Position numbers and translations under genes: made by a program
Part shown: positions 1-64,000 of the stretch, piece by piece
How positions within the stretch are numbered: position 1 is the first letter of the stretch
Layout of the letters: every line of letters begins with the position of its first letter
Notes under the pieces: model-generated
Seen by the model: the letters and a program-made list of their open reading frames with translations, nothing else
What the model was told of the DNA's origin: nothing
Databases searched by the model: none
NCBI GenBank assembly: GCA_047495785.1
Contig: JBLDXI010000020.1
Location: forward strand, 2,542,001 to 2,606,000
DNA from: Lepidodermella squamata
Lineage: Eukaryota; Animalia; Gastrotricha
Reading direction: 5' to 3'
DNA length: 64,000 nucleotides

Positions 1-1
1 T

Positions 2-499
2 GTTGCTTCGAACAAGCAGCCGTGGTCTATTCAAGCTCCTATTATCGCTCATGTCCCCCAAAGTTGCAAAATCCGAGCGGCGGTAGGTGCCGTTCCTTAC
101 GTCCCCACCGAGTATTCGAAGAAATCGTCGGATAAAGTTGAAAAAGTGGCTGTTTCTTCTGCCTGGCACGTCATTCCAAACACAGCCGAGGTGATATCTC
201 GACTTCTATCGGGCAAAGAAGCCGCCTCAAAATCGCTAACGCGTTGGCGGTATTCGCCGTTGCCGTTAACCGGCGATCCCCGGGTTTTGTTGGTCGAAGG
301 AAATTTTACGAATGCAACGCAATACTTCGGACCTGGAAGCAACGCAATGAAAGGGCTGGGTCTATACGACATTGCGACTCAGGAAAGTCCGATGGCAATA
401 GCTGGGTTGGTTATGAAAGAATCTGACCACATCCTGGACAAATCGGACCCTCGAGCGCCGTCCTATGTGCCGCTTCATTTCGGCACTGATACTTCGTGA
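2..499 (+). CDS. 3' end of an unidentified coding sequence, truncated at the window start
   Basis: Frame is open from position 2 to TGA at 497-499 (VASNKQPW...LHFGTDTS), more GC-rich than the AT-rich sequence that follows; no recognised motif. Confidence 0.35.
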   Translation, partial: VASNKQPWSIQAPIIAHVPQSCKIRAAVGAVPYVPTEYSKKSSDKVEKVAVSSAWHVIPNTAEVISRLLSGKEAASKSLTRWRYSPLPLTGDPRVLLVEGNFTNATQYFGPGSNAMKGLGLYDIATQESPMAIAGLVMKESDHILDKSDPRAPSYVPLHFGTDTS

Positions 500-1543
500 T
501 TCCAATCATTATTCATCATGCATATTTTCTCACTTCTTTCGCAAATTCCTGTTTAAAAAAGAAACTGATGTCATTTTTTCTTCTATGTGTGCCTATTATA
601 ATCTGTAGACTATTCAATCTCAACGTGCGATGTTTGTGCGGATCGGGTTGTTATTTTTTCAATGAGGGGTTTTTCGGAATATTTTTATTTGTGCAAATCG
701 AATCTTGTTCGGGAATAACATCATTTTTTGCCTGATCTTTGTAATGAAAAAAAACGTTTTATTTCGACCGGTTATTGCGAAAAATCCAAACGACATGAAA
801 ATCGAGCGGCTTATTACCCTCTCATATTTTTTCCTAATTACTGCTTGGTAAAAAAAAACTGAAAAATAAGCTTTTAATAATTGAAATTCCTAATATTTTA
901 ATAGCCATTGAGTGAAACGTAGATGTGTTTGGTAGTTTTTGTCTTGTGATATTTGTTGAGTTGCCGAACGTTTGGTTATCAAGAAGATTTATATCTAATG
1001 GTTGTTTAGTTTGTGGCGTGTTGAAACTGTATGTCACCCCTGTATTTATACATAAGTTTGCGATATCGAGGCAGCCGTCCAAATGTGTATAATAATTTTG
1101 TTATAATCTCGACTTCGGGTGCTTTATGAATGGTATATTATTCGGCGGAAATTTGCGGAAAGTCGTTGGATCTGAATAAAAATGGGTCAAAGCAAGTTAT
1201 TTCTTTTTAATGTTGCTGCTGACGTGGTTTTTTTGAACGCTTTGCGCTGTTCAAAATCAGTGCTATCATGTGACCAGAGCTGATCGAATTTCTTCGCCTG
1301 AGGAAAGATAGGGCGAGGTCTAACTGACAAGGCCTTTATGGTCGAATGGCAGTATTGCCTAATGTCCGATGGCATTAATGGCCAATGCCTGATTCAGAAA
1401 TTATTGTTCCGAGAAATTTGACCTCTTTTAGAAATCGATAATTCTGGGGCTTCAAGAGCATTCCTGACTTGAGAATCCTCGACAGGACTTCTCTTATGGT
1501 CTTTCTTAGTCTTTCTTAGTCTTCGATAGTGTCTGCCTAAATA

Positions 1544-1875
1544 CAGCGTGTCCAAGAGGTTGCGCAACTATTCAAATTCAACTAATTTGTTTAAATCAAC
1601 CTACAAAATTGACCTAACCGAAGAAATCAACAATTTACCGGAGAAACCCCGGAAAACCCCGACGGTAACTGGTTCGGTAATTTTCGGTATTTTACCCCGT
1701 TGTACCAAATTTTTCCGGACTTTTTTAATCCCATTAACAAGTGACATAATAAGACTTAATAAGTACTTGATTACTATTCTCGTGATTTTAGGAATTTTCT
1801 GAGGCCTCTCATTTTAGATTTTCTGAGCCCTTTTCCATGTATTTTCTTTGCTTGCGTTATTTACGTGACACGCTG
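1544..1875. mobile_element. Tc1/mariner-type MITE, copy 1
   Basis: Ends TA|CAGCGTGTC...GACACGCTG|TA (terminal inverted repeats, TA target-site duplication); internal sequence (ccggagaaacccc...ggtaactggttcggtaattttcggtatt...ggactttttaatcccattaaca) matches 45037-45418. Confidence 0.8.
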
Positions 1876-2481
1876 TATTGATGTCATCATGTCCAACGAC
1901 ACACGTATTATACAAGAGGCCGTCAAGAAGTTGGTTCACATGATTTTGCATGTCATTCGATGCATTTTTTATTCCGAATTGCATTCGAGTACAATTTCTG
2001 ATCTGGTTCGAAATGTTTCTGTATTCCGTGCCATCCAATATTGCTTAATTCCTTCAGTCGCAACATCTTAAAACTGTTTACTGGTGAACTTATCTATTCG
2101 GGAGTTACGATCGATCGTAAACGACATGTCTCGGCGCTAATGAAGGGTTGATAACCCTTGAACTGAGTTCTTCCTACATCTATTAGACCGAAGAACAAAT
2201 AAGAAATCGGTTAAGCGAAGCTCTTCTTAGATATTTTATTGTAGTTTATCTCGGGCTTTTATAGCCACCAGCACGCTAAATTGGATAATTAATTGTAATG
2301 ACAGGCTACACGTGATATTGCTGGCACGAGCGCTGTCTAAAGCTGAAGATTGAGATATTTAGCTTTGGGGCAGGTAATATAATAGCGACCTCTCACTTTC
2401 GGTTAAATGCTTTTGCATAGCTCTAGTTCTCGCGCATCCGAATAGTCTGAAAACTCAACACGCAAACCGCTCTGTCTAACA

Positions 2482-2787
2482 TCAGATCTTGGCGTAGTTC
2501 TTATTGAATAATCCACCATCGACAATGTTAGTCTTGCCGACACAGCTTGAGAACAACTGACAGAAGCGGAGATTAATGTCAGCCTGGAAAGCCCGGCAAT
2601 TTTTGTTAGCGTTGCACTTGGCAGCACACGCATTGACGTTTGGAACATCCCGTATGTTGATACCAACGTAGTTATCAGTCCATGCGCAACTCTTTGAAGA
2701 ATACCTGTAGCCAGGAACATTGATCTGCGCTGCAATAGCTGAAATGACCACCATGATAACACATGCAGACAACAAAGATCCAGCCAT
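2482..2787 (-). CDS. Small secreted PAN/apple-domain protein (101 aa, intronless)
   Basis: MAGSLLSACVIMVVISAIAA signal peptide, then six Cys in PAN-like spacing (C...NACAAKCNANKNCRAF...FCQLFSSC). Confidence 0.7.
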   Translation of the reverse strand: MAGSLLSACVIMVVISAIAAQINVPGYRYSSKSCAWTDNYVGINIRDVPNVNACAAKCNANKNCRAFQADINLRFCQLFSSCVGKTNIVDGGLFNKNYAKI

Positions 2788-4780
2788 TTTAATAATGAAA
2801 TTACGAATCTTGACAGAAGAAAATTTGCAATTGATAGTTTCAGCGGAATATCGGTGGTATTTATGGAGTAAAGCCAGTGCTTTGGAACAGCAAGAGCTTG
2901 ATGACACAGCATTTTGCTGCTAAAAATACTAAGAAGTACGCGGCTAATCGATTATATATGCTATTAATATCTGTATTTTAAATGTCTTTTAGTCACATGC
3001 AGCAGGTGTCGAGTTATTTTCGACTATTTCTTCAAACATTAGTCACCATAGAATGTACTAGGTACGTAGTGACTGACTGTAGGGGAAACTAAGACAGCTT
3101 TGTGGCCTTGGCTTAAGCTTTGCTAGCTTATTGACTGTGATGCTAACAATACTCAATGTGATCGTTGAGCGGGAAATTCAGCGGCCAGTTGCTAAAAGTT
3201 CGGAAAGCACGGTAAAACGGTATGCGTCTGTTCAGAAGAAGCTCTACGGATGATTCTGCAGCACCTTTCTGATGGCTCAATACGGCCATAGCTGATCGAA
3301 TTTATTTGCTGGCCCATGCCTGAGGAGAGATAGGGAAAATTTATTTGACAAGACAAGGCCTTCAAGGTCGGATTGCTTCAAAATTAGGTCGTGGCAGAAG
3401 CCCTGGAAATACGCCTTGCTCAATATGAAACATGACCTTGAAGCGCCGCATTCAGAATGGCTAGTGATAAGTGAATTTTATGCAGTTTGCTAGTTGTGGC
3501 AGAATGGTAACAGAGGCCTCTTTATTCTTCGGCACTCAGTAGAGAATCCATTAACATTGGCAAGTTGTGAAAAGATCGCCCAAGCGACTTCGAAAAGCCT
3601 AAAAACTAGTTTAATTTTTTCAAAGTTTACTTCGGGAAATATTCAATACAAATTGTCTAGAAACATTTATTTTTAATTTTAAAACATGAATTCTCATGCA
3701 AAATTACTAAATTGGAAATTCGACAACGGCCATCACATTTGGCGGTAAAAATTCAATTTGAAAAGTGCCTGTCACCGCACACTATTCGGCGCCTAGTTTG
3801 TTTCGTTTTCTTTTGCCTGTCACGGCGGCAACGCTACCCTCAGTTTTTCAAAACAAAATTTCGCGCTGTATCATCCTTTTCCCAAGTATTCTCGATAGAA
3901 TGTGCTGGCTCCAGCCTGTTTTTATTGTGATTGTCTGTGCTTTTTGCCTCATTTGCAGCTTGCGTATTGATATCGTTTTTGCTCTTGAACCGGCTGTTGT
4001 CAATGTTTGCGCAGAGTATATGATGCGAAGATCGATGGGGTAAGCAAGGATGGGGTGCCACTGCTTTCATCGTATTCATCACTTTAACAGAAAATCTTTG
4101 GGGCTCTCAGATTATGGCTAGTTTTCTAAGATTTGACATCTGATTAAACGAATTTTCTATAATTACTTATCCAATGACATTGTGTTATTGTGAATTAGAG
4201 CGATGTGTTTACGGGTAGTGGTCACACATGGGCATGTATAGTATTTTTGCAAATATGACTTGCGGCTCCCTTTGAAATGTGCTCCTGCGCACATTTTTTG
4301 TCATTTTCAGCGCGCATGCAAGATGTGGTTGCAGCGAAAACAAATGGGAACTACTAAAATCATCATGGCACATGATTGGAAGCAATTTGCACAAAAATAG
4401 TAGCAAGTGGAAGCGTAGCAAGTAGCATAACAGTGGCCCGCTGGTGAATGGCCCGCTAACTTCACTTCACGAATGTTTTTGATTTGGTATTTTTGGAACT
4501 TATCAGATTCGTGTTCAAGTAGCTTGAAATTGTTACTACATATTTGAGCATGTCTAGAAAACAGAATGAATTTATCTTTGATTTACCTTTCTTGAATGTT
4601 AGGAAACTGCACTTTTGATTATGAGAAACGCATCTCACTAATTTATACTGATATTGATCTGTTTCTGCATCAACCTATGTTATGTGATTAAATCCGTTTA
4701 ATTGCTATAAAATAACTAATAAAATAACTTGCTATCTCATTTCTTTGCAGTTATTATAGATATTTATTTCCTAGCCGAGA

Positions 4781-5447
4781 ATGAAATTCATCTTGTTCAC
4801 CGCTGTTGCGCTGTGCCTTGCATCAGCAAGCTTTGCTAAGCCTCGCCTCATCGCCCAGAAGGTCGTTCTTAACGATTTCATCGTCGAAGGAAAAGATCTA
4901 ACTGTCAAATATTACATCGTTAACATCGGTACATTGTAAGTTGAACGATTTTTACCTATTTCTGTTTACAAAATGTATTTTTTTCGTAAAAGGGCTGCCA
5001 CCAATGTCAAGTTTTCTGATGCTGCCAGCTACCCGAGCGACCGTGTCGAAGTTGTTCACGGTAAAACCGAGTTCTCATGGGACAGGATTCTGCCGTAAGT
5101 TGTCGCTATTACTCACTAGGCAATAATTAATCTTTGAACTAACCAGGAGTGGCAACGTGACGCACATCGTCATCATGAAGCCTCTGTACGCTGGCCGCCT
5201 GAACATCAGCTCTGCTGAAATTACCTACAACTCGGAAGCCGCCGAGGACACCGAAGTTCGACATGGCTACTCCAGCGAGGGCGAAATCTTCGTCATGTCG
5301 CGCCGCGACTTCGAACGCCGCATGTCCTCGCACTTGCTCGACTGGGCCGTATTCTTCGCCATCATTGCGCCAACCATTCTGATTCCGTACATTCTCTACT
5401 CCGGCTCTGCTAGCAAGTACCTGGACTCCAAGTCAAAGAAGCAGTAA
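4781..5447 (+). CDS. SSR2: Translocon-associated protein subunit beta (TRAP-beta); exons ~4781-4935, 4993-5094, 5147-5447
   Basis: Signal peptide, then LNDFIVEGKDLTVKYYIVNIG, SWDRILPSGNVTHIVIMKP, RRDFERRMSSHLLDWAVF and a C-terminal TM helix; two short GT-AG introns keep the frame. Confidence 0.92.
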
Positions 5448-5760
5448 CGGCATGAAATCTACCTTAGAACGTCCTTTCAAACTCATATATTCTAAGTGAA
5501 AATCAGATGTTTTGTTCCGATGCTTGTCTACGAGGCTGAATAAACGTGGTACTGAAGCGTTGTCTCTTTTCGAGCATTGTTCATGATGTTGTGAACCAAT
5601 GTTTTGTAGTAAAAAAAATGGTCCGACTGCGCGATGAAAATAAATGAGACAAAAATTTCGGAAAAATCACGAGTTTTATTAGCAAGCACATGATAAATAA
5701 TATCAAAGTCCGTGAATCTTCGTTGGAATTCGAATCATTTCATGGAAGATAACGTCAATG

Positions 5761-7784
5761 TTACAGCTTAGCTGCAGAATTAGCGCGAATACCAGAACCG
5801 ATGAGTTCAACGTGGCCGCTAAGGCAAATTTCGCCGGTTTCTTCAACAACGGTCTGGAATAGCACGAGGAATTTCATGCTTTCATTTTTCGACCGTTGCC
5901 ACATTTTCGTGCGCAGAGTTTGACCCGGCAAGACTGGTTTCGAAAACCGAACCTTGACCGCCGAAAATTCCGCAGGGCTGAAGGCGTCCAGGATATGACG
6001 AACAGAAAATCCGAACGTGCATAGTCCATGCAAAATCGGGCGCGGGAATCCGCCAATCGCCGAGAAATTCGCATCGATATGCATCGGATTCTTATCACCC
6101 GACAGCCTGTACAACGCATTTTGGTCCAACGGAATTCGCTCAACTTTTTCAACATCAGGCCGCCGTGAACGCTCAGCATCGCTCAAATTCACCAACGGAA
6201 TTTGTTTATCGCTCTGTTTCGGTCCGCCGAAATTTCCGGATCCTTTCACAAAAACGACAAATTGGTTGTGCGCCAGGGTTTCACCGGTTTCAGCACTCTT
6301 CGTCACGGAATCCAGGATAATCGTAGCACCCGATCGTTTATCGACAATATCCGTAACTTTCGCCTCGGATATGACCTTGCCAGATTTCGGGAACGGCTTG
6401 AAAACCTTCAAATACTGCTCGCCGTGTAGCAAACGCGACAAATCAATTTGAATATCAGGAATTCCGTCCAATTGGAATAAAATATCCTGAGCGGGAATGA
6501 CGCCGAAAGTGGGGAACACCGTGAAACTATCGTTGCCTTCATACAAAAATTTCAAATCGTTGGGATTCGACTGAGAGCAGCCAATGCCAAGGGCGTACAA
6601 AATCGCTCGGTCGACGTTGTATTGAAAAGCGAGTTTGGGCATCTTTTTGCCAACCGCATCTCGCCACGTGCCGGTTTTCGGCGCCTCTTCACCCGATTCA
6701 CCGCTATCAACCGCCGATTTTGCGACATTGATCACGTGATTGGCCGTATCCATCGGCGACTCTGAAGCGATAAGATCGCCCCGCGCGAAATCCGCGACTT
6801 CAGCCCATCTTTCTCGCAGAGCCTCCGGTGAAGTTCGCAGGGAAGGCGGTAGGATGGTGCCCTCAGTTCGGAAATATTTAACCTTGGCAGTCCAGCCACC
6901 CCCAGTTTCGAAAATACCGCCATTTTCCTGACTTTCCTCGCTGCACAGGTGGAGGACGATCGGAACGCAGAATTCAGGTTTCATTGCCTCGACCACGTCA
7001 TTAGGTAGAACGGTTTGGGTGAGACGGGTGCCGGCATTTGGGCAAACAACATTGGTGAATACGTTATATTTTTCGCCCTCTTTAGCCAGCGATCGAGCGA
7101 ATCCGACCAAACCGGCCTTTGCTATAAAATAATCATGAATTACATTGAAATTGCGAGTTGAACTAATTTTTTACCAGCCGCATAGTTAGTTTGCCCGAAA
7201 TTGCCGTAGAGACCAGACGGTGAGCTGGTCATGATAATTCGGCCGAAATTTTGCTTCTTCATCGTTGGCCAGGCAGCGTGCGACGTTTTGTAGGCGCCAG
7301 TCACATGCACCTGCATGATTTTAGCCCAATCTTCATCGGTCATTTTGTGGAAAGATCTGTCGCGCAAGATTCCGGCATTATTGACCAAAACATCGATTCG
7401 GCCGAAATTATCGAGAGCTGTCTTGACAATGCGGTCTCCGTCTTCAACAGAATCTTTTAAAAAAATTTGATTATTTTCCTCGTAATTTTCGATTTTTTTA
7501 AAGAAAATTTACCGTAATTTGCTACAGCTTTGCCACCTTTCGATTTGATCTCAGCAACCACAGTATCGGCAGCACTTGCGCTCTTTCCATCGCCAAAGGC
7601 TGAACCACCCAAATCATTCACTATAATTGAAAAAGGTTTAAAAATAATCGGTAAAAATTTGGCGTAACTAACCCACAACAGCAGCTCCACGTTCGGCAAA
7701 TGCTAGAGCGTATGCTCTGCCTAACCCAGCACCGGCGCCGGTCACAACAACGACACGGCCGGCAAATTTAAAAGGTCCAGACAT
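5761..7784 (-). CDS. HSD17B4: Peroxisomal multifunctional enzyme type 2, copy B: SDR dehydrogenase + hydratase-2 (MaoC hot-dog), no SCP2 domain, C-terminal PTS1 AKL; 4 exons
   Basis: [34 protein letters not shown]; hydratase motif [13 protein letters not shown]...[10 protein letters not shown]; ends SAAKL*. Confidence 0.93.
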
Positions 7785-7850
7785 AATTTAACTTAAAATA
7801 AAATGCTAAAATAAATCAGACAAAAATAATCAATTTTTCAAAATAATTGT

Positions 7851-10637
7851 TCACTTTTTAGGTTTTCCAGAAGATTTCGCAACATCTATCACGTGCATGA
7901 AAGTTTCGGTAGCAGAGTCATTTGAAATAAGTTCCTGTCGCGAAAAATCGGTCAATTCAGCCCATCGGTCTCGCAATGCCTCGGGTGAAGATTTTTGGTC
8001 CGTTGGCAGTACAACGCCAGGAGTTCGGAAGTACTTGGTTTTCGCCGTCCAGCCGCCGCCAGTTTCGAAAATTCCACCGTTCTCTTTGCTATGTTCGCTG
8101 ACTAAATTGAGCACGACCGGGACGCAGAATTCAGGTTTGAGGGCTGCAACAACTTCACTCGGCATAATTGTTTCGGTCATTCGAGTTCCAGCGTTAGGAG
8201 CTACGACATTAGTGAAAACGTTGAACTTTTCGCCTTCCTTAGCCAATGTGCGCGCCAATCCAACGAGACCAAGTTTCGCTACAACGAAAATTTGTAAATT
8301 TTAAATTCCATCAAGTTTATGGAATGTCATGTGAATGTCATGAAAGTTCATTAATAAGTAGATTGAGGAATTTTTCATGTCACGTTTAGTCACTGTCGGA
8401 ATAATACGCCTGTGAGTCTCTTTGTTTTAGAGCATTGTCGCTGATTGACGGCGGTTCGTCTTTCGGTCATGTTATTTTTGCCCCGAGCCTTCCACCTCAA
8501 CCCCGCCACCCGCTAAAACCCTTTATCCGAGGGATCCTTATTTCCTGTCAGCTGTTGTATCAACTAACCCGACAATAGACGCCTCAACCTAAATTGGCCA
8601 GACAACTGGCTCTTCCATTCACCCGACAATTGGCTCTTCAACTCACCCGACAACTGGACCCTGGTCGTATTTTTCTCAAGGCTAGCAGGGCTCAACTCGG
8701 ATGGCATTGACACTGCTACAGTACAATCCTTTTAATGCACTAGCCAATTACTGATCTTGAGCCTAGTAAACATGGCTATCCGGGGTAAAGATTATCTTCG
8801 AAGACCCACTTTTCGCAGATCGTCGCTTAAGAAAATATTATTTGCCATGCTCTGTTGCTAGAAATATTGAAAAAGATGGAAACTCAGAATTCATTCACTA
8901 CCAGCCCACCATCTCGAAATCAACCTTCCAAGATGTTTTCATGATCCAATTGCAGCAGCTCCTGATCGGGAATAATCGGGAATGCTGCCGGCCTGTCTAC
9001 CTTCTTGAATGAAACGGAAGGATGAGCTCTTTAACGAAGTTATTCTCTGCATTTGATTCCGAAGAACGACGAAAAACACCCGATGTATATGAAGTTTTCC
9101 TCATCACTGTCTACTCCACATCCAGGTTAGTCTCTTTGCATTGACTTTTATGACGATTAGCTTGAACTCAGCTTTTAATATTGGCTATGGCTAATGTAAG
9201 CAGTTCATCACTCCATTTTTTTGTTTTCGGCACAACGCACTCTACATTATGTGGAATTGTGATAACGTATGCCTTCAAACTAGCGGCTGGGCTGTCTTGC
9301 CGTAGTGCTATTGAAAAGTTTGCCGACGAAGTTGCTCGATTGCACGATTCCCAAGTGGAAAACTGCACCGATAAAAAGCACAATCCCGTTGCATGGGTCA
9401 GCAAGCGGCAACCCTCCACGGCTCTTTTGCCCGTGGCTTTGTGGTGGCGTGGCTTTGTGTTACCGTCCAAATAAAAGAGATCGTTTTAACGTCGTTTCGC
9501 GTCTTTTTGAACTCCCGTCACCGCTACAAGGCCGAGGTGGAGTATAAAATTGTATTAGTGGGTCATGGTTGAATGAACGCAGGTCGCGCCCAACTATCAA
9601 TTTACCTATAGGTAAGATATCTGTCTGATTCTGCATCCTCAATTTTTCCATCATCAACAGACCATCTTTTAGCGGAACCCAATTGTAGATAAAAGCAAAA
9701 GGTTGATTTTCGAATATTTCTACGAAATTGAACCAATGTATGCATTCATAGTTAATTTTACGCTGAATTCAAAGATGATTTATTTTGAATTATGCTGATC
9801 ATTCTTGAACGATTCGAAAAGTGGTTTTAGGCCCATTGAAAATTCCAAATGTGGTTCTACCAGCAGGCAAATTTGATTCCGCTAAAATTTAGACCCGGTA
9901 CTACATAACTTGCTTTGCCAAGTGTTGACTTGTACAGCGTTATTTATATATTGAGATGAACTGAAACTTGAACTGTAACTTCACGTTATAATTGAAGACT
10001 CTAACTTAAAAATGCGATTAACTAACCAGCCGAGTAATTAGCCTGGCCAAAATTGCCGTAGAGACCGGACGGCGAGCTGGTCATCACGATGCGGCCGAAT
10101 GACTGCTTTTTCATCAAAGGCCAGGCGGCATGCGACGTTTTGTAAGATCCAGTCAAATGAATTTGAATCACCTTGGCCCAGTCGTCATCCGTCATTTTGT
10201 GAAACGAACGATCGCGCAAAATTCCAGCGTTGTTAATCAAAACATCGATTCGGCCAAAATTTTCAACGGCTGATTTTACAATGAGATCACCATTTTCAAC
10301 AGAATCTTGATTAAAAACATTGAATTTTCAGAAATTAATAATTTATTCCGAAATTAACCATAATTAGCCAGCGCTTTTCCTCCTTTGGCTTTTATTTCAG
10401 CTACAACTTTGTCGGCTGCGTTTGAGTTTTTACCATCACCAGATGCTGAAACACCCAAGTCATTCACTGAAAAATAAATTCCAGAGTTTTCCTTTCCTCA
10501 GTTCATGTATTATTGATGAGCAGACCTATTACAGAGGCACCGCGTTCTGCTAGAGCGAGCGCATAGGCTCGACCCAAACCAGCCCCGGCGCCAGTCACAA
10601 CTGCAACTCGGCCAGTAAATTTCAACAACCCAGACAT
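7851..10637 (-). CDS. HSD17B4-like copy A: SDR dehydrogenase domain only, no PTS1; 4 exons with a ~1.75 kb third intron
   Basis: [47 protein letters not shown]; same intron positions as copy B; stops at SSGKPKK* where copy B continues into the hydratase. Confidence 0.88.
8567..8660. repeat. Short degenerate tandem repeat (~23 nt unit, cacccgacaa(t/c)tggctcttc) in an intron
   Basis: About four copies of the (c/a)ccgacaa core, visible directly. Confidence 0.55.
8700..9480 (+). pseudogene. Possible decayed Mutator(MULE)-like transposase inside intron 3 of HSD17B4 copy A
   Basis: Interrupted fragments [11 protein letters not shown] and [21 protein letters not shown] resemble MULE transposase segments; many stops and frameshifts; matched by eye only. 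Confidence 0.3.
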
Positions 10638-10821
10638 AATTTACAATAAATAATAAAATTTCTGAAAGAAATCATGAGATTCATTTTTGCTACACACAAC
10701 CAAAATTTTGTTTATTGCAAAGATTCTCACATGAAATGAAAGACAAAACATAAATTTATCTGGGGGAAAACTCAGATAAGGGGCAGTATCACGATAATTT
10801 TTTGGACTTTTCAATAAATTT

Positions 10822-12460
10822 TCACAGCAACTCGCCGAAAATTCTCGGACCCTGGCCCAGTTCCCAAATCATGATACCAGTATTCATTTGCTGGGCCATT
10901 TCGATTTTATCGGCAAGTGATCGCAGAGTAGGGTAGAACAACATGTGCTGCTCCCCCTTCTCGCTATCGGTGTACGACACGTAGTTCTCATGGCCAAATG
11001 TGTCCCACTGAATCTTCGGCTTGTATTTCCGCAAAACTTCGAGAAAATCGCGGGCCAATTTTGGCTGAGGGTATTGCCCGCTCTGAAAATCGTAGCCGTA
11101 AAAGTTAAGACCTGTAAGCAATTTTTTGCGATTCGGCTCGCCATCGGCCACCAAAATTTCCAAATTAGCCCTGGCCCATGGCAACGGAGCGATTGGACCC
11201 GGTTTTCCTTGCGGTGAGAAGAAGTCGTAGGTCATCAGAGTTGCGTAATCGACAACAGGTGCTATTTCAGCGAAATCTTTTCGAGTGATGAACTGGTTTT
11301 GCCTGAGCAACAATATTTTTCATGATGTTTCCCGGAAATCAGAAAAACTCACGTCGAGAGTTCTCGAATAGCAGGTGGCAAGACCAAAATCGCCAATCGG
11401 TCTTCCTGGTTCAACGCCATTTTCAAATCGCCCATGAAATGAACTATTTCCCTGAAGATAAAGCCAAAAAACTCATATTAAACAGTCCAAATTATTGCAA
11501 AGCTTATCGAAAATAATTCCTCAACAACTCGTATTCTCAAGCTTCAAAGTAAGGAATAAATATCATAAGAAACTTCAAGCCACACTCTGGCTAAATTGTT
11601 GGCTGAACTGTGCCAAAACACCCTAAATTGTCATAAAACAAAAAAGCATCAGCGCCCTCTTCTCCCTACTCCCTTCATTTTTCATTTTAGACGCAGACCT
11701 ATATATGTTTTCCGCTCATAAGAAATCAAAATAAGATTTAGGGTTAACAAAAGCTAGGTCAATGCGCTCACTTCAGATATTCTTTTCCAGCCTGGAGCAG
11801 GACTTCAATGACCATCCCGTCAAACTTATGCTGTTGACAGGTGGATTTAATTGCTCGAATGCAGTTATGCATATATTGTTCATTGCCAAAGAAAGCATCG
11901 TAATCCGCAGTCTTCCAGTTGTCAAAAATCGCCCGAGGGACTATTTTCAGGCTCGGGTTGCGTGACTTCAGTTCATTCATCCAACCCTGATCGACATCGT
12001 GAGTTCCAGTGAAGAAACACGACTGAGCCTCGGCAGCTGCTCGAATTTGGAGCCAAACAGGCGAAATCATGTCGAATTTAACAGCAAACTCTTTCGCGAA
12101 GTCGTAGCCATAATTATTCCACTTAAATTTATATCATTAAAGCATGGGTAACTTTCTACATGATCAACTCACTGGAGTAACAAAGCCAAGCGTAGGGTTC
12201 GGAAAATTTTTCTTGGGGTTCTCCGAAGCGTAGCCATCATAATACCTCATCACATCTGGGCGGGAAACATCGGATTTGAGCAAACCCAATTCCTCGAGTG
12301 ATTTTTTCAGAATTTTAGGTCCTTTCTTGTCATCAGCAGGTTCGGATTTTTCAGGCTGAGCGTCCTCTGCTTGCTTTTTCGCCTTTTTCTCCTTCTTGTC
12401 CGAGGCTGAGAGGGTTGCAAAAGCCAAGCCAACACACAAAATCAGAATAAATAATCTCAT
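10822..12460 (-). CDS. CHID1: Chitinase domain-containing protein 1 (GH18-like, secreted), multi-exon
   Basis: Signal peptide MRLFILILCVGLAFA then TLSASD; LGFVTPWNNYGYDFAK, ISPVWLQI, HDVDQGW, FDGMVIEV (lacks full DxDxE), LMTYDF, GLNFYG, IWELGQG. Confidence 0.9.
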
Positions 12461-12566
12461 TTTCTCTCTAAGGAAATCAATTGGTTTAACAAAAAACGAA
12501 ATCAAGTAGCACAGCGGTTTTATTTTTCGGAAAATGATGAGATAGAAAGCCATTCAATTTTCGGAA

Positions 12567-13453
12567 TTAAACAAGCAGCACCGCGTTGATACAGCCGTCG
12601 TTCTCGGGGTTGTTCGTCACTTGAGCATACTTACCCCACACGACCTTACCACTCTGCGTGACGAGACCCAGCTCGGAAACATTCACTTCAATAATCGTGC
12701 CCTTAGTTATCACTCCAAGCGATGTGTAAAGCGGCGAATTCGGATTCTTTTTCACACCGATAATCGGAAGAGAAAACGTAGCTTTCAACTCAGGGTGGGT
12801 GACGTGAGCAGTTTTGAAACGAAGACCCATAGGGCGGATGAAGCGCTCGAATTTTGCCGGTTTTCGGGTGAATCCCTCACCAACATAGCAAACCTTGGTG
12901 ATCATTCTCTTCCAGGCCTTCTCTGTAAATTAATAAAATTGTGAAAAACGTTTGAATTGAATATTTTCTACGAACTTTTCCGTTTTCCAGTTCTGATGAC
13001 CTGGAAAGCCTCAGCTTCACTCACAGCACGAACTTTCGGCAGTGGAACTTCCCATTTACCGGCCTTTTCTTTACGCTTCTGCTTGATTGAATTCGATAGA
13101 ATCTTGGCTCTCGACTGCTCTTCACGATCAAGAAGATACACGGGAACAGCACCGTCTTTCGCGACATCGCCAACTCGTTGTCGCGTTTCGCGTTCCTCGT
13201 GCATTTTGATTGTCTTCTTCATCTGAATCTTTTCAGAGAAGCGGCGCTGGTTGTAAATCTTGGCCTTAATACCACGCAGCTTCTTCGCCATGGCCGCGCG
13301 ATCGTGCGGCTCACGAGCCTCCTTTTTCCTCTTCTTTTCATGGTGATCGTATCTGAAACCGTAACGCTTCTGGTGAAGCTCGATATGTTCGTTTTGCGGC
13401 TAAAATACCATAATTTACTAATTAATCTGATTGAGGCAACATGATCTTACCAT
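12567..13453 (-). CDS. NSA2: Ribosome biogenesis protein NSA2; first coding exon is the ATG alone
   Basis: ATG|GTAAGA...TTTTAG|[14 protein letters not shown]; [13 protein letters not shown]; ends [23 protein letters not shown]. Confidence 0.96.
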
Positions 13454-13561
13454 TTCGCCAGCGGGTTCGAAAACTTAACAAAACTAAACTATAACTAAAT
13501 ACCTATATTCAACACAAATTTGAAATATAAAGCTTTCTTCATAATAGAATCAGAACAAAGT

Positions 13562-14533
13562 TCAACGTTCAAGGTTTTCGAAAACGGCCAAGGTATTGCG
13601 ATGAATGGTTTCGGCGAGATCATCAGGGCTGACACCATCTGATTCGCAGCGAAGCTTGCACAGCACATCAAAAACGTCAGTGATCTTCGATGGTTCATTG
13701 CGACCGCGAACCAAGCAATCCTTCTGCCATTTCTCGGCGTGACAAAGTTTGGGCTTTACCTTCTGATCTAATAACTTATGAGAAACATGGCTAGGCCTGA
13801 TTTCGCAATAAGGAGCATCAGTTTCGAGCATGATGCGATTCAGCGGGATCTTTTTCACCACATCAAGGTTTTCGTCGGTTTTCAACGAGCAGCCGTTGAC
13901 ACCAATGTAGAGACCTAAATCGAGCAAAGCTTGACACTCAGCCCACGAACCAGTGAAAGAATGGACTACACCATTCAAGAACAAATCGCGATACTTTCTC
14001 ATTAGGTCGATGAAATCACTTTCCGCAGCTCGGCAGTGTAAGAAGAGCGGTAACGGTTTGATGCTACCGTGACCTTTGCCAAATTTAGCAACTATCTCCT
14101 TCAACTGGGTCTCGAATCCCGCAATTTGGGTAGGTTTGTCGCTGAAATGAAGACGATCGTAATCAAGACCGAATTCGCCAATGGCAGATACGTATTTTCC
14201 ATTCTCCACTATCAATTGCGATAGATCTTCAATATACTGAGCATTGACGTTCCCACCGGATGAAAATTCGCTGGTTCTAGTGGGATGGCATCCGACAGTA
14301 CATGACAGCTTCAACGGGGCTGCAGACACAGCAAATTCCTGACATAACTCAATAGCAATTTTGCTCTCATGTAAACTTCCGCCAGTAACGACAATATGTG
14401 TCATGCCGATTCCCGATGCTCGCTTGACGACATCAAGAAAATCATCAATATGCTTTTGTTTTCCATGGTACAAACCTCGAAACACTGGATCGGTCAAGTT
14501 AGCCCCAATATCAATAAACTTACGCAAAGCCAT
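13562..14533 (-). CDS. TATDN1: TatD-family deoxyribonuclease, intronless CDS
   Basis: FIDIGANLTDPVFRG, TVGCHPT, AIGEFGLDYDRL, PLFLHCR, GVVHSFTG, LETDAPYC, RNEP. Confidence 0.95.
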   Translation of the reverse strand: MALRKFIDIGANLTDPVFRGLYHGKQKHIDDFLDVVKRASGIGMTHIVVTGGSLHESKIAIELCQEFAVSAAPLKLSCTVGCHPTRTSEFSSGGNVNAQYIEDLSQLIVENGKYVSAIGEFGLDYDRLHFSDKPTQIAGFETQLKEIVAKFGKGHGSIKPLPLFLHCRAAESDFIDLMRKYRDLFLNGVVHSFTGSWAECQALLDLGLYIGVNGCSLKTDENLDVVKKIPLNRIMLETDAPYCEIRPSHVSHKLLDQKVKPKLCHAEKWQKDCLVRGRNEPSKITDVFDVLCKLRCESDGVSPDDLAETIHRNTLAVFENLER

Positions 14534-15249
14534 GGAATATAAATTACAAGTGCAGAAGTACGAACCCTAAAGAAATCAGGATACAGGAATTTGAAGCAAG
14601 AACAAAAAGAGGATCTCTCTTTCTTACAGCATAAAAGAATCAGGGAAAAGAGAAAAGCATCGAGATCGCAAATCGGCCTGAATTTCCTGTTCAACGATAA
14701 GGTCTGAAAGGTTCAATGGAAGACGGAAGCAATGATGTGCCAAAAAAACAAAGGAGAGATGTGTGCGTTGTGTGTTGATGCGCGATGCACGGTGTTCGAA
14801 ACGATTTGAGAATAAAGAAGCCGTAAAAAAATCACCCGCACAAAAGTGATCAATTCGTTTTGACGTCATTTAATTATTTAGTCGTCGTATTCAAAGTAAT
14901 ATAGGACGAAATCACTAAATTTGCGCATATTCTAATATGATTTCAGATATTACCGATCGACTGCGATCGCCTTTCTCTGGCGTTCTTTCGTTCAAGCCTC
15001 GGTTTTTGCGGTTTTTGCTCTCCATGGCTACCTCTTTCTTAGCATCGCTCCCTGAAAGACGTGAGCTCCTAGTCAAAGTGATGATATTTCAAGCTATTCA
15101 TGCAGAAATATCCACAAGAATTGCGTCATCTAAAGCTCGTGTCTCGATCGATCGTGTTATGGTCACCTCTCTTGAATTTAGGATTCCCAAGTTTTTGGAC
15201 TACTTACTAAATAAGCAATCCACGCCGCTCCGTACTTGGTGATTTAAAG

Positions 15250-15298
15250 AAGGAGCTGAGCTCAAAAAGGAGCTGAGCTCTAACGGAGCTGAGCTCCC
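15250..15298. repeat. Three tandem copies of GGAGCTGAGCTC (17 nt period)
   Basis: aaggagctgagctc aaa aaggagctgagctc taa cggagctgagctc, seen directly in the TATDN1/CHSY1 divergent region. Confidence 0.7.
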
Positions 15299-15319
15299 TG
15301 AATACCGCGCACGGTCAAG

Positions 15320-15626
15320 TCAAAGGCCAAGTTCATGGAACAATGTCGGTTTTACTACCAAAATATAGATCGTTCAATTCTCTATCGATCGAATGTAGAT
15401 TTCTCGATCGAAAAAATCAACCAGAAAAAGTTTTACGCCCATGCTAGATTGCGTATTTAAGTGTGCATATCGCTTGAGAGTGCGCGCAAATGGCATTAAT
15501 TTATTTACCAACTTAACTTTTTTTGTTTAGTTTTTCGAGCGGCAAACCTATATTCAGTCGATAGAGAATTGAACGATCTATATTTTGGTAGTAAAACCGA
15601 CATTGCTCCATGAACTTGGCCTTTGA
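15320..15626. mobile_element. MITE / foldback element with ~105 bp terminal inverted repeats
   Basis: tcaaaggccaagttcatggaacaatgtcggtttttactaccaaaatatagatcgttcaattctctatcga is mirrored by tcgatagagaattgaacgatctatattttggtagtaaaaccgacattgctccatgaacttggcctttga; a further TIR fragment lies at ~15814-15826. Confidence 0.8.
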
Positions 15627-15858
15627 AGTTTATGAAGTTTATATAATGAAGTTGCGAAGCCACAAGCCGGTAGGTTTTCCGCGCGGTGAGGCATCCGGCG
15701 TTGTACTCTTTATAATCTAAACTAATACAATTCATCTGTTTGATGATCGGTTGGGTGGAGTTTGTTGAGTCATGAATAACTTTTTCTGTTTTCCTAGAAT
15801 CTTGCAAAATTTACCATGAACTTGGCGTGATACGCAATGTGCCTTCTAGTTCTATTTG

Positions 15859-18225
15859 ATGCCAAGCAAAGATACAGTCAACTTGATTCGTCCTTCTAGT
15901 CCTTCGTCATCAAAGTCTTCTCGCAGCTCAATGTCGCGATCATCGGTGCATAATCTATGTTGCTGCCTGGCAATAGTCGTTGGCATTGTCGCTGGTTTCT
16001 GCATTACCACATGGATTCGATCCACTCTTGTGCCTTGCCTGCTCAATCTACAGTATTACGCCGAAGACTTCGACCCTGGTGCCTTTTTGTTTTTAAAAGC
16101 TAGCCACGATCATGAATCTAAACACGATCACTCTCAAGATGAACTCATATCTACGCCTCGATTGAGGGTGCTATTCGGCGTAATGACTGCCGAAAAGTAT
16201 CTTGAAGACAGGGCCGGTGCTATCATGAATTCCTGGCGAAAGTCTATCCCACCTGGCTCCGACGTAGTTTTTTATGTTGGCTCCAACAGCTCTGCACCAT
16301 CAATGGGTCTTCCATCTGTTCGTCTAAGAGATGTCGACGACACCTATCCACCGCAGCGGAAATCGTTCTACATGCTTAAACATTTTTACGAGCACGGAGT
16401 CGGTAAATACGACTGGTTTGTCCGCATCGACGACGATGGTTTCATTAACGTCGACAATTTATATCGTTTTCTAAGTTCACTCGATTCTACCAGGCCACTT
16501 TATCTCGGCCAAGCTGGTTTCGGCCGGAAACACGAAATCGGGAAAATGGGCTTGAAAGAGAACGAGAACTATTGCATGGGTGGAACTGGAATGGTATTCA
16601 GCCGGAGGACGATCGAATTATTAGCGCCTCATATTGAAAACTGCCTTGCTAATTTGGTAACTGATCATGAAGATGTTGAAGTCGGCCGATGTATCGCTCG
16701 TTTCGTCGGTGTAACCTGTACCTGGGCTCTTGAAGCCCAGCACTTCTTCTACAACAGCTACATAACACCTGTTGAAAAAGCCTACGCTGGAGATGTAAAT
16801 TTTCTGGATGCCAGACGAGCATTCATCCTTCATCCTGTTAAATTGGGCGTTTACCAGTACCGCCTAGCTTGGATAAGTGCCTTGAATCGGGCGAAACAGC
16901 TACGTCATCGTCTTTCGAATACAAAACGAAGGTTGGAACAAGTTGAATCTTTAAAGCAGGACAAAATTCATCCTTTGAATACGTATGGTTCGACAGCTGA
17001 TAGAAACACCGTAAAATCATGGGATTTCTTCGATAAAGCAGTTTCGTCGATTAGCAACGAAAATCCCAGGTTTTACATGGATTCTGCTTTGAAACTAGCC
17101 GTTCGTGAGATGAACATTCAACTTCTCGAGCTATTGAATCAAAACGCATCAGGTCGCGGTCGAGTCATTGAGTACCGCGATGTTTACTACGCTTTTCGTC
17201 GCGTTCATCCACTGTTGGGTGTCGATCACGTTTTAGATATTCTTCTGAGATATCGGCGTGTTGTTGGCGATCGGCCGCTCTCAATGGCAGTTCGACGTCA
17301 TTCCTACTTCCGCCAATCGTATGCAGTGCCAGAGGTCCGTGAACAGGCTTCGATTTTAATGAACCCAGGTGCCGAACAAAAACGTGTTAATTTTATCCTA
17401 CCACTAGCTGGTCGTTTCAAAACCTTTGTTCGATTTATGAAAATTTTCGAAACCGCGTTTCTATCTACGAAAGAAAACATTTCTCTAACAGTCATTTTAT
17501 TCTCAAGTGGCGTTGAAGATGACGATTTGTCGATAAAAGACTTTTTCGATACCGTCAAAATCAAGTACCCGCAAGCGATAATTTCCCTGCAAACCCGGCC
17601 GAAAGGTGAGCCGTTTTCGCGCGGTGTCGGACTTCAGCTGGGCGCGAAATTATTTGGCCCTCATGATTTGTTGTTTTTCGTCGATGTTGACATCGCATTG
17701 TCCCAGCCGCTTTTGTACCGAGTAAGGACGTTGGTTCAATTTAACGAGTCGGTGTACATGCCTATTGTATTTTCCGAGTACGATCCGGCCTATTCTTGCC
17801 ACCAACCTGCTTGTCCTGCAATTTCGGACGGGGCTGGTTATTGGCGCCAGTACGGGTTTGGAATAGCCGCCATGTATGGCGGGGAATTGGACCGGGCGGG
17901 TGGTTTTGACACGTCAATTCAAGGGTGGGGCAAAGAGGACGTTGATTTGTGCGAAAAGCTGCTAAAAACCGGAGTTTCAGTGATGCGATCTCCGGAGCCG
18001 TCGTTAGTCCACCGTTTCCACCCGGTTCAGTGTTCAAATAGCAACGGAATGGATGCGCAAAAGCGGGCAATGTGCGAGGGTACCAGGCTGTCAGGTTTTG
18101 GCGATCGAAGGACATTGGCGAGGTTGTTACTTCAGTTGGGCATTGTCCACCAGCCTCAGCAATCGTCACTTTCCAATAGCGATGTCGAGCAAGGGGGAGC
18201 GCCTCCGTTAGCCGAAGCTGCCTAA
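15859..18225 (+). CDS. CHSY1: Chondroitin sulfate synthase 1, type II Golgi membrane glycosyltransferase, intronless
   Basis: N-terminal TM; GVMTAEKYL, DDTYPPQRKSF, WFVRIDDD, YCMGGTG, HEDVEVGRC (Fringe-like domain); FSRGVGL, FFVDVD, GWGKEDVDL (GalNAc-T domain). Confidence 0.95.
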   Translation: MPSKDTVNLIRPSSPSSSKSSRSSMSRSSVHNLCCCLAIVVGIVAGFCITTWIRSTLVPCLLNLQYYAEDFDPGAFLFLKASHDHESKHDHSQDELISTPRLRVLFGVMTAEKYLEDRAGAIMNSWRKSIPPGSDVVFYVGSNSSAPSMGLPSVRLRDVDDTYPPQRKSFYMLKHFYEHGVGKYDWFVRIDDDGFINVDNLYRFLSSLDSTRPLYLGQAGFGRKHEIGKMGLKENENYCMGGTGMVFSRRTIELLAPHIENCLANLVTDHEDVEVGRCIARFVGVTCTWALEAQHFFYNSYITPVEKAYAGDVNFLDARRAFILHPVKLGVYQYRLAWISALNRAKQLRHRLSNTKRRLEQVESLKQDKIHPLNTYGSTADRNTVKSWDFFDKAVSSISNENPRFYMDSALKLAVREMNIQLLELLNQNASGRGRVIEYRDVYYAFRRVHPLLGVDHVLDILLRYRRVVGDRPLSMAVRRHSYFRQSYAVPEVREQASILMNPGAEQKRVNFILPLAGRFKTFVRFMKIFETAFLSTKENISLTVILFSSGVEDDDLSIKDFFDTVKIKYPQAIISLQTRPKGEPFSRGVGLQLGAKLFGPHDLLFFVDVDIALSQPLLYRVRTLVQFNESVYMPIVFSEYDPAYSCHQPACPAISDGAGYWRQYGFGIAAMYGGELDRAGGFDTSIQGWGKEDVDLCEKLLKTGVSVMRSPEPSLVHRFHPVQCSNSNGMDAQKRAMCEGTRLSGFGDRRTLARLLLQLGIVHQPQQSSLSNSDVEQGGAPPLAEAA

Positions 18226-20267
18226 TCACTGTTTCAAAAGGTGCTCAAGTTTGGCGAGTCTAGTCGTTACGATGAATAAATTCCCAAATATATCGTAGAA
18301 TCGTTGATGAATCTTTCAAGTTATGATATTTCGTTTTACTTCTATTGTTTTGATGATCTTGAGATACGTTCGTATTAAACGCTGTAATCGTAGTAATATC
18401 GTTTCATTTTACGACGAACATTTTTCCACAAGATCTGCGTAGTCGAGACCTGTTACCTGTACCTTTGTATATTTTAGCCAAATCGCTTTCCTAATTTTTG
18501 TTGCCTATATATAATTTCGAAACTGATCGAGCGTTGTTGCCAATGAAGTAACTGATTATCGAATAAATCATTCAGTTATTCTAAAATTGTAAAGGATATT
18601 AATATTATATTGGATGATTGAATATCTTTTGATTCGAACTCGCGCTTTCTATGATGATGATGATGAGACGATCCAAAGTAATAATTTAATAAATGATAAA
18701 CAACTGACAATTGCAACGGAGACCTTGTTTTTGAAATAATTCTTCAGAGGGTACTTTCCGGTGAGAAATTGAACATATCACAGCGACTTCAATTTTAGCT
18801 CGCCGTGTTCCACATATTCAATTCGGCCAAGCATTTTGCAACAGGCCACGGGCCTAAAATGTAAGACGGTTTTGCCGTAAAATTATACACATGCATGTGA
18901 TTTTGCGATCGCAGTAATTCTCAATTTTAGGACGAAAGCAACAAAACTAAGCGAGTAAATACTGTCAGACTTGTACAGTAACTTTGACATGCCATGATGG
19001 GGCGACTTTGGTTAAGCAAATCTGTTAGATACCATAAGTAAATTTTATCTAGTACCATATTTAACTCATTTGTCCGTCATCTTTAGTTGAACCCTCTCGT
19101 TCAGGGTCAATAAAAAGTCTGCTAAAATTCACTCTGTTGCACACACCCTGCCGGGCAAGGTTGCTAATCAGAGCGCCCGTAGGTACGTCGCAGTACGATC
19201 AGGGGGGGGCCAAAGGCCTTGCCACCTTCGAGATTTCCTTAACCAAAATCGTCCAATCAAAAGTTTACAACAGGTTACAAAGGTACAGGTAGCTCACTAT
19301 GCGCTCTCTTGAAAGTACCGAACAATTGAGACAGAAATTGCACTGCTTTTTCTCACATTTCAATGTATTCTATTTTGTTCAGTTTTTGTTTTTCATATTA
19401 TTTTATCTTGAATCGAAAACAAAAGAATCGAATTATCTGCCCGCTTTGTGACCACAGCACGGTTAACCTTAACAATGAACGTTCATGATGTACTTGAGCG
19501 TTTGCATAAATAAATAAATTAGATTCAATCTAATATTTCCAACGGCTCTTATTTGAACTCTGAAAGAGAACTCTGTTTTGCGGCAATGTATCAGGTTTCA
19601 GGTTAATTGCATCGGCTCAGTTTTCCCAGAAATTTTATCGTCATGGAGTATACTCGAGTCGCGAAGCCCCAGCTTTTTGCTAACTTTCCGATTAATTATC
19701 GGCGTCGAACGTTTGGACGTTTCCCTAATAACTCCGATCCTCGAGAGCACAAGATTCAATGTTGAAGGGTTCAAATCTGGAGCGGTTGCTAATTTCTTCA
19801 TTCAGCCCGCTGTTTTTCTCTCCAAATTTATATATTTGTTCGAAATAGCAAATGGAAAATAGATCATTCGGACGTAAGCCTACTTTTTACCAATGAGTGT
19901 GTTTCACCAAAACTTTTAACAGCCACACGAATGGTCATGAAGTTTGAACAATTCTTCAATATTTGTGCATATAGCTTCCTCGTCTTGTTTCGAAGAAGCG
20001 GACTTGAAACGCTTCGGTAGGTCAATATCATTCAATTTACTTCTTCCCAATGAAGAACCAAAGTAATAAAACTTATAGTTATAATTCTTGGAAAAGGCGT
20101 ACAACCACAGTATTACAGGATTCCACCGAAAAAGCTCGAAAAGCAAGCTTTAATAATATTAATAATAGCGTCACAAGGACAAGACGTTCAACATGCCAAG
20201 AAATTACAACCATAATATGAAAAATTGACGCCATTAAAAAAATTGGAATTTTTTTTCATCGCTTTGG

Positions 20268-21930
20268 TCACGAAATCGCAGCCGTTACGCCATTTGTTGA
20301 TACCGCAGTTGAACACCTGAGAACATCACTGTCCTTTTGGCGAGAAAACACCGTTTTCCAAAACAGCCCACGAGCAACAAGCACTTGGGCATAATTCAGG
20401 ACGTCAACAGCCGGTGCAACCGGTTCATCGCCGTGTCGAAAGTGGAAAACAATCGCTACAGCCCAGACAATTTCGCCCAACAGCAGTACGGCATTCAAAA
20501 TCAACGATGCGACAAACCAATAACCAGGTGCTGCGTTGATAAACAACTGAAAAAATAGAATTAACAGGTGGTTTTTGCGGTTATTTTTGTTTGTTTGTTC
20601 TCATTACCAAACAAGACGCAGTGAGATGCATTAGGACGACTAGGGTGGTTTGAAGCCACCATGGCATGCGTTTTCGTTCGCGCTCAGCTGCAGACGGCGC
20701 GCGGTGAAGAGCGTCGAACATGATGATAGACCAGCATATGTGGTGAAAGACGAAAATAAGGCCGAGTAGGACGGTAACGATGGGCAATTGAAATCGCGGG
20801 TCTTTAATAGCATAACCAGCAGGGCCGACCAGGGCGGATAGGGCGTTTATAACGTGGAAACAGCAGCTTACAGTTCCGAAACCGAACCCGCACACTAGAA
20901 AGCAACCACAGAAACAATTTAATAAAATTAAAAATCCGCCGTCTTTGGCACCATTTCAATGAGTAATTGAACCAAAAAATTTTCCTCAATTATAAATTCT
21001 ACTTCAGGCAATTCCTAAAGTGGGCAAATATCAAGATTTGTTTTATCTGTCGCCCAATCTATAATTGAGCAATTTATTAGAAATTGAGAGCTAGTTTTCT
21101 ACTGTGTTTTTTTGAAGCAGTTTAACAGTTTAAATTTTAAACACCAAACGAGATTTTTTTAAACACCAAAAATGGCACAATTTGGCCGAAATCGCAGGAA
21201 TAACGGTCCTCATCCCCGAATTACACTCCGAAACCGCAATTTTAAACACCAAATCGATCCTTAAAATACACGCTGTTTTCTACCATAGAAAATATCAGGT
21301 GAACGAATAAGCTCAACGTTCCTTAGAAAATTTAGCAAATTACAGTCGGAAAAGATCAAGAAGCCGACGGGCGTCTGAAATTTTCAAAATTTGAATTGCC
21401 TCGAATTAAAACCTTGCTCCACAGTGCTCGATAGTTTCCCATCTGTTTAGTATTCAATTATGACGATTCAACATACCAAAAGCCATGGAATGCCGGTTAG
21501 TTACAACATCCGAGCCGCCGGTAAATCGCTCAACCCCAACCAGTTTGTTCAATTCATCAATTCCACGCCTGTCAACATTAGTTCAAAGTATTTGTTAAAT
21601 ATCGAGCTTTTTCTGAACTCACTTCATTAGTTTATATAGAGCAACCCGCATCCCTTCTTGAAAAAGGACGGCGAAAATGACTGAGAACACCATGACCTCG
21701 CGAAGGGGGACAACGGCGAACCACCAGAGTGCCGATAGAAACAGGGCTAAGAGCCATATAAAAGCACTGAAAAAATCCATTTGAGTACTGTTCAGAGCGG
21801 TAATAAATCAAGATTACCTTGCGACGTAGATAATAACTTTGAGAGGATCAGGAGCCACGAATGTAACGAAAGCAGCAAATGTTGGCGAGAAACATATCAG
21901 AACATAGCCGACAAAGCCTGCTATTCCCAT
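20268..21930 (-). CDS. APH1: Gamma-secretase subunit Aph-1, multi-exon
   Basis: MGIAGFVGYVLICFSPTFAAF...DPLKVII, AFIWLLALFLSALWW, FQEGMR, GFGFGTVS (GxxxG), HICWSIIMF, MHLTASCL. Confidence 0.9.
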
Positions 21931-22405
21931 TTCCAATGCGGTAATTTCTAAAATAAACGAGAAATTTCATTAAAAAAAATTTGATATCGTATTTATTTGT
22001 ACATTCTTTACAAACACCATCAAAATCAGCGATAATCTGTATTTCTTCTTCTCAATATTCAATATCAATTTACGCCCATGGATAATCGATCAAGTAGTAG
22101 TTGCAAATATAATAATTATAGCGCGCCTTAGTGACCAGTAGAAACAATGACGACGTAAACCGAACAGATGTTTAGAGTTTAGATAGGTATGTGTATAACA
22201 AACGACGCAAATGTTCGATGGATAATGAACATTTCCACGGTCACAGCGTGAATAATCACTTATGGAACAATTCTTTCAAATTTCAGAAATTAAAATCACT
22301 CGCTTCCACCAGAAGCGTGAAATTTTCCAACTGCGATGCTTGAAGCCTCGACTAATAAGTTGAGCAATTATAATGGCAATATTGTTTCCAGCTGTTTGTT
22401 TGTTA

Positions 22406-24202
22406 TCAGGTCGTCATGACGGGCGAAGACTTTCCGCCTGGCAGAAAGCGATCGGGTTGTGGTTGAGTTTGGGGTTGTCGAGAGAGAAAATCGATTGTTT
22501 CGTCTGGTCTGAGATTGTTGGCAACGCCGTTTCCAACAAAGCGATTTTTACGTTTCAAGTAATCGTCTTCTACACTTGGGAACAAGTTGAGACTTCGTTT
22601 TTCAGCTTCATATTCCGCCAATAAGCTATCCAGATTATACCTATTTCGATAAGTCTGAAAAATCCCAAGATAATGTTATGTTTTACATGTTTCCAAAAAA
22701 ATTACGTGGAAGAAATATTTAACGTGAGTTTCGCTTTTCGTGCCAATAAAATCGGCAATTAACTGGAAATTGGCGCCGTACTGACGGAATGCAGCAACAG
22801 CTAGGGACGTTTCTTGTTTTGACCATTGAGGTTCGGAATTAGTTGAAGGGGTTGATTGAGGGTTATTAACGCCATTTCCAGTCGCTGCTGGTGCTATCTG
22901 GCGGAAAGCTTGAATTCCGCCAACGAGTTGGCGTTTGAAATCACTGCATCTGTTCCTCTGCTGTTGGAGCCGATTCGAAGAAGCCGCTAATTCAGATCGA
23001 GTAGGGTCTAATGGGTCTGCGTTCGGGTGCGCATTTCGAGCAGAGGCAAGAGCCGCAAGTTCTTCCAATCGAAGATGTAAACCTCGAGGAGGCCTAGCAA
23101 ATGGAGCACGTTTGCCATTAGCAGTATTAGCCGGTGCGGCAGGGGGCTGAGGATTTGTCGGGTTGATCAGAGATGGTAGAACCTTAACTCTAGGATCAAG
23201 CAAGATTCCCGTTTGATACTTGGAACCAGAAGGCTGGAGACAAGTCGAAGATTCCGATTCAGTTTTCCCAGCTGTTATCGGAGCTGTTTCAGGTTTCACA
23301 GGTGGTGGTGCTGGGGGAGCCGTGGCAGAAAATGCACCGACATGGCTGGAACGTAAATTCATAGGAGTGAACGATGAAGAGCGCCTTTTATAACGCGAGT
23401 AATAGTAATCAACAAGTGAGCCCATAGCTTTATGAGGCAGTAGCTCGGCATACAAGTGAAAGCGCTTGTTGTGGATCTTATATGCCTCTATAAATTTGAA
23501 AATAAATTAAATCAATGATTAAAAGACTATCCAGCTCAAACCTTCGAAAAGCGCAACATCGTCTGTAGACCAGTTCTCAGCACTTGGCTCGAAGTTGACC
23601 AGGTCCTCCCTGGCGGAGTCGATATTGTAACTGTGCCACAGTAGAAGGCCAAGAGCCTAAATACAAGTACAGCGTGTGCGGAGCGACACTTCATTATTTT
23701 TAATCGAACCTGCTCTATGGTGAAATGATGCGTATCACATGCGAACTGTACGTAGTCGGAAACTGAATTTATAGGCTTCATAAAAACCAGTAATGAATCG
23801 AATAGTAAAATTACGTTGCTCTGAAGGTATCAAATCAACAGGTTTCCACAGTAAAACACCCTCTCGCGGATCGTCCTTGACCTTTGACGATAGCATAGGT
23901 TCTGGCACAAACGCTTGATAACCATCTCCAACGCGAATGCAAGTTTTGCTATACTCTGGGACGAGAAAACGAGGTTATGACAGTTTTACATTAATTACTA
24001 ACGGCTACAAACCGTCGTCATCATCATCGTCGATAACAGAACTAGACATATCGTCCGAGCCACTAAATGACGAAGATGCATCGCTCTTCCCGACGACAGA
24101 TATGCTCCTGCAATCATCGATGTCACCCGCATCCCCCTTGGCTTCTCCATCCACATCTGCTACCTTGGAATTCAGCAAGGCCAATACTTCATCATCCATC
24201 AT
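22406..24202 (-). CDS. RCOR: REST corepressor (CoREST): ELM2 + two SANT domains, multi-exon
   Basis: IRVGDGYQAFVP (ELM2), EQALGLLLWHSYNIDSAREDLVNF, SLVDYYY, RPPRGLHL, WSKQETSLAVAAFRQYGANFQLIADFIGTKS, YRNRYNLDSLLAEYEAE. Confidence 0.88.
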
Positions 24203-25056
24203 AAATCTATACGCAAGAAAGATTAACACTAACAATGCGCAATTCGATTTCAAAGGGGTTCCTTGGTTTTTTTAGGGACAAAAAAGTCAGCGGTCAGCTA
24301 GATGTTGAAATTATGAGATGGAAAATTAGAAATATAGGCAGATTCGAAGCGAATGTCGAACCTTCGCAATTTGTACTCAACACTCTACACACTCATTGCA
24401 TACTCATTCACACTGCTACCTGCCACCTGTCACCTACCGGCGCATCAACCAACATTCGAAGCTCCAAAGAGAAAAAGAACGAACAAGGTGGAGAAGCGCT
24501 GAAAAATTCCTGCGGCAAATTTAAAAGAAAACTACTTTGGGAAGATAGCTCTGAGTATAAAATATAACTTTTATCAGAACTGCAGAGTTTTGTAGGTAAT
24601 AATATACGTGAGATTTAAAAGGCTCCAGAAAATTTAATTGGGCAACTTGGGCGCTAAGTTGTTAGTGTTTTGATGACGTGACATGAACCGCGGGGCTGTC
24701 AATCCAGGCGAACCTAGCCTCTAGCCGGCAAGTGGCAAAGCCAAGAGGCCAATGTCTCGATAGCGTTGTTTTTATGTATCATACGATGTCCTATGTGCGT
24801 TTGCAGTTCGATTCCCGACAACCATAACTTGTTCACGTGTTTTATTGTTGTAGTTTATAGAGGTAGACTTTTGACCCCGATTCTCATGGGTACTAATTGT
24901 TGCTCTGCGATCCAGAACATTTTGGATATGCATCAGAAGTTCTTATTTCTTATCGTCGTTGTTCGTTATCAATTGCGAAATCACTTGTACACGCGGCGTT
25001 TGGTTGTCTATTATTCACTTGATTACTTATGCATTCCGGCTTTTTATTTGGTTAGG

Positions 25057-26481
25057 ATGGATATTAGTGGTGGATTTTTGAAGATTTTGAGATGTTTCAA
25101 TCGCCAATGCCTGGTCGACGAGTTGTTTTGCCATCCTTCTGTTTGCTTCATGGCCTTCCGTGAACTGAATGATATTGCTCGGAACATTGTCGCTCGCTTG
25201 CTTTGGATTAATGGAGGAGTATCCCTTTTTAAAGTCGTCGCCGGTAACATTTACGGGAAAACATACGCGGAAAGTTTGAAGATGCTCTTGGATTTGGGAA
25301 TATTGCAAGAAGTGACTTCAGAAGATTGTAAACTGTATGAGGTTACCCCGTCATTCCGTAATGGACTGAAGATGGCTTTAGCAGGAGGCGGGACATCGTG
25401 GATTCAATATCCTCCTCCAGGAGATTCTTCGAAAACAGCCAAATCAGTCGAATATTTGGAGCGTTATGCGATGGAGAGATGGGAGTGTTTGTTATACACG
25501 CTTGTGTCCCCTCAACTAAAAGATGGTGATATTTCCGTCGGAGGTATTAGTAAAGATGCTCGTAATTTGCTCGTGAGGGCTGATCTATTGCAAGGCGCTG
25601 ATGACGACTCGTCGATGGCTATCACTCCTCGTGGCTTTCAGTTCTTGCTTCTCGATAAAAGATCTCAGGCGTGGATATTAGCTTCTGCTCTTGTTGGCAA
25701 GGAAAACCCTAGCGTAGCAGCTGCTGTTCTTCTATGTAATTTAGCTCTGTTTCGTCCATCGACGGTAGAGTACTCTACCGCAGACTTTACTCCTGAACAG
25801 CTAACAGTGTTAGCTTGTTTGCGCGAATTCGGTTTCGTCTACCAGCGATCATCGAAGCTTCCCAGATTTTATATTACATCGCTCGCGTCGGCTCTTTCGT
25901 CAACTTCTAATAATTTGACAACACATTTGAGCTCTCAATCACATGGCCATATTTCAGTGGAAACTAACTTTCGTCTATATGCGTATACAGAATCACGCCT
26001 TGACGCTGCGTTGTTGTCAATGTTTGCCGAGCCTATTTGTCGCTTTCAAAACATGATCGTGAGCGCTCTTACTAGAGATTCTTTCAAGAAGGCTTTGAAT
26101 GTCGGAATTACTGCTCAACAAGTCATTGATTTTTTGAAGTCACGTTCCAAGCCTGAAACGGAATCAGCAATGTTCGCTGGAGCCAAGCCATCCACAATTC
26201 CTAGCATTCCGCCTGCCGTTTCTGATCAGATGCATATCTGGGAGCTTGAACGTTGTCGATTGAAATATCAGAAAGCGTTCTTGTATTCCGGGTTCGAAAA
26301 TCCAGCTGATTACTCAGTGTTGCGGGATTATGCTGGCCAGATTGGAGGCTTGTTATGGAGCCCAGAAGATTCTGTTGATCCGTCGAGTTCTCGCAAGCAA
26401 ATGATGGCTGTTACTCCCGATGGCCACGATAAAGTTCGAAGTTATTGGCGTAAACGTAGGAAGCAAGATGGTTCCGGTTAA
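25057..26481 (+). CDS. GTF2H4: TFIIH subunit p52/Tfb2, intronless; likely start MDISGG (the ORF track's upstream extension is probably non-coding)
   Basis: HPSVCFMAFREL, YAMERWECLL, ITPRGFQFLLLD, LREFGFVYQR, VETNFRLYAYT, GITAQQVIDFL, VSDQMHIWELER. Confidence 0.93.
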   Translation: MDISGGFLKILRCFNRQCLVDELFCHPSVCFMAFRELNDIARNIVARLLWINGGVSLFKVVAGNIYGKTYAESLKMLLDLGILQEVTSEDCKLYEVTPSFRNGLKMALAGGGTSWIQYPPPGDSSKTAKSVEYLERYAMERWECLLYTLVSPQLKDGDISVGGISKDARNLLVRADLLQGADDDSSMAITPRGFQFLLLDKRSQAWILASALVGKENPSVAAAVLLCNLALFRPSTVEYSTADFTPEQLTVLACLREFGFVYQRSSKLPRFYITSLASALSSTSNNLTTHLSSQSHGHISVETNFRLYAYTESRLDAALLSMFAEPICRFQNMIVSALTRDSFKKALNVGITAQQVIDFLKSRSKPETESAMFAGAKPSTIPSIPPAVSDQMHIWELERCRLKYQKAFLYSGFENPADYSVLRDYAGQIGGLLWSPEDSVDPSSSRKQMMAVTPDGHDKVRSYWRKRRKQDGSG

Positions 26482-26619
26482 ATTCAAATCGTCTGATAAT
26501 CTGATGATATAAAACTTGAAATCTTTCGTATAATAGCTACATATCTTTCAATGCAAACAAATTTTGAAATGATAACCACCCTGTAATCGTATGTTTTTCT
26601 AGGTTCATTGTTACATGAA

Positions 26620-29600
26620 ATGAGTAAACTAGCTTATAGCGATGAAGTCGACACGGGAGGCGTAGGTTGGGGTGAAGAGGCATTTGCCGAAGATCTTATC
26701 GATGTCGACATCGCCGAAACTGTAGCACACTTACCTGAGCCTCCCGCAATCGATGAAAACCAAGCTGAGCCCGTGGTTGAAAATTCTGCGGATCATTATC
26801 AGCCTGAGCCGTCGAATGACGATGTGCAAAGCGAGCCGGTCTCTGAAGCACCGACACAGCAACATTTCGAAAATACACATTTTGTAGCTGAGCCGGAACC
26901 GGTCGTGGAAGAAGCCCCTCCACCGCTTCACACGGAGCCTGAGATCCCTATTATCCAATCAGCTCCGGAACCAGCCGCAATAGCTCCGCAGATTGAAGGT
27001 AAGTAATTATTTTGCTTTTGCTTACTTTTCGAGAAATTTTGTTGAGAAAAGCCGATTCATGGAGATCTTTCTTATTTTCAGAAGTTGCTCCCCCACCACC
27101 TCCACCTTCTCAATCAGTTTTGCAAACTTTCGTTCCTGAAATTTCGGCTGCTTTACCGGCTGAAGAAGCCCAAGGCTTCACAGCTCCACCTCCGCCAGCA
27201 GCAGCTCTTCCAACTACCATTCATCAGCAACCAGCAGCTTTCACCGCCACGACGAGAAAAACTCTGGGTCCAATGAGTGATTTGACGAAACTGCCTACAA
27301 ATGTTCTAAGAACAACGGCACTGCCAGCCGCTCCGTCTCCGACAACTGTTCAGGGCGAGCAGGCCGGCTCGAAGAAGCTGGTCCTACCCCAGGCGCAGAT
27401 CAAATTCCGCCAGCCTATTGACTACGCAGCTTTGTTGAACAAACCGACTGCAACTAGGACGAATGTATCGACAACAGGGCCTCTAGCGACTACTGTGACT
27501 TCAAAACCAGTCTCAGCCGCTAGTCTAGTGGCTAATACCCAGCAAATCACGGCAGCAGCTGCTGCTGTGGTCGCCGCGGCTCAGCAACGCCAGAAGGCGA
27601 ACCAGAATTTGATGTCGTATCCACCTCAAGCGACGAGAAACGGCCCGAGCGTTGCAGCTCCAACAGCCGCAAGACCAGTTGAACCGCCTCAATCTTTGCA
27701 ATACGCACAGCAACCACAACAGCCTCAGTTGCTAAAACCGAAGGCCGAACCTACAATTCCGAATAATATGTCCCGTTCTCAAACCCTGCCGGATTTCAAT
27801 GAGCAACCGGTGCAGCAGCAACAACAGCAACATAATACCAGTTACTACCAGCAATCGACTAATGGCGATGATTATTTGAGTGAGCAAGAAGACCCGTCTC
27901 GCTCGAGTGGCGTTACGGGTAGTGAAGAGCGGCGTGCGCACAAGAAACACCGAAAAAGCCGGCGGTCGCAACAGCCGCCACCTGTTGATTCGTACAACAT
28001 GGGTTACTACATGGAGAACCCCCAAAGCTACGCCGAATATTGCCGGCAGTGGTATGAGCAACAGGCTAGGATGTATGGGTCCTACTCAGGCGCATCAACC
28101 CCGGCCTATGAGGCGTCGGAATCCGGGTCGGAGTATGACGGCGGAAACGGGGTTCACTCCCGCCCGAGTAGCCGTATGAGTGTAGGGGGTAGTTACGTCT
28201 CGCCCCAGGTTAACAACCCTTACATGGCTTGGCAACAGACCCAGCAATACACGACGGCGGGTAACTACGACGCGGCTGCCTGGTGGTACTGGTACTACAT
28301 GCAGCAACAGCAGTTGCAACAAACACAACAACCGCAGACCCCGCAGAGACCTTCAACCCCGAAAAAATTCCGATCCCCCCACTGCCGGGCTACTTTTTCC
28401 CCATCCGGGTTCTTGGTTACCATCATACCCGGCCGGCACGCTAATGCCGTGAATGGCTCGCCGGCGACGAGGGTTAACGTTATCAGGACATATGACGTCA
28501 TCGCCCCAGCTTTACCTGAGGTTAAGGAGTACTCCGACTTCCCTGGGCCGTTAATTCCGAGCGAATCGCACAAAATCGACGTGATCAATTTCGCACAGCG
28601 CATGGCGCAGCAGGCCACGTCCAGTGACTACATCGACCGCGATTCTGTCAATCTCCTCTGGCGATTTATCGAGCTGTTAGTTCGGCAAAATGGCACGTAT
28701 TTCGGCGCGGATGTGTCGCATTTGTTGACCGAATCGCTGCCTGGCCTGCCCGAGCAGTTGATCGAACCGGCTGATCACGCGATTATCGCTCCTCAGGGCG
28801 CGATTTCGCAACTTCGTGATTTGTTGCTGCATGGTAGGAAACGCGAGGCGGTTGATTTTGCGATGAGTAAAAACTTGTGGGCTCATGCTATGTTCCTGTC
28901 GCATTCGATGAGCGAACAGTACTTTTTGACTGTCCGTAACAAGTTCTTAGCCGCATCTGCAGCGCCTGGCGACCCACTGGCGACTTTCTACCAGCTGGTC
29001 ACCCTGTCTTCACCGGTTATCAGCCGGCAAGCCGTTCTGAGCGATATGCACTCGTGGCGGCAACATCTCGCTGTGATTTTGAGTAACTCAGCCGCGAGTC
29101 CGCCCTTTCAACGGCAGTTATTGCTGTCTGTTGGTGATACGTTGCGATCGCAGGGTCGGTTATACGCTGCCCAGTTGTGCTATCTAATGGCCGGGGATCA
29201 ATTTTCGCAGTTCAGCCCATCAACCGACGGCTATTCACCCGTTAGAATGGTGCTGCTAGGCACTGAGCCGAGTGGCGATTTCCAGCGATTGGCTAAGCCG
29301 TATTTCTGTCAGTTGACTGAAATTTACGAATACTGCCTGAGACTAGCTAACCCACGATCTGTCCTGCCCGCGTTTCAGCTGTTCAAGGCGTTTTACTGCC
29401 TGAGCCTGGCTGAAATCGGGCTGGTGCACGAGGCCTTCCGCTACCTCATTTCAATAATCGAGGGCCTTCAAATCAGTTTCCACAACCAACCGAGCATGGC
29501 GAATTCGTTCCCGAGACTGTGTTTCAAATGGCTATGCGACCTGTACACGGCTCTCCACCGGTCCGAACCGGCCGTTGACTACTACGGCACGATTGAGTGG

Positions 29601-31796
29601 ATTTTTAAGGCGGCTCGTGGTGAACCGATCCAGCCGCCCCCGCTTCCACCACATATAGCGGCGGTACCCGGTCAATCGGCTCAACAGCCGCAAAATTATT
29701 TATATTCTCGGCCTGATGAGTACAGGCACTTGTCTCAGACCCCGGGGCCGTATAATAATAGCGGGCATAACATCCAGCCATATGCTGGGTACAATTCTCA
29801 GCCCCCTGCCCAGCCGGTTCAAAACCAACAGCCGGCTAGTCAACCGCACGTTCAATTTTCTCAACAACCGCCTCAACAACAAGCTCAAGCCGAACCGTTT
29901 GGCGCGTCGGGTTACGGTGTCCCATCGTTGAACCCGGGCGGCAGCAGCAGTCAGGAGGCGGCCAGGCCGTTTGCTCAATCGGGCCGTTTCGGCGAGTCGA
30001 TGAGTAGGCGGTCGGATGGCGGTGCGAGTGACCAGTCGAGTTTTGGCTTTTCGATGACTTCGATCAAAAATAACATGGCGGATGTGAAGCGCATGGCGAC
30101 TGAGTGGAACCAGCAGCAGGAATCTGCGGCGAATACCGCCAACAATAACCAACCTGCTCAACAGGCCTTGGGGTGAGTTTTCGATTGTTTTTGCGCTAAA
30201 TTTTACGAAAATTCCCAATTTTTCACCACCAGCAACTTTTACATGAAAAGGTTAGATAATGTAACAGTTAATGTCGTATCACGGGTCTTAAGTTTATGTC
30301 TCCATTATTTGAGTTTTGTAAATTTTCTGTAAGTAGAGACTTAATTCTTGTTCATTTATTATCAATTGCCAGGAAACTTCGGTATTATTTATTATTTTAC
30401 GCGTGTTTTTCTTATTTGGCCAAGTTTATTTGTTTTATTGATCGCGTTCAAGTTTATTTCCTGAGCTGATATAGGGGTGTAATTTGCAGCGTTGAAAAGT
30501 AATGGTAGTGCGTCGCATTTATTTACATTTTGGCCCACATCGAGAATTTCTGTTATAAGGTGTTTTTTACTTTTAAGTGGGCTGGATTCGTGGAGGTATG
30601 AATCGCCAATTTCGCACAATTTGAGGTAAATTTGTAGCAAACAAATAAAGAGAAAACTTACCCAGCGATTTCACTGAACTGCTTGTCGATATCATCTTTT
30701 GATTCTATTCTATAGCTCACCGATCGCTTCAAAAAATCACGGAAAATAATATGGGAAAAGTTGAACTTTGCATGACGGGTTTTTCTTGACAATAGGCACC
30801 CTTGCTCGATTTTTTTGTTACAATTTTGCTTGCAAGAAGAATAAAGATGCGGCGATTTGATGACGATTTTGAACAAATTGAAGTGAAATTGCACGCTTGA
30901 TTTCGGGAATCACGATCCTTGAAATAAAATACGTAATTTGCCATTTCAGAAACAGCCTGCAGTTGGGCCAGCAAAAGTCGAATGATTTGCCGCCACAGCC
31001 TCAGCAAGACCACCAGCAACAGCAATACCATCAGTACCAACAACAGTCGCAACCACCTGTTGAAGACCATTCTCATCAGCAGCAGCAACAACAACAGCAA
31101 CCACCACCGGCGGCTCAAGAGCAGCCTCAGGCGTATGTGTCTCCTCTGGGTGCATGGGCTCCTGCGATCCCGCCGTCTGCCCCGTCTCAGCAACAGCAAC
31201 AGTCGTCCTACGACTATAACAATACTCGGCAGCAACACGACTCTTATCAAAACAATAACCACCACGACCGGTCCTCGCCCACCCCGCCCCAGAATGACAA
31301 GTCTCCCAAAAAGAAGGGTGACGAAAGTAGCGGAACCCCATCGGGCAATTTGTTGAGCGGTCTCCTGAATCGTTTGCCATTTGGCTCTGCGAACAGTAGC
31401 AACAAACAAGCCCCGAAACGCATGGTTCTGCCCGACGATTCTAAACCGACGTTGGTGTTTGATAAGGAGAAGAACAGGTGGGTTGATAAATCGAAGCCGG
31501 AGGCTGAGCAGGAGGAGGAAGCGCCGCCGCCCCCGCCGCCGATGATGGGCGGCCCACCGGCGGCTACCTCTCAGCCTATGCCATCTATGACCGCCCCGCC
31601 GCCTACCATGTCGATTGGCGCGCGGCCCCGCGGTCGATATGTCGATGTCTTCAAACCGGCCGGGGGTGACCAGGGAGCATCTGCACCCCCTACGTCGAAT
31701 GGGCCCTCTGCGTCGGGCGCCCTGCTTCGACCGGCTATGTTCGCCCCGCCTCAGCAAACTTTCTTTGTGCCGCCGCCTGTTCAAGATGCAAGTTGA
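26620..31796 (+). CDS. SEC16: COPII scaffold Sec16; exons ~26620-26998, 27082-30172, 30950-31796
   Basis: Central conserved domain: TPKKF...H..ATFSPSGFLV, FPGPL....HKIDVINF, LLWRFIELLVRQNG, LLLHGRKREAV, LWAHAMFL, WRQHLAVILSN; C-terminal MVLPDDSKPTLVFDKEKNRWV and RGRYVDVF. Confidence 0.9.
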
Positions 31797-32855
31797 GGTG
31801 GATGAATTTCGTGCAAGAAAATAACTTAAAATAACTTAACTATGATTGATATATAACTGAATAAATTATTATGATAAAGGCATGTCTGAGTAATGGAGAA
31901 GATGAATCGCGGCTTTCTCTTTTCTCACCTCGCGTGTAACCGACTGCAATATGGCCACCTGATACACCTAAGCAAATGATTTTTCGTGTAATATTTTACT
32001 GGAATTTAAGCATAATCATTAGCGATTTAATTTTTTTGCGTTTTCCTTCAATTGAATGTCGACTTCCGTTGAAATACCCGTTAAAATCTGCTGCTGGATA
32101 TAAAAAAATGAGAGCAAAATTATTTCGAAGAAACTTATAAAACGGTGCACTTGGTTTATTGAATCGGTTGTATTTGGTGTTATTGAAAATTATAAAATGA
32201 TATTCAGTGTCCGTTATTATCATTATGTTTCTTGTAAAATAAATGACAATATTTACACGACGATTTGATCAATCCACTCTCGCACATCTTTCGTTATAGT
32301 TGTGTTCAAAACGCTGAAAAAGGATGTCTCTTATATCAAAATGTCCCCGTTTTTGTCAGCCTCTTATAGGCACATCGAACCATGTACCAATTTCCATCTT
32401 AATATCTGAATGTTTTATTTTCAAGCTGAAAAAATTTCCTCGCATTAAATTCCATTTTTTTCGGGTGGCGGTTGGTTGTTCGGTTATTTTAGGGTGGACT
32501 TGAACTGTTGGTCGGATGTATCGACCACATTTTGCCTATCTTTCCCCGTGGCTTGGTTACCTTTTTCGCAGCTTGTGGTTCTGTGTTATCATCAACTTGA
32601 AAGAAATATAAATATAATATTATTTATCTCTAAAAAATATTGTATGATTTAAGTATAATAGGTCTAAATGGACCAATGTCGACTCTTATTCTATTGTGGC
32701 TGTGGACCTCTTTACGCACGATATCGTTATTAAATGAGAAAAATATTACAATAATTTAAAATCGCGGTAAAAATGCGAAAAATGAGTAAAAAGTGCTGTT
32801 GAATACTTCAAATTAACAGTTTTTTTATTATAATTTTCTAGTGGTTACCACGCTA

Positions 32856-32900
32856 ATGAAACTAATTGGCATCTTTAACTACAATGTCAAGCGGTGCTGA
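32856..32900 (+). other. Upstream ORF ([14 protein letters not shown]) overlapping the LYRM5 start codon out of frame
   Basis: ATG at 32856 to TGA at 32898-32900, downstream of the acceptor-like ttttctAG (32840-32841); translation not shown. Confidence 0.45.
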
Positions 32901-33292
32901 ACTCAGACGCCGAGTGATTTCCTTGTACAAGCAGGTGAGAATTTATTAATTTTCAAAATTTAAAAATGGTCAATTTTTAATTTGAATTTAAATCAATTAA
33001 AACGAATTTTTCCTATTTTGTTTTGCAGCTTTCGTTTTTGGGGCGAGAGTATCCTCTGGGAGCAGACTGGTTTCATAACAAGCTGAAAAATTCCTTCACG
33101 AAGAACCGTTCCGTTTCCGACCCGGTGGAAATAAACAAATTGATCGCTCGTGGCGAGTACGTTGTCAAAGAACTCGAAGCCCTGTATAGCCTGCGTAAAT
33201 ACCGCGAATTGAAAAAACGATACTACGCCGAAGATTTGCTGACGCCGGAAGAAGTTAAACGAATCGACGTGATATCGAAAACCGAATTTTAA
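32884..33292 (+). CDS. LYRM5: LYR-motif protein 5 / ETF regulatory factor 1 (104 aa); exons 32884-32934 and 33029-33292
   Basis: [11 protein letters not shown]|[15 protein letters not shown]...[27 protein letters not shown] matches the ETFRF1 pattern. Confidence 0.92.
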
Positions 33293-33296
33293 AAAC

Positions 33297-33884
33297 ATGG
33301 AAATGATAAAACTTCGTAGTCCTATATATTTACGCCAAAATATTCGCACGATTTTCGGCGGTAGAGTAGCTTCACCCTCGATAAAAACTCACCATGAGAA
33401 GTATATAATCGGCCATACGCGTGAGCAGATGTTTGAAGTAGTTTCACGCGTCAATGAGTACAAATCGTTTCTACCCTGGTGTCACGATTCGTTGTTCGCG
33501 AGCGGAAATGCTAACAGCCGAACTGCCCAGGCTGTGCTAGACATCGGCTATCCGCCCTTTGTAGAGCGTTACACCTCGGCTGTGACCATGGAGAAGAATT
33601 CTTTAGTTCGAGCTGTTTGCGAAAATGGTAGATTGTTTAAACACCTGGAGACAAATTGGCGGTTCGGCGATGTCCGGGTGGCGAAAGACAGCGCCGCTCT
33701 GGTGCCTAAAGCTTGCACCCTCGAGTACCAGCTTCGCTTTGAAGCGTCCATGTCCATAGTTACGGCGGCGGTGAATTCGATGCTATTCGATGCTGTCGCT
33801 AAGGAAATGGTGCATGCGTTTCTGCGACGAGCCGCGCATTTGTACGGGCCGCCTTCGCGACCGCCAATCCGCCTTAAAGTCTAG
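33297..33884 (+). CDS. COQ10: Coenzyme Q-binding protein COQ10 (START-like), with mitochondrial presequence-like N-terminus
   Basis: IIGHTREQMFEVVSRVNEYKSFLPWC, LDIGYPPFVERYTSAV, LFKHLETNWRF, MVHAFLRRAAHLYG. Confidence 0.92.
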   Translation: MEMIKLRSPIYLRQNIRTIFGGRVASPSIKTHHEKYIIGHTREQMFEVVSRVNEYKSFLPWCHDSLFASGNANSRTAQAVLDIGYPPFVERYTSAVTMEKNSLVRAVCENGRLFKHLETNWRFGDVRVAKDSAALVPKACTLEYQLRFEASMSIVTAAVNSMLFDAVAKEMVHAFLRRAAHLYGPPSRPPIRLKV

Positions 33885-36800
33885 CGCCAGTCTTTTCAAT
33901 CAATTTTTTTAGCTCGTTTAGAAAAAATGTAACAAATTGAGGTTATTGGTATTTTAATGACTATTCACTTCGTAGCTAATATGATTCTCGCCGTCGCGAA
34001 ACCAGTGTCTTTTGTCTATAGAGGCAGTTGCAAGCTTCAATACCCGGATTCATTTTGTTGAGGACGAAAATGTGTATGTGGGACTTTTTCGTGATATAAA
34101 TGAAAGTAAAGATATTTTATTTAAATAAACCTTGCATTGCTCGAACTCGCGTTGTTTTTCAATATCAAACGTTAGGTGTCGGTGTCCCGACATGTGCCGA
34201 GTAACTGATCAAAAATAATTGAAGTCATCTGACGTATCAATAATATGATAACAGGCGACGTTTTCAAACAAGCTGACAGACACGTGAACCGTCACGGCAA
34301 AACTGCGTCGAAAATTGAGAACAGCGAGAGAAGGCGATGAAAAATGTGACATTTTGCAAGCTATAGTCTAGCCGCAAGGATGACCTGAATCTTGGAGAAA
34401 TATAATTCATTCGAAATTTATTGCGTTTGATGCCTCGAAGGCTTGAGTAAATTTCGAGTTCGGTTGGTATTTGTCACTCGCAAAAAACGGGTTTGCTGAC
34501 CTGCTACTTGTCAGCCGACAACGGGCGATAGCTAAAAAAAACAAGCGAGAATCCTCGCTCAACGGTTTTAACCTTGTGCAATCTCCGAAAACGCCATTTT
34601 ACTTGTCACCTGTCAAGGTGACAAGTTTACAGGTGACTCACTTTTTGATTATGAATGGTAAGATATTTCACCCAAACTTTCTTGGACACACTGGATGAAG
34701 GCAGTGACTACGTTATCTATGGATAGTAACTAGTATTTTGAGAACCTCGGAAGCTTCCACTGGATGAGACATGGGTGCGACGAGAGTGAACCCAAAATTT
34801 TGCTCTAGTACTTGATTTGTTGTTCCAGGATTCAGGACAGTCAAATGGGGCGACATTATCAGATATCTGAGATGTCCCTTGTGAAGACCCCATGGCGAAT
34901 TACCTGAAATGAACGTAAAAAGCAAGCTAATGATCTGAATTGTTTGACAAGGAATATCAAGTTGATTTAGGAAGCTTTTGAATTTCGGCGTTCAACCTCA
35001 CGTTTAAGTAATCTGAATGAATATCTGTGCCAGTTTCAGGGAGGCCCAGAGTGATATAATACCAATAGTAATACCTATAGTATATGTAATATTGGAGTCT
35101 TTTGGCCAGGCCAAGACACAAGCGATAATTAAATTTGTATCAAATTTACACGCAATTGGGTTATAGCGGGTCTCATTAATAATTTTAGCATGGCCGAGGT
35201 CGATTTTAAATTTCAACATGACGTTCTAGTCGGTGAAGAGGGTTCTGGTTCTGATGGATGGGTCAGGATCGGAAAAACCCACATTCCTCAAACAACGGAA
35301 AATTGAAGTTTTAGTTGAATCGGCGAATTCAGCCGCATAAGTCCGTCTCAAATTTATTCATAACTTATTACTACTTTCGAGAAAACTGTATCTTACAACA
35401 ATGCCAGGTTCTTTCACTTTCAACTTGATCTGGAAACTTTCCACGATATTAAATGCTGAGCTAATGACTTGGCAGGCATATACATTTCCTGGCACGTTTC
35501 CGTTTCAGCAATGTCAGCTATACCTACTTGGATTTCGCATCTGTCCTCGCGGGTTCCTTCACCGCTGTTTTTAGCCATGTTTACGCTGACCACAGCACGA
35601 ATGCACCGACTAGCCAATTTCCAAGTCAGCTCTTCACTTGATTAGCTACAAGACATCACGCGCTCTGCTTCCTTCTCAAATAACTCAATACGTGAGAAGA
35701 AAGACAACACGATGCACCAACTTGAAAGACTTCTTTCATGACGTCAACAGGCACGTCATTATTACAGGTCAACGAGACAAATAATGAACAAAAAACGCGA
35801 CAAGAAAAGAAACCAGGTTATGTAATATCTTTCATTCATTGTTTTATTCTGCCGTTTTTTAGTAAATAACCACCATATTCCACAACGAGCGTGTTCAACA
35901 TTTAGTAGCACTAATTTAACAACAACAACGTTAATCACTAGTTTTTTGTATAATTGATCTTACATGTATAACGCAGCCCGAAACATCGTACTTGAATCCT
36001 GGATTATTAGTGTATTTTTTTCATCCATCTTAAAAATCCAGTCGTCATTTCATATGTGTGTAGAAAAAACCGCGCGCTCAGGAGAAAGATTGAGAGGTGA
36101 GATTACGCTTCTCGAATTTTTCTCGGTAGTATCATAACAACCTTCTATCAAAGTTTGAAAAAAATCAGCTTCTCGAAAAATCGATAACAATAGTATACAA
36201 AAAAATCAACATCATCATCATCAAACATTAGCAGCTGGTTTTTTCAAGGACGGCACAGTATTTTTATAATCAAATTGAAATTTAATTTAATATATGATAA
36301 TAATATGTGGTTTATTGTTCTGAGGTTTGGTTTCGATTATGTCGACGGCAAACAACCTTGGCAACATATTTTTTCTCATAAATTGGACGAGTTTTCAGTT
36401 TTCATTTTTTTGCACAGATATTACGGCGATCTCGCGATATGATAAATTACAAAATGAAAAACGAAAACACAAAAAAGAAGATGAAGAGAGGAAAGCTGAA
36501 AGTGCCATTAGTGCGAATTCGTAAAAAAAGATTGAAATTTTTATTAGTTTTGTTTCTATAACATACCATGTGAGGGCTTTATAATTTGTATATCAATTAA
36601 TCAATTAATTAACGCAACGAAGCCACAACTTCAAATCAAGTCTAGCGTATAGCATATAGCGGTAATTCAACAATCAAATATTCATCGCGTGAGATTTCCA
36701 TCGTCATTTTCAATTAATATAAAAACAACTGTGTGCCACTATTATAGTCGCCTCGCTCTACTAATGATAAAATCAATCAAGTTTTTATGTACATCATATA

Positions 36801-37335
36801 TAGATAGAATTTATATAGATAGATATCTCGCTCTCTGATAAATTCAAGACTTCAAAATTCGATAGATTGCTATGCGTTATCGCTTAATGAATATCTAAAG
36901 ATGGCACAAATCAATGCACTTTTTTCTCCCTCAATCAATCGTCGGCAGGACAATCAAGCAAAGAGGACCGCGAGTTAATCGCTTTTCTAATCAAAATGTC
37001 TCCCGACTTTTCATCAAGCCACAACCACTCAAGTGTCGTCGCACCTAAAAAAAAATCGAGGAACCTGTTTGCTTGAAAAGCCTGGAAAGAAAGTTCCATC
37101 AGCTACAGCTCAACAATTATTCAACAACACGAAAAAAAGTTGAAACAAAAACCTCAAGTGCATATTCACCGGCACATTAAAATACTATCATAGTAGTAAT
37201 AACATACTATGCGGAAACGCAGCTCATGTGATGATCATTAAACATCCTCAGCTCAAATATCAACAAAAATGTGTCTAGCTTATCAGTGAAGTTTGATGAA
37301 AAATCGAAAAATTCCACCTTAAAATGACGCAAGAA

Positions 37336-41779
<4,444 letters not shown>

Positions 41780-43911
41780 TCATTCCACAATAGACGAAGA
41801 CATATCATATCCCATCGACACGCTGCATCATTCAAACCGTAAAACGATGCGCCAAGACCGAATCCAAAAGAGCTGCTTTACTCTATTAACATATTTAATT
41901 TACAATTATCAATTACCTATAGTTGTTGAATAAGTTAGTCATTAATTCAGAAGTACACTGAAGGCTATTCGACGTTGACTGAAATTCATCAGCAAAGAAT
42001 ATTATGTATGAAAGTGCGCTGAACTAAGATGCGAGTTGTCCTTAACGAGAAACTGGAACTCTGGAACCAACGTATGGATCCAGCGTTTGACCTCAACATA
42101 CTCGAGAGTATGTCCCCAAAAGATTCCGGCTTTTAAGGTTGACACCCTCTGTGAAAAAATGCTATAAATCTCCCAAAATTGGGTTCTTGAAATTGTCATT
42201 AAAAATTGTAATAAATTATTTTTCATGGAAGTTGTTAAATGTCGGTGGGAAAATTTATTTATCAAGCCGCGCAAATTATAAAAAAATTGGGCGCAACAGT
42301 TCCATCGTTGTTCGCATGCTAATGGTGACTGTATTGTGTGACATTTTTGTAAGACTTAGTATCATATCCTCTCAACTCATGTAATTTGAGTAACGTTTAA
42401 GAAATATGTTAGAGTCTGGGGCTTTAACAATAAAACGCATTCATTCATTCATTGTTCGCATGCTGGCGCACGCTTACAATAGCTTCAGTTATTCCCGTGT
42501 TTTTTATTTCGCTGACCGAACTTACAAGTAATTTTCAATCAACCATGTGTGGCCTTGTGTTGCAGTCTTTAATTTAATAATTAACCGAAAATTTCGCACC
42601 CGATGTCAGTCGATAACTTTGAGCCGCGGGAATCTAACAACTCGCTGCTGCGATTTTGACAAATTTCCAAGCGCGGCTTCACGATTTATCAATCCTATTC
42701 GGATGGCGTCATGAATTACCTGAAGTTTTGCTGAACGTCAGCCATTTTGCTGACATCGGTTTCAAGCTGCTAATCGACTTATTTGGTTCGTTGCCGATTT
42801 TCGGAAAAATATCATGCCAGTTTCCCGAGATTTCAACTGCCGTAATTTACAGTTCGGCTCAGACCAAACCCCAGAAGCTATGAAAATTGCGTATAAAACG
42901 GCCTATTGGATTCAGTTTTCTCGCGACCGGCTTTATCAATGTCATAGCTGGAATTAAGAATCGCGGATTCGGATGGTGATTTTATCGAAACGATAATCAG
43001 CCTAAATTTGGATAATTTAGACCAATATGAGAAGCGCAAAGAAAATACTAGCGCAAATGTTTCATTATGCAATTCGCCGATAAACATGCTCCATGAGGTT
43101 CTCGGATCACGTTTGCTTGATGCTTTTTCTAAATAGCGGTCGAAATTGTTCCAAATCGGTATTTTCAATCAACATTTGTTTCAACATTTTGTCTCTAAAT
43201 TGGATTTTAAAGTTATCGATTGCGGCGAGGCGGCGGTTTCGATCGGCAATTTGAACGACTATTGCAGAGCCGAGGAACCACTGCAATGCACTTGAGATTT
43301 GGCTGCTATTATCCGCTAGGTAAGAATATCAACATTTTTCATTTTTATTCATCTTTCGTGCTTTTCTCGCGTGTTATGCGAATTAGACTGCGATAGCTGA
43401 GAGGGCAAATTTGTGTTGGCCAAGACCGAATCGGCGTGCAATTTCCATTTTCCGAGGATTCAAAGTATTTAATTTGGTAATTTAATTTCTAAGTATATTT
43501 CCGAATTTGACTGGAGGGGTCTAACTTGGCGAATTCAAGCTTATACTTTTCTGAAGAAGTAGCCAATATGGCACGTCCATCTATGGAGTGGTTTTCGCGT
43601 GGCATGCGCTCAAAGTTGCAAGGGTAGCCGGTAGCCGGTAACTTTGAACATGCTTTAAGGATAATTTTTTTTAGCTTTAGCGTGCAAAGCTGCGAGGTTC
43701 AATTTCGAACACCCATTTTCGAAGAACTTTCTGAATTTTTAGCAAAAAACAGAAACCTAAAATTATACTACTCCAACAATATTTACGTGCAAATTTATTC
43801 AGGGGCAGGAGAACTTCAACAAATTAGATAGGTAGAGCTCTAAATTCAAATCCCATCGACGAGTTAATTTCTGACTTATCAACTGCATATTATTGAATGG
43901 AACGGAATTAT

Positions 43912-44955
43912 TCAAAATTTCGATACCACCAGCTCGGAAACCAGCGACGATGTTGCTATAGCACAGGGTGGAGTGAGACCTCTTTTAAGAGGAGTTTCAA
44001 TAAGCTGTTTCAGGAAGACCGGAAAATATTTCAGAGCCGTCAAACCCCTGAACCTATTGCGCCGCATTGCCCAGCCGCATGCCCAGCCCTCTTTAGCAAG
44101 GCCAAAACATGATAGATCTATCATTTGGAACATGTCCGTTAAGCCAGGTGGAAATCGAATTAGCTCCATATTTTGCTCCACAGCTAACTTACAAACCTCA
44201 TACGACAGGTGATATCCGTGACCATCCAAAAGGATAAAAACCTGATAGAAATGTCGTTATTCTGATCAAAGTTAATTAAAAGAATAAATAATTACTGGGT
44301 GCGAATTATTGTAAGTTGACTTTGCCCAAGGAAACGATATTACGTCTCTGCATTGGTTGAAAAATACGTCAGAGGTAACCCAACCGCTCGCCGAAGAAGT
44401 GTAGGCATAGTCGCCATCACCGAAGTGGGTCTATTATTCTAGTGGCAACGTGTCGTTGTTCGCCCATTTTTACACAACAACAGGTGGTGATCGGTTTTCA
44501 GCCATATCACCGCCGAAAAAACGGTAACCATATCCTTATCCTGATATTCACGGGTGGCGTGTCGGACAGAATCTTTCCCTCAAGAAGCCCCCTCCAGTCT
44601 TTGATGATCTCGGCATTCGGGCGGTGGTAAAATGGGCTTGTTTGACGGAATTCGCAAAGACAGCTGATTTCGCTTAATTAAAGCGTTGAACCATTCATCG
44701 GTGAGATCAGTACCAACAATCTTCGAGGCTATTTCCAGCACTTCATTTTTCGATAGAGGCATGACCAGGATTGCATCGTTTGAACTAAGGCGGCGAGATT
44801 GGCCTCTTCCTATAGCACCGTTAGAACGCTCGTGCAAATTGTGGACTCGATTATGGAATGTGCCTATCGAAACACTCATTATAGACTTGCCGAAATCCCT
44901 TTATTCCAGACTTCACGATGGCCACAGCCTGGGACATATATTTAAAATTATTTAA
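43912..44955 (-). mobile_element. Decayed pogo/Tigger-like DDE transposase, element 1
   Basis: HTH-like GTFHNRVH, WFNALIKRNQLSLR; SSASGWVTSDVF; FILLDGHGYH...ELIRFPPGLTDMFQMIDLSCFG (DDE_1-like motifs); interrupted. Confidence 0.75.
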
Positions 44956-45036
44956 AATTAAACAATAAAAATATAAGTATTTAAATAAAAGTGTTTATTT
45001 ATTTAAAGAGCATGATATCCAAGTTTCGAAGCTCTA

Positions 45037-45418
45037 CAGCGTGTCCCAAAAGTTGCGCAAGTATATTTCAATTTGTAGACTTTTGTAGAAAATTCAACTA
45101 ACTTGATTAAATTCAACCTACCGAGAGAATATTCCATCTTTTATTCGCGATTTAATCGAAGAAATAAAAAATTCACCGGAGAAAACCCGGGAAACCCCGA
45201 TGGTAACTGGTTCGGTAATTTTCGGTATTATACCCGGTTGGACCAAATTTCTCGGGACTTTTTAATCCCATTAACATGTGACATACTTGATTAATGTTTT
45301 CGTGATTTTTTGAATTTTTCTAAAAAAAGTTCTTAACCTGAGATGCGACTCTTTCTCTCACTTTAGAGTTTCTGATCGCTTTCCCCCGAATTGTTTGCGT
45401 TACTTTTGGGACACGTTA
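45037..45418. mobile_element. Tc1/mariner-type MITE, copy 2
   Basis: TA|CAGCGTGTCCCAAAAGT ... ACTTTTGGGACACGTTA|TA; homologous to 1544-1875. Confidence 0.8.
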
Positions 45419-45420
45419 TA

Positions 45421-46620
45421 CAAGAGGAAAGAAGTGCAGCCGCTCCTTGCAGAGCGTCATAGATATTCATAGTCGGAAGTTGCATTTTATTTGAAAAGCG
45501 CATAGGCGCATATGGAACAGCAATGTTGAAGAACCAATCCTCGAAAGTGCTTATCTCGAACCATCCGCTTTTCGAGATTGAGAGTCTTGTCTTTGCCGGG
45601 GCTCTCACGCAGCGCTTTCTTACTGCGGTAGCATACGTAAGTATTCATCATACATGAGCAAAACATGAGAGAAATGCTGCCTTTGGTTGAATTTAGGTTC
45701 CGGCCCTGACGTTTGGATTTACGGCGGAGACACGGTTTTTTCTCTTACCCGTTAGTAACGTTGGTCTTATCATAATTGACTATAAACCTTAAACCTCGTG
45801 AAAAAGCTCAAGTTCAATAACAAAGAAACAAAGATGATGTTTGTAAGTTTGTAGGATCAGTATAAAAATATAAAAATATGGAAGCTTGTCTTCAGGTGTC
45901 AGGCGACGGTGCTCGAGTTGAGTTCTTTTTGTTGTAATAGTAGATGACGGTAGACCAGGTTTCTGCACTGGTCAGCAGTTTTGGAGATGCGGATGCGGTC
46001 GGGGAGGGAATTCCAGAACACCGATCCATGGTGGGCCAAACAACGATCCAGTTCCGGTTCGCGGCGGCGTTACGGTTACGTTCAGTCAAATAATCTGTCA
46101 TAGACCTAACATTTTCGGCGGTAACGGTTGTATTTCCAGCGAAGTAGAGCTGCGCCACCTGAGCAGACCTAACATTTTCGGCGGTAACGGTTGTATTTCC
46201 AGCGAAGTAGAGCTGCGCCACCTGAGCAGACCTAACATTTTCGGCGGTAACGGTTGTATTTCCAGCGAAGTAGAGCTGCGCCACCTGAGCATCCTTCAAA
46301 GTTTCGCGAAGGTTAGTGTAGAAGGTACCAAGTTTTTCTCGCGACAATTCGGCCTCTGCTATAACCTACGAGAAATCCGTAGCGCCAGTCGACGCCAGGC
46401 AAATTATCATATAAATATAAAGGCTTGATGGTCATTCCTTTGGCATCAAGATAAGATTTAACCAGCAAGCGGACGGCTTCGCCTTCAAGAGGTAAACCGA
46501 AATCGCCCACTATGCCCACAGTAAGGTCCGTTCAACGTCTTCAGAAAGAGCACATGGACGACCAGACGCTACCGATTCCGATTTCTATGCTAACCTCTGC
46601 AGGGTGGAGCAGCGACCAAG
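45421..46620 (-). mobile_element. Decayed pogo-like transposase, element 2
   Basis: GDFGLPL...VRLLVKSYLD...DNLPGVDWRYGFL (CENP-B HTH-like), FYTNLRETL, VNYDKTNVT, SKSGWFEISTFEDWFFNIAVPY; interrupted. Confidence 0.65.
46102..46290. repeat. Perfect 63-bp tandem repeat, three copies
   Basis: agacctaacattttcggcggtaacggttgtatttccagcgaagtagagctgcgccacctgagc repeated three times. Confidence 0.95.
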
Positions 46621-49600
46621 CAAACTTTTGTTAGATTTTGTCTGACGATAGCCACTTTGTGGCCGAAGCGTCGCACGGTGTAACATCTACCGAGAAACTT
46701 ATGTCAATAAATGACTCGAAGCTGCAAAATTATGTTGCTAAAGTATCGACCTTCTGTAATTATCGAAAATTAAGTGTTCTTCAACTGTTGTAAGCGCGTA
46801 AAGGCGGAACTTCGAATTAAAGCTTGAATATTTCTATACATCGGGCCAATTTTCAAATTCGATAGACTGCCGTTTTTTAAAACACGAAACAAAATAATTT
46901 TCAACTTTATTGACATTTTTTTAGATTCCTGATGGCTCTTGGACATCGATTGGGTCGATTTTCCGATGGGGAAGAATCTAGTCAAAACATTCCTAACAGA
47001 TGTATAAGACTGACGAAATGTTGTTCCTCTTCACTGCGTTCATAACGCTCAATGCTTGCTCTCAATTAGCTATTCTTTCAAGTCGTGAATATATCTTGAT
47101 AGCAAGGTAAGGCCACCTCTTTTATTCTCTGTTGTCCTTCCTAGATTTAACAATTATTTCAGAGTTTTCAAAGTTTTTTAATCAAAATGTTCTCATTTGT
47201 TAGGGCAGCAGCTGGGTCAGTTTTTTGCGGGTTCGACGGCTGTTTGAGCGCGGTCACCATAAAACGAATCTTCTTCATAAATGGCTTATATTGCCTGCTT
47301 GGAAACTAGGCAGCATTATTCATCGGAATCTTCGCCGGTGTTTCTAACATTATTTATCCTGGGGTCTTGTGAAACTAAAAGTCGACGATGCAGTCGATGC
47401 TGTTCCTCGCGAATAATTTGGCAAACTCTCAATGAAGAAACATGCCACTCTGTTCGGGTGGTAGCTATGCCGGTTGCTTCTCATTGGCATTTTTCAATCT
47501 CAATTAAGGCAAGTTTTTTAATTTTTGCATTGACAAGATGAATTATATAAAGCCGAAATGTCCTCATTTGCTCAATTGGAGGAATTCAACTAAAATAATG
47601 GTATTAAATCATGATCGTTATCTACTCTAACCTTGAGGTTGACTCGGTAATTGAGTTGGAAATAACTGTGTGAAGCTTGCGTTTTTATGGTAATCAATAA
47701 AATGAAAAACGATTATCTGTTGGGTATCTCTCAACATAGAACCGCTAATGTCTGATAGATTGTTTTATCTGTATTCAGCTCGGGCCACAAATGAGAGCGT
47801 CGTAGTAATTACTAAAGTCGATTCGCTTAATCGATTGGTGTTATTCCGGGAAAATCGAAAATGCCGGTGTGTCTGAAACTAGGTCTACATACCTGGTACA
47901 CGAGGCAATTGAATTTTTCAGAAAAAACTGATGCAAACGTATTTTTTCTCGCAGCTGGAAACATTTAAAATTAATTCCTAGCGTTAATTATTTATTTTCC
48001 ACGAATCGACAAATAATAGTGTAGCTAAAATTAGTGCTTTCATATTTCGCCTGGTGAGCAACAGCGTTGTGGTCGGATGAGGCTCTCCTGGCCTAATTTT
48101 GGGCGCTGAAAACGATGGCATGAATAAAATCCCGGAGTAAAATGTATGGTTTAGCCGTCGATGATTCATCAGACGATTTGAGAAATAATCACCCTACCGT
48201 TGCCAACTAATAAAGCGGCCGGTGGAAATGCTAGCAAAAAATAGGTAAAGCAAATAGCATGGAAATAGTATCGCAAACAATTGAGCTAAATAATTTCAGC
48301 GGGTCTCGCGCCTAATTTATTTTTCAGTGCAATAGACTCTTGTCGGTTTTTAGGTGTCAATTGACCTGTCAACATGAATGAAGCGCGTGAAGTAATGTTC
48401 AGTGTACACAACTGCATCTTTTTCCTCATATAATAGCATTTATTCCTCGTTGAGAAGTTAGCGTCAACAAACATTGCCTGATCTAATATTATTGCGCTGT
48501 AAGCGCGTGAATTTAGCCGCCATCGTATTTAATCACACAATAAAATCGCGCGTCGGTCAAGAGATCAACATTGTTGATAGCGTGTGGAGGAGGGCTTCTG
48601 CACAGGCACAAACAATATCTTCGACTCCACTTTTCATCGATTTTTCGCGACCCTACAATGCGCTAACTTCAAAGCCAGCTCACGCTGATTTTCAGTCACT
48701 GTCATTCGAAAATGCCAATTTAGAAACTATCGCAATATATGTATATTGCACAATTGATCTGCGATGGCCAGCGTAGAAAAAACTGCGTGTAATGAAAAAT
48801 CGAATATGTCAATATATTGTTATACTACTAGTATTATACTAGTATTATTATACTACCCACGCACTCTCAAATTGTACTGCGTCACGATGAATCATCGATA
48901 AAAAAGACGACAAATAGTAATAATTTTATTATCCTTCATTTATTTATCCAACTTCAGCCGCCTCAAAATTCAGCCTGGTTCCAAAAAACATGAAATCAAT
49001 AGGACATGATCATATCATCTTCAATTTTTCACAGCTACGGACGAGAACTTCACCAAAAAAAGAAAATTACATAGGGTGGTCAATTCATATCAATTTTTCG
49101 CAGAAAAAGCGAATTTCTCACACCACTATCGAATGTTTTCAAACGGAATTACAAGAATAAAGTCTTCAACAGAATATACATATCATAAATATAACAGGGT
49201 GTAGCACATCAAGAACCGTTACATCTTGTGAGAGACAACTATTACATCAGTAAAAAACTGTGTCTTTTTTGGCCTGGGGCGAACACTCGTTTCAAGGAAG
49301 TTGAATGAACTGAAAAATATTAACCGCATCTCTCACACCTTAATTTAGCTGAAAACCGAAACATACACCAACACTTTTTGTTAATATATAGAAGAAAGAT
49401 CGCCGTATTTTTTCGAATGTGGTCTTTTTGTTTCATACAAAAGTCATGCAATTCCTTTGCTTTCTTTGCGTATCAAAAATGGCGGCTGAACTCACGCCTA
49501 ACGATTTTTCTTGCGCATATGGAACCTTACATGCAAAAGACTAGTAAAGGGTAATACACAACACATATAATATAGAGACGAGCCAGTGCAACAAAGCTAA

Positions 49601-49929
49601 GCGTGCTATTGTTGTTGAAATTGTCGAATAACAAATCTACAGAATTATATTGCAAATAAAGTTGTGTTATTATCATCACCAGCTCAAATTCACATTAAAT
49701 AAATATGTGTATACTCAGTATCTACCAATGGGAGATGAAGGCGATAAATAAGCAGATCTGGGATTCACTTTTAACGATAAATATAGGTTAATATTTCAGG
49801 CAACAGACGACGCGTTAAATTAAGGAGGAAAATCACAAAAAATCCTGTAGTGACGATTTTTAAGGAGGATTTCTCACTGCTACGCTTTTCAATACATTTT
49901 TGAGTGATTTTTTCAGATGACTACTTTTT

Positions 49930-52763
49930 TCAGACGATTTTATTCCCTTCAGTGCCTTTCCGAGAAGGTGAGCCTTCTGGAGGAAAGCCGACAAAGCGTG
50001 ACTTGGCGCCACCGCCCGGCGGACGGGTGACCAGGCGCCTGTCAATAATGTCGTCCTCATCGTCCTCGTCCGTCAAATCTTCAAAACCACTGTTATTTTT
50101 CTTGTTATTGCCACGTTTTACAGCCGCATCGCCAACTAGAAGCGAATATTGCGCGGAATAGTCGCCGTTTTTCGATCCGCGGGGAGGGCGACGGGTGTTC
50201 GGGTTACCGCCACGGCGACGGCACACGCGACAAACCAAGACGGTGATGACAATAACGACGCAGAGTGACAACACGAACACGAGGAGGCCGATGAAGGATG
50301 ATGGCGATTTAACCGAATCCGATATCCAGTTGATGATCTGCTTGTTTTTGTCGTAGATCTGCGACATGAAGCCACTCTGTGCGCTGCCATCGTCCATAGT
50401 CGCGGCGAGCCCGCATGATCCAAGCAGGGAGACCTGGTAACGCAGCAATTGATCCGGCTGCCATTTGTCGAAAATTTGGCCGATGTAAATCTGACCAGCG
50501 TTCGAGTCAACAACCATCGTATGAGCAGCTTCAGCGCCCTATTTTAAAATCAAAAGTAGAGGGGTTAAATTCAACCATTTGCAAGACAAACCGTAGGCAA
50601 TGGGACGACATCGACGACTTTCTTTTCAGTTGGGCTAATGAAAAACATCGCGCCAGGGCGACCCATAGCCGACTGGTTCAGGGCTAAAATAGCGGTTTGT
50701 TGACAGGCAAGAGGCTGGAAAACGCCCAGGGCATACAGCCTGGTTCCATCAGGGTTCGGCTCGACAACCCAAGAAACAACCAGCGTGTCGCGATTCACAG
50801 CGAAAACACGGCCATTTTCACGATCAGCGGCGAAAATCAGTTGAGACACGTGGTCATAGACAACATCATGAACGACATGGGCGGCCGTTTTGTTAACGAG
50901 CGGGACTGATAGAGCAATTTTGCCAGATGGTGAAACGCTCAGAAGACGCGAGTTGCAATAACCGTCGGCGATAACAGCGGTTCCGTCAGGCAACGTGGCA
51001 ACTCCGGCTGGTTGGCAAAAGTGGCTTTCGTCACTTCCAGGCTCGAAAGCTTCGCCCAACACCAAGTTTGGCTTAACCTCGAATTTCGATTTATCAGGTC
51101 GGTTCATCACTTCTTTGTAGTCGTAGCGGAAAACTTGATGCAAGGCCACATCAGTCAGCCAAATAGCGTTACTCTTTTGGCAGACAGTGATGCCATGGGG
51201 TAGGTAGAAAGTATTTCCGCCAAATGCGTCGATAACAGTGCCATTCGGCGACACGACTAAAATGGCGTTCTCAGCGATGGGACCTTCAGTTTTGTGGGCG
51301 AAGTGATTCGTCTGGTCGAAGGTGTAGGCGTTCCAGGTACGAGGGCCGCGATGGAAAACGAACAAGTTACCGGCGTCGTCTTTAGAAACGCCTCCGACTT
51401 GCCCAATGATAGGGAATTTTTCGGAACGCATCGCAGTTGACCAGGTCGTGTCGCGATTTATTTCGAATTTCCACTTCAGTTCTTGGTGTTTTTCCTCAGC
51501 ATGCATGCTGTGGTCCATATGGGCGTGATCTTCAGGAGTCATGCTGCCACCACTCATGCCGGCGTGGTTGTGACCACCGTGGGCGTGAACGTGACCATCG
51601 CCAACAAAAGCTAGCTCAGTTTTGTCGGGCTCGGGTAGGGGGAGAGCCGCACTCGGGTCGTCGCAGGTGTTGTAAGTATAATCAGGATCTTCAGTGTAAA
51701 ACATCAAATAGGCATTGCACATCTCGTCACTTCGAGTGCTCCTGTAATACAATAAATGCTGATATTTGAGCTTCTAGAGACAGGTATCATCGAACTAACC
51801 CCATGCCGATAGCATGATCAGTGTTAGAAGCATCGAAAATGCAACGAGCAGCAACCTCAAGCCCATTTTCAAAACGCACTGGAGCAGGTAGCGGGTAAAA
51901 GGCCTGAGCACGCTGTGGGCTGCGTTCAACGATGGTTTCCCAGTGGCTGTTGTTGTAGGCAAACACTCCGATGGCCTTGCCTAATATGTAAAAAATATTG
52001 TTATAATAACAAAATCTTAGACCCAAGTAGCCTACCCAAAGAATGCGCGTGAACTCGGACGGCGAAGACGTAGATAGGCTGTTCAACCTCCATCGTGCAT
52101 TTCAGCACCGCACGAGCATCTATGGGTTCATGTTATTATCAGTGTTTGCTATACTATAATGGTTACTCACCTTTTTCTTGAGGCTGGATGCGGAATAGCG
52201 ATGATGCAAAGAGATAGATACCAGCGGTGTATTTGGTCCTAGGATTCAAATTAAATTATACCTGGGTGTTACAACTTTCCTGAAACTTACTTTTCTGACT
52301 GGTAAGTTAAAACGAGCCCTGAAGAGTCCTTGTTCTCAGGAGTTTTGAACTTATCTTTGTAATGAACTTGAATGACAACATATTTCCAGCCAGAGTTGAC
52401 GCCAAGTTGAAATGAAACGTCTTTGGGAAGGTTAAGCTCCGGAGCTTCATTAGCCCAGGCGTAAATAATACGGGATCCGCCGCCGCTTGGGGACCAATCA
52501 CAAGGAACGTAGCAATTGCGACGAATTCCTGCCTGGGCTGCCTTGCAACCGTAGACTAGCATGTGATGGACAACTGTCTTATTCAGGTCAGGCTTGAAAT
52601 TGGTGACATAAATATTGTCTTCCTTCAGCTCATGAGTTTCGCAAATGTATTCGTCATCTTGTAGAGCAGCAACATCTTTCACGCCAATACGGACCTCTTC
52701 GGCGTAAACCAAAGAAGCCGCCATGAAAGCAAAGACAGCTAAATACTTCAATATACCGCCCAT
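49930..52763 (-). CDS. PAM: Bifunctional peptidylglycine alpha-amidating monooxygenase (PHM + PAL + TM + cytosolic tail), multi-exon
   Basis: Signal peptide; copper ligands VHHM, QVHY, RVHAHSLG, DEMC; PAL motifs VFHRG, YLPHG, FCQP, DGYCNSR, ADRENGR; TM helix and acidic tail GFEDLTDEDDEDD. Confidence 0.93.
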
Positions 52764-53773
52764 TCTAGACCAACATAAACACGGTTATCTTAATTCGACG
52801 GTTTTGAAACTGATGAAACTAGACTCGTTTCATTCGTATAAACGAAGAACTGAGTACTCGAGTGATTGAGTCAGCATAAAAAATCCAATCCAATTCCAAT
52901 TCAGTCCAATTCAGAAATTCAGAATTCAGAATCAGAAGTCGCCTGATGGGAGATGGGAAGGTTGAGGAGAAGGTTGCTCTAATATTAAAACTCACTTGTA
53001 ACCCTCTGTTAAACATTAATATCTATTTATTTTTCAAAGAACTTAAGTGTAAATGGCTAAAGGTTAAATTCTATCATAAATTAATTTCGCCAAAAAAATT
53101 ATTTACACTTTTCTGACGAACGAATGAATTTGCTCGCGTGTCTTGCGCGGCAAACTTGGCCTTATAATGAGTTTGGAGACCCCTTGCCTCTGGCGCTTAA
53201 ATCCAACGTTTCTGTCCTTGGCCTCCATTATATCTAGTATCTAGCATCTATATAAATGTGACTCAAGTGAAATGAGTAGTTCATTTAAGTTTAGGGCGGA
53301 CACTCAGGTTCTGCGCTGATAACCTCATTTTTACTATCTCAACAATGCATCAATTTTCTTACATTGGTGTAAATAAACGGTTGAAATAATAGTTTGAAGC
53401 ATGAAGCTTGGAACCATTATAATGAGTTGAGTTATTTTCAGGATTAAGGCTTGAGGCAAATATAATTTTCATGCGCATGTGACTGGCGCGCTAGTTTCCA
53501 ACTTTTCGTTTTGTCTTTTCGATTCTGGTATCTTATATCTGCCATGGTAGATCTTGCATCTGATAAAAGCCATTCTAAGTAGAGATGATGTGATAGATTT
53601 TGAGAGTTAAGGTTAGCGAAGATGTTATTGCAAAGTGCAATACCTTTTCGCGAAGGCTAATTTTACGTGTATTTCATATTGTGTCTGTTTGCGCTTCTGA
53701 AACTACGAGAGGAACTGAAATTTTGAATTTATCGGTTCATTCTTTGAATAGGTTCTCATTTTAATTTTGAGTC

Positions 53774-54607
53774 ATGGCTCGTCGTTACGATACTCGAACT
53801 ACCATTTTTTCTCCTGAAGGTCGTCTTTACCAAGTCGAGTATGCCATCGAAGCTATCGGAAATGCTGGCACTTGTCTCGGCATCCTTGCCAATGACGGAA
53901 TTGTTCTCGCTGCGGAACGACGAAACATTCACAAATTGCTTGATGAAGAGGAAATGTCCGAAAAGTTCTACGTCCTTGACGAGTGCGTTTTGCTGCTATT
54001 GCTCCATCAATAATGACTTCATATTTTCTTTAGGCACATTGTTTGTGGCGTTTCTGGAATCACTTCCGATGCAAACGTCCTCATCAACGAGCTGCGCTTG
54101 ATTGCTCAACGTTACAAGTTGCAATATCACGAAAGCATCCCTGTTGAACAGCTCGTTATTCATCTCTGTGATATCAAGCAAGCATACACGCAATACGGTG
54201 GCAAACGCCCATTTGGTGCTTCCTTTTTGTACGCCGGCTGGGACAACGTTTACAAGCTTCAGCTGTACCAGTCTGATCCCAGTGGAAATTACAGTGGCTG
54301 GAAGGCTACTTGCATCGGCCAGAATGCTTCTACTGGCATCAGTATGCTGAAACAAGATTACAAGGAGGGTGAAATGACGGTTGACTCTGCCCTCCTACTC
54401 GCCTGCAAGGTTCTTAGCAAGACCTTGGACATCACCAAGTTGACTGCTGAACGAGTCGAAATCTCGACTCTGCGTTGTGTTGACCCAAAGACTGGCCAGC
54501 TTGCAATCCAAATTCTCAGCAACGCTGAAGTTGAAAAGCTTGTGCAGACTTTTGAAGCTAGCCAAGCTGCTCAACAGCCGGCCGCCAGTGGAGCTGCTCA
54601 GAAATAG
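53774..54607 (+). CDS. PSMA4: Proteasome subunit alpha type-4 (alpha3), 2 exons
   Basis: [54 protein letters not shown]. Confidence 0.97.
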
Positions 54608-54872
54608 AAAGGCTCGCGTTAAACGTGTCAGCCTCAAGCAGTTTTGATATAATGATAATATCCCGGTCTCGCTCTTACAACCCAAGAAACTAAGCAATTA
54701 GTGATTGCATGACGTTAAATTCCTGATCATTCCACTTGCGTCTTTGAGCTTCGTTTATCTTCTATTCAAAAGGAAACAACAAATAGAGCCGAAATTCGCG
54801 TCATGTTTGAAGAATAAAGATTTAATCTTGAGGAATGGTTTAATTTGTTACAGATTTTTTACTTCACTTAAA

Positions 54873-57800
54873 ATGGACAAGAAAGAACTTGAGCTCGCTA
54901 GGTCTATCATTACCAGCGCGCTCACGCCTAATAACAAGGAAGGAATGACCGCCAACGAACTTGAGGCGGAAATTGAAGCCTTGATGGGCGAGCGGCTGAA
55001 GCTGCCACCGGGCTGTCCAGGGCTTGAGGCTTATATCAAAAGATTTTTTTCCGATGAGTTCGTTGCTGTTCCGTGAGTTGAATTCATCATTTCATTGTAG
55101 CATTTTGCTGAATGATTTATTTAGGTCGCATGGCCAAATGAAATGGAAACTCATCCCAAAAGCCGATACAGCCTACTTATTGTCACTGGTGGCGAAGCAG
55201 AATAACAGCAAATCGAAGCCTCTGTATATTGCTGAAGCTGCTAAGGCTCGAGATGCCGCCCTGCGGACTACTCGTGGTGGTAGGGGTGGCTCGAGGGGGA
55301 GAGGCGGGTCTCGTGGCGGCCGCGGAGGTAGGGGCGGTACGAGCAATGCCATGACTCGATTGGGACCCCCGATGAATGCCCCTCCTCGTATGCAGTCGAG
55401 CAACTACTACAGCAACGGCCCGTCTCGAGCTGCTTCTTCAATGGATTGGGGGCAGCCGCCGCCATCTCCTGCGCCCTGGAATGTGCCACCTTCGCCATCA
55501 CCCTTTCAGAGGCCGCCTTCGAGTTTTGGCATGCCGCCGCCTCCATCGCCCGGGCCACTCTTTGGACAAAACAGCTTTCAGCGAGCTATTCAGGCGGCTG
55601 TTAGCGATACCCGGCCCGCCACAGCGGTCCCTTCCAGCAGCTCAGCACCCTCTGCTGGCGGCGAGTGGGGCAAAAAGTTCCGCGAGCTCTTCGACCGGTA
55701 CAAGGTCTGCAAAGAGCAAGGCTCAGCGATGGAACTGTCGGCTCGTTTGGCTTCCTCGAAAATGAAATTAGCCTCGACGGACTTCCCGCAAAGTATCGAA
55801 GAGTTACACCAGGTATTGAGTGCAATGGTCTCACAAGTCGAAGCGCCGCTGAAATCTGCGACCCCGGCTTTGACAACTCTACAGCCAACAGCTTTTCCTC
55901 CTGTCGGCCGGAAAATACCGGGTGTCATCTCTAAAATTGACTCACTAATGAAATTCCTCGCCCAGGTCGAAACGCCTACTGGCAAGCAAGTTTTGCTGCC
56001 ATGCGCTCTCGCATCTGTGTCAATCACCGATATGCCATTGGCAGTAAAACTAGTCAAGGATGCTATCTCACTCTGTGATAACAAGGTCGAAATTGTCGTC
56101 AAAGCTCACAAACCAGAGAATGTCGATGTCGATCTGATTCACGTGAAGAAAGGCGCTTCATTCACCGATTTTCTTGTGGCGAAAAACGTCGCATTTGCGA
56201 AGCCTCAGCCTATGGCATCTCCCTCGAATCAAGTTGTATTCAAAGATAAATCCGTCACCCCCACGGCTGATAATTTTTCTGCTCGCGTCAGTGCAGTTCT
56301 AACTGCTTCGATTATCGCTGTTAAGTGAGTTGTTTTTTCGATCTGATGGCAATTATGATGCTAACTGTAATTTTTCCAGTCTCAAGTCTAACTTACCGGT
56401 TCTTGTCGAGATTGAAAAGGCTCTTTCGGCGAATTTGAAGGCCGATGAAATGGTTCAGCCAAGCGAGGCAGTCAAAGGCGCGTGCTTTGTCATAAAATCG
56501 ACCCTGCAATATTGCCGCGCCCGAGTTCTTTCAAATGAATCTGATGAGGTATGTTGTTTTTTATTTTTCATTCGATCAGAAAGACGAGATTTGGGTAAAA
56601 TTCTAATCGTTAACATTTCTTAACTGCTTCGAATACAAATGTGGTAGTGTGGGAACTGTTATTTGATCCTAAAATTTTATTCAGGGGGATTCTGGTATTC
56701 ATGTCTCCGACTTGGTAACTTAGTTTGATTTACGTTTACCTGGAAAATAACAAGCTGCATATTTTATTGAAAAAGTGTGTTCCAAGAGAACGAATTGATC
56801 AGTGTGCACTAGAGAGTTTGAGCTTGCAAAAAAATCGTGGAAAAACTGAGTTTTCATTATGGAGGATATTTTTCGTATTTTACTCAGCATTTTTCGCGTA
56901 TGATTTACCATTTTTCAATGATAAACATTATGACCTATTTCATTTGAAATTTTGATGCCGATTGATGATCAAAGAACGAGGAGTCGAACGATATCAAATT
57001 GAGGTTGATGGTCATCAGTCGAGTTTTACGGATGAAAATTGCCAATTTCGAATAATGAGCTCTTGTAAAATTGAGTTTTTATTGCATCAATATGTCGGCA
57101 CGCAATAAATTATGGATGAAAATTGTCCTTTCACTATTTGTCGATATCGCGGGTAGATTTGTCGCTATTTTACTTTTCGCGCCTCTATCCAATTTTTTCA
57201 CTGTATTGGGACTGATTATTTCACGAAAGTTCACGAAGTAGGAAAATCGATAATCTTCGTTTTTTCGATTTTTGGCGATATCATCGGCTATTTTGCACCC
57301 TAGTGAACAAATAAATTCAGATTCAGAAAATCAGCATTACATAGGGTACTACTTACTGCTAAAAGCTAACATATTACGGGAGGCACGGTGGCTCAGTTGG
57401 CTCAGTTATACTGGGCTATTCCATATATTCCATATTGAGGCTATTCCATCGGGTGAAACTCTGTGACTCGACCATGTGTAGAAATGGCTATTCTCTGATT
57501 GAATAATACGTTTTCGGGAAATGCGTTAGCCCTGGAAACGAAGAAACAAAAAATTGAAAAAATTCGATGTTGCGTACACCTCCTTGAATATGTACTCCAG
57601 TGCCAGACACTTCAGGGTCACGAAATTAATCAAAGACGATTTACATGGCAATAAACGTAGTCAAATGGTTTTAGCTGCTTATATCACACGGCTGGTTACT
57701 TTAAAGCGATGATTATAATTGAAAAACTCGGGGAAATAATCGCCGCGGCTCTTATTCGAAAAAACCCGGCTTTCCGCTATTTTTTTCACTTTCCAATTTC

Positions 57801-60800
57801 TTTTTAATTAGATTCGCCTGCGTTTGATCGACCACGGTTCAGATGTTTCCATCGCATCCGTTGACGAATTGTTCCGGGTTCCTAACGTCCCAGTCGTCGC
57901 TGATACGCCTCCTCTGGTTTGTCGATAATTTTGACCTGTTTATTAATTTTATTGACTCATTTTTATCTAGTCCTTTTACATCGGTCTGCATCTCCTTGAA
58001 CATGCTCTCTTCCAGAAAGAAAGTAGTATTGCCATCGTACAAAATGAACTGGCTGGGAAAATGGTCGAGTGTCAAATTGTTGATAGGTTTGTTGAGTCTT
58101 AAACATTTTTGAAGAAATCATTGTTTATCCGTTAATCTAGGTCCGGCAAACGTCCCCAGGCCAACGTTTTCACCATTGACCCGGCCACTGGAACAGCCGA
58201 TATGTCGATGTCTGCGAATAGAAGAATCAAGAGCATGATTCTGGCTGAAAGGAAACCGCATCTGGACATTGGAAAAGACACTCCAGTCATCGTTCGATTC
58301 ATCGACGACAATCTGTACGGCGATATTCGTCTGCACGTTCACGTCGTTGGTTTCGGCTTCGAAACGCTGTCGGACATCGAACAGACACTTGAGACGCTTT
58401 TCGCCCCGGGCTCATCGCCGGTTAGACAGAGCGATCTGTCACTCGATAGCGAATACGCCGCTCCTTACCAGGGCGCTTACTACCGCTGTACCATGATGAG
58501 CGCGAATGTCGATGCGAAAAATCGAGTTCAGGTGCTGTTTTACGACTATGGCAATATCGAAACGATTCCAATCACCGATCTTCGTCACTTGGACGATTCG
58601 TTCTCGACCCAAGTTCTGCCGCCTCAATCAATTTCCACCCGCCTCTCTGGCCTACCGCCGCCCGGTAAACAATGGGTCAGTAAGGCCAGTGAGACGGTTT
58701 TCGCCATTTTCGACAACGAGGGTCAATATACGGCCCGGGCGATTTCCGCGGACGATGGCGTCGTTGTCGTTGATTTCCGGACATCTGATGGCAGGTCGGT
58801 TAATGAAAAATTGCTTCACATGCCGGAGTTGTTCGAGGACGCTCGGGCTCCTGGGTCGCATATCTCTGAGGCAGGCCGGAGCGAGGCCAGCGAGGTGAGA
58901 CCTGAGAGCGTCATGGTCTCGAACGGGACCGATTTCATCGAGCCGACCTTGAATCTGCCAGCATTTGCTATCGAAAAGTCCTTCAATGCCGAGGACGAAA
59001 CTGTTTCGGCGTGTGTGGTCGGTTTCACGGCGCCGTCAACCCTCAGTAAGTCTTTTGAGCTGAATTTTGAATTCTCAGTTGCTTGAATAATGAAAAATAA
59101 TTCCATTTTTCAAGCTGAAAATTGAAGATTTAGGCTGAAAAATGGATTGATAATAAAGACTTTTCAAGGCCTTTATCAAGTAAACGCCAAAAATAACAGG
59201 AACGAGCTTTTCTTAGACCATTATAAATAATTGATATTGAAGCTCAGTACAATAACCTAATTTACGGCTCCATTCGCTCGCCTCTTTTAATTAGTATCAC
59301 GGGCTCTCTCTTATTAATTAGATTTTTGATTTTTTTCCTGATTATTTCAATTCGTCTTGGCATATGCCTACCTTGTAGGGCATAAAATCGGCACCTAAAT
59401 TTACTCTTGAGCTGATCGTCTAGTGAGAACGTTGCCAAGTTATTGTCTGGTTGGAAAATTACAAATCAAGAGAGAAATCGAAAATTTGAACACAGCCAAC
59501 GGTAGGCAGCGCTTATACCAACCTTAATTTATAATTTACCTATCGATTGAATTGTGAGATGGGATAGCGCTGAGCTGGAGGAGCAGGATAAGCCATAATT
59601 GGACCTTGTGTGTTCGGCTGCAAGTGAAGCCGATTGATATTACGAAGTAGTACTTTTATTATTTTGATGATCTTGCAAAAAAGTGTATTGAGCCCAAGTT
59701 GGTTCCTCGAAATACCTTTAGTAAATTATTCGCCTTTCAGTGCGACCTCTTTGCAAGTCTTATAAAACATTTCCAGCAGAGTTCAAGTCGAGGCATCTAG
59801 CGATCTAGTTATTATTATTTTCAAGTAACCAAAACAGCAAAATCAGCGTGATCCTATGCTTCAACGTTGATAAAAAAACAACAAACAACACTAGTTTAAT
59901 TGCCTGGCGATTAGCTCTCAGTCACCTATGCGACCCGCTGATATCCTAGTTGATAGTATGATAACTGATTGAATTCTGATTAGCCGAGATTAGACTGATT
60001 AGGCGAATTACTTACGTGCGCTAAAACATCTGCTAGATAAAATTTCACAGATAAAACAGGCTAAGTCAGGGGCTGGTCGTGGTAAAAAAATGTTACGGTT
60101 TTTCCCCAGGGCAATACGGTGTAAATATTCACGGTTACTGGAGTAATTGATTCCCTGAACTGAAGATAAAATATATTTTGAGGTTGTTGGAAAGACGTTC
60201 ACTATTTTTCTCATCCTAGGCTGTCAGCTCGTTCCTAACGAAGAGTTCAACGAGATGATTCAAGACATGAACGAATTTTACGCTCAGTCGAAGAATCAAA
60301 TCAAACCTGTTGCTCCTCTCAAGCCGGGTGATATCGGCGTTGCCTATGCTGGTGGCTGTTTCTGCCGCTGTCAAGTCGTCAACACCGGCAAGTACAGCTA
60401 CCGAGTCTACTACGTCGACTTCGCAACTCGAAATCAAATCGTCAGTTTCGATAATTTGTTCCTGCTGGAGAGTCGTTTCGCCGACAATTTCCCACCCATG
60501 TCGTTTGAGCTGAAACTCAACGGCATTCCTGAGCCGAAGTCCCTGAATCACCTGCCTCCAGCTTTCGCTGCTTATGGCGACAAGCTGGCGAGCGAAAACG
60601 CTTACATAAAGGTTTGTTCAATATAGCAATTCAGTTTTAATTCAAATTGAGCTGGTTTTTTCAAATTTGCTATCAATTTCGTAATATTCTTTTTTATCTT
60701 ATAGGTGTTCCCCGAAATCTTCACTTCCTCACCGCCGTACGAGGCAATTGTGACGGTCTCCGGAAGGGCCGTTGCTCTGGAGACGGGCGAAGATATTGGT

Positions 60801-60824
60801 GCATCGTTGGCTGGGCTGGTCTAA
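54873..60824 (+). CDS. LOTUS (OST-HTH) + RGG + multi-Tudor germ-granule protein (TDRD5/TDRD7/Tejas/Tapas-like), about 8 exons
   Basis: N-terminal ARSIITSALTPNNKEGMTANELEAEIEALMGERL..P (LOTUS) plus extension DTAYLLSLVAKQ; RGG run; Tudor signatures YCRARV...LIDHG, YYRCTM...VLFYDYGN, FCRCQV...YYVDFA; last exon ends GEDIGASLAGLV*. Confidence 0.8.
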
Positions 60825-61966
60825 ATTCGACAAGTCGAAAAGTATTAGTTAACTCGATCGAGATCTTCTTGCAAGCCTTCGTATTAACTCTGTTGCATTT
60901 CAAGCTCAATATATGTTTATTAATTGTTGATGAAATTCTTATACCCTGACGAATGCTGTGAATTGATGGTTCTACGCTATTTGCGGAAACAAAAATTGCG
61001 CTGCGATAATATAGTAGGAATGCTAGAGCTTTTATTGATAGTTTTGAGATTTTATTGAAATTAAATGCACGCAAGTGCGAGATTTTTTGCATTTTTTCGA
61101 TTAAAATATAATTAGTAAATACAGTAATTAGTAATTAAGATGTAATTTGATATTTTGTCGCTCTTTTTTCGCTGCGAAATTTTCGTTTCCTCAAATAGCG
61201 CTGGAACAAAAGGATGAATCATAATAGGCGTGACGAGCGATGGTCTCGCCTTTTTTACTGCAGATTTTGGCAATATATATACTTCTATGATGACAGTCAA
61301 AATACTATCTCAGGTTCATGTGAAACATCGATGAATCTCGCGATATAATAATCAGCAATAAAATGATATCTAATTAAATTTTTCGATTGTGAATTCAGGC
61401 CTAAAAATACAGTTTTATTAGTTTAGAAGCTGTTTTACGTGTTACGCATTGACGAAAGCAGTTCTAAAATGAATCCTGATTGAATATCTGGCCTTGAATT
61501 CCGAAAATCGCGTTCTCATTCGTTGTTTTCCAGGCAAGTGGCTGAATTTGACAGGTGTCGCCTGTGACAAAATATCTGGCATTTACAGTTGCCGGAATTT
61601 GAAGTATTTTTATGCTCGTTTTTATGCTCAGCTGAGATTCAGGTTTTTGGCATACCCACAACAGCTGCAACGAGATTTTATATTGCTGAAATATCTAATT
61701 GCCTTCTTTGGGACATATCCATTCTTTGGGAATTCTTCTGTTCAAAATGGAATTCCGAAAAAATACACGTAATACTGATTGGCAAACAAATTTGTTCCTG
61801 GGCTCTGCTGAAAATAACCAGGGCTCATACTCTTTTCTATGAGTTATTTTTCCCTGGATTTAACGAAGTTTACCTTCAGAAAAGAGTTTTGAGGTGAAAT
61901 CGACGTAGCGGCGCCTCTACTTATGATTTGAATGTAGAGTTTTGTTTACAAGCTAACGGCTCGAAA

Positions 61967-62287
61967 ATGGAAGCTGAAGACATGATGATGGCTCGTTACA
62001 TGGTTATGACCGCGCTAATTCCGAATAACAAGCGTGGGCTAACGGCCTGTGAACTAGAAGACAACATCGTGTCATTGTTCGGATCTTCATTCAAACTCCC
62101 ACCTACTTGCGCGAATCTGCAACATTTCGTCGATCGGTATTTGGACTCTGATGTCGCTAGATGCCCTTCGTCAGTTTTTCAACCTCGAATCTATTCAAGT
62201 TTATTATAGATCTCGTTTTATAGGCAAAATGGCTGGGTCTATCGCGTTACCCCGAAAACTGAAGAATATGAATCAGAATATATATAA
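61967..62287 (+). CDS. LOTUS-only microprotein (~88 aa); exons 61967-62169 and 62224-62287
   Basis: ARYMVMTALIPNNKRGLTACELEDNIVSLFGSSFKLPP is homologous to the N-terminus of the 54873 gene; a 54-nt phase-2 intron at the equivalent site gives SQNGWVYRVTPKTEEYESEYI*. Confidence 0.65.
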
Positions 62288-62483
62288 CGTATCGAATCTC
62301 TTTCAAAATATCGCTTTCGCTTTTCTAGAACGGTGCTTGGCAAATTGCGAAATTATGCTCATTTTCATCTTGTTACGAGAGAAATATTTATAATTGAGAA
62401 TGAAAGAATCAAAAATTCGCGAAATGACGTCAATAGCATGAATATTTTCCGGTTATTTTTTAAGCTATAGATAACGCTTTAAA

Positions 62484-64000
62484 ATGTCGCTGATGGATCC
62501 AGCTCATCGCGAACTGGTCAGAAAAATAATATCGCCAGCTTTAATTGCCAACAACGAGACTGGGTTGACTGCCCAGGAATTATCTGCTGAAGTTGACGAA
62601 TTGTTAGACGCTCCTTTCAAGTTACCAGAGGGTGTTTCTTCATTCGAAGATCTTCTTATACGCGAATTCGCCGACGAATTTTGCAAAATTTGGTAAACAA
62701 TTATAAAAATTGAAAAAAATTCGTCATGATTAAAAACCGATTTCAGCCGTGCTGATGGTGCCAACGTGTTCAAGGCCCTTCAAAAACCTGAAAATATTGA
62801 GCTGTTGAAGATCGTCCAGAATAAAAATTTAATATTGAAGAAAGAAGCCGTCGTAAATCGACCAGCTGTTGCGATTCAACGACCATGTTCGAGTTTATCT
62901 CAAGATTCTGAATCAGACCAAAAGCTAGTTCAGCTTTTCGCCGGTAAAATATAGCTAATCCCGAAAATTTGTTCAATTTTTTCTGTTACTGCAGGTTTGA
63001 GTGTCAAATCTGATATCAATCAAGCCTCTAAAATTTTGCGAGAGTTTGAAGACGTTTTTAAGCGATTTCGAGAATTTTCCGAACGTTACCAATTGACCTT
63101 TAAGCCGAAAACTGATGAAGGATCGAAGCTCCCGGCGAACATTACTGAACTTTTGGCGAGCTGCCGCAAAATTGCTGATGAAATCAATGTAAAAGGCTGT
63201 GAAACTGGTCGTGATTCAGGCTTGAGTGAAACCACCAGCCCTACCCCGACAAATTCTGAGCCGGAATCGAGCTTTTCTCCTCAATTGGTCGAGTTTACTA
63301 GCGTGCCTCGAATTGTCGATAATACGAAGCGATTTCGAGCTAAAATTACCTCTGTTTTATCCACGACCGTTTTCAGCGTTGTTTTAGACAGTGATTTCGA
63401 AATTTTGTCTGAAATCGAGAGCCTAGCTAATAAAATCGGGAAACCAGCCTCTCCTGCTCAAATCATTGAAGTCGGTTCGGTAATGCTGGCGAAGCGTGTC
63501 GATGGCACTCATCGCGTTTTCATCGAGTCGAAAAACGACCTGTGCCGTAATGCAAGTGTTTGGCTTTTGGATTACGGCTATAGGGCTCTTCTGGTCTCAT
63601 TTGATGATTTGATCTCGATTCCGTCAGAAAATCGTGAGAAACTCGGGAAAACTCTCGCGCTGGCTTTCAAGATTGAAGCGAGTGATTTTGGCATCTACTC
63701 AGGTTGTGATCAGGCTCTTCCAGTTATCCGAGAATTTTTAACCGGAAAAATAGCATATTTCAATGTTCTCAGTATCACTCGAAGGTATGATTATTGTAGA
63801 ATATTCCTTATTTAATAAAAAAAATTCGATATTCTAGACGGAAGGCCAATCTTCCTCCCCTCGTTGAATCGGATTTTGACGACCAAAACGGGATTTTTAA
63901 TGCAATTTCTCAGGAATTGATTGTAAATAAGCTCAAGGCTGGCATGAAATTCCGTGCTCATGTCATGTTTTTCAACGTGGAAGACTCGAAATTGAAGCTT
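62484..64000 (+). CDS. Second LOTUS + Tudor protein, truncated at the window end
   Basis: VRKIISPALIANNETGLTAQELSAEVDELLDAPFKLP (LOTUS), extension ENIELLKIVQNK, Tudor-like HRVFI...VWLLDYGY; short GT-AG introns. Confidence 0.75.

What the first reader, a model, noticed from the sequence alone, without database searches (positions are those of the whole stretch)
32840..33884. LYRM5-COQ10: candidate translationally coupled bicistronic mRNA gated by an overlapping uORF
Seen: the LYRM5 stop (33290-33292) is 4 nt from the COQ10 ATG (33297), leaving no room for a poly(A) site, promoter or pyrimidine-rich acceptor. In the spliced message I find no ATG in any frame over ~316 nt between the two starts (roughly 5 expected at 1/64). 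Positions that are Met in human ETFRF1 (VMKE, RAMK) are V and L here. A weak-context uORF (ctaATGa, 32856-32900) starts before the LYRM5 ATG and ends just after it, out of frame, while the COQ10 ATG has optimal context (aacATGg). Known: ETFRF1 regulates ETF, which feeds electrons to ubiquinone; COQ10 binds ubiquinone; an LYR microprotein is encoded upstream of the main ORF in human MIEF1 mRNA. Inference: ribosomes either make LYRM5 or take the uORF, skip the LYRM5 start and reinitiate at COQ10, setting the ratio of two Q-pool proteins from one mRNA.
Basis: partly seen in the sequence, partly recalled or inferred. Interest (0 to 1): 0.85.

Follow-up and report, generated by a model that had tools for sequence, protein, structure and literature searches.

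The report
Two-gene LYRM5-COQ10 messenger RNA
In this small animal two mitochondrial genes, an inhibitor of electron-transfer flavoprotein (LYRM5/ETFRF1) and the coenzyme-Q-binding protein COQ10, lie 4 bases apart on one spliced, polyadenylated mRNA whose first gene has no internal AUG, so ribosomes can scan through to the second: a known trick in a new gene pair.

Summary
A two-exon LYRM5/ETFRF1 gene (32884-32934 + 33029-33292) stops 4 nt before a COQ10 ORF (33297-33884). The spliced message has no ATG between the two starts (319 nt). A 14-codon out-of-frame uORF (32856-32900) overlaps the LYRM5 start.

Public RNA assemblies show one spliced contig running from 32840 across the junction to 33503. 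They also show a poly(A) tail after 34145 and 11 non-genomic letters joined at the 32840 acceptor, which is probably a spliced leader.

A relative with about 60% COQ10 identity (metagenome contigs L001-L004) keeps four features: Sec16-LYRM5-COQ10 order, a 21-nt spacer, an ATG-free first cistron and an overlapping out-of-frame uORF. Three LYRM5 genes elsewhere have no COQ10 within 3 kb and carry internal ATGs.

The best reading is a true bicistronic mRNA whose COQ10 start is reached by scanning ribosomes. These would be ribosomes that leak past the upstream AUGs, ribosomes that reinitiate after the uORF, or both.

The uORF "gate" is only weakly supported, because such a uORF would arise by chance in both species about 5% of the time.

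AUG-free first cistrons are already known from Drosophila and green algae. Earlier notes of this scan report several similar pairs elsewhere in this genome. I class it as a new member of a known kind.

The parts
32818..32839 (+). Polypyrimidine tract plus AG: the 3' splice acceptor that defines the 5' end of the genomic part of the mRNA.
   Evidence: RNA contigs of two runs (X2, X3) both break from the genome exactly at 32840. X3 carries 11 non-genomic letters there, and these occur nowhere in the 64-kb window at up to 1 mismatch.
32840..32883 (+). Genomic 5' UTR (44 nt), preceded in the RNA by a leader that is not encoded in the window.
32856..32900 (+). uORF of 14 codons in weak context (C at -3), out of frame with LYRM5 and overlapping its start by 17 nt.
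   Evidence: It lies inside the RNA contigs. A relative has an uORF with the same topology at L001 4584-4604.
32884..32934 (+). LYRM5/ETFRF1 exon 1 (17 codons, carries the LYK motif).
32935..33028 (+). 94-nt GT..AG intron. It contains the only genomic ATG between the two starts (32966).
   Evidence: The joint is seen in contigs of X2 and X3; ATG position.
33029..33292 (+). LYRM5/ETFRF1 exon 2 including the TAA stop. It has no ATG in any frame.
   Evidence: Pfam Complex1_LYR, E = 1e-10. 66% identity to Latimeria ETFRF1.
33293..33296 (+). 4-nt intercistronic spacer AAAC.
33297..33884 (+). COQ10 ORF (195 aa, START/Polyketide_cyc domain). The start is in optimal context (A at -3, G at +4).
   Evidence: Pfam PF03364, E = 2e-16. 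The nearest named relatives are animal COQ10 proteins.
33885..34145 (+). 3' UTR with AATAAA at 34124 and a poly(A) addition site after 34145.
   Evidence: The X2 contig has a loose end of 21 A behind 34145, and depth is zero beyond 34150. Hexamer position.

Best explanation
The locus makes one mature mRNA. A short leader that is not encoded in the window, probably a spliced leader, is joined at the acceptor at 32840. The 94-nt intron is removed and poly(A) is added after 34145. This mRNA carries two complete cistrons: LYRM5/ETFRF1 (104 aa) and, 4 nt later in another frame, COQ10 (195 aa).

COQ10 is translated by 40S subunits that reach its AUG by linear scanning from the 5' end. This is possible because 319 nt of mature RNA between the LYRM5 AUG and the COQ10 AUG hold no AUG. 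Two sub-routes feed this flow:
(a) subunits that leak past both the weak uORF AUG and the LYRM5 AUG (A at -3, U at +4);
(b) subunits that translate the short uORF, which ends 17 nt past the LYRM5 AUG, then resume scanning and reinitiate at the next AUG, which is COQ10's.

The LYRM5:COQ10 ratio is thus set at initiation on one message.

Shown: the transcript structure, the two orthologies, the AUG-free stretch and its conservation. Inferred: the scanning mechanism, the share of each sub-route, and any physiological coupling of ETF regulation with Q binding.
For: - Transcript structure: X2 contig record 2 (574 nt, depth 240) covers 32840-32930 plus 33025-33503 with the intron removed. It has 272 nt on the LYRM5 side and 206 nt on the COQ10 side of the junction. 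X3, from a different study, shows the same splice and the same 5' break at 32840. There is a poly(A) loose end at 34145. No joint or loose end was reported at the junction.
- Families: Pfam places the two ORFs in Complex1_LYR and Polyketide_cyc. Homologs are named ETFRF1/LYRM5 and COQ10.
- ATG-free interval.
- Conservation: L001-L004 (COQ10 60% and LYRM5 67% identical) has the Sec16-LYRM5-COQ10 order, a 21-nt spacer, no ATG over 351 nt between the two starts, and an out-of-frame uORF overlapping the LYRM5 ATG.
- Selection: third-codon-position identity is only 0.34-0.43, while first and second positions are 0.66-0.80 identical. Both ORFs are therefore under purifying selection, and codon choice in the two species is largely independent.
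- Controls: LYRM5 genes in three other organisms have no COQ10 within 3 kb and carry 2-3 internal ATGs. 93 of 96 full-length orthologs have internal Met, and the Met-prone columns are non-Met in both species here.
- No alternative route at the junction: no acceptor-like AG or poly(A) hexamer there, and read-through of the TAA meets a stop after 8 sense codons.
- Precedent: AUG-poor first cistrons and leaky scanning were tested in green algae (PMC11892635). Drosophila dicistronic mRNAs depend on the absence of AUGs in the first cistron (Wall et al. 2005, cited in PMC4528330).
Against: - The junction is bridged by a single assembled contig in one run. Contigs cannot prove that one molecule spans both ORFs, and they drop rare isoforms.
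- The runs are only guessed to be RNA. The removed intron, the poly(A) end and zero depth beyond 34150 support that guess.
- Given the amino-acid sequence, absence of out-of-frame ATGs is not rare (0.19 here and 0.34 in the relative), so the depletion signal rests mainly on the lack of Met.
- The LYRM5 AUG has A at -3, which is not an obviously leaky context.
- In the relative, the spacer holds AATAAA over the stop codon and 'ctttattag' 9 nt before the COQ10 ATG. That could be a poly(A)/trans-splice junction.
- Only two species could be compared.
Confidence: 0.72

Rival explanations
1. Termination-reinitiation. Ribosomes translate all of LYRM5, terminate at UAA, and the 40S subunit stays on the mRNA and restarts at the AUG 4 nt downstream. 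COQ10 output would then rise with LYRM5 translation.
For: The spacer is only 4 nt. Post-termination 40S subunits can move short distances and restart (discussed in PMC11892635 and PMC10275272).
Against: - The relative has a 21-nt spacer, so tight abutment is not conserved.
- ORF1 is 104 codons long, and reinitiation is efficient mainly after very short ORFs (PMC11892635 discussion).
- AUG depletion covers the whole first cistron in two species, not only the bases near the stop. The algal work uses this pattern to argue for scanning.
- No unusual RNA structure is seen at the junction (z = +0.8).
Confidence: 0.1
2. Operon-type processing. The two genes are co-transcribed, but COQ10 is mostly translated from its own monocistronic mRNA, made by internal spliced-leader trans-splicing or an internal start. 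The bridging contig would then be a precursor or a merger of overlapping transcripts.
For: - The mRNA 5' end is an acceptor joined to non-genomic letters.
- Earlier scan notes describe spliced-leader genes and operon-like clusters in this genome.
- The relative's spacer has AATAAA plus a pyrimidine-rich AG just before the COQ10 ATG.
Against: - In the window there is no AG within 43 nt upstream of the COQ10 ATG, and none with a pyrimidine tract anywhere in exon 2.
- The bridging contig is already intron-spliced. Its depth (240) is similar to that of the COQ10 body (234-319 per contig).
- No loose end or joint was reported at the junction.
- This model gives no reason for an ATG-free, Met-free LYRM5 in two species.
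Confidence: 0.1
3. The uORF is the main, selected gate. Most COQ10 synthesis would come from ribosomes that take the uORF, bypass the LYRM5 AUG and reinitiate. eIF2 status could then shift the LYRM5:COQ10 ratio. This is a sub-case of the best explanation, scored separately.
For: - The uORF ATG lies inside the mature RNA.
- Both species have an out-of-frame uORF that ends 14-17 nt past the LYRM5 AUG, and neither has any other upstream ATG.
- The AUG-free distance of more than 300 nt is ample for reacquiring initiator tRNA (general knowledge of delayed reinitiation, as in ATF4 and C/EBP).
Against: - The chance expectation for such a uORF is 0.29 and 0.17, about 0.05 jointly.
- Position, length, peptide and AUG context all differ between the species.
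- MAFFT aligns the relative's uAUG to the window's LYRM5 AUG, so the uORFs may have separate origins.
- The window's uAUG is weak (C at -3), so few ribosomes would use it.
Confidence: 0.3

Closest known systems
Green-algal bicistronic nuclear mRNAs translated by leaky scanning (Gallaher et al. 2021, PMC7896298; PNAS 2025, PMC11892635)
   Same: - The mature polyadenylated mRNA carries two unrelated ORFs a few bases apart.
- AUGs are under-represented upstream of ORF 2.
- The 5' UTR is short and the small ORF 1 is often mitochondrial.
- LYR-motif proteins are explicitly noted as common on algal bicistrons.
   Different: - This is an animal, and the mRNA 5' end is made by splicing to a leader not encoded nearby.
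- The ORF 1 AUG has A at -3 rather than a clearly weak context.
- An overlapping uORF is present.
- The LYRM5-COQ10 pairing appeared in none of the papers my searches returned.
Drosophila dicistronic genes (159 pairs in FlyBase r6.04, PMC4528330; stoned and Snapin, Wall et al. 2005 as cited there)
   Same: These are animal mature dicistronic mRNAs. Translation of the second cistron depends on the absence of AUGs in the first cistron.
   Different: - The fly ETFRF1 ortholog orsai/CG6115 is described without any dicistronic partner (PMC9585818).
- Flies do not use a general spliced leader.
- Most fly pairs do not meet the scanning criteria (PMC4528330).
Human MIEF1 mRNA, whose upstream ORF encodes an LYR-motif microprotein (PMC4383229, PMC5703645; found)
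   Same: An LYR-family mitochondrial protein is encoded as the upstream cistron of an mRNA whose downstream ORF is also mitochondrial.
   Different: The LYR family member differs, as does the downstream gene (MIEF1 rather than COQ10). I did not check AUG content or spacing of that mRNA here.
uORF-directed start-site choice by delayed reinitiation (ATF4, C/EBP alpha/beta; from general knowledge, not checked in papers here)
   Same: A short uORF that ends beyond or near a proximal AUG sends reinitiating ribosomes to a distal AUG.
   Different: In those cases the choice is between isoforms or an inhibitory uORF of one gene. Here the choice would be between two separate proteins, and it is untested.
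Spliced-leader operons of nematodes, tunicates and other animals
   Same: Genes lie on the same strand with tiny spacing in an animal that appears to trans-splice, and the upstream neighbour Sec16 is conserved.
   Different: Operon genes are separated into monocistronic mRNAs by 3' processing and trans-splicing. Here no acceptor exists at the junction, and a spliced contig spans it.

Membership tests
ETFRF1/LYRM5 (LYR-motif protein family) | Complex1_LYR domain above the Pfam gathering score | tested here: met
   PF05347, 41.9 bits against a cut-off of 24.8; PF13233, 35.3 bits against 22.3.
ETFRF1/LYRM5 (LYR-motif protein family) | Best homologs are ETFRF1/LYRM5 rather than other LYR subfamilies | tested here: met
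   The top 120 hits are named ETFRF1 or LYRM5 where named, at 58-73% identity over the core.
ETFRF1/LYRM5 (LYR-motif protein family) | Binds ETF and removes its flavin | not testable with these tools
   This is a biochemical property of the human protein, as cited in PMC9585818.
COQ10 (START-domain coenzyme Q-binding protein) | Polyketide_cyc/START domain covering most of the protein | tested here: met
   PF03364, 60.9 bits against a cut-off of 23.4; residues 38-175 match profile positions 1-125 of 126.
COQ10 (START-domain coenzyme Q-binding protein) | Nearest named relatives are eukaryotic COQ10 | tested here: met
   The hits are mite, priapulid, fish and nematode proteins; the mite and priapulid entries are named COQ10 homolog and the fish entry COQ10 START-domain protein, the nematode entry is unnamed, at 42-45% identity.
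True bicistronic (dicistronic) mature mRNA | One processed RNA molecule spans both ORFs | tested here: inconclusive
   A spliced contig bridges the junction with 272 and 206 nt on either side. The 5' acceptor and the 3' poly(A) end are seen on separate contigs. An assembled contig is not a single molecule; long reads are needed.
True bicistronic (dicistronic) mature mRNA | No signals for separate 3' end formation or 5' end formation between the ORFs | tested here: met
   The spacer is 4 nt, with no poly(A) hexamer at the junction and no pyrimidine-rich AG in exon 2.
Leaky-scanning / scanning-dependent bicistron | No AUG in any frame between the ORF 1 start and the ORF 2 start, conserved in relatives | tested here: met
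   0 ATG in 319 nt here and 0 in 351 nt in L001. Control LYRM5 genes have 2-3.
Leaky-scanning / scanning-dependent bicistron | Weak initiation context at ORF 1 and strong context at ORF 2 | tested here: inconclusive
   ORF 2 has aacATGg, which is optimal. ORF 1 has acaATGt (A at -3, U at +4), which is intermediate. The species' own consensus was not derived.
Leaky-scanning / scanning-dependent bicistron | ORF 2 output falls when ORF 1 initiation is strengthened or an AUG is inserted | not testable with these tools
   Needs reporter assays or ribosome profiling.
Spliced-leader operon (downstream gene resolved by trans-splicing) | Trans-splice acceptor just upstream of the downstream gene's start | tested here: not met
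   This holds for the LYRM5/COQ10 junction in the window: the nearest AG is 43 nt upstream in a purine-rich context. The relative does have 'ctttattag' 9 nt upstream.

The most novel reading that the evidence does not exclude
The overlapping uORF is a selected switch. Ribosomes that take it skip LYRM5, an inhibitor of ETF, and reinitiate at COQ10, the Q-binding protein. Initiation-factor status, for example eIF2 phosphorylation under nutrient stress, would then shift the ratio of two proteins acting on the same ETF-to-ubiquinone electron path from a single leader-capped mRNA. More broadly, small LYR-type mitochondrial proteins may be recurrently recruited as AUG-free first cistrons. Examples are the algal LYR bicistrons and the human MIEF1 uORF. 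Earlier scan notes also flag LYRM7-Maf (a first-reader note without follow-up) and FMC1-RPP30 in this genome, and I did not check them.
Probability: 0.25. Interest if true: 0.75.

Novelty: new member of a known kind. Interest (0 to 1): 0.5.

Why it matters
This is a clean case of an animal mRNA that encodes two full-size conserved proteins. It is supported by RNA assemblies and conserved in a second species. It occurs in a lineage that appears to trans-splice and could therefore have separated the genes, yet keeps them on one message.

The pair is functionally suggestive. ETFRF1 restrains ETF, which passes electrons via ETF-QO to ubiquinone, and COQ10 binds ubiquinone. A fixed or tunable ratio set at translation initiation would couple fatty-acid and amino-acid oxidation input to Q handling.

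The case adds an animal example to the observation that LYR proteins are often first cistrons. It also gives a compact natural template (uORF, AUG-free ORF 1, 4-nt spacer) for testing leaky scanning against reinitiation in metazoa. As a mechanism it is not new.

Tried and rejected
- Read-through fusion: rejected. COQ10 is in the +1 frame, and reading through the TAA meets a stop after 8 sense codons.
- LYR-COQ10 fusion proteins elsewhere: none among the 150 nearest COQ10 representatives (phmmer).
- Alternative splicing from exon 1 to an acceptor near COQ10: only one joint was reported. The only nearby AG after the start (33318-33319) would be out of frame.
- Wider conservation: exhaustive and word-based protein searches found only one close COQ10 relative. 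Two metagenome scans with COQ10 and LYRM5 patterns were blank.
- Exact-protein look-ups of the window's own COQ10 and LYRM5 found nothing.
- Contexts of three other LYRM5 genes showed no COQ10.
- P0003: its Logan contigs (L010, L011) look vertebrate and possibly human-like. I ran one tblastn for an upstream LYR ORF, found none, and then dropped them without further saving, comparison or search.
- The 11-nt leader fragment: not found in the window. It was too short for the findings search, so I could not match it to the spliced-leader gene that earlier notes describe.
- RNA structure: the 5' region and the junction are unremarkable (z = -1.4 and +0.8).
- Literature: no paper was found that holds both 'dicistronic' and 'Coq10', and none of the three papers that name both ETFRF1 and COQ10 appears from its title or abstract to deal with shared transcription.
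Full report
**1. What is in the sequence**

- An LYR-motif gene has two exons, 32884-32934 and 33029-33292, separated by a 94-nt GT..AG intron. It encodes 104 aa.
- Its TAA stop (33290-33292) is followed by AAAC and then the ATG (33297) of a 195-aa ORF that ends at 33884.
- In the spliced message the only ATGs from 32840 to 33297 are at 32856 (uORF), 32884 (LYRM5) and 33297 (COQ10). That leaves 319 nt of mature RNA with no ATG in any frame.
- The single genomic ATG in between (32966) lies in the intron.
- The uORF (32856-32900, 14 codons, C at -3) is out of frame and ends 17 nt into LYRM5.
- COQ10's ATG has A at -3 and G at +4. LYRM5's ATG has A at -3 and T at +4.

**2. Identity of the two proteins**

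- Pfam places ORF 1 in Complex1_LYR (E = 1e-10) and ORF 2 in Polyketide_cyc/START (E = 2e-16).
- The 120 best homologs of ORF 1 are ETFRF1/LYRM5 wherever they are named, at 58-73% identity over the core.
- The nearest named relatives of ORF 2 are animal proteins from mite, priapulid, fish and nematode. Three of these four entries are named COQ10.
- Both assignments are secure.
- ETFRF1 is reported to inhibit ETF by promoting flavin loss. The fly ortholog orsai is described without a dicistronic partner (PMC9585818).

**3. RNA evidence**

- In run X2, a 574-nt contig (depth 240) covers 32840-32930 plus 33025-33503. The intron is removed, and the contig crosses the stop/start junction with 272 nt and 206 nt on either side.
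- Run X3, from a different study, shows the same splice.
- Both runs break from the genome exactly at 32840, directly after a pyrimidine tract and AG. X3 continues with 11 non-genomic letters (ATTTGTGTCTA). These occur nowhere in the 64-kb window, on either strand, at up to one mismatch.
- An X2 contig ends behind 34145 with 21 A residues, 16 nt after the end of an AATAAA hexamer (34124-34129). Depth is zero beyond 34150.
- No other joint or loose end was reported.

The major RNA is therefore [leader]-32840..32934/33029..34145-poly(A), about 1.2 kb, and it contains the uORF and both cistrons.

Caveats:
- The runs are only guessed to be RNA. The splice, the poly(A) end and the sharp 3' edge argue that they are.
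- A contig is not a single molecule.
- Contigs drop rare isoforms.

Earlier notes of this scan say the genome is probably a gastrotrich with a 30-nt spliced leader. I could not compare my 11 letters with that leader, so "spliced leader" remains an inference.

**4. Conservation**

- The only close COQ10 relative in 1.8 billion representatives is P0001, at 60% identity.
- P0001 sits on four metagenome contigs from one species, L001-L004, which differ by one SNP.
- There the gene order is Sec16, then LYRM5, then COQ10, as in the window, where Sec16 lies at 27327-31796.
- In L001, LYRM5 starts at 4591 and has the intron in the same place. It stops at 4979, and COQ10 starts 21 nt later at 5001.
- The 351 nt between those two starts hold no ATG.
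- An out-of-frame ATG at 4584 opens a 6-codon uORF that ends 14 nt past the start of the LYRM5 ATG.
- Third-codon positions are only 34-43% identical, while first and second positions are 66-80% identical. Both ORFs are therefore under purifying selection, and the ATG-free state is maintained rather than merely inherited.

**5. Is the ATG depletion more than chance?**

- In the window, 0.6-1% of ATGs are followed by 316 or more ATG-free bases.
- Neighbouring coding sequence has one ATG per 42-68 nt.
- Only 3 of 96 full-length ETFRF1 orthologs, and 9 of 120 aligned cores, lack an internal Met.
- Four Met-prone alignment columns are non-Met in both species. One of them is Met in 65% of orthologs and Leu here.
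- Conditional on the amino-acid sequence, the chance of having no out-of-frame ATG is 0.19 for the window and 0.34 for L001. The signal is mostly at the protein level.
- A rough joint figure is a few per thousand.
- As natural controls, LYRM5 genes of three other organisms (L005/6, L007, L008/9) have no COQ10 within 3 kb and carry 2-3 internal ATGs.

**6. Mechanism**

- A read-through fusion is excluded, because the frames differ and a stop follows after 8 sense codons.
- In the window there is no acceptor-like AG and no poly(A) hexamer at the junction.
- An AATAAA at 33130, inside exon 2, is simply read through by the contig.
- The pattern matches scanning-dependent bicistrons. In green algae, AUGs are under-represented upstream of ORF 2. 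Inserting an AUG, or strengthening the ORF 1 context, lowers ORF 2 output (PMC11892635).
- In Drosophila, which has 159 dicistronic pairs, translation of the second cistron of stoned and Snapin depends on the absence of AUGs in the first cistron (PMC4528330, citing Wall et al. 2005).
- I therefore favour scanning from the 5' end as the way COQ10's AUG is reached (confidence about 0.7).
- Termination-reinitiation is less likely. ORF 1 is long, the relative's spacer is 21 nt, and the depletion spans the whole cistron.
- Operon-type resolution is less likely for the window. It cannot be excluded as a minor route, especially in the relative, whose spacer contains AATAAA and 'ctttattag'.

**7. The uORF gate**

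- The uORF is in the mature RNA, and an uORF with the same topology exists in the relative.
- In random leaders of these lengths such a uORF arises in 29% and 17% of cases, about 5% jointly.
- The two uORFs differ in distance from the LYRM5 start (28 vs 7 nt), length, peptide and context (C vs A at -3).
- MAFFT aligns the relative's uAUG with the window's LYRM5 AUG. The relative's 'ATGTGTAATGT' may be a small duplication.
- I rate a selected gating role at about 0.25-0.3.
- Even if it is not selected, ribosomes that use the uORF would be expected to contribute to COQ10 initiation by reinitiation.

**8. Comparison and novelty**

- The kind of system is known: a mature bicistronic mRNA with an AUG-free first cistron.
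- LYR proteins are noted as frequent members of algal bicistrons (PMC7896298). A human LYR microprotein is encoded upstream on the MIEF1 mRNA (papers found).
- Earlier notes of this scan describe several similar pairs elsewhere in this same genome: PET100-archease, POP7-THUMPD2, BRK1-METAP1D, FMC1-RPP30 and LYRM7-Maf. These are unchecked by me, but they suggest that this is a genome-wide habit rather than a one-off.
- The LYRM5-COQ10 pairing itself appeared in none of the papers my searches returned.
- I class it as a new member of a known kind, of moderate interest.

**9. Handling note**

The Logan contigs L010 and L011, fetched for a distant COQ10 (P0003), looked vertebrate and possibly human-like. 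After one check for an upstream LYR ORF, which found none, I did not use them further.

Noticed in passing
window 27327-32839: Sec16 lies upstream on the same strand, and this order is shared with the relative L001. A 954-nt RNA contig of run X2 (depth 53) covers about 31831-32782 and ends 58 nt before the 32840 acceptor. The bicistron could therefore be the downstream unit of a leader-resolved operon with Sec16.
   Followed up: partly
window 32840 (RNA 5' junction): Eleven non-genomic letters (ATTTGTGTCTA) precede 32840 in an X3 contig, and 4 unaligned letters precede it in X2. The 11 letters are absent from the whole window. They are probably the 3' end of the spliced leader that earlier notes describe, but I did not match them to it.
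   Followed up: partly
window 33130-33135: An AATAAA hexamer inside LYRM5 exon 2 (codons E-I-N-K) is not used as a poly(A) signal in the assembled RNA. The contig runs straight through it.
   Followed up: yes
window 33236-33289; L001 4917-4976: Both LYRM5 proteins carry an 18-24 aa C-terminal tail beyond the 'RYY..E(D/E)' end of most orthologs, with a shared 'LTPE' motif. It may be a by-product of, or a spacer for, the bicistronic layout.
   Followed up: no
L001 4975-5000: The relative's 21-nt spacer has AATAAA overlapping the LYRM5 stop and 'ctttattag' 9 nt before the COQ10 ATG. This could be a combined poly(A)/trans-splice site that the window species lacks.
   Followed up: partly
window 33479-33552: Run X2 holds two equally deep variants of this COQ10 stretch (4 differences; depths 234 and 166). 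This suggests two alleles or strains in that sample.
   Followed up: no
window 5761-14533 (minus strand): Another first-reader note on this window flags a five-gene same-strand cluster as a possible trans-spliced operon. I did not examine it.
   Followed up: no
L010, L011: These Logan contigs carry a distant COQ10 (P0003) and look vertebrate, possibly human-like. No LYR ORF lies upstream. I dropped them without further use.
   Followed up: no
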